Source: Harriotta raleighana
Taxonomy: Eukaryota
NCBI GenBank assembly: GCA_050575255.1
Contig: JBNZDD010013635.1
Location: forward strand, 2,705,670 to 2,769,669
DNA: 64,000 bases
Reading direction: 5' to 3'
A program made the position numbers and the translations under genes. Position 1 is the first letter of the stretch. Every line of letters begins with the position of its first letter. Of the stretch, positions 1 to 64,000 are shown piece after piece. The notes under the pieces are model-generated. The model had not been told where the DNA came from. It saw only the letters and a program-made list of their open reading frames with translations, and did not search any database.

Positions 1-339
1 ATTATATTTATATAGTGCCTTTCATGTCAGGACGATGAGCCAGGACAGGCTAGACTGACACTCCAGTGCAGAACTGGCAGAGTGAAGCATAATCTGAAGT
101 GCTTTTATTATTCTACAAATTCACAAATCAAGACAAACTATATAATGAGAGCTTGTATTTTAGGTTTGGTGGATCTCCCGGTATAAAAACCCATTGGCAT
201 CTTTACCTCACATTGTTCTAAAACATTGGAGAGAGACACAGGGCACACATCTTTAAGCAATGTATATAATTACCTTCTTTTGTGTTATTCTGCAAGAAAG
301 TTTTAAAATACAGCAGTTAATTTATAAAATAATATCAAT

Positions 340-660
340 CAAAATCACATTTCTATTACATTTTCATGTTGGGTGGATGTCCCAAGGCGCTGAACAGTCA
401 AGTAAGGATCAGAGCAGGTGGGGGAGGGGTCGGGGGAAGGAAATTAGGAAAAATTGACTGTATATTTGTGGGCGATACGCGGCAGCCAAATTGGGCACAG
501 CAGTGTCCCACAAACAGTCATGGAAGTGGGGTTAGGGGTGAAAGATGGCAAGGGGAGGGTTTGGGGTAGGGGGAAGGAGAACAGGAAAAACCAACTGTAT
601 ATTTGTGGGCGAAACTCGGCAGCCAAATTGCACACAGCAGTATCCCACAAACAGTTACGG
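340..660 (-). mobile_element. SINE core plus L2-type tail fragments (core duplicated)
   Basis: Reverse complement of the CTGTGC..AATTTGGCTGCCG..CGCCCACAAATATACAGT core (twice) and the GCGCCTTGGGAC..GAAA tail. Confidence 0.65.
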
Positions 661-719
661 AAGTCGGGCCGGGGGAGAAAGGGGGAAAAGAGGGAAAGGG
701 GGGAGATGGTTAGTGCCAG

Positions 720-1266
720 TTACTTTTTCACTTTGATAGATAATGACGTTACTTTTTCTCTTTCTCTTTGATAGATAAAAACAGTTACTTGTTCTCTCTG
801 CCAATTAGTGCCAGTTACTCTCTCGGTCAATAACAGTTATTCTCTCTTTTAATATCAGGGACATTTACTCTCTCTCTTTAATGGTTATTTACTGTTAGTC
901 TCTCTCTTTCTCTCTCAGTCAGTGATAGTTATTCTCCTTCCCTCTCTCATAGTCATTAAGTGTTACTCTCTCTCTCTCTCCAGTATAATGACAGTTACTG
1001 TATTCTCTGTACTCTCTCTGATAGCTACGCCTCTCCATTTTTGACAGTTTCTCTGATAATTATTCATTTTCGCAGTTACTCTCCAACAATTATCCTCTCT
1101 GTTTGACAGTTAATCTCTTTGATAATTACTCTCTTTATTTGACAATTGCCCTCTCTGTTTGACAGTTACTCTCTGATAATCTCTTTGATAATTACTCTCT
1201 TTGTTTGACAATTACCCTCTCTTTTGACATTTACTGTCTCTAACAATAACTCTCTGTTTGACAATT
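720..1266. repeat. Degenerate pyrimidine-rich tandem repeat (unit ~TTTGACAGTTACTCTCT)
   Basis: Many recurrences of (GACA)GTTACTCTCT / TTTGACAATTA. Confidence 0.6.
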
Positions 1267-1276
1267 ATAATCCTTG

Positions 1277-1412
1277 CAAAAACGTAAAATACTGCAGATG
1301 CTGGAAATCTGAAACAAAAACAGAAGTTGCTGGGAAACTCAGCAGGCCAGGCAGCATCTATGGAGAAAGGAAAAGTGCATCAACGTTTCGGGTCCACGAC
1401 CCTTTGTCAGAC
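1277..1412 (-). mobile_element. Single arm of the Penelope-like terminal repeat
   Basis: Near-identical to the arms at 12633-12854. Confidence 0.65.
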
Positions 1413-1419
1413 ATTGTCG

Positions 1420-1621
1420 AAGTGTGGCAGCCAATTGCGCGCAGCAGACGTGATAAACAGCCGTGGATTGAGTGACCAAATTATTATTGAGTTTTTTTTT
1501 CTTGAGCAATTATTATCAGGTGTGTGGACGAAGGAAACTTGTCCACAGTTTTGCCCAGACCTATCAGGAATCGAACCCAGATCTCCAAGGCGAACGCTCT
1601 AATCACCGAGCCACAGGACTG
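1420..1621 (-). mobile_element. tRNA-derived SINE (partial)
   Basis: Reverse-complement A box (GGCTCGGTG) and B box (GGTTCGATTCC) plus the SINE core. Confidence 0.7.
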
Positions 1622-1809
1622 GGTACATATCTAATTACACGAGGCAACAAGATATCGGTGTCGGAGGTGATGCTCAAAACAAAAAAAATATACATTTCAA
1701 AGTTAAAGCATCAAATTGACCTTTTTGGTCCATTTCATGTCTCCAGATGAAATAGACCCAAACGCTCTGAGCCACTCACACACGGATTCCGCTTCTCTCC
1801 TGCCGTCTC

Positions 1810-2010
1810 GGCCAATCAGATACAAGGGCAGGTAAAATGAGTAAAGTCTCAGCCAATCAGCACCATACAGACATGATTTACAACCAATCCGTGATGAGAG
1901 AACAACTGAGCTCCCAGGTCATAGCCAATCAGAGAGGGGAGAGGCGGGCCTTGATTACAGCCAATCAGGGAGAAAGGGGCGGGGCACTGGGAGCTGAGGA
2001 AGATGGCGCC
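1810..2010 (+). promoter_or_regulatory. Putative FARP2 core promoter: five CCAAT (NF-Y) boxes, GC box, YY1-like motif
   Basis: CCAATC at 1812, 1853, 1884, 1925 and 1961; GGGGCGGGG at 1976-1984; AAGATGGCG at 2000-2008; local CpG enrichment; lies upstream of the first coding exon. Confidence 0.7.
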
Positions 2011-2053
2011 GATGGAATGCGTGGAGAGAGCGCGAGACTGAGGGCAACGGCAG
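1990..2053 (+). other. FARP2: Putative non-coding exon 1 of FARP2 (start approximate)
   Basis: CAG|GTACAG donor at 2053/2054 immediately after the promoter; TSS not determinable; an N gap follows. Confidence 0.5.
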
Positions 2054-2837
2054 GTACAGGGGGGGGGGGGGGGGGGGGGGAANNNNNNNNNNNNNNNNNN
2101 NNNNNNNNNNNNNNNNNNNNNNNNNNNNNNNNNNNNNNNNNNNNNNNNNNNNNNNNNNNNNNNNNNNNNNNNNNNNNNNNNNNNNNNNNNNNNNNNNNNN
2201 NNNNNNNNNNNNNNNNNNNNNNNNNNNNNNNNNNNNNNNNNNNNNNNNNNNNNNNNNNNNNNNNNNNNNNNNNNNNNNNNNNNNNNNNNNNNNNNNNNNN
2301 NNNNNNNNNNNNNNNNNNNNNNNNNNNNNNNNNNNNNNNNNNNNNNNNNNNNNNNNNNNNNNNNNNNNNNNNNNNNNNNNNNNNNNNNNNNNNNNNNNNN
2401 NNNNNNNNNNNNNNNNNNNNNNNNNNNNNNNNNNNNNNNNNNNNNNNNNNNNNNNNNNNNNNNNNNNNNNNNNNNNNNNNNNNNNNNNNNNNNNNNNNNN
2501 NNNNNNNNNNNNNNNNNNNNNNNNNNNNNNNNNNNNNNNNNNNNNNNNNNNNNNNNNNNNNNNNNNNNNNNNNNNNNNNNNNNNNNNNNNNNNNNNNNNN
2601 NNNNNNNNNNNNNNNNNNNNNNNNNNNNNNNNNNNNNNNNNNNNNNNNNNNNNNNNNNNNNNNNNNNNNNNNNNNNNNNNNNNNNNNNNNNNNNNNNNNN
2701 NNNNNNNNNNNNNNNNNNNNNNNNNNNNNNNNNNNNNNNNNNNNNNNNNNNNNNNNNNNNNNNNNNNNNNNNNNNNNNNNNNNNNNNNNNNNNNNNNNNN
2801 NNNNNNNNNNNNNNNNNNNNNNNNNNNNNNNNNNNNN

Positions 2838-3170
2838 GGGAGCCTGGGGTGAGCGGGGAGGGGGAGCCTGGGGTGAGCGGGGAGGGGGAGCCTGGGGTGA
2901 GCGGGGAGAGCCGCTAGTGGGTGAAGGGAAAGGGGGACTGGGAGGGGAGATTGGCGAGAGGAGGAATGAGGGAGAGGAGGAGTGGGGGGGGGGAGGAGTG
3001 GGGGGGGGGAGAGAGCAGGAGTGGGTGGGGGGAGAGGAAGGAGGAGGGGAGGGGGGAGAGGAGGAGTGAGGGGGGAGAGGAGGAGTGAGGGGGGAGAGGA
3101 GGAGAAAGGGGAAGAGGAGTGAGGGGGAAGAGGAGTGAGGGGGGAGTGAGAGGGAGAGTGAGGGCAGGGT
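2838..3170. repeat. G/A-rich low-complexity tract including a 24-bp tandem (GGGGAGCCTGGGGTGAGCGGGGAG x3); G4-prone
   Basis: Directly visible repeats flanking the N gap. Confidence 0.8.
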
Positions 3171-4876
3171 GTGATGGGATCAGAGAGCCCCTGTATAGAT
3201 GCCGGGAGGACAGTGTTATTGGGGAGTTCGGGTTCTCATCCTGGAGAGGGAGAGGGAGAGGGAGGGAAATATAGCTTAGAGCCAGGGTCTTGTAGAAGTC
3301 GGGTTGATGACATGCAGAGAGCTTGGGATCTTTCAGGCTGGTACTTGTTGACGGGGTGGGGGTCTCTTGCGGCTGATAGGGAGGAGAAGAGAGGAGTGGG
3401 CTTGATGCCGGATGGGCCAAGTGTTGTCTTTCAAACCGCTTGTTGATGGCAGAAGCGAACAAGAGGTGGAGGTCATGAGTGAGGGCAAGGGTGTCTCTGG
3501 CCCGTTGATGGAATCGCCTCCACAATGGGACAAGAGCCCCCACCCCGAATTGGCTAACCCCAAACTTGTCTTTGTAGAACTCATCAGCGTTTGTCACATT
3601 TTCTTTAAAAAAAACATAAAATAATAATAATCATTCCATTGGTATATAGTGCCTTATCATGTCTTCTAGACGCCTTGAAGCGCTTAACAGAGTACACTGT
3701 AAAGTGCGTGCATTGACTGCATTTGTGGACCAGCGCCTTGGGACGTCCTCCTGACGTGAAACGCGCTCTATAAGTGTAATTTTGTTGTTGTTGTGGACGA
3801 AAAGCATCCTATGAATGACCACAAAATGGGGGAAGATAATAAACCTGACACTGTTTACAGAGTGTATGTGTGTAACTTTCATCCTTTAAATGGACTTTCT
3901 TCAATCTAAAACCTTAATAAAGCAAAGTGATGCCAATTTTTTTTTAAATTGATGGAGACGTACTTTGCTCTAAAGGAATTTTTTTGAAAAAAACATCATC
4001 TTTCATTTACTGGTGTCAAGTTCTGGACTAATGCTTTTGACATTGCTGTTGCTCTTGTATAATAGGTTACATTTGACACTTTTGGTTGAGTCAACGGTTG
4101 AATGAATTTCATTGTTGGTAGTAGTTTCCCTGGCATATCCTGAGCCAGTAGAATAAACACTACTGGTAGCTTTCAACTATATATTTTCTGTCCTAAACAT
4201 CATCTTTGCAGATCGTCAATTCGTGTGACAATGAGGGTTTGGTGGGCAGAAGCTAAATAAAGTTGTCATTTGCCAACTTTGAAACTATATGTGAACAAAT
4301 ATGTAAATGCACAGTTTCTGTGTTGCCTGTGGTGTTGTGGAATTTGAAATGTAAATGAATTGAATTCTGCGGCCTTGTCAACCTGGGATACTGCACAATG
4401 GCTTTCAAGTTGAAGAGGCTGTGGAGTATACCAGATTTATCTGGCATAATTCAGCCCGTCAGCTTGAAAATTCCTGTTCATAAACACACTAATTTGGGTT
4501 TTGAAGAAAGGAAGCCTCAGTAGATAAAGATTTTACTTTTGGTTGAGGTGCACAAAAATATTACTTTACTGTTTTGAAAGTTATTGTTGAAGACTGGCTG
4601 TAGAATCTCACTCATTGTAGAATCTGAAGATTTGGCTACTGAGGGGGCAGGAGACACTTAGCAGACACAGATATCCTGAGTTTGGTGAATGTGAGACTGC
4701 AAGCTGCAGGGTATGGGATAAGTTGGGAGCATATGGATGGTGAACTAGAGAAAACAGTGAATTACAAAAGTCTAAGCAACACATGTGAGCAAATGTTTGA
4801 ATGGCATTCAACAACAACAAAATTACATTTGCATAGCTAGCTCCTTTCACGTTGGGAGGACGTCACAAGGCACTGA

Positions 4877-5152
4877 ATTATAATCCTTACATTTTGATAG
4901 AGCGCTTTTTACATCTTCTAGGTGTCTCGGAATATACTGTAAAGTGAATTGACTGTACATCTGTATATGGATGAAACATAGCAGCTGATTGCGCATAGTA
5001 GTAGCCCACAAATAGTCGTGGATTGAAAAGAGGGATTATTATCATGCGTGTGGATTAAGAAAATTTGCCCAAGGTTTCACATTGCCTGGAATCTAACCCA
5101 GGTCTCTTGTTTGTAAGGAAAGTGTTTTAACTACTGAGCTACAGGACTCCAC
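4877..5152 (-). mobile_element. tRNA-derived SINE, near full length
   Basis: Reverse complement of the 51452-51762 element. Confidence 0.8.
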
Positions 5153-6816
5153 AGTGTGAGTTAGGGATGGTATTGGGAATCTGGAGAAATTGGGTTGAAA
5201 ACTCATTTCATTAAACTTACCAGGCTTTTAAAACGGGTAACTGATGTTTTCGCTGGCTTTAGTTTTGTTATGGAGCTGCTGTATTTTCTTTTCGACTTTT
5301 CAGAAATAGAGTTTTAGAATTAGACGGATCGTATAATTTTAAATTATTAGTCATTGGAACTCCAGGGAGGATTATCTGATTATTCCAGCGGCCGTTGAAG
5401 CCGACTCAATTGAGAAATTTTAAAATGGAATTAAACATGTGAATTGTAAATGTATGAAGGGGAATTGTGAAGAGCAAAGAAATTGAATTCATGTCAGTAA
5501 GTTCCGGGAGCTGGTATGCCACAGGCATATTGGCTTCTTTCTGTGCTGAAGTTTCTGTGTAAAGCAGGGGGACTTTTGTACTATTTATATTATTGCTCTG
5601 GTGTCGGTGCTAGATTATGAAGCAGGCAGTTTTGTTGCCTCCGGAAGTAGTTATCACTATCTCCTGAGGCAATCCAGGCTTGTGATGTCAATAGCATGTC
5701 TGGTCTTTGATCATGTGTACACATAGTACTGTAATAGTCTTACCTATGAGGGAGAGAGTTGGAGTGAGAGATCACATTTATCAGGCTGATGCTGAATATT
5801 TTAAATTCCAGTTCCAGCTGTTTTCCGATGTACCATAGGCAGATTTCTGCCTCAAACTGCTGGGGGAAGGGAGAGATGAGCAGACTAAAATGAGTGTGTG
5901 TGTGTGTGTGTGTATCTGGAGTGTTGCATGGATGTGGGTGGGGGCTTAAAGAAGTGCAAAGTTATCTGGAATTCTGGGATGAAGGGTTGAAATAACATAA
6001 TGAGCTCAATGTGAGATTTCCACACTACTGTATTCAACATGCTGAACAGCCTCATTACCAGGCTGTGTGAATAAGCGTTTACTTTGTCTTGATTGTTAAA
6101 AAAAAAGAGCTCTTCAAAGGAATTGTAAATCGGTATGAAATCTAATGCATTTAGTGCCAGACAGCATGTGGTGTGTGCTTGTTGGAGTTTTTACTGTTCA
6201 TTGTGAGTTGATGATTATTGAAGCTTTATTTATTTGGGTTTTGGACTTTGCACTGAGCGAATTGAAAATTTGATTGGATCCCAGTCTGATGACAGAGCTT
6301 CTCGTTTCTCTTAACTGCTGAGTTACGGTACTGATGTTTACTGCACTTTCTTTTATATTTCAGCACTTTAATGCTTGATGTGTGGCAGTGTATGATTATA
6401 GTCCCTTCACTCAGTACACTTTTTGCTGACAGCTTTTATATTCTGGCACTGGAATGCATGGTGTGCTGTCGTGTGTGATTGTAGGAACATGGATAGTATT
6501 GTATAAGGAACATAAGTGGCTTGAATTGGATATCAGGCTCTTGACAAAACAATAATGGGAACCTTATCTAAATGATTGCTGACTCGATGTGGGTTAAATA
6601 GACTTTACTGTAAGCTTTTGGCTTCTTCACACAGGAGTCCCTAGGCTGTGTGCAGTGAAACGTAGTACAGGATGTTGGTATTACACTACGTGGATTTGTG
6701 GCTGTGATTCCTCCACACACTGTGTTTTGATATTGGCTGCTTGTATTCTGAACAAATCTGTTAGCGAGTTCCTTTCCTGATTGCTAACCCCTCATCCCTC
6801 CCCGGCCTGTTTCCAG

Positions 6817-6853
6817 TTGTACTGAGTGGTCTTGCTCAGAAAAAAGAAGAGAG
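6817..6853 (+). other. Candidate 37-nt 5'UTR cassette exon
   Basis: Branch point GCTAAC (6783), pyrimidine tract, CCAG acceptor, GAG|GTAAGT consensus donor. Confidence 0.4.
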
Positions 6854-9799
6854 GTAAGTGAGTAGCAAAAAGTAAACTACAGGAGTTAAGGAGAAAAGAA
6901 GAGAGGAATGTCTAAGCTCAAGTACCAAGAAAGATGTAGAAAAAGTAAACTGAATTGTTATGCTACTCTTTGTATTTGCTTGCAGATTGTCAAAGTACAT
7001 TTATATATCCGAGTGTCTCTTCCCTCTTCTCTAAGACAAGAATTAGGATAGTTTTGCATATTAAGAATGTTGAATTTAGAGATTTATTTATAAGTACAAT
7101 CAGCAGATAGTGTCACAAGAGAGAATGGGTTTGAGATGGCACTTTCAGGGAGGGATCTGAGCTCAATCTGTTCCACTGTGGCTTGGTATTGAAGTGGTTT
7201 GGTACAGGACCCACTGTTTTTGTGGTCAACCACAGGAGCCCAACCCTAGTTTCTATGGCCAACCGAACAATTTGGGTTGTCATTTGGATTATGTAAATGT
7301 TAGAATACTGTAGTTTTACAGTATTTTTAACTTCTGTTTCTACCTTGTACTTTGGCTTTTTGAATGTTGATATGTCTCATGCACTGTGTTGAGCAGCATA
7401 AAGTTTTATTTACTTTGTGCTAATTTTACCATATTGAGGACTTAAATACTCTAGTCTTGTGCAATATAAAAGCCTCATTTAAAAAATATTTACAGTATTT
7501 GAAAGATCCTTCAATTGCAACTTGGCCAATTATGTAAGTGGCTTCACAAGTATTTTTGTATAGAATTTCTGGAATTCAATCACCTTGTATATAGATTACA
7601 AAAAACTGATGTCTGGGTTGTAGCATCTTTCCTCGGGACAAGTAGAACAAACATCTGTAGTAGAAATTGGGCAAGAGGAAGCATGTGTTTAGGCATTCCC
7701 CTTAGTTTTGTGCTTCATGTTTGTCGTAAGCCTATCCATGACCACTCCACCATATACTCTCCACCCTGTTAATTTCTGCCAAGTTCAAAGATCTTGTACT
7801 CCCATCCTAACCCCTATGTTAGTTGATCAGCTCTAACTATTCCTGCATCCTTTGATCCGCTTTCCCAAGTGTCATTTGACCCAGAATTAATAACTTTTCC
7901 TAGAAGTCTGTTCTGCGTGTCTACCACATTGTGATTTGTGGCAGGCCCAGGAGTTTTCCTTTCTTGGTCTGTAATATAGATCAACTCATAAACCATTCTC
8001 CTTAAAGCAGATTGTGGTTGTACAGCTTCAGAGCATGTAAAAGTTTCTCAAATTGCTCTGTCTCTTACTTCTAAGTGCAGTAAAATTGCTCCTCATTTTG
8101 CTGAGTTCAGTAACTGCAATGCTTGTTAGGCTTGTTTGCAAAATCAATGTTGGTGTCATTTGAAATGATGACCAGCAGACAGGAGCACTCAGCTGGCACA
8201 GCTTTAATCAAGCCACGAATGCCCTCTTCCCCGTGCTCCTGGTGTAAAGGATACTGTTGAGTGTTGTGCTGTAACATGAAAGGAGTTCAGGGTTGCACCA
8301 AAATGAACTTGTTGCAATTTTCATTTTCAAGAATTTTGTAGAATGAAATGACAATCTGTAACTTTCTGCTTTATGTTCACTGTGTAACCTTTTATTGCCA
8401 GATTTTCTGCAAGTTGAGTTTTAAGAGTCAGCGCAGATTAATGTGTGTCCTCCGCCCCCCCTGCGTTTTCAGCTGCATTGGATCATAATGGGCTGCGCAA
8501 CATTATATTTGTGTGGTGTGCATTGCACTTTAATTTGGCAAAAAATATTTCAACACTTAACAGGAATAGACTGTACTGAGTTACTTACATTCACCAGCTT
8601 TGGCTTGGCAGAGGTTATTGGAATGCTGACAGAATTGCAGAAATATCATTTTCTACTTGCCAGTAAACATGTTTTTTTTCTGTGCTGATACTGCAACCTC
8701 TTTGATAGGCATTTCATTTGACTCTATTTAGCAAATTCTTGGAGCCAGCTAATATGGGTTCTGGCAGTGGGCAGAGATGGAACCTTGACCTTGTCTGAAT
8801 GACTAGTTTCTGCACCAGACAAATAGATTTAATGCTAGAAGAGTATTGTCAATGGAATTCAAGCTTCATGCCTGTGAGTTGGTTGGCCCTTTGTCACATA
8901 AACTTTTTGTTTCATCAAACAAATCTTGTGCTTTTATCATTTTCAATCAAAACATCCTTTTTATTTAAAATTAACTATGCAAGAATCGAAATTTAAACTT
9001 TCCACTACTGATTAACTGACTGATTGTCCCCGTTTTCACCTCCTCCACAAAGATAGTCTGAATACTTGGTCAGGATACTAGGATTTAACCTGCTGCGAGC
9101 AGATCCTTCCACTTATTCCTTTGTAAGAAATAAATGAATGTAATGAAACTGTTCCTCAATGTGGTCTGGTGATGATGCGCATATGGTAACCAGAGATGGC
9201 TGTTTCGCCATATAGTGGATCAATTTGATTCTAATTTCACAAGGCTATTTTTACGTGTTTTCTAGTTATTATTCATCTCACGGACAGAGAGAGAATTTTT
9301 TTTTTAATAATTATGCCTTTACTAAAGCTTTCAATGATATGAACTCTATCACAAATCTCAGCATTGTTTAAAATGCAGTTATTCATGTGTTGTCTTGGGA
9401 AGTAAGCCTTTGAAACTGTGCTAACAGACCAGGAATACCCCAGTCCTGAACCCTGATTTAGCTAATTTTAGCTGATGAATGGAAGCAACAGTTGGTGTTG
9501 GAACCCCTTTGGCTTAAGAGAGAAAAACATAACTTGGGTTCCTACTGTTTAGTGGTTCCCTTGTTGAAATGTGTGAGCGGAATTCGAGCAGTCTGAACTG
9601 TATTTGAACAACCTGTAAAACACTTAAGCTGACACCTGACTGACTACTTGGATGAGGTGGCAGAGAATATCGTCCTATACCTGTAGGATTGCACTCAGAA
9701 GGGGTTGTGGGAGAGGGAAGTGTCATAAATTCCTTTCATAATTCACGGTTCTTTTTTCTTTTTGTTAGGTAGAGTACATCCATTGCCTGCTGGCAAGCA

Positions 9800-10006
9800 A
9801 TGGAGGAGGAAGTGGAAGGAACCTATCGGCTGCTGCAGACTCCTGGAGCTCGACTTGGAGCCCAGACAAAACCAGGGGTCAGCACGTTGGAGCCCCAACA
9901 GAGTTTATCCTCAGCCATGGCTGTGGCCTCACCTAAACTCCGGGGGAGAAGGATCCAGATCACAGTACGCTTCTTGGATAACACAGAGGAACAGTTTGAA
10001 GTAGAG
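9800..10006 (+). CDS. FARP2: FARP2 first coding exon (MEEEVEGTYRLLQTPGARLGAQ...RFLDNTEEQFEVE); acceptor at 9768/9769
   Basis: ATG at 9800; GAG|GTAAGC donor; start of the FERM N-lobe. Confidence 0.93.
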
Positions 10007-12632
10007 GTAAGCCATTAATGTTTTCACAGATTCATATTATATATTATGCTTTCTTTAAAAAAATGTTAAATGGTCAGTTCTTAGTGCAGTTGAGAAATTT
10101 TGTGGGATCCCTTTTTGATTTTAACTCCACTTACAATAATAGGAATACTTGCATTTGCTATAGCTACTCATCGCGTCTTCAAGACTTCCTGAACCGCTTC
10201 ACAGAATATACTGTAAAGTGTAGTGACTAATAGTTACACCCTTCAAAGGGCATCAAAAGTTGCTTGTTCTCTGGACACGTGACAGAAACCACAACCTGCA
10301 GATGTATGAAAATTCTTTGGAAAAATGTGGACTGGTCATCTCTAGGATTGTGTGGATCTGGGCAGAAATTCTACCTGTGTAATATAGGAGCAGTTAAACT
10401 ATGTCAGCTGACAATGAATGCCACAGTACATTTGATTGAACTTGGCTAAACGCTTGCAAAGAAAATAACTGAATTTGTGTGGAAATGAAAAATGACTAAG
10501 TGAGTATCCTTGTTGAAAAGTATGCACGTTACACTGTCCCGAGATTTAACTGGCTGCAATTTTTCCTTGTATAGACATCCTAAGCAAGCCAGAAACCTTT
10601 GTGTCTTGATTTGCGGTGTGACCTTTGCTCTATTAATCTGTTTCCAATGTTCTGCATTGCTTTTCTGCAACATGCCTCTAAAGTAGCAGCAGCAGCCGTA
10701 AAATTTTAAGTCTTAGTCTTCCACATCAGCAGTTTTTTTCCTCAAATAAAATTGAAGGATTTAACCCAAGCTACACATTTTTAAATTTTCTCTATGCTTT
10801 GTGTATGTAATAGAATGTTCTATTTCTGTTCCAAGCCAAAGACAGCCACAGCTTTTTTTTGACACAGTTATGTGGAAAGTGGGGTTTGAGGTAATTGTTT
10901 GGAAATGAGTCCTTTATACTCCAGAAGCAAGCCTTTCACTGCGCCTTTTTGATATGCTGCTGTTATGTGGATATGATGGTTCTGAAGTGAAATATGCAGA
11001 CTCCCTTGAGCGAGAATCTGATTCCCTGGTTCCAATTTATGATCAGGAGGCTGGTTCCGTTACTAAGCGATCACATTGCATTGTTTTATGTTTGTTTTCC
11101 CTTAATGTTCAACAATACACTGCTTGGTAGCCGCACTAAAGTTTTATTATAGTCCGTCCCTACTTTTAAAAACTCAGCAGCTTGTAGTAATCTGGAAGTT
11201 GTTAAGTGTATCTTGCCTTCAGTCAGCGTTTCCTGCCCTTTTCACCCTGCCTCTATAAGTAAGCCTAACATTTTCAAGGCAGCCTCTGGCTGCTTTCTGG
11301 TTTTCATTTGTTTTTTGACATGGTCAGCCCACAGGTCCAAATTGAATGTTGTTAAAAAATATTCAGCTTCAATTTTTTTTAAGGAAATTGTACTCTAGTT
11401 TTGTGGCAGCCTGGTGTGTAGTGTGGTGTATTTAAGCACTGGGTGTTGAACAAACTGCTTTGCCTTTCGCTCCCCTGGCCTCTCTCCCAACTAGGCCTGA
11501 ATGCTTAACAGGCATTATATATGATTTCCTCTTTTCTGTTAAAAAAAAGTGGTCCTTGAGCCACATTATGTACCAAGTTACACCAAACATCAATTAATCG
11601 ATATAAGAAATACTGTCCTTATAAGCAATGTTTCTCTGTGTGCGAATGCACGAAGCGCTGACAACTCATGTAATGGCCATTTTGAGTAATGCTTCCGGCA
11701 AAACAGAGTTAATGGTGGTTGTCATAATAATAATCCCGATTTGATATAGCGCTTTCAATGTCAACATCTCAAAGCCCTTCAGAGTTTTCTGTCAAGGATT
11801 GTGTATTTGTAGTGCCGTCTTCGCTGTAAACTTGATCTCCCATTCTGTATCTCCGAGTAATCTTAGCAGCAAAGAGGAAATGCATATGGAAACTTAACAG
11901 CCTGCGTTCCTGGTAAGTGCTGTTCAGTTTAGTTAATCTCCATAAAGGAATATCACTTTTTTAAAGAATAAGCACAAATCCATTGGTGGAGTGGTTGTGA
12001 AGTGGAAACGCGTAATGTCTCCTTCAAGGCCAAAGATCATAGACGTTTTCAGTGAAAGCTGGAAAATGTGCTCTTGATATTTCTGTGATTTGCAGTTGTT
12101 TGCTGCTAGAGCTCTCCTAAAGGGGATTTAATGGGAATTCCATGTGTTTTTCGTGTTTATTACTAAGCAAACAGATTTCCCCTTTTCCCAAGTGGCTGAA
12201 CTGCTGTGTTGAGCTGAATGTTCAGTCTTTAGCCTCTTCCCAGCTCTGCTGTCTGCAGTGCCACCATGTACTCTTATCTGAGATGCTTTGGATCTCTCAG
12301 CAGACAGCTTGTAGATTGTCAACACCTGTCACAGCTACAAGCATAACTGAGGGGCCCTTTAGTCCTTAAACACTTTACGTGACTGCCAAGAAATAAATTC
12401 TTAGGTCAAAACTTCTGCCAACTGCCTTTGAAAAATATCCAGCAGCAGGAACAGAATCTCTAGTCTGTTCAATTGTTTATCTGAACTGAAGGCTGTTCAT
12501 TCCTTTTAATGTTTAATCTGTGAATGCTTCCAGTTTGCTTGTTTAGATGGCAGTAGAATAATTGGCATTAAATTTTTGAGAGGAAATACGGCCATTTGTT
12601 TGCTTTTGTTTAAAACAAAGCATGGCTTATTT

Positions 12633-12854
12633 AGAAGTTGCTTGGGAAACTCAGTAAGTCAGGCAGCATTCATGGAGAAAGGAAAGTGAGTCAACGTTTC
12701 GGGTCCACGACCCTTCGTGGTTCTGACGAAGAGTCGTGGACCTGAAACGTTGACTCACTTTCCTTTCTCCATGGATGCTGCCTGACTTGTTGAGTTTCCC
12801 CAGCAACTTCTGTGTATTTTTCAGATTCCCAGCATCTGTAGTATTTTGTGTTTT
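12633..12854. mobile_element. Palindromic (inverted-arm) Penelope-like terminal repeat
   Basis: ~85-bp arms at 12633-12718 and 12723-12811 are reverse complements; contains a CTGACGA...GAAAC hammerhead core. Confidence 0.7.
12717..12758 (+). ncRNA. Minimal type I hammerhead ribozyme motif (PLE-type)
   Basis: GUGGUU-CUGACGA-AGAGUC-GUG-GACCU-GAAA-CGUU-GACUCAC: core CUGANGA and GAAA, stem II, palindromic ACGU helix III, stem I GUGGUU/GAC(U)CAC. Confidence 0.5.
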
Positions 12855-13235
12855 GTCATGGTTTATTTATTTCAGTTCCATCCTTGTTCCTACTCTTGGC
12901 TCAGTTACACAAACTGTTCCCCAGGTGGATGTGTGTAGGTGCTGTAGGGTGAATTGTGCTCTGAATTTCGACTTGTCTTATGCGACTGTGTCTAACCTGT
13001 ATTTGAGAATTAGGGTGAGTTGTGCTAACTTAGTGCTTAACACTGACGTATCAACCCACTGCATTGCATTCAAAAGTATATTAACTTCCTTAGAAAGCTG
13101 TGCCTGTTGTGTAAAACCAGTTGTTCATTGTTTCTCTGAGTTTAGATTGTGATCGTTGTGGATTCTGTTGGGATCCAGCTTAATACCTTAAACCTTGCAT
13201 TTGATAAGGAATCTTCCACATTCAGGTTGGAGGTA

Positions 13236-14110
13236 CAGGCAGTCCTCAAGTTACGTCAGGGTTAGGTTCCTAAGATGTGGTGTAAGTCGAATTTGTATGC
13301 AAGTCGAGTCACCCCCCTATAATGCTTACAGTAACATACAGTGATTGGTTATAGTGTATAGTGAGCTGCCCTCTCTCCCCTGCACCCCTCCTAATATGTA
13401 CAGTACTGTAAATAAAATAAAATNNNNNNNNNNNNNNNNNNNNNNNNNNNNNNNNNNNNNNNNNNNNNNNNNNNNNNNNNNNNNNNNNNNNNNNNNNNNN
13501 NNNNNNNNNNNNNNNNNNNNNNNNNNNNNNNNNNNNNNNNNNNNNNNNNNNNNNNNNNNNNNNNNNNNNNNNNNNNNNNNNNNNNNNNNNNNNNNNNNNN
13601 NNNNNNNNNNNNNNNNNNNNNNNNNNNNNNNNNNNNNNNNNNNNNNNNNNNNNNNNNNNNNNNNNNNNNNNNNNNNNNNNNNNNNNNNNNNNNNNNNNNN
13701 NNNNNNNNNNNNNNNNNNNNNNNNNNNNNNNNNNNNNNNNNNNNNNNNNNNNNNNNNNNNNNNNNNNNNNNNNNNNNNNNNNNNNNNNNNNNNNNNNNNN
13801 NNNNNNNNNNNNNNNNNNNNAAAGGCTGGAGAGTACTGTACCGCCGAGCTCACAGACTCACACAGTACCTGTACAGTACACACTCGCGTCTCGCCTCCAT
13901 CCTGTTCCTGTCCTGAACGCGTATCGTGGTCCCGTAAGTGTTGAGAGCGGCGACTCCAGTTTTCTATCGCGCGTGGGGCAACTAAAGTATTTACATAGTA
14001 GTGTCGTAACTTCGAGACCTCGGATGTAACTCGGACGTAATTTTACTGATTTTAAGTGTCGTAACTTCGAATTGTCGTACCTCGAAATGTCGTAACTAGA
14101 GGACTGCCTG
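13236..14110 (-). mobile_element. Tigger/TcMar-type non-autonomous DNA transposon, family A (contains a gap)
   Basis: TA-CAGGCAGTCCTCAAGTTACG ... CGTAACTAGAGGACTGCCTG-TA terminal inverted repeats. Confidence 0.85.
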
Positions 14111-17100
14111 TACTGTATATTATGCCTGTTTGTGGTGTTTGGAACTTTAACATGTCTGCCTTCTTGTACAGCTCCCCTTAGAATAAGAATATTCTCCAAA
14201 ATATTTCTGTATAACTACATCAACAGATCTAGTTATGGATATCGTATCAGAGAAATTTGCTAGAAGCTGTGTGGCTATTTGGTGAGAATAGGATTACCCC
14301 ACAAATGATTGAATACTGGTCAGTACTGATACGTACTGTCTAAGATTGCGTTTAAGCAATGATCAAAGAGCTGGTGGCACATCACTAGACAAGCATTAGA
14401 CATTAGGTGAGTCAGTATCTTAAAAGGAGAGTGGGGAAGTTGGAGGACGTAAAAAAACCTAAAGATAAAGCTGATTGGAGGACAGAACCTGCGCTAAAGA
14501 TCATGGGGGAGGAAGAAGAAAGTCTAAATAAATAATCCGAATTTTGGTTCTGGTATAATCCTGAGAGAGGAAGCTTGTTGTGAATGAGGAATGATGTGTG
14601 GTTTCCTGGAGGTCAATGTGGTGCTCTTTATAGTGAATCCAGAGATCAGCAGGAAGTAATGCAGTCTAAAGCCATGTTGCGGTGGTGGCAAGGTGGTTTT
14701 TGTTCTGCATTTGAGATTTGTGTACAGTAAAAGCCCATTTATCCGGCACGGATGGGACCTGGCCAGTGTCGGTTAAACGGCTTTCTGGTTGAATTATTTT
14801 TTTTAAATTCAAAATTATTTTAACATATACCATATTAATAATAGACTAAATAATAACTGATAATGACAATATTGTATGGGTATTTTATTGTAAATGTTGT
14901 ACATAAATAATAGAGTAAATATAGTAATAACAACTACTGTAATAACAGAATATTGTATGGCTACTTTATTGTAAATTTTTAACAATNGTTCTGACGAAGA
15001 GTCGTGGACCTGAAACGTTGACTCACTTTCCTTTCTCCATGGATGCTGCCTGACCTGCCGAGTGTTCCCAGNACGGGTTTTTAAAAATTAAAAACAAAAA
15101 TATTTTAACACATATATTAATAATAGACTAAATAATAGCAGAATATTGTATTAGTACTTTTATTTATATTTAACTTCGCAATCGCAGGCCTCACCCGACC
15201 TATTTTAGTGCTTTATAGGTGAGACAAGCATCACTATGCGTGAGTTCCCATTAACATAATAACGATGAAAGTAAAAAAAAGCGACTTTGAAGGGGAGGAG
15301 CGATCTCCCTCTCTGTCTCTCTCTCTCTCTNAAATACGGCCATTTGTTTGCTTTTGTTTAAAACAAAGCATGGCTTATTTAGAAGTTGCTTGGGAAACTC
15401 AGTAAGTCAGGCAGCATTCATGGAGAAAGGAAAGTGAGTCAACGTTTCGGGTCCACGACCCTTCGTGGTTCTGACGAAGAGTCGTGGACCTGAAACGTTG
15501 ACTCACTTTCCTTTCTCCATGGATGCTGCCTGACTTGTTGAGTTTCCCCAGCAACTTCTGTGTATTTTTCAGATTCCCAGCATCTGTAGTATTTTGTGTT
15601 TTGTCATGGTTTATTTATTTCAGTTCCATCCTTGTTCCTACTCTTGGCTCAGTTACACAAACTGTTCCCCAGGTGGATGTGTGTAGGTGCTGTAGGGTGA
15701 ATTGTGCTCTGAATTTCGACTTGTCTTATGCGACTGTGTCTAACCTGTATTTGAGAATTAGGGTGAGTTGTGCTAACTTAGTGCTTAACACTGACGTATC
15801 AACCCACTGCATTGCATTCAAAAGTATATTAACTTCCTTAGAAAGCTGTGCCTGTTGTGTAAAACCAGTTGTTCATTGTTTCTCTGAGTTTAGATTGTGA
15901 TCGTTGTGGATTCTGTTGGGATCCAGCTTAATACCTTAAACCTTGCATTTGATAAGGAATCTTCCACATTCAGGTTGGAGGTACAGGCNTGAAAGTAAAA
16001 AAAAGCGACTTTGNNNNNNNNNNNNNNNNNNNNNNNNNNNNNNNNNNNNNNNNNNNNNNNNNNNNNNNNNNNNNNNNNNNNNNNNNNNNNNNNNNNNNNN
16101 NNNNNNNNNNNNNNNNNNNNNNNNNNNNNNNNNNNNNNNNNNNNNNNNNNNGTCTCTTGTGTGTCTTTCTCTCTGTCTGTGTCTCTCTCTCTATGTCCCT
16201 CTGTGTGTGTATATGTATCTCTCTCCCCCTCTTTCTCTCTGTCTATGTGACTCTCTGTGTCTGTGTGTCTCTCTTTGTCTGTATGTGTCTCCCTCCCTCT
16301 CTGTATCTAAGTGTGTGGCTCCCTGTGTGTGTATGTGTCTCTCTATCTGTGTCTGTCTCTCTGTGTGTTTGTGTATAAATGGCTTCTGCCCAGAGCTCTT
16401 GAGTCTCACCAGTTTAGACACACCTAGTGGCCAACCAGGAGTACTGCACTCGCTTGCAACAGTCCATTCATGAAACGGGTCATCACTATTCGCTGGATAA
16501 CGTCCGGTTTAGCGAACTGGGACTTTTTTTTGAGATGGTGGTTGAACGGGTATTCCGATTATTCGAGTCACGGATAAGCAGGGTTCTACTGTACTTAACT
16601 TCTGCAATGGCCGCCACGGAGGAAAACAAAACGGCAGCGTTTTGAAAAACGGCAGTAGTGCGACTTTAGGCTCGACTAGTGGCCAGCCGAAACACCAACA
16701 TAGTAATCGTGTGCGACAATCGATTCATTAAATGTNTATATTATGCCTGTTTGTGGTGTTTGGAACTTTAACATGTCTGCCTTCTTGTACAGCTCCCCTT
16801 AGAATAAGAATATTCTCCAAAATATTTCTGTATAACTACATCAACAGATCTAGTTATGGATATCGTATCAGAGAAATTTGCTAGAAGCTGTGTGGCTATT
16901 TGGTGAGAATAGGATTACCCCACAAATGATTGAATACTGGTCAGTACTGATACGTACTGTCTAAGATTGCGTTTAAGCAATGATCAAAGAGCTGGTGGCA
17001 CATCACTAGACAAGCATTAGACATTAGGTGAGTCAGTATCTTAAAAGGAGAGTGGGGAAGTTGGAGGACGTAAAAAAACCTAAAGATAAAGCTGATTGGA

Positions 17101-19285
17101 GGACAGAACCTGCGCTAAAGATCATGGGGGAGGAAGAAGAAAGTCTAAATAAATAATCCGAATTTTGGTTCTGGTATAATCCTGAGAGAGGAAGCTTGTT
17201 GTGAATGAGGAATGATGTGTGGTTTCCTGGAGGTCAATGTGGTGCTCTTTATAGTGAATCCAGAGATCAGCAGGAAGTAATGCAGTCTAAAGCCATGTTG
17301 CGGTGGTGGCAAGGTGGTTTTTGTTCTGCATTTGAGATTTGTGTACAGTAAAAGCCCATTTATCCGGCACGGATGGGACCTGGCCAGTGTCGGTTAAACG
17401 GCTTTCTGGTTGAATTATTTTTTTTAAATTCAAAATTATTTTAACATATACCATATTAATAATAGACTAAATAATAACTGATAATGACAATATTGTATGG
17501 GTATTTTATTGTAAATGTTGTACATAAATAATAGAGTAAATATAGTAATAACAACTACTGTAATAACAGAATATTGTATGGCTACTTTATTGTAAATTTT
17601 NNNNNNNNNNNNNNNNNNNNNNNNNNNNNNNNNNNNNNNNNNNNNNNNNNNNNNNNNNNNNNNNNNNNNNNNNNNNNNNNNNNNNNNNNNNNNNNNNNNN
17701 NNNNNNNNNNNNNNNNNNNNNNNNNNNNNNNNNNNNNNNNNNNNNNNNNNNNNNNNNNNNNNNNNNNNNNNNNNNNNNNNNNNNNNNNNNNNNNNNNNNN
17801 NNNNNNNNNNNNNNNNNNNNNNNNNNNNNNNNNNNNNNNNNNNNNNNNNNNNNNNNNNNNNNNNNNNNNNNNNNNNNNNNNNNNNNNNNNNNNNNNNNNN
17901 NNNNNNNNNNNNNNNNNNNNNNNNNNNNNNNNNNNNNNNNNNNNNNNNNNNNNNNNNNNNNNNNNNNNNNNNNNNNNNNNNNNNNNNNNNNNNNNNNNNN
18001 NNNNNNNNNNNNNNNNNNNNNNNNNNNNNNNNNNNNNNNNNNNNNNNNNNNNNNNNNNNNNNNNNNNNNNNNNNNNNNNNNNNNNNNNNNNNNNNNNNNN
18101 NNNNNNNNNNNNNNNNNNNNNNNNNNNNNNNNNNNNNNNNNNNNNNNNNNNNNNNNNNNNNNNNNNNNNNNNNNNNNNNNNNNNNNNNNNNNNNNNNNNN
18201 NNNNNNNNNNNNNNNNNNNNNNNNNNNNNNNNNNNNNNNNNNNNNNNNNNNNNNNNNNNNNNNNNNNNNNNNNNNNNNNNNNNNNNNNNNNNNNNNNNNN
18301 NNNNNNNNNNNNNNNNNNNNNNNNNNNNNNNNNNNNNNNNNNNNNNNNNNNNNNNNNNNNNNNNNNNNNNNNNNNNNNNNNNNNNNNNNNNNNNNNNNNN
18401 NNNNNNNNNNNNNNNNNNNNNNNNNNNNNNNNNNNNNNNNNNNNNNNNNNNNNNNNNNNNNNNNNNNNNNNNNNNNNNNNNNNNNNNNNNNNNNNNNNNN
18501 NNNNNNNNNNNNNNNNNNNNNNNNNNNNNNNNNNNNNNNNNNNNNNNNNNNNNNNNNNNNNNTGTCGTAACTTCGAGACCTCGGATGTAACTCGGACGTA
18601 ATTTTACTGATTTTAAGTGTCGTAACTTCGAATTGTCGTACCTCGAAATGTCGTAACTAGAGGACTGCCTGTACTGTATATTATGCCTGTTTGTGGTGTT
18701 TGGAACTTTAACATGTCTGCCTTCTTGTACAGCTCCCCTTAGAATAAGAATATTCTCCAAAATATTTCTGTATAACTACATCAACAGATCTAGTTATGGA
18801 TATCGTATCAGAGAAATTTGCTAGAAGCTGTGTGGCTATTTGGTGAGAATAGGATTACCCCACAAATGATTGAATACTGGTCAGTACTGATACGTACTGT
18901 CTAAGATTGCGTTTAAGCAATGATCAAAGAGCTGGTGGCACATCACTAGACAAGCATTAGACATTAGGTGAGTCAGTATCTTAAAAGGAGAGTGGGGAAG
19001 TTGGAGGACGTAAAAAAACCTAAAGATAAAGCTGATTGGAGGACAGAACCTGCGCTAAAGATCATGGGGGAGGAAGAAGAAAGTCTAAATAAATAATCCG
19101 AATTTTGGTTCTGGTATAATCCTGAGAGAGGAAGCTTGTTGTGAATGAGGAATGATGTGTGGTTTCCTGGAGGTCAATGTGGTGCTCTTTATAGTGAATC
19201 CAGAGATCAGCAGGAAGTAATGCAGTCTAAAGCCATGTTGCGGTGGTGGCAAGGTGGTTTTTGTTCTGCATTTGAGATTTGTGTA

Positions 19286-20760
19286 CAGTAAAAGCCCATT
19301 TATCCGGCACGGATGGGACCTGGCCAGTGTCGGTTAAACGGCTTTCTGGTTGAATTATTTTTTTTAAATTCAAAATTATTTTAACATATACCATATTAAT
19401 AATAGACTAAATAATAACTGATAATGACAATATTGTATGGGTATTTTATTGTAAATGTTGTACATAAATAATAGAGTAAATATAGTAATAACAACTACTG
19501 TAATAACAGAATATTGTATGGCTACTTTATTGTAAATTTTGAACAATACTATGTAAATAATAGATTAAATACACTAATAACAGATACTATAATAACAGAA
19601 TATTGTATTAGTAGTTTATTATTTATACAGTAAAACTCAGTTTATCCGGCACCCACGGGACCTGGCCAGTGGCGGTTAAACCGTTTTTCCAGTTGAACGG
19701 GTTTTTAAAAATTAAAAACAAAAATATTTTAACACATATATTAATAATAGACTAAATAATAGCAGAATATTGTATTAGTACTTTTATTTATATTTAACTT
19801 CGCAATCGCAGGCCTCACCCGACCTATTTTAGTGCTTTATAGGTGAGACAAGCATCACTATGCGTGAGTTCCCATTAACATAATAACGATGAAAGTAAAA
19901 AAAAGCGACTTTGAAGGGGAGGAGCGATCTCCCTCTCTGTCTCTCTCTCTCTCTTTGTTTTTGTGTGGTCTCTCTCTCCCTCTCTCTGTGTGTATGTGTG
20001 TGTCTCTCTCTCTGTCTTTGTGTGTATCTCTCTCTGTCTGTCTGTGTCTCTCTCTCTCTGTATGTGTGTCTCTGTCTCTTGTGTGTCTGTCTCTCTGTCT
20101 GTGTCTCTCTCTCTATGTCCCTCTGTGTGTGTATATGTATCTCTCTCCCCCTCTTTCTCTCTGTCTATGTGACTCTCTGTGTCTGTGTGTCTCTCTTTGT
20201 CTGTATGTGTCTCCCTCCCTCTCTGTATCTAAGTGTGTGGCTCCCTGTGTGTGTATGTGTCTCTCTATCTGTGTCTGTCTCTCTGTGTGTTTGTGTATAA
20301 ATGGCTTCTGCCCAGAGCTCTTGAGTCTCACCAGTTTAGACACACCTAGTGGCCAACCAGGAGTACTGCACTCGCTTGCAACAGTCCATTCATGAAACGG
20401 GTCATCACTATTCGCTGGATAACGTCCGGTTTAGCGAACTGGGACTTTTTTTTGAGATGGTGGTTGAACGGGTATTCCGATTATTCGAGTCACGGATAAG
20501 CAGGGTTCTACTGTACTTAACTTCTGCAATGGCCGCCACGGAGGAAAACAAAACGGCAGCGTTTTGAAAAACGGCAGTAGTGCGACTTTAGGCTCGACTA
20601 GTGGCCAGCCGAAACACCAACATAGTAATCGTGTGCGACAATCGATTCATTAAATGTGTCATCGCTGTTCTGCTGATTTATCGAATCAGGACTTTTTTTT
20701 GAGGTGCCGGTTCAACGGGTTTTCTGATTCATTGAGTCATGGATAAACGGGCTTTTACTG
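19286..20760. mobile_element. TcMar/Tigger-like MITE, family B (outer element)
   Basis: TA-CAGTAAAAGCCCATTTATCC ... GGATAAACGGGCTTTTACTG-TA. Confidence 0.85.
19628..20513. mobile_element. Related family-B MITE nested in the outer copy, carrying a TC/TG microsatellite
   Basis: TA-CAGTAAAACTCAGTTTATCC ... GGATAAGCAGGGTTCTACTG-TA; the outer sequence resumes after the TA. Confidence 0.8.
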
Positions 20761-21845
20761 TATATGGCACAATCTTGTTACATTGTTGGGTACTGGGTGT
20801 GGATGTTTTGAGCCCCACATTAAGGTCGCATCTTCCAGTTTAAGCAGTCGATGGGATCCCACGACACTTTCAAAGAGCAGTTTGTTCTCCCAAGTTTTCT
20901 CGCCAATGCAGTTTGCTCAAACAAAGAAACAGATTAATTTTGGTCATCCATCTCATTGCTTGGGAGTCAGTTGAGCCTGATTAACAACACTGGGAGTTTC
21001 AGAGACATGTATGAACAGGAAGAATCTGTTTTCTCAGGTCTGAATGGATCCTGTAAAATTGCCTGATCAAGAATGGCTAGTTTCCAAAGGATATTTTATC
21101 CTTGGTACTTGCATATGCCAGCCAAGTTTCTGTTGGTGCTGAAAGAGAAGGGTGGGGAGAGGAAAGCAGTGTCTTTAGTACTCTGGAGTCTACTGGCAGT
21201 AACTAGGTTGTTAGTCGATTGTCGAATCGCTTTCCAAGGCGAATAATCTCTTCAAAAACAAACAAACCAAATTTGCTTACTCAATCCACGACTATTTGTG
21301 GGACATTGCTGCGTACATTTTGCCTGCAAAAATATGTAGTCAGTTCTCTTTATATTTCATTCTGTGAAGCATTTTGAGACACTGCAAGCAATGTGATATA
21401 TCAAATGCAAGGATTATTATTACAGGATGATTTAGGGTAGCTGTTCTGTTCCCTTATGTACTATATTGGCAGGAGTGAAGATTCTAGGGTGTGGCACATT
21501 TGGATCTTCTGCTTAACCTGTTTACAATCCACTTAAAGTATATTAGATCTACCCTGTATTTAAATGATATACTTTCATTTGAAATAAACCTCACCCTCCA
21601 TTCAGGGTCTCATAGGCGGTAATTGGATGTTTTAGGAGTGGATTTAATTCAGTAGTTTTCAATTGAAGGGTGGATGTTTCCCCATTTTGATTCATTCAGA
21701 TGAAAGCTTTTTTCCCAAAAGGCTGAGGACTTTGGTACTGAACTAGGAAATCTATAACAGCAACAACAAAATTACATTTGTATACTGCCTTTCACGTTGG
21801 GAAGATGTCCCAATGAGCTGAGAAATTCATTGAGGGTTGAAATTA

Positions 21846-22288
21846 CAGTAAAATTCCTTTAATCCGGCACCTGTTAATTCAGAATGCCTTATAATCCGGC
21901 ATGTGCGATGGTCCCATTTTTTTCTAATATGCACATCTCTATGTGCATCTCTTCCCAGAGAGCCATCACACTATTCAGTGCATTTTGCTCAGGGGCCCGT
22001 CACTGACGTCATGTTTAATAAGTGTGCATGCGCTCTCTAATGAATGCGCGCTCAATTTTTAAAAAATTAACTTTCGGCGGATGCAATGCCTCTTCAGGCA
22101 GATCGCCAAAAGAGGCGTCCGTCAGGCTGGGGAGACCTTTGGTTTTCGCTATATGGCTATGTAACATAGATAAGAGCATAGCATAATCAAATTCTCCCAT
22201 CCCTAAGAGTAATGTCCAATAATCCGCTATATTTGCTAATCCGGCATTGCCTAGATCCCAAATGTGCCGGATTATCAGAATTTTATTG
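21846..22288. mobile_element. TcMar-like MITE
   Basis: TA-CAGTAAAATTCCTTTAATCCGGCAC ... GTGCCGGATTATCAGAATTTTATTG-TA. Confidence 0.8.
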
Positions 22289-22689
22289 TAGCTGTATCTT
22301 TTGGGATGTTCTTGAAACAGTAAATTCATTGTAACCCTAGCATGAACTTGCTGTACCATTTGTCCACAAAAAATAAGATTCTTGTCTACTTTGTTTGCTG
22401 TCCCTCTCCAGTATGTAGCGGGGACGATAGTATGTTTTTTTTAACTGTGGGCCAATGACTTGTGATGTAACAAATTCTCATCCAACACCAACAACTTGCA
22501 TTGCACAGCCATTTATATAGCGCCCCTCATACAGGGAAGATTCTCAGAGCGCATTCATTCAGCCATTTTAGCAGTTTTTATTGCTTCATGGCAGATCTTT
22601 TAATTCAATTTTCTAGCCTTTTTCTAAAAAAAAACTTTGAACATAAGGGCATTCAGGGGTATAAACATCCTGACTGATTCTGTTGGCCT

Positions 22690-22795
22690 TCTGGGGCAAT
22701 GCATTCCACGTTTTAACAACCCTCTGTGTGAAGAAATATTTTTTGATCTCACTTCTAACTTGCTTGACTCTAATTTTAAGATTGTGATACTTCAT
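22690..22795 (-). mobile_element. CR1 LINE ORF2 C-terminal remnant
   Basis: Peptide LKIRVKQVRSEIKKYFFTQRVVKTWNALP is typical of the CR1 3' end. Confidence 0.7.
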
Positions 22796-25700
22796 GTAAT
22801 TTAATTGTGACCGCTTTCAAATATAGCAAAACATTGCAAAACCAACTAAGTGTTCCTCACAGAGTATGTTGTCAGACATCTTCACCTCTTGTCTATTGCT
22901 AATGATAATCCTTTATCTCCTAGTTTTCCACTGCTTCACTCTTGTAGCATTGTTCTCAAAACAATGGTTTTGAGAGAGAAAGTATAAGTCTTTGCAAACC
23001 ACAGAGGTCGGATTCTACAGGCATTGTTCCAAGACTTGTGAGCAATAGGAATTCTGCTGTGCTGCCAAGTGTTTCCATATTGCTTCCGGCAGAAGTCCAG
23101 AAGCACGGCCCTTTCCCTCTCTTTCCCCCCACACACTTTGCCAGCCATTGTATTACTGTAGCAAGAATGCTGGGATGCTATTATAAATACATGTTGTTGT
23201 AGAGAAGTCAGTGTAAGTGCAGATGGTTCTGAATTAACCTCTTTCTGAGTGTAGGGAAAAGCGAAAACTAGTGTTTGAATGCAATCATTACAAGAGCTAT
23301 GCAAGACTGACGTTTGTAATGGAATATTCAAATGATGACATGGTCCAAGTAAAGGCTAAGAGTATAACTGTTGTGATGAGGGGATATGGTTTTATCAAAT
23401 TCACAACACAACATTGCAGCTGGAGCCAGTTTCCTCTGGACAAGCTACTTCTTACCAGCAGGCTAGTGCATTTGCTGCTGATATTCACAGTGTGAATCTG
23501 GCAGATATTCAAACAATATCTCACAGGCTCAGTATACAGCAGACCTGTTTCTATCTCACTGGCCCTCCTATGTTCTCCATTGTATATACTAAATCAAACA
23601 TTGAAGAGAAGTGGGCTCATGATATAACTAACATTTTTGTGGTGGTGACTTGGTTGGAGACATAGGTTAGATTTGAATTTCTCTAGAGATATATTCTCCA
23701 AATCTTGAAGAGTAAATAGAGTGGAGATTGTGCTAAATGGGTGGAGATTTGGCAGCATCCTGAAATTGGGTGGATTAATTTTAAAATTGTAGCTCCTTCA
23801 TCAGAGCTGAAGTTGGAGAGTACAGTGTGTGAGAAAGCAGTGGGAGGCGGACTGTCATGTGAATTCTTTTGTTCAAGCGCTGCGTTCAGAGGGAGTAAAA
23901 TTGTCTAATTTACTGACACAAATGTTTGAATTACTCACATGACTGGAGATTATTTATTCATAAAATATTTCAGAAGAATTCCAAAATGTGTAGCTTGATT
24001 GTACAGCAGCTCAGTACACCCACTGATGGCCTTGGTGGGCTAAGGGGTGAGTGCTCTTCAATTTTAAAATTAACTTGTATTTTATGTAAAAGCATTTTCA
24101 AATCACTTTGCACAGTTTGACTAATTATCTCAACAAAGGCCTACATCATAACAATCAGTTCCCCCAACAGACTTGGTGTTTTTGTGAATTTAATTTTTTT
24201 CATCCTGTATGAGAGATCAATGGCGATTAAGTGCTTCAGTGTGAATGTGTTATCTGAAACCAACTGAGGGATATTGTGTGTAGTCTGTGAGGTGTCAGTT
24301 CACTTATTATGAACCTAATGAAAGCTGTTGAATTGTTTGTTGCACAGTAATAATAAACACAGATTATGTTCCATTGGTCCATTAGTAATAAATGATGAGT
24401 GAAACAAAGGGCTTCTGGTTTCCATCACACAAGGTTGTTCTTGCAAACATTTCCTTGTATAATCTTGTGGCTAACAACTAAATTTGCAACGTAACCTTCC
24501 ATCTATTCAAACCATTCTTTCAAGGATTATTATTCATTGTAAGTAAAATTTCGGTGATCACATTTCCTTACTTACTGGGCAGGTTTGAGGGAAACCACAA
24601 AGAATAGATTGGGGGGTAGAGTGGGTGGGATGGGGGTTAGAGATTAGATAGCTTGGGGAAAAAGGATAAATGGGGTGTGGGGTGACAGAGTGAAGACTGG
24701 ATTAGGAACAGCAGGTGTGGGGTGGCTGGGTGAAGGATGTACAACAGATGTACTTATCTTGAGCTTGACACTTATTATGTATTTTGACTATGTTCGTGTG
24801 TTAGGAGAGGCACATGTCTAGTTTCCACATTTCAGTTTGCTTCAAACGAAGATCTGCAGTTAATCTCTGACCTACACTTTTTATCAAAGAAATTCTTAAC
24901 ATCGAATTCTTAGCTGTTCTGTTGGAACTGCATTCCACGATTAATTAAATGCCAATCCTCAGATGGTATGTTGTTTGAACTGCACTAATGCTGTCCAGCA
25001 CAATGCTTAATTGTTGAAGGATGTTTGGAGTTCGTAGCTTCAGGCTAGACGAGTCTAATCTAAACTTTCCTGCTCTTGCTTATCCGCTTAGTTTTTGCTC
25101 TATTTCCTAAAATGTTTTAACAATTGTTAAGACGTGCTCATTATTTCAGGGTGGTTTTCTTTGTCATGGGTGATTGAAAAACATTCAGAATAATCAGCAA
25201 TAATGAGGAGTCGGAAGTATCTTCCACTGCTATTCCTTCCTCATAGGGAGTCCTTTGCTTTAAAATGTACTGACTTGTTACCAGAAGTAAGAAATATTTA
25301 CTACGATGACACAGGTCAAACTGGTAAGATGACACGATTGATTGGGACCCCAAATAATGGTTAATAATGGACCACCAAATTTCAGATAGGACTCATCTGT
25401 CAATGCTTGCTCCAGCCATAAAATACCAAATTGCTGTTACAGGTTTGTGTCCACTTTTCTTAAATTCTGACGGTTTTCTGAGTGCTGATGAATGATGGAG
25501 TGGCTATGTTTCAATTTATGTCGACAACAGGTTATGATGTGTCACTGGACTTGCGGTATTGCGGTTGCCTGGGTAGATTATAGCAACTAAGCCAGCTGGA
25601 AAAAGATGAAGTGGATAACGCCCACGGCTTTCAGTGATGTTCAGCTATCTGCCAGGAGGATAGCTATATTCTGACCTGAGAGCATGTGGGGATTACCATG

Positions 25701-25965
25701 TGCTTTAAGCCCATCTGCAAACTGGACTGCCTGAGAGGCCAAGAGGGATATAACAGATGGCCACCTGGACTGCGTTCAGTCATCTGCTGTAATGCCTATG
25801 ACGGAAAATTAAATGTGTTGAATGCTCGAGCTGTCTTGAAAAATTTAATCTTCTCTATCTTTTCAACCTTTGTGTCTCCTGCTGCTGCAGATAGAGTAAT
25901 TTTGTCTTCCTTCTCTCAAAGGACTAATTGGAAGGTGCTACAACAATCACCCAAATGTTATTATA

Positions 25966-26164
25966 ATAATAATAATCCTTGCATTTGATATAGAGCTTTT
26001 CACACATACATGTTGGTGAAAAGTGGCAGCCAATTTTTTTTAAGGGATTATTATCAGGCGTGTGGAGTAAGGAAACTTGCCCAAGGTTTCACCTTGTCTG
26101 GAATTGAACCCGGGTCTTTCACTTGTAATGTGATTACTCTAACCACTGAGCTACAGGACTCCAC
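25966..26164 (-). mobile_element. tRNA-derived SINE, internally deleted
   Basis: Reverse-complement A/B boxes and ATT tail. Confidence 0.75.
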
Positions 26165-27210
26165 AAATGTTCTGCTATTAAAAAAGAAATTGAAAATTAA
26201 ACTTTTCTTATCACGTTCACGTTTTTGTTCAAAACTCCGGTTGGAAGTGTAGGCATTCATTTTAAATTGGGGTTTTTAAAATTTTTGAATTACTGTACTG
26301 TGTATGGGTGTTTTCCTGACTGTATATCTTGTCTAGTTTGCCTTTTGAAGCCATTTTTTGTATTAATGTCACAGTGTCATCTTCCTCCAATGTGAGTTGA
26401 GGGAGTTATAAAGAAGGGTGTTTCTCCTGGTGTCTTGGCTAACAGTCATCCAGTTAAATTGGTCATTCATCTACAAATACAGTCACTGCACCATTCAAAA
26501 CTCTAATAAGCGCTTTGAGACATTTTGACGCGATATGGTGATATATCAAATGCAAAGGTTATTATTATTTTATTTATTTATTTATTTATATATTATATTT
26601 ATATAGCTCCTTATTGTTGAAGCTTGTTATTCTAAATGGCAGGCCGTCATGTGGTTCTCTGTTTGAGGTTGCAGTTTGGAAGAATGGATTTTTTGTGGCA
26701 AAAAAAAGTTTCATTTAAATGTCGGGTTCAGCATGCTGATGTCATTAATTCAAAAAGCAGACGACTTCCTGTGAATCTGAGTTGCAGAGATTATAACATT
26801 CACAGGTGGACCAGGTGGAATTAAGCATTGATCTTTTAAGTTTCGGTAATAAGGTTTCCCAGATGTCTAACAGACTAATTTGTAAGTCAAAAAGCTACTT
26901 TTTCCCCATTTATATGTTGGAAAGCATCTTGAAATAGAAGCATCTGCATAATCTCCTGGTCTGCTCCTGCTCCTATGCATTTACTCCTATTTACATTGCA
27001 AGGCAGATTTCAGAGCATATCCTGACAGGTATGCAAACACTGTAAATATTGTTTTTGCTTGGATGAACACAACTAAGTAGGTTATGTTCAGTACAGAATG
27101 TATATTGCAGTATGACTAAAGCCCAAATAGAATCTAAGGATTCAAAGCTAAATTGCAATGAGTATAACATGTCAAATGCTTGCGACGCTCCTGTGGAGGA
27201 ATCCAATATA

Positions 27211-27736
27211 CAGTTAAAGCCCGTTTATCTGTGACTCGATCAACCAGAACTTCCGTATAACCGATATGTCAAAAAAAAATCCCATCCGATTAACCGGAAG
27301 TTATCTGGCACAATAGCGGTGTCGCATTTAATGAATTGATTGTCACACGAGAGTACTGTACAAGTATTTTGGCTTGCCGCTAGTAGAGCCTTAAAGTCAC
27401 GCTGACGTTTTTTTTTGCCTCCCGTGACGGCTGCCATTGCAGAAGTTAAGTAAAAATAATAAACCTCCAATACAATATTCTGTTAAGACAATATCTGTTA
27501 TTACTGTATTTAGTCTATTATTTATATGGTACAGTGTACAACATTTACAATAAAGTACCCATACAATATTCTGTTATTATCTGTTATTATTTAGTCTATT
27601 ATTAATATGGTATGTGTTAAAATAAGCAAATTTTTTTGTGTTGGGTTTTCAAAGTCGGATCCGACAGTTTAACCGGCAAGCCATTTAACCGGCATTGGCC
27701 AGGTCCCGTGGGTGCCGGATAAACTGGCTTTTACTG
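27211..27736. mobile_element. Family-B MITE, opposite orientation to the 19286 copy
   Basis: CAGTTAAAGCCCGTTTATC ... GGATAAACTGGCTTTTACTG; internal similarity to 19286-20760. Confidence 0.8.
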
Positions 27737-28251
27737 GAATTAGGCTTTAGCTTTGCCTTTGACCTTTATTTTAATGTAGAGAAAGGGTAAAAATAAGAGA
27801 GTAATTTTACACTATACTTTGCTCCGTTTGATGGCTCATGTTTGTGTTGAAGAGCCTGCAGATTGTTTCAGAGATGTCAATTTGATATAAAACCAGCTAA
27901 AGAGAAAGCAATTATTCTGAACAAACAAACTGAATGCTATTAGCACAATCAAGACTACCTTTTTGCATTGGACGTCATCCTGCTGACTGACCTTGTTGGA
28001 CGGCTCACCCTTCAAGAATGAGATTTTAACAAACAGATGCAAGAATTATTATTTAGTTTTTATTATATTGTATTCTACCTGAAAATACTTAGAATTCTTT
28101 ATTTTCTGAATATGGGGATTCACGAGTGGATCCCCATATCCCCAAATTCCAATTCTAATTTGGACTGGAGTTGGCGGCACTGCTTTAACCTGAAAGTAGT
28201 AAGGTGGCTCAAATAACTTTTACTCATAATCATTTGTTTCTGCCTCCACAG

Positions 28252-28356
28252 CAAAAAGCCTATGGCGAGTCTCTGATGAATGAAATTTTCCTGCGTCTTA
28301 ACCTAACTGAGAGTGATTATTTTGGCCTGGATTTCCAGAACAGCCTGGGGAATGAG
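28252..28356 (+). CDS. FARP2: FARP2 exon, FERM (QKAYGESLMNEIFLRLNLTESDYFGLDFQNSLGNE)
   Basis: CAG acceptor, GTATGT donor, 105 nt, DYFGL FERM motif. Confidence 0.92.
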
Positions 28357-28652
28357 GTATGTATATGAGTTTCAATGTTCGCATAGAACTGTGGCAGAGA
28401 ACAGCAGCTGCACCACAATCCCCAAAATGTATCTTGCCATTGCATGTGAGCAAGAATGGCCAACTGTGTGCAGAATGTGAAAGCTATTCAGCTCAGTATG
28501 TGTGGGAATCTGGACTGTTGCTTGTGTGCAACATCTGTCTGTGTATCAATCCATTGTGGGCAGGCAGGTGGGTGTTCTTTCTTTCCTCCCTCTCCTCCCT
28601 TACCCTCCTTTCTCCACCCCCTTTCTTCCCTGACTAGCCCACCCCACCCTAC

Positions 28653-28850
28653 GACTGTTTGTGGGTCAGTGCTGTGCGCAATTTGGCTGCCGCGTTTTGC
28701 CCACAAATGTACAGTCAATTCTCCTGCTCTCCTTCCACCTACTCCGACCCCTGCCCCCCTGCTTGGGTCCCGACCAGACTGTTCAGTAGTGCCTTGGGAC
28801 GTCCTCTCGACGTGAAAGTTGCTCTAGAAATGTAATTTCTTGTTGTTGTG
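28653..28850 (+). mobile_element. SINE core joined to an L2 3'UTR/tail
   Basis: Core TGCTGTGCGCAATTTGGCTGCCGCG followed by CCTTGGGACGTCCTC..GTGAAAG..TTGTTGTTG. Confidence 0.7.
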
Positions 28851-29017
28851 TTTATTTGTGTGTGCTGAAATTCTGGGCTAATTCCAATTCCCTACTCTTT
28901 CCCTGCTCCATTTTATATTGTCTTATCTTCAAATCCATGTTCATGCGATGTACTTTTAAATAAGTGCACTTTGTCTGTTTGCAATCCTCCTTCATCCTTA
29001 TATAACTGCACTAATTC

Positions 29018-29889
29018 GTGGAGGTCAGTGGTTAGAGCACTGACCTTCCAAGTGTGAGATCTGTGTTCCAATCCAGGCAGATCAGGGCAAGTTTCCTTAC
29101 TTCACATGCCTAATAATCCGTTCAAAAAAACCACAATAATAAAAATTGGTCATTTTCAATCCACGACTATTTGTGGGACACTGCTGTGTGCAATTGGCTG
29201 CTGTGTTTCACCCAAAATATATAATCAATTCACTTTACACTATACAGGCAGTCCTCAAGTTACGTCAGGGTTAGGTTCCTAAGATGTGATGTAAGTCAAA
29301 TTTGTATGTAAGTCGAGTCACTCCCCTATATTGCTTACAGTAACATACAGTGATTGGTTGTAGTGTATAGTGGGCTGCCCTCTCTCCCCTGCACTCCTCC
29401 TAATATGTACAGTACTGTAAATAAAATAAAATATTACTATACTTACATGGCTTCATTGTGAGTCCGGCACTTGATGTAGGAGATCACATGCGACGTAGCG
29501 CAACGCAGGAGATCACACGCGACGTAGCGCACCGTCTAAAGGCTCGAGAATACTGTCCCGCCGAGCTCACAGACTCACACAGTACCTGTACAGTACACAC
29601 TCGCGTCTCGCCTCCATCCTGTTCCTGTCCTGAACGCGTATCGTGGTCCTGTAAGTGTTGAGAGCGGCGACTCCAGTTTTCTATCGCGCGTGGGGNNNNN
29701 NNNNNCGTAACTTCGAGACTTTGGATGTAACTCGGACGTAATTTTACTGATATTAAGCATCGTAACTTCGAATTGTCGTATCTCGGAACGTCGTAACTAG
29801 AGGACTGCCTGTACAGTATTCTGTGAAGCGCTTTGAGACATCTATAAGATGTGAAAAGCGCTATATTAAATGCAAGGATTATTATTATT
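29018..29889 (+). mobile_element. tRNA-derived SINE interrupted by a Tigger element
   Basis: SINE head and core at 29018-29244; tail resumes at 29812-29889. Confidence 0.8.
29245..29811 (-). mobile_element. Family-A Tigger-like MITE
   Basis: TIRs CAGGCAGTCCTC/GAGGACTGCCTG with TA TSD. Confidence 0.88.
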
Positions 29890-32677
29890 GACTCTTAAGA
29901 ATGAAGGCATTTCTTCATATCTTCTACCCCCAACTTTCCCCATAACTCTTTCAGTAATGATCCAGAATTTTAAAAATCCCTATTAGATCTGTCTTAACCT
30001 CCTCTGTTCTGGTGGAAACAGTTGCAATTTCAAATCTTTAAACTCCAGTTGCCTTGCAACAACTGACAATTTGCGGTCGTGTGCTTATGAGTGTGTACTT
30101 AAGACAAGTTTAGCTTTGAATACTTGACACTAGCTGATATACGTTGAGCAGGTGTCTTAGAAAACCCATTTCACAGTAAGCTTTGTATTGAGTAAGAGTG
30201 CAAAAGAAGCTTGAATCCTTGAGTTGGAAGCTTGAATCTAACTTGCCAGGGTGCTCCTATATCATATGTGTGAGGATCACAGCTTGCCATTTCCTGCCCT
30301 GAACTTCATGTCATTTAATACTTTCAGATCATCCATAATAGTCCAAGCAATATTTTTGCTTCCTGGCTTTTCTTAGTGTGTACCACAAACATCCCCTACC
30401 ATCGTCTTGCTTCAGTTGCCTCCCTCCTAACTCCCACACTGCTAGGCTCTTTCTCTGTGAAGGTCTTTGAGATTTTTTTCCTACGTGAAAGACACCATAG
30501 AGGTTATGTGAAGTTACTATACGGAAAATGCTTTTACCTAATGTGTTACATTTGGCAGCAATTGCTATTTTGTGTTGGTTGTTTAGAATGAATGTTATTT
30601 GCATGAGTAAGATGCTAACTCTTGATTTGTTAAATTGGGCTGAATGTGGTCAGAATAGATTACAGTAGAGACCTGCTATCCAGTAACTATCTGGTATAAT
30701 ATGTGTCTCCTTAGACCCTGTGACCAGCTGGATGCTGACACATGTTTGGCTTCCAGGTTACCAGGTTTCCTGAGTTCAAATTGTTGGGGGCAAATTCTTG
30801 TGGGATAAGGGTTCTACACAAACTGATTTGGAGGCAGGCCAGGTCCAATTCCCAGTGAACACTAATGCTGAAAGATCTAGTCATTCTGCAGAATCTGAGA
30901 GCCTACAATTGTGGCTGCCGTATGAAATGGATATTTGGGTAGTTAGAAAATTGTGGATTTTGTATATATATTGTAGAATTGCAGAATTAGTGGGATGGGT
31001 GGGGAAATGAAAGCTGCTTCTTTGCGTTTCTTTGATGTGTATTATTGGGTTGAGAGCTTTCCACTATGTAGGATCTGATGGATGATAATAACATTGTCAT
31101 ATTCCTTAAGCGTTAAGTTCAACATTACATGTCTGCATATTGTAGAACTGAAAAATTTCTGTAGATTATAATATCTCTATCCATTGCCAGATAAGAGAAC
31201 ATTGCATTAGGGCAAGGTAAGATTTAAATATATATTTTCTATATTTGCATGGAAATGGGTTTGACTTGTACAATTTCCTCCTTCCAGGAGCTCAATGGAA
31301 TCCTCTATGAAAGAAATATAATTCTTTCAATAGACCATTGAGCTACAGTATCTTGTTGGTTAAATAAAACACATATATAAGTGGACAAGCTGTGCTTGCA
31401 GGAAGTCAGGGTTGCTTTCTCAGCTGTGGTGATATTGGGTTAAATTGACTAGTAGATAATCTCAGAAATTGCAGATGGAAGAATAGGACATTTTTGAGGT
31501 TTTGGCCCACATCACTTTTTCCATAGACTCTCGCTCCAGTTTTACAATTTCAGCAGTAGTTTGTGGACTGTAATCAAAACCGTATTTTTGTTGGGGAATT
31601 CACTCCTTCTTCAAAGAATAGGCAAAGAACTAAGATTAAAATTGGGCTGCGATTATTAGAATAGTTCAGCAAAGATGGTTTAGAACTGTTACATTATTCA
31701 GAAGAGATTAGTTTTATCTTCTCTTGCTCATTAGAGTGAGTAGAATTGTGCTTTTTCTTGACGGTGCTTTTGATCAACCTCCGCCCCACCACCCCACCCT
31801 CCCCAATCCCTATCCCTAGCTCGGGTCCGGAATACTGTCTGTCCAGTCAGCGCCTTGGGACATCCTCCCGACGTGAAAGGTGCTATACAAATGTAATTAT
31901 TTTGTTGTTGTTGGTTGTTCGACATGTGAAAATTGATAGCTTTGGTAACTATCGACATGTCCCTATGCTTTGTCACACCTTCAAATAATGAGTTTGCCAG
32001 AAATGGAGAGCAGTACGATGTGACATATAGGGGGCAGGCATGCTTCTGTTTTGAGAAGGGTTTTCTTTTCCTGTGGTAATGTCAGTCCTTTGCTAAAAGG
32101 CAGCTAATATGGCGATACAGTATCTACCTTGTAAGTGTGGAGGTGATGGCTGATGCCTCTTCAATGGCATGTTGGCTTTGTGACTACGGATTTGTTACCA
32201 AAGTTTAACAGTGGCTGGGGAAGGCTCTTCAGCATTAATGGATCATCTCTTTATTGCCAATTGGCCTGGATTGTAATCAACAATTAGATTTTACCGGATG
32301 AATCAAAGCCGAGACTTTCACCTAACCACTAGCTGTTGCTGGATGAGAAAAATGTTGAACCTCTTATCTGGTTTGAAAATACTAAAGCTAATAAGTAAGG
32401 ATTAAACTTATATTAATTTTGCATTGTTTTGTTCCAGAAATATGTGAATTCTTTGTAAGGTGGATGTGTAGTGTCCAGATCAGATAAACTTACTGCTTCA
32501 TAACCTGAAAGGAGATCACCGTGACCAGACCAGAGTAACATAGTATATCTGTTACTGTTTTTTTTAGTTTTCTTTCTCTCCTGATACACTGTTTTGATCC
32601 TTCATAGGGTCCCGCTCTCTAGTACTTGGTGTGAGGCAATTCACCATCAGTTAGTTCAGACTCAGCACTCTGAGATG

Positions 32678-32956
32678 ATAATAATCCTTGTATTTGATAT
32701 AGCGTTTTTCACGTCTTCTGGACGCGTCAAAGTCTTTCATAGAATATATTGTAAAGTGAATTGACTGTGTATTTATAGACGAAATGTGGCGGCCAATTGT
32801 GCACAGCAGTGTCCCACAAACAGTTTTTTTTTGGGTGGGAGATTATTATCAGATATGTGGAGGAAAGAAACTTGCCAATGGTTGTGCCCTGAACGGAGTT
32901 GAACCCAGGTGTCACACTTGCAAGGCAAGTGCTCTAACTGAACTACGGGACTCTAC
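32678..32956 (-). mobile_element. tRNA-derived SINE
   Basis: Reverse complement of the SINE consensus seen at 51452. Confidence 0.78.
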
Positions 32957-33479
32957 AAGTCCTGATACCCGCATGATACCCACATGAAGTTGCTGAGTAA
33001 ATATAATTTGTTTTGGGGAAAAACAGTTTTTTTCATCGGTTGAAACACTATATCTTTTTCCTTTCTCTTTTTCCTTCCCTCCCACTCAGCCGATATTTCA
33101 CCTTATTCTTTCTAGCCTGTGACCATTTTGTCTTAAAAATTTAAGACTACACAAATCTTCATGGTTATACGTGAAACTTTTTGTAGAAGAGGAACGTTAT
33201 AATTAGCAATTGTTGAATGAATTATTTTGCTGAGTGATTTACTAACACTAACTGTCCAATTATTGCTTACTTCCACTTTCTGTCTAAGTGTGTGATACCA
33301 TTGATGAAGGATCATTCAATGCTGCGTGGTAATTTCAACTTAACATGTATTGGTGTGTGCTTTTTCTGTTAGTCCAAACCATTGCAGAAGCCTACACAAT
33401 TACAATTTAACTTTATTAGACCATTTTCTTTTTGATAAGGTCATACATTTTATTTACTTCATATTTTCCTTTCATTTAG

Positions 33480-33522
33480 ATTTGGCTAGAGCCTGCAAAA
33501 CTTATTGTGAAACAAGTACAAA
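33480..33522 (+). CDS. FARP2: FARP2 exon, FERM (IWLEPAKLIVKQVQ)
   Basis: TAG acceptor, GTAAGT donor, 43 nt, phase-compatible with neighbours. Confidence 0.9.
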
Positions 33523-34604
33523 GTAAGTGTCTATATACTCGTTCTCCTCCTGAATTTCTCCCCTCCACCACATATTGTTATTCAGTTCATTTCGTTCATA
33601 TTTTGTGTTCCAGCTCAAATTCTAGTCTTGCTTTATCATACAAAGTTGAAGTGTAATATTAGGAGTGTAATATTGCTGTAGCTGATAGCATGGATTTATA
33701 CCTAGGTTCATGCACAAGTCTGAATCACAGTACATTTTCAATCATTGGTAAGCGAGACTGCTCTGGCTTTGATCTGGTTTGACAGTCAGTGGGACAAAAG
33801 CTGCCAGAATTGTGCTGCCTACAAAAACAATTAAATTGGGACTCAAGCAATAGCTTGCTCATTTGTGTACTTGCCTCCAGAAAGCTAGATAAATATTAGG
33901 ATGCTTTACAATATGTTTGTCCAAGTGCCTTTGGGACAATTGAAGAAAACACTGGGATTTGTTCAATGTAATTAATGCTTTTTAAATTTGCACTTGAGTA
34001 AACATCTTGTTAAGAAAGCTCTTGGGGCTTATTGATTGATTTTAGGATTTGTTTTAGTCCTTGCAGTGTAATGTGTGGGCATGGTAGGAAAGTCATGAAG
34101 GAAATTTCTGCAGTGATTGCAAAAATGTCTGTAATGATGGGCAGGCGTACAATTTGCAGCACAGGTCATGGTTTGATTTACCTGCTAACAGTAAATATTA
34201 ATCGCAACTATTAAACTACAATTTACTTGCAACACCTGAGAGGTCAATTGCTCTGGACTATGTTTTAGTTCAATAACTGGACCAGGTTTCCCAACTAAAA
34301 GGCGGAATGCTTTTATTTTGGGAAGTCATTGATTGTCATTATAAACTGAAAAATCCATTTTACTGAGTAATCGGCAGCCTATGCTTGTGTGTGCTTTGAT
34401 TTAAATGAAGTTATGATGGTGGGGACCATGCAGCTGCTTTTAGCACACCACAGATTATCTTATTTGAATCTAATCTTTTTTCAATCTGCTTATACTGGAG
34501 CACATTGGAAATGATATGCAGGTTTTGAGCCACAAACAGTTTACTTGAGGGGAAATGTTTGTCCTTTTTTATATTTTTGTGTTCTTTGCCGCTTTTCTTT
34601 ACAG

Positions 34605-34683
34605 GACCAAAGAACACCACATTAAGCCTGTCTGTGAAGTTCTTCCCTCCAGATCCTGGCCAGCTACAAGAGGAATACACAAG
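34605..34683 (+). CDS. FARP2: FARP2 exon, FERM (RPKNTTLSLSVKFFPPDPGQLQEEYTR)
   Basis: AG/GT boundaries, 79 nt, KFFPPDP motif. Confidence 0.93.
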
Positions 34684-34818
34684 GTAGTAATTGGGAATGG
34701 GGCTATCTTGATTCTAAAGTTGGTTTTGAGACTGTAATCCATTTGCTTTAGTGTGTGGGAGGCAGGGCATTGCTTTTGTCCAGTCAGCTGTCCACATGTA
34801 ATTTTGTTCTTTTTCCAG

Positions 34819-34916
34819 ATACTTGTTTGCATTGCAGATTAAGCGGGACCTTGCAGAGAATAGACTAATGTGTACTGAGAACACTGCAGCACTTCTCACC
34901 TCTCATCTCCTGCAGT
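34819..34916 (+). CDS. FARP2: FARP2 exon, FERM ([32 protein letters not shown])
   Basis: AG/GTGAGT boundaries, 98 nt. Confidence 0.93.
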
Positions 34917-35547
34917 GTGAGTACCTTAACCAAACTGAGCCAAGGTCACCAACAACACAGAGTAATGAAAGCAGTGGGGATTCTGAATGGAGTGTATCAC
35001 AGCAGTATGGAGCAGTAATTTTGATGCAGAATAAATAATCGTTGCTCCTCTGAGTTCTTCCCTGGTTTCTCCCTTTCCCCACCACGTTCCATTTAGCGGT
35101 GAACTGTACGATGGTCATGTTTGGTCGCCTATGATTCACAGAAATGAGAACATGAAATAAAAAGGATCTGCCAAGGAATGTTTGAGACTATGATCTAATT
35201 TTTTTGTAGGGAAACTGTTGGCAAGTGAAATACTGTATTGTACTCTCTAAGAGTTTTAATGGTGTGTTACTGCTTTGATCTGGTAGTTTAAACTGACTAA
35301 TATTAAATTGTAATGTTGCACCTACTCTCAACGTGGTTTTATAGTTTGATACTAATGTATCATTGTATTGTGTTCGCCCCTAAAATATCAGTTTAGACAA
35401 TTTGTGCTGCTTTTCTGTAGAATGTTTTTGAATTTCGCCAAGCCCTTAACTGTACCAAACAAGATCCCTATTTGGGCAAAAATGTTTTTGAGCACAGTTC
35501 AGATTTTAGTATTGCACCACTGATGCAATCTGTTTCTTTCCTTTTAG

Positions 35548-35662
35548 CTGAAATCGGGGATTATGATGATGCTGTAGATAGGGAGCACCTGAAACAAAAC
35601 ACACTCTTGCCAAACCAAGATAAGTTGCAGGAAAAGATCATGGAATTCCACAGGAAACACAG
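35548..35662 (+). CDS. FARP2: FARP2 exon, FERM (SEIGDYDDAVDREHLKQNTLLPNQDKLQEKIMEFHRKH)
   Basis: AG/GTGAGT boundaries, 115 nt. Confidence 0.93.
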
Positions 35663-35970
35663 GTGAGTATCAGTAGTCCCAAGCAGATGTTCGTTTTCTG
35701 CCTTTGCCTATCAAGTGGAAACCCTCTTGCTTGTTATCAAACCATTTGCCTTGTGTCCTCTAGCAGTATTATCCAGTACTTTCATAGTGGGACCTTCTAC
35801 CGTTATGAGAATGGCGTTCTTTCAATAATTGGTGGATTCTCCAGTTTATTATAGGTTTCCGTGGCACATTGGCAGCATATTTGCACACCTTTCACTGGTG
35901 CGTAGTTAAATAAAAACTAATTATAGCAGCCTTACTCTGTTGAAGATCAGCTAACACGACAGACCAGAAC

Positions 35971-36282
35971 GTGGAGTTCTGTAGCACAGTGATTAGAGTA
36001 CTCGCCTTACAAGCTAGGGATCTGGAATCAACTCCATGCAGGTCAGGGTGAAACTTTGGGCAAGGTTCTTTACTCCACACGCTTAATAAAAATCCCTCAA
36101 TTTAAAAAAAAAAGAAAATTGGTCATTTCAATCCACAAATGTTTGTGGGACACTGCTGTGCGCAATTGGCTACGTGTTTCGCCTACATAGATACAGTCAA
36201 TTCACTTTACAATAAATTCTATGAAACTTTTTGTGATGTCCAGAGGACTTGAAAAGTGCTATATCAAATGCAAGAATTATTA
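35971..36282 (+). mobile_element. tRNA-derived SINE, full length
   Basis: GTGGAGTTCTGTAGCACAGTG head, core, and GAAAAGTGCTATATCAAATGCAAG-ATT tail. Confidence 0.82.
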
Positions 36283-36611
36283 GACCAGGAATTGAATGAT
36301 GAATTACTCAGTACTTTACTTTGTGGAATATAATTTTTGCTTTACTGAACCATTGGGAAAGAGACCAGTTACCAACAATTATCAACAAATTTACACTTGT
36401 ATTGCGCCTTTCATGTCCCAAGCGACATCGGTGGGTGCAGATCCAGTTTCCCATTATTACGTTCTGAGATTTCCCAGAGATACTCAGTGCCTATTTTATA
36501 AGCACAGTTGACTGCATTAATCCTCAAAATGTGAGTTTGGGTACTTTAGATGTATGAGGGTACCAGAGCTCTCAGAGGTCCGAATGATTATGTATTGTGC
36601 TTGTGTTATAG

Positions 36612-36759
36612 GGGCCATTCTCCAGCGGAGTCTGATTTCCAGGTGTTGGAGATCGCACGGAAACTTGAAATGTACGGAATTCGGTTTCACCCAGCCTCTG
36701 ATAGGGAAGGAACTAAAATCAATCTTGCTGTCGCTCATTTGGGAGTGCTGGTCTTTCAG
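36612..36759 (+). CDS. FARP2: FARP2 exon, FERM ([26 protein letters not shown]...LGVLVFQ)
   Basis: AG/GT boundaries, 148 nt, LEMYG motif. Confidence 0.94.
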
Positions 36760-36943
36760 GTAATCATGCCGTCTTCAAATTGTATGTAACATTGGTATTG
36801 ATTATGGCCCTATTAATACATGGGAACATATTATCTTCTGCTAGGAAAAATTTATAGTCCAATATGACTTGTAATCTGCTTCATTACTTTTATTTTTTAT
36901 GTGAAAAGTGCTACATAAATGCTAGTTGTTACTATTATTCCAG

Positions 36944-37039
36944 GGCAATGTAAAAATCAACACCTTCAACTGGTCGAAAATTCGGAAGCTTAGTTTCAAG
37001 AGGAAAAGATTTCTCATCAAGCTGCATCCTGAAGTTCAT
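36944..37039 (+). CDS. FARP2: FARP2 exon, FERM C-lobe ([32 protein letters not shown])
   Basis: AG/GT boundaries, 96 nt, [14 protein letters not shown] motif. Confidence 0.94.
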
Positions 37040-37170
37040 GTACGGTTTGGAGTTTTAGAAGCAGTTCATTGTCTTTATTTTTGCCTGGAATTGTGTGTCG
37101 CTGGTGTGTGAGTCTTTCACCTGATGGGATGGTGATGTAGTTCTGACCAATATGTTTGTGGAACTATATA

Positions 37171-37856
37171 CAGGCAGTCCTCAAATTACGACGTTCCGAG
37201 GTACGACAATTCAAAGTTACGACACTTAATATCAGTAAAATTACGTCCGAGTTACATCCAAAGTCTCGAAGTTACGACACTACTATGTAAATACTTTAGT
37301 TGCCCCACGCGCGATAGAAAACTGGAGTCGCCGCTCTCAACACTTACGGGACCACGATACGCGTTCAGGACAGGAACAGGATGGAGGCGAGACGCGAGTG
37401 TGTACTGTACAGGTACTGTGTGAGTCTGTGAGCTCGGCGGGACAGTACTCTCGAGCCTTTAGAAGGTGCGCTACGTCACATGTGATCTCCTGCGTTGCGC
37501 TACGTCACATGTGATCTCCTGCGTTGCGCTACGCCGCGTGTGATCTGTGTTTGGTGTAATTCTTACCTTTATTTGCCTACCCTTAATTATGGCTCCTAAG
37601 CGTAAAAGTGATACAAGTGATGGTGAATCAACCAGAAAGAGAAAGGCTATTACAATGGATGAGAAAGTTGCAATAATGAAGAGTTATAATAGAGGTAATT
37701 CGGCCACTAGTATTGGTAGAGAGCAGCCCACTATACACTACAACCGATCACTGTATGTTACTGTAAGCATTATAGGGGGGTGATTCGACTTACATACAAA
37801 TTCGACTTACACCACATCTTCGGAACCTAACCCTGACGTAACTTGAGGACTTCCTG
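37171..37856 (+). mobile_element. Family-A Tigger element retaining a transposase N-terminus
   Basis: TIRs with TA TSD; ATG at 37589 encodes MAPKRKSD...KRKAITMDEKVAIMKSYNRGNSATSIGR (CENP-B-type HTH); internal ~30-bp tandem repeats. Confidence 0.88.
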
Positions 37857-38394
37857 TATACCAAGAGTCAGGGGATGATTCATTCGCAGTTGATTGTGGG
37901 AGTGTTGGATAACTGGTACTCTTCCATCTGTACTCCTGTGCCTAAAGGCTTGCTAAGGTCTCTAAGACCAGTGACAATTTACATGGCCATCACAGCTTGA
38001 ATTTCTGTATCATAAATGTACAAACTGATTATGAGAGATGGTAACTCTTTTGGGTGTTTGATAGATTAGTAAATGTGTCAAAATGGACTCAGTAATCGAA
38101 AATGGTACACAGCCATTAGATGGAATTTCTTGCAGTAAATGATTAGAATGTCGTAAATTGTGGTTCAAGCAATTAATGGATTTACGAGAAAACTTGATGC
38201 ATACACAAGGGAGAGGGGGTATAAAGGAGAGCTTGATCAGAGGGATGGGAGCATGTGTGTCATGGATTTGTTGGGTTAAATGGCCTGTTTCTGTGCCATA
38301 TCACTCTGTGAAAGTCTTATGTAATATTTCTGAACAATTCATTTACAATAGAGAAATTCAGAGCAGTATTAAATATAGTGTTGTCCAATTCCAG

Positions 38395-38558
38395 GGTCCA
38401 TACCAGGATACTTTGGAGTTCCTACTGGGTGACCGTGATCTATGTAAGATTTTCTGGAAAAACTGCGTTGAATATCACACCTTCTTCAGACTCATGGACC
38501 AACCAAAAGCAAAGACCAAGCCTGTTTTCCTCAGTAGAGGCTCCTCATTCCGTTACAG
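38395..38558 (+). CDS. FARP2: FARP2 exon, FERM C-lobe/FA ([12 protein letters not shown]...[14 protein letters not shown]...SRGSSFRY)
   Basis: AG/GT boundaries, 164 nt. Confidence 0.94.
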
Positions 38559-39251
38559 GTAAACTGCGTTATTCTGTCACTATTTTGGTTTGTTTCATGC
38601 TGTTTAGTTGGGAAAGTTTTTTTAAAATTTGCTCTTATCTCGTTTACTGGTGCTATCCATTTACCAAAGATTTCCCTTTCTATTCTATAAAATTACCTTG
38701 GTGAATAGGTCTTGATGCATATTAAGGTAGGAGAGTTGATATAGGATCTTTTGGTTATGGTTAAAACTTGGAACAGTTGAGACAGATTTGAATATATCAA
38801 GATTATATAGACAGAGGTGAGGTGTAGAGATGAGTCTTTACTGAAAGTTGCAGCAAATGGTATTAATCTGCACCAGCGAACCAGGAGGAGCAGGGAGGAT
38901 GTGCGCTATTCTTCGGCTTTATTTGATATGTGCACTCTTGCTTCATTTGAGCCGATAATAACTTGAGTATAAGTTTTACTGTATCTTTCTGAGACACTTT
39001 TATTTCCTCTATTTGCACTGTCAAGAGAGGAAGAGACTTGCGGGAAATACTGCAGGAGATGTGCGGGTGATACTGCTTCCAATACTTCTCAGGCATGAGC
39101 TGTTAAAACTCTTATAATGGACCACGAGGGAATGAATGAGATTTCACTCAAGTGACCATTCCACAGATTAATTTGTTGTGGCTTTAAAACTAGATTCTAC
39201 TCATAAATCAAGCGATAAAGTGGTGCTTAATCTGTTGTTATTTCTCCATAG

Positions 39252-39320
39252 CGGTCGGACACAGAAGCAGCTTGTCGATTACATGCGGGAGAGTGTGGTT
39301 AAGGCAACTCCTTATCAGAG
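39252..39320 (+). CDS. FARP2: FARP2 exon, FERM-adjacent domain (SGRTQKQLVDYMRESVVKATPYQR)
   Basis: AG/GTATGT boundaries, 69 nt, SGRTQ motif. Confidence 0.93.
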
Positions 39321-39794
39321 GTATGTCTTGTTTTGTATTTGGAAGGCTGACTTTATTGTTGTATTACACTTTGTTTTCATTTGGTGATACTCCAGGGAGA
39401 GTGGCATTGGTTTTAACAACTTCCTTTGTGCTGGAAAACTAGCTTTTTTTGTAGAAAGAAAATTGTGCTTGTGTTTGGTTTATATACTTGAGTGTTTAAA
39501 AAAATATGTTCAGGGACTTAACATTAACAGATACCCGCTGGGCACATAGGGAACCCGCTCCCAATTTAGTAATGAAGCTCTCAATGTTGGCTTGTTGAAG
39601 ATAATAGTAATCTCTTAGTATCTGTAACCACCACAACAACACTCTAGGAGAACTTCATCCCTTACCTTGTTTACTTAACGTCCATTCAGTTCAGACTAGA
39701 TAGAAATAGTGCTGAATTTTTTTCTCAACAGATACTAATGCATAACCCAGCAATGATTGATGTATTGCAACATACAAGTAGAGATGGGAACAAA

Positions 39795-39972
39795 TCAAAT
39801 CAAAAAATCAAAATTTTATTTATATAGCGCCTTTCACGTCGGGAGGACGTCCCAAGGCGCTGTACAGTCAAGTAGGTGGGGAGGGCTCAAGGGAAGGAAA
39901 GTAGAAAAAATTGACTGTATATTTGTGGGCGAAACGTGGCAGCTAAATTGCGCACAGCAGTGTCCCACAAAT
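39795..39972 (-). mobile_element. SINE core plus L2-type tail
   Basis: Reverse complement of the 61561-61724 element. Confidence 0.75.
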
Positions 39973-41584
39973 ACAATTTTGGGGGAGAATCTGAGGAGCT
40001 GCTATTTTAAATGTTTTAATGCACCTCTACAAAATATGCCATATTTATCCTAATTTTTCCAACAATTTTAGCATCCTTGATTAAGGCATTGCAGACCTGG
40101 GGGATTCAGTGTAATTCAATGTAAAACAGCTTGATCAGGAATAAAATTAAAGCTTGTTGCATAATCTTGGGAAACGTGAATCCGAAGCCCCGAATGATAC
40201 TGTTGGTATCATCTCTTTGAGCATAGCATGACTGCCAATGAGCATATATTTTTAGCCAGAGGCTACTTCCTGCCATTTGTCTCCTCATATACACCTTCAT
40301 ATATACACTTTCAAATATACAGTCAGTTTTTCCTACTTTCCTTTCCTTCCTACTTGACTGTACAGCGCCTTGGGACATCCTCCCGACTTGAAAGGCACTA
40401 TTCAAATGTAATTTTAATTGATTGATTGATTCATGAAATATTTTTAACTTGGGGAATTTTAACACTATTGTCATCTGCTACATTTGATACTTCAATTGGA
40501 ATTTAACTCTGATTTGACAGATGATAATGACATGTCTTACTATTATCATTGCTATGAATGTGATTTACTGTTGTCTTCCTGATATTATTTGAAATAAATG
40601 TTTTTATTGTTTGAATTGGCCGCATAGTAAATTGTTAACTTATCATTGCACCCTGTTGGGAGTGGGAATTCTCTCTAACACTTTGGAATTATCTTGCTTG
40701 GTGTCCACCTTTTTGTTGCTCTGATTTGAAGACCTTTCTTCACCAACACAATAACAGGAACACAGTTTCAATGCCGTCTCTTTTCTGTCCAGCACCTGGG
40801 GACGTCCTCCTGACGTGAAAGGCCAAGTGTAATTTTGTTGTTTTTGTTAATACATGTATGTTGTGCACAACCTTAATTATTCAATTAAGGAACTGTTGAT
40901 CAAAGGTTAATAATTGTGTGTGTATTGGGTTCAATGCTTACTCCAATCCTCTTCACTGCAGCATTATTGTATGTGCAATATATATTCTAGTTAGTATCGA
41001 ATTGGCTGCTTTAAATAAGTGGCATACCATTAATAACCCAATGGTGTAATAGTACAGTGTTGATGGTATGTTTAGGTAATTCTACTTTTGTTTGATGATT
41101 TAGCGCTCTTTGAGGCTCACTGGGAATGGTTACAGAATTGGGAGTGCAGTATAGATGATTTGTTTTGAATGTTGTTGTTGTTGAATGAAAAACTTCTGTA
41201 AAAGAATTTTAATAATTGTATTGAATTTGGTCGAGTCCCAGGCTTCAGGTAATCTACCAGAACTGCTTGACATTTACTTCTGTGTCAACTCTCTCAATTC
41301 ACTTTGCAATCTTGCCCCATGTGTGAATGTGAGTACAGTATAGGGTTTCCTTTTTATGCTTCACTTTTAACTGTCTTTCTCCTATTTTTGTTTCAAAGCT
41401 GTTGTAGGGGCTCATGTCTCGCTTGCATTAACGCTCCCCTGTTTTTATTTTGGGTGCAGTATTGCCTTCATTGCCCACTCCCCACTCGCTCTGTGTACGA
41501 CTGTCCGTTGAGTGACTGCAGTGCTGTCTGTCTGGTGCAGGGGTTTCTTTCTCACATCCTTACTAAATACTCTCTGTTCTGCAG

Positions 41585-41642
41585 GCGGTACAGCAGAGCA
41601 CAAGTCTCGCCTCGGAATTTGAGCGCAGACGTGCCCAAACAG
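41585..41642 (+). CDS. FARP2: FARP2 exon (RYSRAQVSPRNLSADVPKQ)
   Basis: CAG/GTTAGT boundaries, 58 nt. Confidence 0.88.
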
Positions 41643-42380
41643 GTTAGTCCTGCGGCACTTTATCTTTGGGATGTGCATCAGTGTATTGTCCCTGTGAAGT
41701 TCTTATTTAACAACTTATTATGTGGATTGTTCTCTCTTCTTCGTAAGAATAATTGCAGGGGACTTCCTGACCATATTCTCCTATCACTGAGAATATGAAC
41801 GCCAATAGGTAGCAGACACTTACACAATTACTGTTGGTGCCACTCTAACAAATTAGCTGTGAACGAGATAGTGAAACTATGCTTGATCTTTCTCTTCTCC
41901 CTCTTGTTCCCCCTTCCTGAAATGGGCAGATGCCTCCCTTGCACGTGGCATTCCCATCCTGCTGGCAAAACTTGTACAGTTAAGGCAATCTGGGCTAAGC
42001 GGTGAATAATTCTGGGAATGACCAGAATTGACCTCTCCAATGATCTTCTGGTTTGGGAGCTGTGTAAAGCGGTTGCTTTGTTCCTGCCAATCTTGTCTGT
42101 TTCATTTCATGAACTCCCTCACCCCGCAAAAAATTTGCACATCAACTTCTTGTCTGTTGAGGTGCTACGGAATCTCATTGCATATTTCTCATCCAATTAT
42201 TTTCTGTTCCGGGTCTTGCTATTCATCGATAAAGAAATTTAAGGGCATGTGTTATTTGGCTAATTTGTGTACTGTAAGATATCCAAAAACTGAAGCAAAA
42301 AGAATACATTTGATTTTGACCGGCTTCAAAACTAATTATGGGTTCCAAATGTGTTGTTGATTTATTTATTTCTCTTCCAG

Positions 42381-42621
42381 AGTTTATCAGTTACTGAATG
42401 TTTAGAGGCCCCAGGGTCCCCTTCCTCAGCGACCATCTCCTTCCAGTCCATCCAGTCTACTTCTAAAAGTTCTGCCGATCGACAGCCCGTCCATCCTGTT
42501 AATGCAAGCATGCTCGTTGACAAGACCGCCCAGAAGTCCCCAGCAGAAGTGAACATGAGTCCAGTGTTTGAACAGTCGTGGAAGAAGAATTCTGACCATC
42601 CCTCTTCAATCTCCTTGCAAG
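42381..42621 (+). CDS. FARP2: FARP2 linker exon, short form (SLSVTECLEAPGSPSSA...ISLQG); donor position uncertain (42621, 42678 or 43029)
   Basis: Phase-0 CAG acceptor; must end in phase 1 to join the exon at 56381; peptide resembles FARP2 SISFPEGLRTPASPSSA (recalled). Confidence 0.65.
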
Positions 42622-43604
42622 GTTCTGTTGCTGAAGTTGCAGCCAGCTGCAGCCCCTGCTCTTCAGTTTGCGATGAGGGTAGTAGTGTGGTTAGGGAGGA
42701 TTACAGTGAGGGCAGGTCCACTCAGAAAAATGACAATGATGGGGATGATTATACCAGAGGTGTATTTATTACTGAGAATGAGTATAATGTTAGCCAGCTT
42801 CGGGGAAGGGCAATGCCAGTTTTCACATTGACAAACGCTCAGTTGCAACTCACAGAAGAGTTCATTGATGATGATCCTACTGAGATTTCTTTTTTTGCGG
42901 GCGGGTCGGAAGCATTTTCACCTTGTTACAGTGGGCTAGGGAATAGCTTGAATGGTCTTGCATCTTACAGTGAGCAAGACCATTCACCAATGATAAATTC
43001 CAACCTTAGCAAACACGTCTGGAGCTCACGTAAGTACGGCAATAATAATGTGGAGGTGGGTTCAGACGAAGACTTTGAATTTAAGGGGGGGAGCGATTTC
43101 AATGGCAACGGCCAAGCAATCAACACGGCTGACCTTTTTGAAGTGAAGGAGCAAATCGATCGGATGCATGGGCATTTCAGCAGATCTGAAACCAGCTCTC
43201 TCGTGAACAACCAGTCACAGAGCAGCTCACTGACAAACCTTGGGCTAAACGGTTTGTCTGAAACGGCATCGTTCGGGATGGCCAACTCGGCCAATCAGTC
43301 TGAAGCCAGTTCAATGGTGAATTTCCCCACCTATTCAGTGCGCTCTGAATCCAGCTCCGCGCTTCAGTTCGGCGATGTGATCGATCAGTTTGAGCAATTG
43401 AGTTACCCCCCCACCACCACTGAGGATTCTACCAGCAGTGGGTCTGGGTCATGGGATTCAGACCACGGTGCCCCTCTCGAGGGCAACTTCTTCTTCAGTA
43501 ATCCATTTGCACAAGTCACAGCCAATAACTTCACTTTTAGTTTCAAGAATGAGGTTAATGGTTGTGCACACGGAGAAAGGGAGGAGAGGAGCAGTCTCTG
43601 TTGA
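42381..43604 (+). CDS. FARP2: Extended/terminal form of the linker exon: 407-aa Ser/acidic tail of a predicted GEF-less FARP2 isoform
   Basis: Uninterrupted reading frame from the acceptor to TGA at 43602-43604, in AT-rich DNA where background ORFs are mostly under 130 aa; non-repetitive, coding-like composition. Confidence 0.7.
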   Translation, partial: SLSVTECLEAPGSPSSATISFQSIQSTSKSSADRQPVHPVNASMLVDKTAQKSPAEVNMSPVFEQSWKKNSDHPSSISLQGSVAEVAASCSPCSSVCDEGSSVVREDYSEGRSTQKNDNDGDDYTRGVFITENEYNVSQLRGRAMPVFTLTNAQLQLTEEFIDDDPTEISFFAGGSEAFSPCYSGLGNSLNGLASYSEQDHSPMINSNLSKHVWSSRKYGNNNVEVGSDEDFEFKGGSDFNGNGQAINTADLFEVKEQIDRMHGHFSRSETSSLVNNQSQSSSLTNLGLNGLSETASFGMANSANQSEASSMVNFPTYSVRSESSSALQFGDVIDQFEQLSYPPTTTEDSTSSGSGSWDSDHGAPLEGNFFFSNPFAQVTANNFTFSFKNEVNGCAHGEREERSSLC

Positions 43605-46600
43605 ACTTTAGTAATCCGGCGCTGGCACAGTTTGAAGCAGAGCTGATAGTTCTTTCCCCACTTTTAATGGTTTGGGACCAAAAGCTAATTACACTTTGAT
43701 GATCTGCTGGACTTTACTGCTGCTTTTTATTTTCTTTGGTTTGATGATCACCAGAGCAGGACATTCCTATTCACGATTCATTTCACATACTAAAAGTAGA
43801 AATATATCTCACTAATACTTAATTATAACCACTTCCAATGTATTTAATGTACAATTTTTGCTTCTCGCTCGAATGCGATGAGTGTTGGACCAGTTTGACC
43901 AAAATTTTCTCTTGAGGCAGTCCTGGGAATTTCCAAAAGCACTAATGTCATATTGTTCAGTGCAGGTTCCTCAGTTTTCCTTTATTTGCAAACATGAGCC
44001 CAGAATTTATCTTTATGAAGGAAGATGCCAATTATCAGTGGCAGCAGCTTTTTTTTTACTATAGCACGAGAGTTTCAAATTGACTTTATACAATTATATC
44101 TCTTCTCTGCAACTACTGTGGATAGCAGTTCTCATGGGATCACACAAATCTTACTTTATCAGATATCGTCAATTGTTTGCTTAGCAATAATCCCTGGAAT
44201 AGAAGCAAAGAAAATAAAATTGATTGCTTAGAAAAAAGAACTGACATTTATATATAGCTAACAGGACTGTGTAGACATTGCGACATAGTTTATTGTCATT
44301 TTCCTTATTAATGGAGGGAGGGGGGGAATCTTTTCCCATGTATTGTATCATCTCTGTCTTGTGTTTGGCACAAGTCGGACAGAAGCACTGATACTTGTCA
44401 ATATTCCTTTCAGGTGAATTTGCAGAGGCTAAAGTGTGTTGATTTCTATTTCAGTACCATGGAAGTACCATTTGGGGTTACAAAGATTTGCAGTGTGCAA
44501 GTTTAACCACATGCTTTGTTTTTTTGCTCTGCTATTTGTAATGATTGATGATATTTCGAATAGAATGAGATCCCTAGCTCCTAGAATTGGAGATTGTGTT
44601 TCCAGTTGCATCTTTGTTCACTTTCACTGGAGGAAGGAACCTGTAACAGTAATTACCCTGCTGAATAAATGATTGATTTCGGATGTAGGAAGGGAAGAAA
44701 AGAGATTAGGAGTTGCATAGATTTTTTACCAGTGGTAGTGATTACTACTTTTTTGCTCCCATTTCCATGCTGTATTATTGATGACAAGCAATATAATTGG
44801 ATATCTAAAGCCATGGATATACTTGAAGCATGGACATTCTGATCACACATCTTACTTTGACGTAGTAATTCTATAGAGCGTGGGGAAAGATTTTCTTTGT
44901 GGAAATTGTAGTTTTCCATATATAGTACATGAATTCTGTGATTTCTGCAGGATTTTGTGCGGTTTTAAAAAATAAATAAAAAATTGTGAATGGTGGGCTT
45001 TTGTAAATGAAATGTTCATATGTGATTATCAACCATTGTTTGCCATTGACCAAGGCTTCTTAATATAAATACCACTGAGGTATTTGGAAGGTTAGGTTTA
45101 ATTTTTGTCTTGGTCAATGGTCCATCACAGTAAACCAGGCTGGAAACCCCTTAATTGCACACAGTATAAAATCTTTTAGGGTTTTGATTAAATTAGAGTT
45201 CAAGCATTGACTTTGCACTAGTATGGCTGTGATTCTATGGAAATGGAGAGCAGATAATTAAAAATGTTGGTAGAGGAATTGCGGTCTCGCATCCAAACTT
45301 CTATTGTAGGGACAAAGTGAACGTGTTGTATTGTGAGTGAGTTTTGCTGCTCTTTGTGCTTTTTAGAAGCAGGAGACCACAACCTCTCAGTTTTGTCTCT
45401 GTTTCTTCTCCCCTCCACCCACCCCCTGCATCCTTTCTTTCCCTGAAGCCTCATGCAAAAGTCAAATTCCATTGGTGCTATGTTGTAACCTTCTGTTGTA
45501 TGTGAACTCAGTATTGTTGGAAGACTTTTGACAATGAGTAACAGTGCAGATTAAAGTTACAGTTGGGATCAGGAGCAATTGACAGAGACCATTTTGGTCC
45601 GTATAATAGCACTCTATAGTATCGAGACTAGCACTGCACATCCTTGATGTTTAATGCAAGAGGCCCTCATTGGATTGAATGTCCCTACTATGGAATTTGA
45701 GATTGCTATAAGTGCTGGTTTTGAAATGGGCTCTGAAAAGAGAGTGTTTGTATGATCTAGTCTGTGAGTCACAGGAAATCTCTCTTTGCTGGCCTCCTCT
45801 CCTCTCTGTCCCACCTCCCAAATGTAAGAAAGTCCTTGCAGTGCCCAATTCACCTTGTGCCTTTTCCTTTTCAAATATACGAGTCTTCAAAGCTTGTTTA
45901 CACAGAGCCTGTGTATTGGTCGTGATTTTACATGTAGCCATATTTGTTTGTAAAATTTGGATTAACTTCTCTCTCCTCAGTGTATGCACTTTTCAGTGTA
46001 TGTGCCTTATATCCAGATAGCAGATTGGAGAGGGAGGAAGTGTAGGATACTTGTGCAGGATATAATAATCCTTTGTGTTTTATATGATACATATTTTTCA
46101 GAATATGCCATTTTCTTAATGTTTTCTAACACTAATACAGACACTAATGCAAGGTTTTAAATGCCAAAAGCAAATTGGAGTTATTCAAATATTTAATTTT
46201 TTTTTAAAAGAAGTCCGGCTGGTATCTCATTCTCATTATTGTCATTGGGTGGTGAAAAGATAGGTACTTATTTGATCTTTGTTATTATTGCTTTAGTTAT
46301 GAAAATGTTCAGTGTAGGATATTTTGCTTCACTTTCCCACAAAATATCAGAATTTTGATAGTGGTTTTGTTCTGTTCACAAACTCCATTTGAACTGTCAA
46401 ATGTTATTTTGAATGCTGTTAATAATGATCGAAAGCTGCAGTAATGTGGTGGTGGGCAATAGAGTTTGTTTCGTCCAGAAACAATGGTGAACTGGCTGTA
46501 TGGCGAATTTCCCGAGTGCCTCCATGATTGAAACATTCAAACTTTGAATGGGGAATTGTTTGGAGAGAATTTGGGATTCTTACCAGCCATTTTTTTCATG

Positions 46601-49600
46601 GTGATTACATGGAAAAGAAGTAAATCTTGCCCGTGTAACGTTCAGGTATTGTCTCATTCAGATTCAAACCTTGATTTCAGTGATCAATCCTCATATTCAC
46701 ATCTGATCTGTACAAAAGTCAACCTGCGTTGTATGAAGTATTGCTAATTCTGTATTCTGGGCTGAGGTACTAAACCAATCTGATGATCAAACCATTTTAA
46801 TGAAGTGTGCTTAATATATTCCGTTGGTATACAGTTAAGGCAAACTTGGATTTGTGCCTTGTATTTATATTTTGTGCTCATTGTGGAGGTGTAGAGAGAA
46901 TTAAGCCAACTTTGAGTGAGGTGGGATAGAACAAAACGCATTGATCTTGGTGCGAGACAAGGTAGGAAAGAACGGGGGGGAGAAAGAGGTGTGAGGGAGA
47001 ACCGAGTTAGCTCCAAACTCTGCTGCAGAATCTGGCTTTAGATTTAGGAAAAGAATGGATGACTTTATACAATTGGCATGGTTTCGTAGCTAAATATTGC
47101 TCATGAGAGAAGACTGGAAATATTCATTCTCCTGTTTAAATTATCATACAGTACTTTCTTAGGTGAAGTCAGATGAGGAGTTTGAATTTGTATCCATCCC
47201 CCAAAAAACTGAACACCAAGCCAGTTACACAACCTCCTGCTGCTCATGTCAAAAGCCATTGCATAAATTGTGCCCCCCTCCCATCCACTTAAGTTTTATG
47301 AATCCTTCGTACTTGGGATCTGTATGGCTCGCAATCTCCTACAGAAGCACTGTCCATTTAGGGCTGTGAATGAAGATTCCTACCTTGATTGTTTAGTTCT
47401 GCCTTGGTACAAAGTGACTTTCAAATCAGATCAAATAGAAGTTTGATATATAATCAATATATAGGTACACAGTTTTATTTGCTTGTTAGAAAAGAAGTTG
47501 GAGCCTGCCTGAAACACAGAGTGAATGCTGGAGAATTCAACGTTTGTATCTACATGGACACATGTTTCAGGGAAGGTTGGTGGTCCAAGGCTTGTTATAT
47601 TACTGTTATTGAAGGTAGAACCAGATTAAAGATCTGTGCCATCACTAATATTTAGGGAGAACATATCTGTGCCACATGACCAATCTGTGCCTCCAACCCA
47701 GAAATTGATTTTACGTGCCATGAAGCATAAATGTGGGAGATCAGAGATTGGGAGGATGTTGAAGCAAATAGTTTTTCAGTGGGCGGGAATTAATACTGCA
47801 CCTTGCTCCATACTGAAGTGTAGCCAGTTTTATCATGAAGAATCTTTAAAAAGTGCCTGAATTTTTTTTTTACCAAAATCTGATTCTTTGCTATTTTCAC
47901 ACATATATGATTATAATAATATTGGTTACAAGTATAAAAAGATTTGCTTAAGATTTAAACTTGTTGACAGGATGTGGAACAATGGTTTGACTTGGTGTAT
48001 CCCACAGGCTGTAATACAATCAGAATTTTTAGTGCCCAGTTTGTGTAATTTTATAAAAACAATAAATACATTGGTACAGACCGTTCTTGGTTCTATTTAT
48101 TTACTGCCAGCACCGTGTTATGGCATCTGCATTTCTCTTGGCAAATATGGGGTTACGTCTTTCGCTTCTGCTTTATATCATCCTAGGAGAGGGTGGTGGA
48201 AGCAGTACCAGTAACACAATCATGAACCCAGAGGGAAAATGTAGTGTGTGAAAGGATGGTCCTGTTTTTCATGAACATGCTATGCAGGCAGACAAAGACT
48301 ATTGTAAGAGACAATGTAATATGCAGTTGATGCAGCTATTGAGTTATAAGTGGAGTATTAAAAATAATCACAGGCTCCCAATTCTGGCATTTCCATTTAT
48401 GCCTTGGAGCCTTTTGATATTATGTGTGCAAAAGTGATGCCTGACATTCCTCAGTTGTAGGAGTCATCGGCAATATTCAGCTTTTGCTGAAGCCTCTTTC
48501 CTCTTTATTGGTGCCTTATCTCCTGAACTTGGCGGCTCATTGTCATATGCCTGGCCTTGTTACAGGGCTTCTACATGTTTCAGCATGTCACAGTGGATAA
48601 CTTTTTTATATATAAAGTTCAAAGTTAATGGTACGAATGAGTCAGACATTTATGCAAATACCCCATTGACCTTGTGCCATTGTACCTAATACTGTGGCAT
48701 GAAGGAGGGTTGAAATTCCTATGATATGCAGCTTCAAAAATCCTCAGCTGTTATTATCCCCTTCAATTATTTTAGGGTTGCACGGCCAGGCAACCTTATT
48801 CCTAAGCCATTTTAAGGACAGAAACTGTAGCACCCCTTGTGACAAAGCTTCAAGACGTAAAAATAGTACAATGAGAAAGCTCATCCAAAGTGCCTTAAGC
48901 ATTACTCATGCTGTGGCTGAATTAACCTTTCTCAAAGCAGACCCTCCTAAATGATGAACTTGCAGTGTCAACTGCACCTGTGATATAGATATAGCAAATT
49001 GAAGAATTGACCCTTCAACATGAAGAATTGTCCATGATAATTGTTCAATTGTTTTTTTCCCTGGACAATATTCATCTCACGATAGAAAACATCCGGATAA
49101 TCTTGTTTTGATAATCTTGTTCTCTGACAGTTTTGTTCTCATCTCAGTGGTTCACACTCGTCGAGTGAGGACTTTACACATTCTTAATTGCTATACGAGA
49201 TGTTTTCAAAAGACAGTGAAATAAACTTTCTTTGTGTTGGGTAAGGTTTGAAAGAAATTGATTTAAACCTGAGATAATCTTCACCATGCACTACCATGAA
49301 CATTATTGATTCTGATCTTAAGAAGCCATCTGGGCGAATGTGGCAGTGAGATAGTGAGGAGGGACTGGAGGTTTCCAGGGATCCTACATTTGCATCTTTG
49401 ACAAAGACCTTGAAATGAGTCACTTGGTTGCACCTTTCAGTGGAAAATAGACAATGCTTTGATTTAATTTTTGGTGTGGGGGAAGGCTATTGTTTGCTCA
49501 AAATACATAATTAGAAGAATAGAAAAGGATTAATAGTGATCCATGCCTTTATTTATTTTTCCTTTACTGTTTCAGTGTTTATCTTGCTTGCTCATCGCTT

Positions 49601-50582
49601 TCTCTTGGCTGACTTCAGTTTGAAAGCCAGATTTACACTTGTGGGATTAACAGGTTAACTTGTATGTAAACTGGCACTTGACCTTTGTGCTTTTCACTTG
49701 AAATCTCAAGTGAGCTGGAGCAATGGAACAGAATCTCACTTATGAGTTTTTTGCACAGGCAACAACAACAAAATAAACCCCGAAATTACATTTCTAGAGC
49801 GCCTTTCACGTCAGGAGGCAACTTGGCCCAACAGATTCTTCTTGTGTGAGCCTAGACAATGGGTATTGTCAAACTATTAAACTATTGAGTAGGTGGGCAC
49901 TGAGCTCAATCTTAACAATCGCGTTACTCGGTAGGGATTGGGTTATTCCTTCCCCTTGGAAACTGTTCCTCTTGGGAGCTGAGATTAATGGTGACATCCT
50001 TGGAAATCCCTAGCTGAGATCAGAGGAATCAGCACAGTCATCAAATGTGTGTCCTAGATCTCTTGTTCAATTTTACACTAGGCAGTGACTGTTTACGCAC
50101 TGCAGGAGCGTGTCCAAATTAGTTTTATATTGTGTACTGTAAAATTCTGTAAACTGAGGGTGGGGGAAGAATTGCTTTATCCTTTTGGTTAACTATTGGA
50201 AATCATTCTGAAAAGTTTTATGGAACAGCACCAGATGAAGTGAGGTTCAGAAAAGTTTGATCCTGTTCCTCAAGAAAAACCCCACTTGAAATTTGTAAAT
50301 CAAGTACATTTTTAAACATTTATGCTTTCATTTCCCTGTTTTTATTTCATTTGGGTTCCAATTTAGTTACAATTCAAATTACCAAGGAGCACATTTGTAG
50401 ATGTTTGAAGCAAAAAAAGTTTTTTTTTTAGTTCTGTGAACAACTCTTCCTTTCGACTCACGCTTTGAAGTGAACTGGTCATTGGTTTTCATTAGCAGCT
50501 ACGATGGGTTGTTGTGAGATTGTATTACATTGCACAGCTTTGAGCTGCTTTGGTGACTCCATGTTTACTTGGGCATCTCTCC

Positions 50583-50645
50583 AATAAAAAGCTTCTTTGA
50601 ATGGACATTGTGTGGGTTTGTTCTTTGTCTTGCTGTTTTTTTCAC
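50583..50645 (+). terminator. Candidate poly(A) site (AATAAA plus downstream GU/U-rich element) for the truncated isoform
   Basis: AATAAA at 50583 followed about 20 nt later by TTGTGTGGGTTTGTTCTTTGTCTTGCTGTTTTT; other AATAAA at 44213, 44664, 44971 and 48061. Confidence 0.35.
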
Positions 50646-51451
50646 TAAAGGTGTGTTTACGGGGAAAATTGCACTTTGCAGCAAATCAGATATTAAAGCA
50701 CATTAGAACATCTCCATGCAACTGATTTCATTTTGTCAATGTGAAAATGGCAGTTTCTGTAGGAATAGAGGCAAATGCAAATGTTTAAATGCTCCTTAGT
50801 GGATTCCTTTCTATGTTGGGGTGTGATGGGGAGAGAGAGCAGAAGAGATTAGAAAAATGTAAACCTTTAAATACCGCTTTAAGTAACTAGGGTGCTTTCT
50901 GAGATAAGCATGGAGGTGGGGCGAGTGGGGCGAATGGGAGTAGGAGATTGAAGGGTAAAGTTCTGTTGTCAACACTTTCCTACGTACCGATTCACAATGT
51001 GTTATGTTTCCTTTCCACAAATTGTAACTGGCCACTTTTTTGGGAGGAGGGGAAATCACAATATTGCACATACATTTACAGTAAATTGATAAATCAACCC
51101 TGAAACTCGTCATTACCATTGAATTCATCATTGATGTCAATATTCTGGCTGTAGTTATACATATATTTAACTCCTCACTTCAGATAACCTCGTCCATTGC
51201 CCTTTTCCCTCGTAGTGATGAATTATTAGGAGTTTACTGCAGATGGTCATACTCAATGAGAAATTTATACATAACTGAGTTGGATGACCTAGTTATGCAT
51301 AAACGTTTATGCAAAAAAGACTTTTTGAAACTTATCCATTAACAAAATAGTATCAGCTATTGCACATATCCCCTAAAAGATATTCATCTTCTATTCTGAA
51401 ATTCATAAACTAAGGGCTCTGCCTGAACTATATTTCTTATATATATTATTT

Positions 51452-51762
51452 GTGGAGTCCTGTGGCTCAGTGGATAGAGCACTTGCCTTACAAGCGAGAG
51501 ACTTGGGTTCAATTCCTGGTAGGGTGAAACCTTGGACAAGTTTCCTTACTCCACGTCCACATGTCTAATAATAATCCATCGAAATAAACCATAATAAATT
51601 GGTCATTTCAATCCATGACTATTGGTGGGCACTGCTGTGGGCAACTGGCTGCTGTGTTTCTCCCACATATATAGTCAATTCACAATAAAGTATATTCTGT
51701 GAAATGCTTTGAGACGTCTAGAAGACGTGAAAAGCGCTATATCAAATGCAAGGCGTATTATT
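51452..51762 (+). mobile_element. tRNA-derived SINE, full length
   Basis: A box TGGCTCAGTGG (51463), B box GGTTCAATTCC (51506), core, L2-like tail. Confidence 0.85.
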
Positions 51763-53554
51763 TTTAAGTATCTAGTATTATTGTAGAGATATATTAGTTC
51801 TTGGCATATTTCCACAACTTTGCCCTTAATAAATTGTCTCTTGATGATGAGCATTTAAATGTTTCTACTCTTCAATGCTTTTCATAAAGTGTACAGAAGA
51901 TGCCTGGTCTTCCAAACCGCTTTCAAATGTGGAGTAAAATTCCTGCATACTTAATATATAAATGCAAGGATATTATTATTATATATATTAGAAATGTACT
52001 TGTGTTGCCACCTACTGTGTTAGAGTTTGTCAGAATAGGTGTAGAAGACTAAAACCACTGTATTCTTGTGAGCTTGGTATCTGGCTCATGTGGAAACACA
52101 TCCCCAAACTGAGAGATCCATATATGCAAGACCACCTACATTTGGAAATTTTTGGGTGTCTGGGATAGAATGCACACTATCCCCATGTAAGATTATGTCT
52201 TGCATGCCGAATCCCGGAGAATATTAGGTGCAGATTGGCAAGGCCAAGGGGTGAGGAACCCAGACTGGATTGCTGACTGCTGGAGGGTAACCTTTCAAGC
52301 AGTTTCTTGCCGCTTGTCCTGCTAGCACCACCCTATTTGTTAGGGGTTTGGCTTGCAGGGTTAACAAGAGTTCAGCACGAAAAATCCCTGAGATTGGTTT
52401 GCTTCCTCCATTTCCAGCTGATGAGCAGGCGGGTCTGTCATCAGCAGACCTGGCGGGTCTGTCATCAGCAGTGTCCTACAGTACTGCGCACCCGCCCAGC
52501 TTACTTAGCGTGATTTTCACGATATAAAACATTGAAAAATGCATGCAATCTCTCAATTTCTCCATTTCTGTTTCCAATGATCTGTCCTTGGCATTACTAT
52601 GAATTGCTATTTTATATTTCAGTGCTATTTCAAGAATTCTAGATTAATAATGAATGTGAAGTTCTTTAGGATTATTTGAATCAAATACACGTTTATCTGG
52701 AATCAGCTACATTTGGATGAAGTGAAAGGTCTGATTACCACAGAAGAACTTGTCTGTTTGATACTGGGCAATCTCATTATTTATATTCAGGAATTTCCAA
52801 TGCAAGCCAGTCTTTCCTGGGAACAAAACGCTTTACAAAGGGTCTGTTCAAGATTAGTGGAAGGAACTGCGGCTGAGTAACTTGTAATGAAAAGGTTACT
52901 CAGAAATCTTAATTACAAAAATACTCTTGACGACTATCTCAAGGTCATGCAAAATAAATTTTTGCCCACCACCACACTGTCAAACTTTCTCAAGGTAAAT
53001 TGAACATTTCTACTAGGGTAGAGGTACAGACGAGTGCAGTATGGCTGCTTCTGTTTAATATGGTGGCAATAATATAAGACGCCAACTGAGCTGTGGAGAC
53101 CTCCCGTATTGTGTCTGGTTGTGTAATTTTACCTTTGTCCCACAACATGTCTCTTACCTTCCCACCTAGCCATGATATGCCCTCTGGTTGTCTGTTTCTA
53201 ACTCGCTTTCTCTCTTAACAACCATGTTCTTAGAAAAAAATCAACGCACTTAACCAGCACAAGGAATCCCCGTCCTTTGCCAATGAACAGTATTCTGGGA
53301 TTTTCGTAGTTTACCAAGCTGCTGAGGAGAGATTTTCCAGAGTCGACCTTGGTAGCAGTTAGACAGAGAGCAGTTGTCCTCTACAATCTTATGTTCAGGG
53401 GACTCCTGCTTCAGGAGTGCTTGAGTGTTGTTTAATCTGATGGTATCTTCTATCTGAAAGGAACTAAACACTATTTATATTATTATAGCCACACCAAGTC
53501 AATAGTACTTTGGTCATTCACTTCATAACTGTTTGTGGAAGAATTGCTGTGCGA

Positions 53555-53637
53555 GGAAAGGTTTACGCGGTTATGGGGAGAGACTCAATGGGCCGAATGG
53601 CCTCCTTTTGTGCCGTAAGATTCTATGATTCTATGAT
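53555..53637 (+). mobile_element. CR1 LINE 3' tail
   Basis: ATGGGCCGAATGGCCTCCTT..GTGCCGTAAG followed by (ATTCTATG)2 terminal microsatellite. Confidence 0.7.
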
Positions 53638-54293
53638 ACATCTCCAAAATAGTCACAATACTGTACTTTACAATATATTCTGTGAAGTGATTTGAGATGC
53701 CCTTTGGATCTTGACCATCTCCAGAAGGATTTCTAACTTTGCTTGTTCAGATTGGGCCCTGTACTTTCATTACATCCCTTGCACTCGAATCAGTGAGGTT
53801 TTACTGCTATTGAGGTGGATTTTGGTGTGAGGCGATTATGAATCCCTCACATATTTATTTTTAATGTTCTCCTTAAAACAGATGCCAGAAAATGCCCAAT
53901 GCCTGCTAAGTGTTTACCAACATTGGGTTTATTTATAGCTTAGCCAGGGATCCCACTGCACTTTCCTGCCTGATTGCCTAGGAGAGATTTTCCAGAGTAG
54001 AGCTTGGTAGCAGTTAGACAGAGAGCAGTTGCCCTCTGCAATCTTATGTTCAGGGAATTTGTATGACCTCTCAATTGGTCTCTTCATATTGCTCTATAAA
54101 TTGACCACGAGGCAGACTAAAGTTAGTCACAACACACAGATTTATTTCCCAATCTGACAGGCAAATTCCAGGCATGTTATTTTATGATTATGAAATACGT
54201 AAAGTATATATTTTGCTTGAGTATCAGCTAATTTGAATCTTAATCCAGAATAGCAACCTGGAAGTTCTTAACTGAGCACTTTTGAAACGTTTT

Positions 54294-54760
54294 ATAATAA
54301 TCCTTCCATTTGAGATAGCGCTTTTTGTGTCTTCTAGACCAGTGGTTCTCAAGCTTTTTCAGTAATGTACCCCCTTGTTAATTTTCAACATTATCGTGTA
54401 CCCCCACCCAACCACATACACACACACACAGCACCCCCCTCATTCCACTTGCATTTTATGACCAAGCTTTTCTTATATAACAAAATATCTAGCCATGCAA
54501 AACGAGGGGAATAACAATTAAATGTACAATTTGGAAGGCTATACATGCTGAATAAGAGCTAAATAAATCAATGACAGCCATCTGTAAAGTATCCTGGAAG
54601 TAATTTTGTACCCCCTGGGATACATGTACCCCTGGTTGAGAACTGCTCTTCTAGATGTCTCAAAGTGCTTCACAGAATATACCGTTAAGTGAATTGACTG
54701 TATGATTATGAGCACAACATGGTAGCCAATTGCGCACATCAGTGTCCCAAAAGTATACAG
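54294..54760 (-). mobile_element. SINE fragment hosting a hAT MITE
   Basis: Reverse-complement SINE tail at 54294-54339 resumes at 54649. Confidence 0.7.
54340..54648. mobile_element. hAT-Charlie-like MITE
   Basis: TIR CAGTGGTTCTCAA / TTGAGAACTGCTC; 8-bp TSD TTCTAGAC/TTCTAGAT (NTCTAGAN). Confidence 0.85.
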
Positions 54761-55154
54761 TTAATTTACTTGTAGTACAGTTAACCCTTGTCAAGCATGA
54801 CTTTATCGATTGCGAATTCAAGTAGACGCGATGAAACAAAAGCATCACGTTTTGTGCAGTGCGTGTAAAACTTGTGTTTACACGCTGTCTGGCCCCCGTG
54901 CGCAGTCGCACATGTGAGGATGCCGACTGCTTCCGACTAAAGCCGATGATTCCTCGGCTGTGTCCTTCCTGTATGCAATGCATCCTTGGGTAACTCTTTG
55001 ATGACTCTTCAGCCTCAGAGCATCCTGATGGCATTGGATGGTAAACAGAAGAGACAGAGAGAGTTTTTTTTATTGCCTCATTGCTTTATTGCTTTGTTAT
55101 CGCTTTATAGCAACAAAGCTGGAGCTGGCCGCCTGCGTCTCTCTGGCCTTCCAT

Positions 55155-55450
55155 GCCCCCAAGCGGCTCTCTGCTTCTCCCCACCACCGCCCCCAGCTCT
55201 CTGCTCCCCCCTGCCCCCGAGCGGCTCTCTGCTTCCCCCCGCCCCCGAACGGCTCTCTGCTCCCCCCACCCTGAGTGGCTCTCTGCTCCCACAAAGCCCC
55301 CCCCCCCCCCACCCCGCCCCAAGTGGCTCTCTGCTCCCACAAAGCCCCCCCCACCCCGTGCGGCTCTCTGCTCCCACAAAGCCCCCACCCCCGCCCCGAG
55401 CGACTCTCTGGTCCCACAAAGGCCCCTGCCCTGAGCAGCTCTCTGCTCCC
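55155..55450. repeat. C-rich minisatellite (GCGGCTCTCTGCTCCC... units), probably inside a TcMar-like element starting TA-CAGTTAACCC at 54778
   Basis: About nine copies of CTCTCTGCTCCC with poly-C spacers. Confidence 0.75.
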
Positions 55451-56380
55451 GAGTTAGTCATTGAGGAATATGACTGAACTAATATTCCGTTCATTTATAA
55501 CTAGAAATTGTAGTCCATGCTATAGAGATCAAAAATGAAGTTATTAGTACTGTATTGTGTTTGTGATTTTAGAGATGATACAGAGAATGTTGTGCAATAG
55601 GTACACAATTCAGTTTTTTTAATAAATCTTTAGCTCTGTGCAAAAGACTATTTTCCTTTTGTGGCAAAGATTTATTGTGTAAAAACTGTTTTGTCTGTTG
55701 TAATCCATCAGGCACCATCGAAAGTACAGGTGAATTCCAAACCTCACCAATAGCAATATTATACAGTACAGTATCAGGCTGAGGATCATCTACTCCCCTA
55801 AATGGACTTGCTAATGCAAGACTCACAATGATTTAAAACACGAATAATAGTGTGAGTCATGCTTAACACAGAGCACTTCCTTATTGTGTCACCCTGTTTA
55901 GAGAACAATGAAACTGTTGTACCACTGGACCATCATAGAAGTTATTTTGGCCTCTAATATACTGTACATAGTTGCTACAAACAATATGAACCAGATCCCA
56001 CACAAGTTAAGAGTTTAACCAGAGGAAAACTGCTGACATCCTGTTGGATGGGGTATTCATACAGTAAGCAGTTGTAATGTTAAGATGTGCTGCTGATAAT
56101 TTCATCACTCAAGGTTTGCTGAAATTCACACCTGTAAGCACCACCAAGCCCTTACAGATCCATCTGAAAAATAGTGTCCAAGTAGCTAAGTACATCATTT
56201 ACACATTGAAAGTATTTCATTAAGTCTGAGAAAATTCTGCTAACTTTCTTTAAGGTAGGTTCTGAAGTCGGCCACCAAACCTCAACTATACCCCTCCATT
56301 GCTGTGATGAAGTTGTTTTTATGTCTTCCAGACTTTTGCTGGGATAGTTTTTCATGGGTTCTGTATTTGATTAATTCTAG

Positions 56381-56556
56381 GTAGTTTAACTGGAAGTCCT
56401 CCCTTTGGCACGAAGAACACTTTGAATATGTCCATTCCTGGATTCCAGATGTCTAACCTGAGTCTGCCTGGCCAGCCATTGTCACCATTACAGAGCCCGA
56501 TTCTCAGCGAGGCCGGGAGCACAAGATTGGATGACGAGGAGGAAGTTCGGCGGAAG
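56381..56556 (+). CDS. FARP2: FARP2 exon, linker (GSLTGSPPFG...SPLQSPILSEAGSTRLDDEEEVRRK)
   Basis: Phase-1 TAG acceptor, AAG|GTTGGA donor, 176 nt. Confidence 0.85.
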
Positions 56557-57373
56557 GTTGGAAATATGAATGAGTGATTTGGGTGAATGGGGAAAGTTTG
56601 TGTGCTGTGTTTCACATTCAACACCCTTTACAGTATATTCTGTGGAGATCTTTGAGACGTCTCGATGACATGATATGGCCCTATGTAAAATGCAAGATTT
56701 CTTATTAGTATTATAAGTTAGCAGCTGGAACAGATAACAACGACAACAACAAAATTACAATGACAACAACAAAATTACATTACGCCTTTCACATCGGGAG
56801 GACGTCCCAAGGCAGTGATAAGATGACAAACTGTAGCTCAGTACCTTCAGTACATGGTAAAGGTAAAACAGCACAACAGGCTTGAGGTGTGCTCTCTTTA
56901 CCTCGCACAACTATCCATTCTTCATGGGATGAGATCAGAAAATGCACACCATCTCTGGGACTCCAGTAACCCAATATTCACACATTCGAAGAGAGGTCAC
57001 TAGATAGTGATCCTTGCATTTGCTATAGTGATCGTGATTGGGAATGAGAACTCAGATCATGTTGCTGGGAACAAAGGGTTTCACAGTACAGTATTTACTG
57101 TAAAATGTAATGACTATATTTTGTGGGCTTTCCTGAATTAAGAAAGCTCTTCATTTCTAATTATCATAATGTCCTGTTTTGGGGGAAAATAAACAAAGGT
57201 GTGTACTTATGAAAAAGATAACAAATATAAACACTGTGGTGATTTAGAAACTCCCCGGAATAGATGGAGCATGTTTGACCTTCATTTTCTGTTGCTTACC
57301 TTTTGCGTTGTCTAATTGGTTTGATGTGAAACTTCTGAGATAGTGGCTTGATACCAGGCGGGTGTTTTTGCAG

Positions 57374-57463
57374 CGTTACCCAGCAGACAAAGCATACTTC
57401 ATTGCGAAGGAAATCCTGACCACAGAAAGGACCTATCTCAAGGATCTGGAAGTAATAACAGTG
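57374..57463 (+). CDS. FARP2: FARP2 exon, start of DH domain (RYPADKAYFIAKEILTTERTYLKDLEVITV)
   Basis: AG/GTAAGT boundaries, 90 nt, TERTY DH motif. Confidence 0.94.
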
Positions 57464-57734
57464 GTAAGTGTGTGTTCCCTTGCCTGCTTCCATTTTGCTA
57501 AGTGACTGTGGTGTTTACAGCAATGCAAATTTATATCAATATCGCGCCTATTAGGTCTGGAGGATGTTTCAAATTGCTGGATGGTTTGAGGTTGGCGCTT
57601 TAGCTGGGGATGGGGGCTATGTGGGTGTGGGGGATAAGGGATGTGAAAAATGGGGGAAAACTTGGTCAAAGAGTAAGTTATAGTTTACTAGTGGTTTGCT
57701 TGTTGATTGGTGTTGTATTGTCTCCCTCTCCCAG

Positions 57735-57868
57735 TGGTTCCGCAGTGCAGTTATCAAAGAGAATGCCATGCCTGAGGGACTAATGACCCTGCTATTTTCC
57801 AACATTGATCCCATTTATGAGTTTCACCGGGGATTCCTGAAAGAGATAGAACAGAGACTCGCTCTTTG
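57735..57868 (+). CDS. FARP2: FARP2 exon, DH (WFRSAVIKENAMPEGLMTLLFSNIDPIYEFHRGFLKEIEQRLAL)
   Basis: AG/GTGAGT boundaries, 134 nt. Confidence 0.94.
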
Positions 57869-58179
57869 GTGAGTCCTTCACTTTCTTTAGCTGTGTACTG
57901 TAAAGGTGGTTTCTAACCCATGGGTCCCATGGGTAGTTTTAACATTCGACATATATTTTGGGTTATACCTCTTCCCCCCAAAAAGTAATTACAATTATTG
58001 TGCATTGTTAAAAACTCATCATGTAGTGGTAGAACATTGCTTATGTTCTGCAAGGAAGGATTTAATCTTCGAGAGAAGGTTTCGTGCAAGACCTTCTTCA
58101 AGGTTTTAGTTGACCCGAATGACCCCATGCAGTAGCTGTGGGGACAGTTATGTATTTGTTATCCTTTTTTTTCCTTCAG

Positions 58180-58261
58180 GGAAGGACGATCCAATGCTCA
58201 CGTGAAAGGAGATTATCAGAGAATCGGGGATGTTATGCTTCGGAACATGTGTGTTCTTAAG
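58180..58261 (+). CDS. FARP2: FARP2 exon, DH (WEGRSNAHVKGDYQRIGDVMLRNMCVLK)
   Basis: AG/GT boundaries, 82 nt. Confidence 0.92.
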
Positions 58262-59471
58262 GTGCGGAAAGGCAGAGTCATTATGGAGAGTAATGACTAT
58301 TTTATTCAGTGTTTGTCATATTTCTTTCATATGTATCATTGTTAATGATTCGTGTGTGACCTTGAGTAGAAAGCTGCAGTGTCATTCTTGGCGAAGATGA
58401 GATATATATATTAAAAAGTGCCAATTGTCTCCCACACTTTTATTGTTTTTCCTAATACTGGGGTGCTGTGAGCAATTGGCTGCCACATTTCACCCACAAA
58501 TATACAGTCAATGCACTTTACAGTATATTCTGTGAAGCGCTTTGAGACGTCTAGAAGACGTGAAAAGTGCTATATTAAAATGGTTGCCCTGCAGTCTCTT
58601 TCCACGAGTGCACATTATTCCAGGTTGAGCATCGGTTGGTTATTCAAACTACAAGTGACGTCACAGCCAAATCCAATCCTGTCTGCACCAGAAATCCACA
58701 TGCATGTACTTCCACCTGGATAATTGTCAATATTAGGAGCTGTGACTAATTTTCCCCTCCCTTAACCAGGGTGCGAGAACTAACTGCAGCTGTTCTCAGC
58801 TAACTCAGCACAGTACATTGAAATGCATCAGCATGATGATTCCATTCATACATACATCATGACCTTCAGGTGATAATTTGGACAAACTTGTTGCGGTGAA
58901 CTCCTGCCCACCAGGAAGTGTGTTTTGTGCCAGACAAGTTTCTATCAGTTGTGAGATAGTGGGAGGCTTTATCCCATCAACTGGGGGCGAAATCCAAAGC
59001 TAAATCCTGGATGTATGAGAGTGCTACAGTTTCACTCTGTACTACCACATAACATTTCAAAGAAAAGAATGCAACACATCCTCCAATAAATAAATATTGC
59101 TGTAGCCTGCTCTGCCAGCAGCAAGTTGGCAATTGGTAAAACAGAAAGCGATGCCATCTGTGTAATGTATTTGGCTACATTTTTACTTGGCGTGTGGTAG
59201 TAATACTGTGAGTCAAATGGACGTTGAGATATGTGCTGTGGTGCCAAGCATTCTATTCAATGGCAAGTTAAATGGACTCATGAGTGTAGCGAATGGTTCC
59301 ATCATGGGCCTGAAGGGAAAATAAATGATGTGATTGATCATTCTTACCCTGCTCTAAGAGGCATGTTCACATGAGAGGTTTAAGATCGCTGAGCTTCTGC
59401 TCGATGTGTTGGAAGCTCTTTCATATCCTTAAATAACGGCCTTAATGAGATTATAACCTTTTTATCGTCAG

Positions 59472-59709
59472 GAGTTTACCGGTTACCTCCAGAAACATGA
59501 CGAGGTCTTGACAGAACTGGAGAAAGCCACCAAGCGCTCCAAAAAACTGGAGGCTGTTTACAAAGAATTTGAGTTGCAGAAGGTGTGCTATCTGCCCCTC
59601 AACACGTTCCTACTGAAGCCCATCCAGAGGCTGATGCACTACAAACTGATCCTGGAGCGACTCTGCAAGCACTACCCTCCTGATCATCAGGACTACGGAG
59701 ACTGTCAAG
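59472..59709 (+). CDS. FARP2: FARP2 exon, DH (EFTGYLQKHDEVL...CYLPLNTFLLKPIQRLMHYKL...DYGDCQ)
   Basis: AG/GTCAGT boundaries, 238 nt, LLKPIQRL motif. Confidence 0.95.
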
Positions 59710-59965
59710 GTCAGTATAATGTGTTGGACACTGCGCACAAAACACAAATGTATGTTTCACATAAGTTTCGCCCACAATTTACTTTAACGCATATTCCATG
59801 AAGCGCTTTGAGATGGCTCGAAGACATAATAAAGCACCATATCAAATGCAAGCATTGTTATTCTGCAATCATGATCACAAGGGCTGTGCCTGATGCATTC
59901 TCACAGAGACCCTGAAGGAGATCAGGGAGATGGTGTTTCTTTTTGACCCGGATTTCCCTTCACAG

Positions 59966-60096
59966 AAGCGCTGATGGAGGTTGGCGAGATGGCCGCTCAG
60001 TTGGAGAGCAGTTTGATTAGACTGGAGAATTTTCAGAAACTCACAGAGTTGCAACGAGACCTCATTGGTATTGAGAACCTGATCCTGCCAGGAAGG
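59966..60096 (+). CDS. FARP2: FARP2 exon, end of DH (EALMEVGEMAAQLESSLIRLENFQKLTELQRDLIGIENLILPGR)
   Basis: Phase-1 CAG acceptor, AGG|GTAAGC donor, 131 nt. Confidence 0.92.
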
Positions 60097-60227
60097 GTAA
60101 GCGGGAAAATACAGAGAAATAAACAAAAATGATTCCGATAAGATCAGGTCCACATCAATTCTAAGGAAATATTTTTTGAGAAGAGACATTTAAAAATTAT
60201 CATTAGGATTCTGGATAATCCTATATA

Positions 60228-61021
60228 CAACAACAACAACAACAACAAAATTACACTTATAGAGCACTTTTCACATCGGGAGGACGTCCCAAGGTCCTGA
60301 ACNACTTATCACATCGGGAGGACGTCCCAAGGTCCTGAATAATTAGGTTGGGTACCGAGCAGGTCGGGATAGGGGGAAGGAGAATAGGAGATCAGGGAAN
60401 AATTACACTTATAGAGCACTTTTCACATCGGGAGGACGTCCCAAGGTCCTGAACAATTAGGTCGGGTACCGAGCAGGTCGGGATAGGGGGAAGGAGAATA
60501 GGAGATCAGGGAAAGAGTAGGAGGGGAGCAGAATGCATGGTCGAAGAGGAAGGTCGAGACCAGCCTTGAAGGAGGAAAGGGAGGAGGCGAAGCGAAGGGA
60601 TTGTGGGATGGAGTTCCAGAGTGTGGGGGCAGAGAAGTTGAATGCGGGGCCACCGATGGTAGGGCGGTTTGGGTGGGGAAATGCAGCAGGCCATAGCCTG
60701 CTGAACAGNAATGCCGGGCCACCGATGGTAGGGCGGTTTGGGTGGGGAAATGCAGCAGGCCATAGCCTGCTGAACAGAGGGGACGGGCAGGCTGATAGGG
60801 AGACAGTAGATTGGAGAGATAGGTGGGGGCAAGGCCGTCAGTGGCTTTGAAAATGAGGACGAGGATCTTGAATTCGACCCTCTGGGAAATGGAGAGCCAG
60901 TGGAGACGGGCGAGGATGGGAGTGATGTGGTTGCGGAGCCTAGTACGGGAGAGTACACGAGTTGCAGAGTTCTGAATGATCTGCAGCTTGTGAAAGGAGG
61001 AGCTGGGAAGGTTGACTAGGA
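60228..61021 (-). mobile_element. L2 (LINE2) 3' fragment: ORF2 C-terminus, 3'UTR and (TTG)n tail
   Basis: KLQIIQNSATRVLSRTRLRNHITPILARLHWLSISQRVEFKILVLIFKA..GLAPTYLSNLL is a typical L2 ORF2 end; small n-separated duplications inside. Confidence 0.88.
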
Positions 61022-61122
61022 GAGAATATATAATTGATGCAATACACCCAGATCGTTTCAGCTCAAATGAAACAGAAACTCGGGCTAGTGAAAGTGCTTT
61101 GGGTTCTACACAAACAATTATA

Positions 61123-61406
61123 CAGTAAAAACCCATGTATCCAGCACCCTCGGGTTGGGGGGTGGGGGGCTTAATTGAATATGACGGATATTCGGGCAGC
61201 AAGTTGCCAAAAACCTACTTTTTTTTTTCAAAACATACCATATTAATAATAGACTAAATAACAACAGAATATTGTATGGATACTTACCAATGAAGCATTC
61301 CAGCACACTTCAGTAAAATGATCGTTTCAAAAGCATTCCAGCATTCGTAAATTTAAGCATTCGTAAATTTAGTGTGCGCACGTCCACGCATTGCATGCTT
61401 TTACTG
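61123..61406. mobile_element. Family-B-related MITE, deleted derivative
   Basis: TA-CAGTAAAAACCCATGTATCC start; similar to 63247-63650; ends GCTTTTACTG. Confidence 0.7.
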
Positions 61407-61425
61407 TGCATTCATTTCTCCTCAG

Positions 61426-61494
61426 GAGTTTATTCGGGAAGGCTGTTTGTACAAACTTACGAAAAAAGGTCTGCAGCAGAGGATGTTCTTCCTG
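61426..61494 (+). CDS. FARP2: FARP2 exon, PH1 (EFIREGCLYKLTKKGLQQRMFFL)
   Basis: AG/GTAAGT boundaries, 69 nt. Confidence 0.94.
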
Positions 61495-61560
61495 GTAAGT
61501 GAATCATTAACCTTACATGATCATGTCCTCTACATTACCCGGAGAATCGAGGTGAGAATC

Positions 61561-61724
61561 TGTGCGCAATTTGGCTGCCGCGTTTCGCCCACAAATATAC
61601 AGTCAGTATTTTCCTGCTTTTCTTCCCCCGACCCCTCCCCCCACTTGACTGTACAGCGCCTTGGGACGTCCTCCTGACGTGAAAGGCGCTATATAAATAC
61701 AATAAATAAATAAATAAATAAATA
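61561..61724 (+). mobile_element. SINE core plus L2-type tail with (TAAA)n
   Basis: TGTGCGCAATTTGGCTGCCGCG ... CAGCGCCTTGGGACGTCCTCCTGACGTGAAAGGCGCTATATAAAT. Confidence 0.78.
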
Positions 61725-61951
61725 ATCTCACACCTTGCTATTAATTACCATGTGTGCAGAGCTGATAGCCTCCCATATACCTAATCCTTGACTATTGATT
61801 TGGCTACAGGTATCTACAATAACCGTTCATTCTAGTGTATGTTCCATTGTCTATTCAGTTCTTACGGACCAGTATGTCCATTTTCATCTCATATCTTGAT
61901 ATTTTATTGGTGTCCCAATTTATGAGCTGCCTTGTATGTTTTCTGTCCTAG

Positions 61952-62041
61952 TTTTCTGATGTGTTACTGTACACAAGCAAGGGAGTGACTGTCACCAACC
62001 AGTTCAAAGTGCATGGCGAGCTGCCCCTCTATGGCATGATT
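61952..62041 (+). CDS. FARP2: FARP2 exon, PH1 (FSDVLLYTSKGVTVTNQFKVHGELPLYGMI)
   Basis: TAG/GTGAGT boundaries, 90 nt; last exon recognisable in the window. Confidence 0.92.
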
Positions 62042-63246
62042 GTGAGTATGCCTAGAAATTTTTACAGTGATTTGAACGATTCAGGCTTGATTGTACTGTG
62101 TTAATCAGTCCTACATGCAAAGTAGATTTGTTCACAGGATTCAACATTAATTGTGTAGTAAGACTATTTGTGTCACATTGACTGGCCGGGAAACAACAGG
62201 GAGGTAGCACTTGTCTTTCTAGGTTAGCACTTGTGGTGTCAATGTGATTGTCTGTTTCTTTGGTTTCTGTCTGTCTGTTTCTCCGCGTTCTGTATGTTAT
62301 GATTGGTTTTGTAACAGATTTAGAAACCAATACTATTTGAAAAATAATGGGGTATATTTCTGATGAAAATTGCCTTAAACAGAACACTCAATGGTTGCTC
62401 TTATCTAACCTCAGAGCAGATATGCTTCATGTGTTTTGTGCCATGATTTGGACAGGAATGTTTGTGCCATGACTGGGACAGGAAGATTTGGCTGGAAATG
62501 GTAACGGAGCAGAAAGATGGCATCAAATCCCAAAGAAATTATGTTGTGCTCAATAACTTGTTTTCAACAAATCTTGTGATGTAAATGTTTTGCAATTGTC
62601 AAAACCTCACCAATCTCCCCTGGCTCTATCTTACATTGGTCCAACATATTAGAATTACACATGTGCAATACATACACATTATAGCATGGAAATAGGCCAT
62701 TCGGTTCAACTCGTCTCTATGGGTGGTGGTAGTAAACAGGAGCCTCCACCCCACCTAATCCCCTCTCTCATCCCCCCTATTCCTTTCCCTCTATTCCTGC
62801 GAAGATCTGAGGATCAGGACTGATAACTATATCAAAGTAAGGCTCAAATGTTGGTTGAGGCTTGTAGCTACAAGCGAGTAAACTCACTCGCACCAACAAA
62901 GTCCTTTATTTCTACGATAAGGCCACCCTGTAATAAATGTACTCCTTCATGCTGTCGGCACATGAACATGAGTAATACTTTGCAAACTTATATTGTTAAA
63001 CAGAGCAAGGAGTGGGAGAATTCCACTCAAAGAATGAATTTATGATGCCAGGGTCATGTTGAAGCAAAGCTGTGGGTGTGGGTGAATGTCAGAGGAGCTG
63101 TGACAGTCTTAGCTTCTGTAATTCAGCTTCTGGAAGCATGGGAACAGTTTGTTGCACAAACTGACACAGAATCTGTTTTGTCCTTCTCCAAGGCAATGCC
63201 CAGAGCCAGTTTTATTTAACCCCTCACGTACAGAGGAGAAGTAATA

Positions 63247-63650
63247 TAGTAAAACCGTTGCTATCCGACACCCTCGGGATCTGACCATTGGCAGTTAATT
63301 AAATGCCGGATATTCGAGTGGCAAGTTGCCAAAAATCCTACACAAAAAATCAACTTATTTTAAAACATACCATATTAATAATAGATTCAATAATAACAGA
63401 ATATTGTATGGATACTTAACAAATAATGTATTCCAGCACATTTGGTAAAATGATTGGTAAAAAAAGCATTCTAGCGTTCGGAGAGTTTAATAAGTGTACA
63501 TGCGCACGCAAGGCGCAAAGTGAGCATACTGCGAGTGTCCCAGGTGGCTATGGTATGAGATTCGGTTGCTGGAATGGTGAATTGTATTGGGAGATACCAG
63601 TTGGTTGATCATTCCGGTTGGTTGGGTGCTGGATAACCAAGGTTTTACTG
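63247..63650. mobile_element. Family-B-related MITE
   Basis: TAGTAAAACCGTTGCTATCC ... GGATAACCAAGGTTTTACTG-TA. Confidence 0.8.
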
Positions 63651-64000
63651 TACCAAGAGAAATGAACTAATGAACTGTGTGTTTGTGTGTATTCATTTTT
63701 GGAAATAGAAGAGATCTCCTCTGGGTACATTTTCCTCTACATGTGGACATGAACACTTGTATGTGCGCGTGTGTTTGTGTGCTCCCAACTCTGTTATTCT
63801 GCAGGAGGGCTTCAGATAGCTGTAAAAAAAAGGTTATTTAACTGGTAAGGTCTAATTTCCGGTATTATTGGTATCCGCCCAGGTTGTGAGATTTGAGGAT
63901 TGCAAATTCTGAAAGCCAACAAAGTCCAGAATAAATATGTGTTATTGCTGTATTAGTATTTACAAAGACAGACAAGCACCTCGTAACATTGACCTTTTCT

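Follow-up and report, generated by a model that had tools for sequence, protein, structure and literature searches.

A composite exon of FARP2, transcribed in chimaeras and conserved to mammals, likely encodes a GEF-less, FRMD7-like scaffold

The stretch of Harriotta raleighana DNA analysed here, 64,000 nucleotides long and called the window throughout, contains FARP2. We read the region from 42381 to about 51000 as a transcribed and conserved composite exon, and its 801-amino-acid product, a FERM-FA protein with no GEF part, as a likely FRMD7-like membrane scaffold; we give this whole reading a probability of about 0.8. That the GEF-less FARP2 isoform is real and coding is close to certain. 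The isoform is expressed in relatives of the species, deeply conserved and apparently uncharacterised; the new element is an account of the origin of the FRMD7 tail.

The FARP2 gene and its composite exon

FARP2 exons were placed by tblastn of FARP2 proteins against the window, together with splice sites and phases. The gene has FERM and FA exons followed by DH-PH-PH exons, and in a tree of FERM domains it falls into the FARP2 clade (support 98/98) and not with FRMD7, a separate FRMD7-like gene being located on contig C13686. Eleven shared coding exons encode the FERM and FA regions on the forward strand (9800-41642, ATG at 9800): 9800-10006, 28252-28356, 33480-33522, 34605-34683, 34819-34916, 35548-35662, 36612-36759, 36944-37039 (which encodes the KRKR motif), 38395-38558, 39252-39320 and 41585-41642. 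Together they comprise 1182 nt, or 394 codons, and all internal junctions are GT-AG.

The next acceptor, at 42380, is followed by 407 open codons up to the TGA at 43604. The sequence-only reading of this DNA had claimed this frame, and both peptides that it quoted are found in the ORF, which, measured from stop to stop on the forward strand (42336-43604, 422 amino acids), exceeds every other N-free ORF of the window in length. It had also predicted that joining the tail to the 394 upstream codons would give a protein of 801 amino acids with no DH-PH; the eleven exons and the tail, joined in silico, gave exactly this, with no internal stop.

The exon has two possible uses. Its 5' part (42381-42621, forward strand; 241 nt, 80 codons plus 1 nt) is common to both isoforms, and at 42621/42622 the GEF route leaves it in phase 1 and continues in frame into 56381, in agreement with the 240-300 nt expected for this route. 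The exit is a weak internal 5' splice site, AAG/GTTCTG (42619-42627, forward strand), recognised from its sequence and from the coinciding junction of P0099, a RefSeq-type model of 1051 amino acids. The downstream exons of the GEF isoform, encoding DH and the first PH (56381-62044, forward strand), run beyond the window end. The coding extension specific to the short isoform (42622-43604, forward strand, 327 codons) is acidic, Ser-rich and predicted to be disordered. When the 981 post-donor nucleotides were shuffled 2000 times, no shuffle stayed open beyond 188 of the 327 codons. Additional phase-1 donor-like sites occur within the composite exon at 42760, close to the junction of shark model P0105, and at 43030 (CAC/GTAAGT), a strong consensus at which RNA depth nevertheless does not drop.

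A single-chain AlphaFold2 model showed a folded FERM domain and an unstructured tail (pLDDT below 50), as would be expected of the long, probably disordered tail that had been proposed; with regard to an ERM-type fold-back on the FERM domain, the tail in this model is likewise unstructured. None of the three tails (FARP2, FARP1 and FRMD7-like) matched a Pfam family, and no match to the FARP2 tail was found among PDB sequences. Searches of the ESM Atlas with the FARP2 and human FARP1 tails yielded no usable feature match, and the structure matches all had TM values of 0.21 or lower.

RNA of related chimaeras across the composite exon

Seven of the 13 listed sequencing runs were used, all from relatives of H. 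raleighana and none from the species itself. No listed run is recorded as RNA: X2, X4 and X6 are presumably RNA, with depths that reflect expression level poorly. X11-X13 are single-cell libraries, X12 and X13 being stranded raw reads from one sample.

The splice joint 41642>42381 was found in 17 reads of X12, in 12 reads of X13 and in one X2 contig, and contig X4-10 was spliced from the FERM-C exon into 42378-43263. X12 depth rose from 0 over the upstream intron to 11.6 in the half-exon bin and lay at 20-61 between 42516 and 48095; in X13 the depth was 5.5 in the half-exon bin and 4.7-7.4 over the ORF. This profile implies read-through of the internal donor in at least half of that sample's transcripts. 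For X2, the contig depth was 138 for the read-through and 214 for the shared part, against 9-13 for intron contigs, although contig depth measures level poorly. The X2 contig sequence breaks at 42593, 29 nt upstream of the internal donor, and contig X2-9, 8471 nt long, extends from there to about 50.9 kb. Transcript coverage ended near 50.5-51.1 kb, inside the intron and ahead of the next GEF exon. Hence, in related species, transcripts are spliced into the exon, read through its internal donor and end within the intron, as in a composite terminal exon; reads across 42622-43604 extending beyond the short donor had been named as the check to be made.

By RNA coverage the composite exon is about 8-8.7 kb long and only 1.2 kb of it is coding. 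The remainder is a long 3' UTR (43605 to about 51000, forward strand; the end, from contig 42593-50.9 kb and stranded depth, is approximate, 50.5-51.1 kb). The earlier description of a hidden 1.2-kb exon is therefore right for the coding part but not for the exon, and the form is not hidden, as database models of 750-830 amino acids exist. The sequence offers candidate poly(A) signals at 50583 (AATAAA) and 50692 (ATTAAA). Neither a poly(A) tail nor a read across 42621>56381 was seen among the listed read ends and joints of the relatives, most of which came from repeats; one depth profile ran as far as 49740. GEF exons were found spliced in X4 contigs.

Four X4 and X6 contig pieces lying wholly within the coding part of the exon contained no gaps. 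The contig indels listed (12 of 193) begin at 43610, past the stop codon.

Conservation of the FARP2 tail

A search with the tail returned 137 proteins of 712-2030 amino acids. The 120 matches listed comprise 66 with FERM and tail but no DH, 44 in which tail and DH occur together, and 10 in which the end of the tail is missing. Logan contigs of 2.4-9 kb are the source of 16 of the 66 GEF-less proteins; these contigs must presumably be spliced, since a frame of so many exons would otherwise not fit. The post-donor part alone, used as query, returned 116 proteins. Named matches came from chimaera, ray, sturgeon, teleosts, frogs, squamates, turtles, birds, marsupials and placentals; in searches with the FARP2 and FARP1 tails no invertebrate or jawless-fish homolog was recognised.

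The tail is 92% identical to that of a Callorhinchus milii model. The 801-amino-acid form shows 69% identity to a stingray model and, over 795 amino acids, 56% identity to mouse D3Z4C0, a 795-amino-acid protein seen on 81 contigs. The partial human protein KAI2527866.1 carries the FARP2 tail (48% identity over 314 amino acids); over 482 amino acids it is identical to a 795-amino-acid member of its cluster that was seen on 237 contigs. The tail is thus kept from chimaeras to mammals with its frame unbroken; a frame broken in related species was one of the conditions that the sequence-only reading had named as counting against it.

In 59 aligned short forms, the mean column conservation was 0.82 for FERM, 0.47 for the shared linker, and 0.79 and 0.77 for two blocks of the tail. 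The first block, motif A (42819-42920, forward strand; 0.79 in the 59 rows), reads (F)TLTNxQLQ(L/V)(T/S)EEFIDDDPxEISFFAGGSEAF and has a homologous block in FARP1 tails (hhalign, FARP2 versus FARP1, 94.8%). The second, motif B-C (43185-43510, forward strand; 0.77), reads SETSSL...ANQSEASSMVNFPxYSVRSESSSAxQFxDxIxQLEQLSYPPTTTEDS...WDSD...NLFFSNPF and has 47 of its 107 columns at 90% or above. The NPF that ends motif C, a possible EH-domain motif, occurs in just 110 of 235 FARP2 tails (NP[FL] in 182), and its interpretation as such a motif was dropped for this reason.

Some database models deviate from this pattern. Bird models P0008, P0012 and P0013 fuse the GEF-less form to a septin domain (PF00735), probably through annotation fusion with the adjoining gene. 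The C. milii model P0001 (800 amino acids) omits the FA exon and substitutes 20 intron codons (compare 41523-41584 of the window), which looks like a prediction error. In bird and turtle models (P0010, P0011, P0015, P0020 and others) the whole tail is joined to GEF exons after NPFAQAT, suggesting a third form of about 1350 amino acids.

FARP1 and an FRMD7-like gene in the same genome

The FERM-C exon of FARP2 has two strong paralogs in the genome, on contigs C13720 and C13686, and the DH exon has just two strong matches. The C13720 gene is FARP1, with all GEF exons present. At the same position it contains a composite exon (L014:6304-7554, G000:C13720, minus strand) with a phase-0 acceptor and a 416-codon frame, in which a weak phase-1 donor, CAG/GTCCAG, follows after 76 codons and is itself followed by 340 further codons. 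When the FARP1 tail was used as query, 97 proteins matched; 63 of these have no GEF part, among them human A0A1B0GV68 (801 amino acids). Directly past the FARP1 donor, 92 of 98 FARP1 tails carry IP[YF]IDCSD, which presumably resembles an FFAT-like motif; none of 235 FARP2 tails carries it.

The C13686 gene encodes FERM-FA, ends in an exon of 320 codons or more and has the 69-nt and small exons too, their phases unchanged; its last three exons share their phases with FARP2. From this architecture and its separate clade in the FERM tree we take it to be FRMD7. The tree was built with no outgroup and gives no order of duplications, and searches with the tails returned no named FRMD7 sequence. A kinase gene lies on the opposite strand about 12 kb beyond the last exon, and between the two no convincing DH-PH match was found, the single match (23% identity, E 0.006) falling at the kinase edge. 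The three best matches of a GCK-III kinase exon fall on the contigs of the FARP2, FARP1 and FRMD7-like genes, which is explained if the blocks were duplicated, since duplication would give such neighbours; we assume the kinases to be STK24, STK25 and STK26. In the FRMD7-like gene (L022), two copies of the acceptor region lie 129 nt from each other where the last exon begins, and each adjoins a single N. This is probably an assembly artefact, so that some of the exon start may be missing.

The FARP1 tail profile (98 sequences) scored 59.9 bits against the FRMD7-like exon and 44.4 bits against the FARP2 tail of the window, with maxima among the reported shuffles (of 800) of 9.9 and 6.7, respectively; block-shuffled controls stayed below 10 bits. 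The FARP2 tail profile scored 1.5 bits against the FRMD7-like exon, within its shuffles (maximum 6.9). Using hhalign, the probabilities were 99.6% over 278 columns for FARP1-FRMD7, 94.8% over 79 columns for FARP2-FARP1 and 0.6% for FARP2-FRMD7, where no direct tail similarity was detectable; the FRMD7 profile consisted of only 4 sequences. Direct profile alignment of the FARP2 and FRMD7 tails, which had been suggested as a check, gave no significant match. When 1.84 billion proteins were searched blind with the FARP1 tail, 39 matched; three of these were nearer the FRMD7-like exon (E 2e-9, 2e-7 and 5e-4) and none was a FARP2 tail. Motif B-C of FARP2 had no clear match in FARP1 save for an STSSG-SD block (21.7%, hhalign).

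Sturgeon FARP1 TEEFIDDDPANVSFYAGG aligns with TEEFIDDDPTEISFFAGG in the FARP2 tail of the window, and SSGTESSDSDSE...SLQL is common to FARP1 and the FRMD7-like exon. Judged from these alignments, the FARP1 tail is homologous to both the FARP2 tail and the FRMD7-like last exon and bridges them, and a common ancestry of the three tails is highly probable. The proposal that this arrangement reflects the ancestral state behind FRMD7 gained direct support through the FARP1 exon and tail; the FARP2 tail alone did not match FRMD7.

Comparison with known systems

GEF-less FARP2 and FARP1 isoforms are already in sequence databases (D3Z4C0, A0A1B0GV68, the partial KAI2527866.1 and macaque XP_073866883.1), as unreviewed models with the same read-through, FERM-FA plus tail and no DH. 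A literature search in which subscription journals were thinly covered found no description of vertebrate GEF-less FARP isoforms, their conservation or their link to FRMD7; transcriptome supplements may list them. A search by the accessions D3Z4C0 and A0A1B0GV68 found no paper. The short isoform mentioned in the accessible parts of PMC11477271, PMC7507005 and PMC12215363 belongs to other proteins or is a 3-exon FARP1 form. The available text of PMC6041286 describes FARP1 and FARP2 each as one FERM-DH-PH-PH protein whose linker is not conserved, and that of PMC3633374 states that the FRMD7 C-terminus has no homolog; as far as these texts go, both views overlook the composite exon.

In composite terminal exons and intronic polyadenylation, a weak 5' splice site competes with a downstream 3' end. 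FARP2 differs from the usual case in that its read-through brings in 327 conserved codons together with some 7 kb of UTR instead of a short truncating tail.

FRMD7, like the short FARP2 form, consists of FERM-FA and a long tail from a large last exon, with no GEF. It has 12 coding exons, as does the short form (PMC9957179, available part). FRMD7 differs in being a separate gene with no GEF exons, whose tail matches FARP1 strongly and FARP2 not directly. According to the portions available, it binds CASK or RhoGDI and promotes Rac1 signalling (PMC3633374, PMC3742540), and its C-terminus is needed to bind RhoGDI and activate Rac1 (PMC3742540). In C. elegans, one FARP locus, frm-3, gives rise to the GEF-less FRM-3A and the GEF form FRM-3B, the latter made by splicing within the last exon of the former; the likeness to FARP2 is one of splicing logic. 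FERM-FA alone, as well as FRM-3A, rescues worm frm-3 mutants (PMC7260190, accessible sections).

Alternative explanations

If the RNA signal came from unspliced or retained intron, the ORF would be a non-coding leftover. Single-cell libraries such as X11-X13 can hold pre-mRNA, and the donor is weak, but depth was near zero both in the upstream intron and ahead of the next acceptor (at 55688-56331, 0 in X2 and X4 and 0.1 in X11, against 61.8 in X10, which behaves as DNA). The near-zero depth before 56381 excludes retention of the whole intron, and with a frame unbroken from chimaeras to mammals and near-invariant motifs this explanation is extremely improbable. Alternatively, the tail could be mainly a long internal exon of a GEF of 1330-1370 amino acids (tail plus DH-PH), the stop-ended form being a by-product. 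This would account for the 44 models with tail and DH among the 120 listed and for the single junction right after NPFAQAT that many bird and turtle models have in common; RefSeq X1 models point the same way. However, no phase-1 GT is present in the window at the NPFAQAT position, RNA passes the stop and goes on for 7 kb, and DH is absent from all 16 Logan-sourced FERM plus tail proteins among the 120 listed, while the junctions of mammal, fish and frog models differ from model to model, like those of forced gene predictions. We consider this very improbable. The isoform could also be real and its likeness to FRMD7 convergent, long Ser-rich and acidic tails having arisen independently, as the missing direct match between the FARP2 and FRMD7 tails would suggest. 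Since the FARP1 tail bridges both, exon sizes and phases agree and block-shuffled controls stay below 10 bits, convergence is distinctly unlikely.

A different question is what the short form does. It could act mainly as a competitor: its FERM-FA would take up the sites on plexin, SynCAM and aPKC as well as those on lipids, so that GEF output falls, with the tail of secondary importance. The short form retains the FERM-FA region that binds aPKC (PMC6503954, available part) and, in exon 36944-37039, the KRKR lipid patch (PMC6041286, available text), and it is abundant in the RNA of relatives, as judged by the X2 contig depths given above (138 versus 214). A competitor, however, has no need of a 327-amino-acid extension, the motif blocks of which are better conserved than the shared linker. 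In addition, the GEF-less relatives have positive functions: FRM-3A rescues in worms (PMC7260190) and FRMD7 activates Rac1 through RhoGDI, for which its C-terminus is required (PMC3742540), according to the accessible parts of both papers. For these reasons a role mainly as competitor appears rather unlikely, and our analysis moderately favours motif-based scaffolding as the main role of the short form. The two roles can be compatible.

Proposed mechanism and implications

Under the scaffold reading, splicing at the weak donor at 42621 would yield the 1050-amino-acid DH-PH-PH protein. When the donor is skipped and the transcript ends about 7 kb further on, presumably by cleavage, the short 801-amino-acid form would result, so that competition between the donor and the 3' end near 50.5-51.1 kb may set the ratio of GEF to scaffold. 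FERM-FA would anchor the short form at membranes through lipids and receptors common to the long form, and the acidic, Ser-rich motif blocks may be binding sites that recruit other partners. Tail homology, exon phases and neighbours suggest that the two-ending design is likely older than the FARP1/FARP2/FRMD7 duplications, and that FRMD7, an eye-movement disease gene, likely arose by retaining only the short, GEF-less ending. A wider proposal, which we offer tentatively and would not yet back against its negation, is that the FARP composite exon has given two products since the worm-vertebrate ancestor, and that all jawed vertebrates, human included, express FRMD7-like forms of FARP1 and FARP2 that lack the GEF part and are in some cases the main product; these forms would carry much of the GEF-independent FARP function and cushion the loss of FRMD7 outside the eye-movement circuit.

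From the composite exon, about 1 kb of supposedly intronic sequence in human FARP1 and FARP2 is likely to be coding, and the tail motifs provide an alignable guide to reading variants in the last exon of FRMD7. A published Farp2 knockout, according to the available part of bioRxiv 2020.01.15.908434, deletes the promoter and first coding exon; both FARP2 forms would therefore be lost, and rescue with a long cDNA tests one only. Crystal structures show the FARP GEF module in an autoinhibited state (work cited in the accessible text of PMC6041286), which makes the GEF-less form a testable source of GEF-independent effects. GEF-less forms likewise make testable the suggestion, found in the available text of PMC3633374, that FARP1 and FARP2 cover for FRMD7 elsewhere in the brain.

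Two minor observations concern introns of FARP2. In intron 1 (12584-20657 of the window), stretches of 580-990 nt are repeated at 99.8-100% identity around runs of N, probably an assembly duplication. In an intron of the GEF part, a 263-amino-acid frame on the reverse strand (60423-61214), which holds an N and a local repeat, resembles what we take to be the end of a LINE reverse transcriptase.
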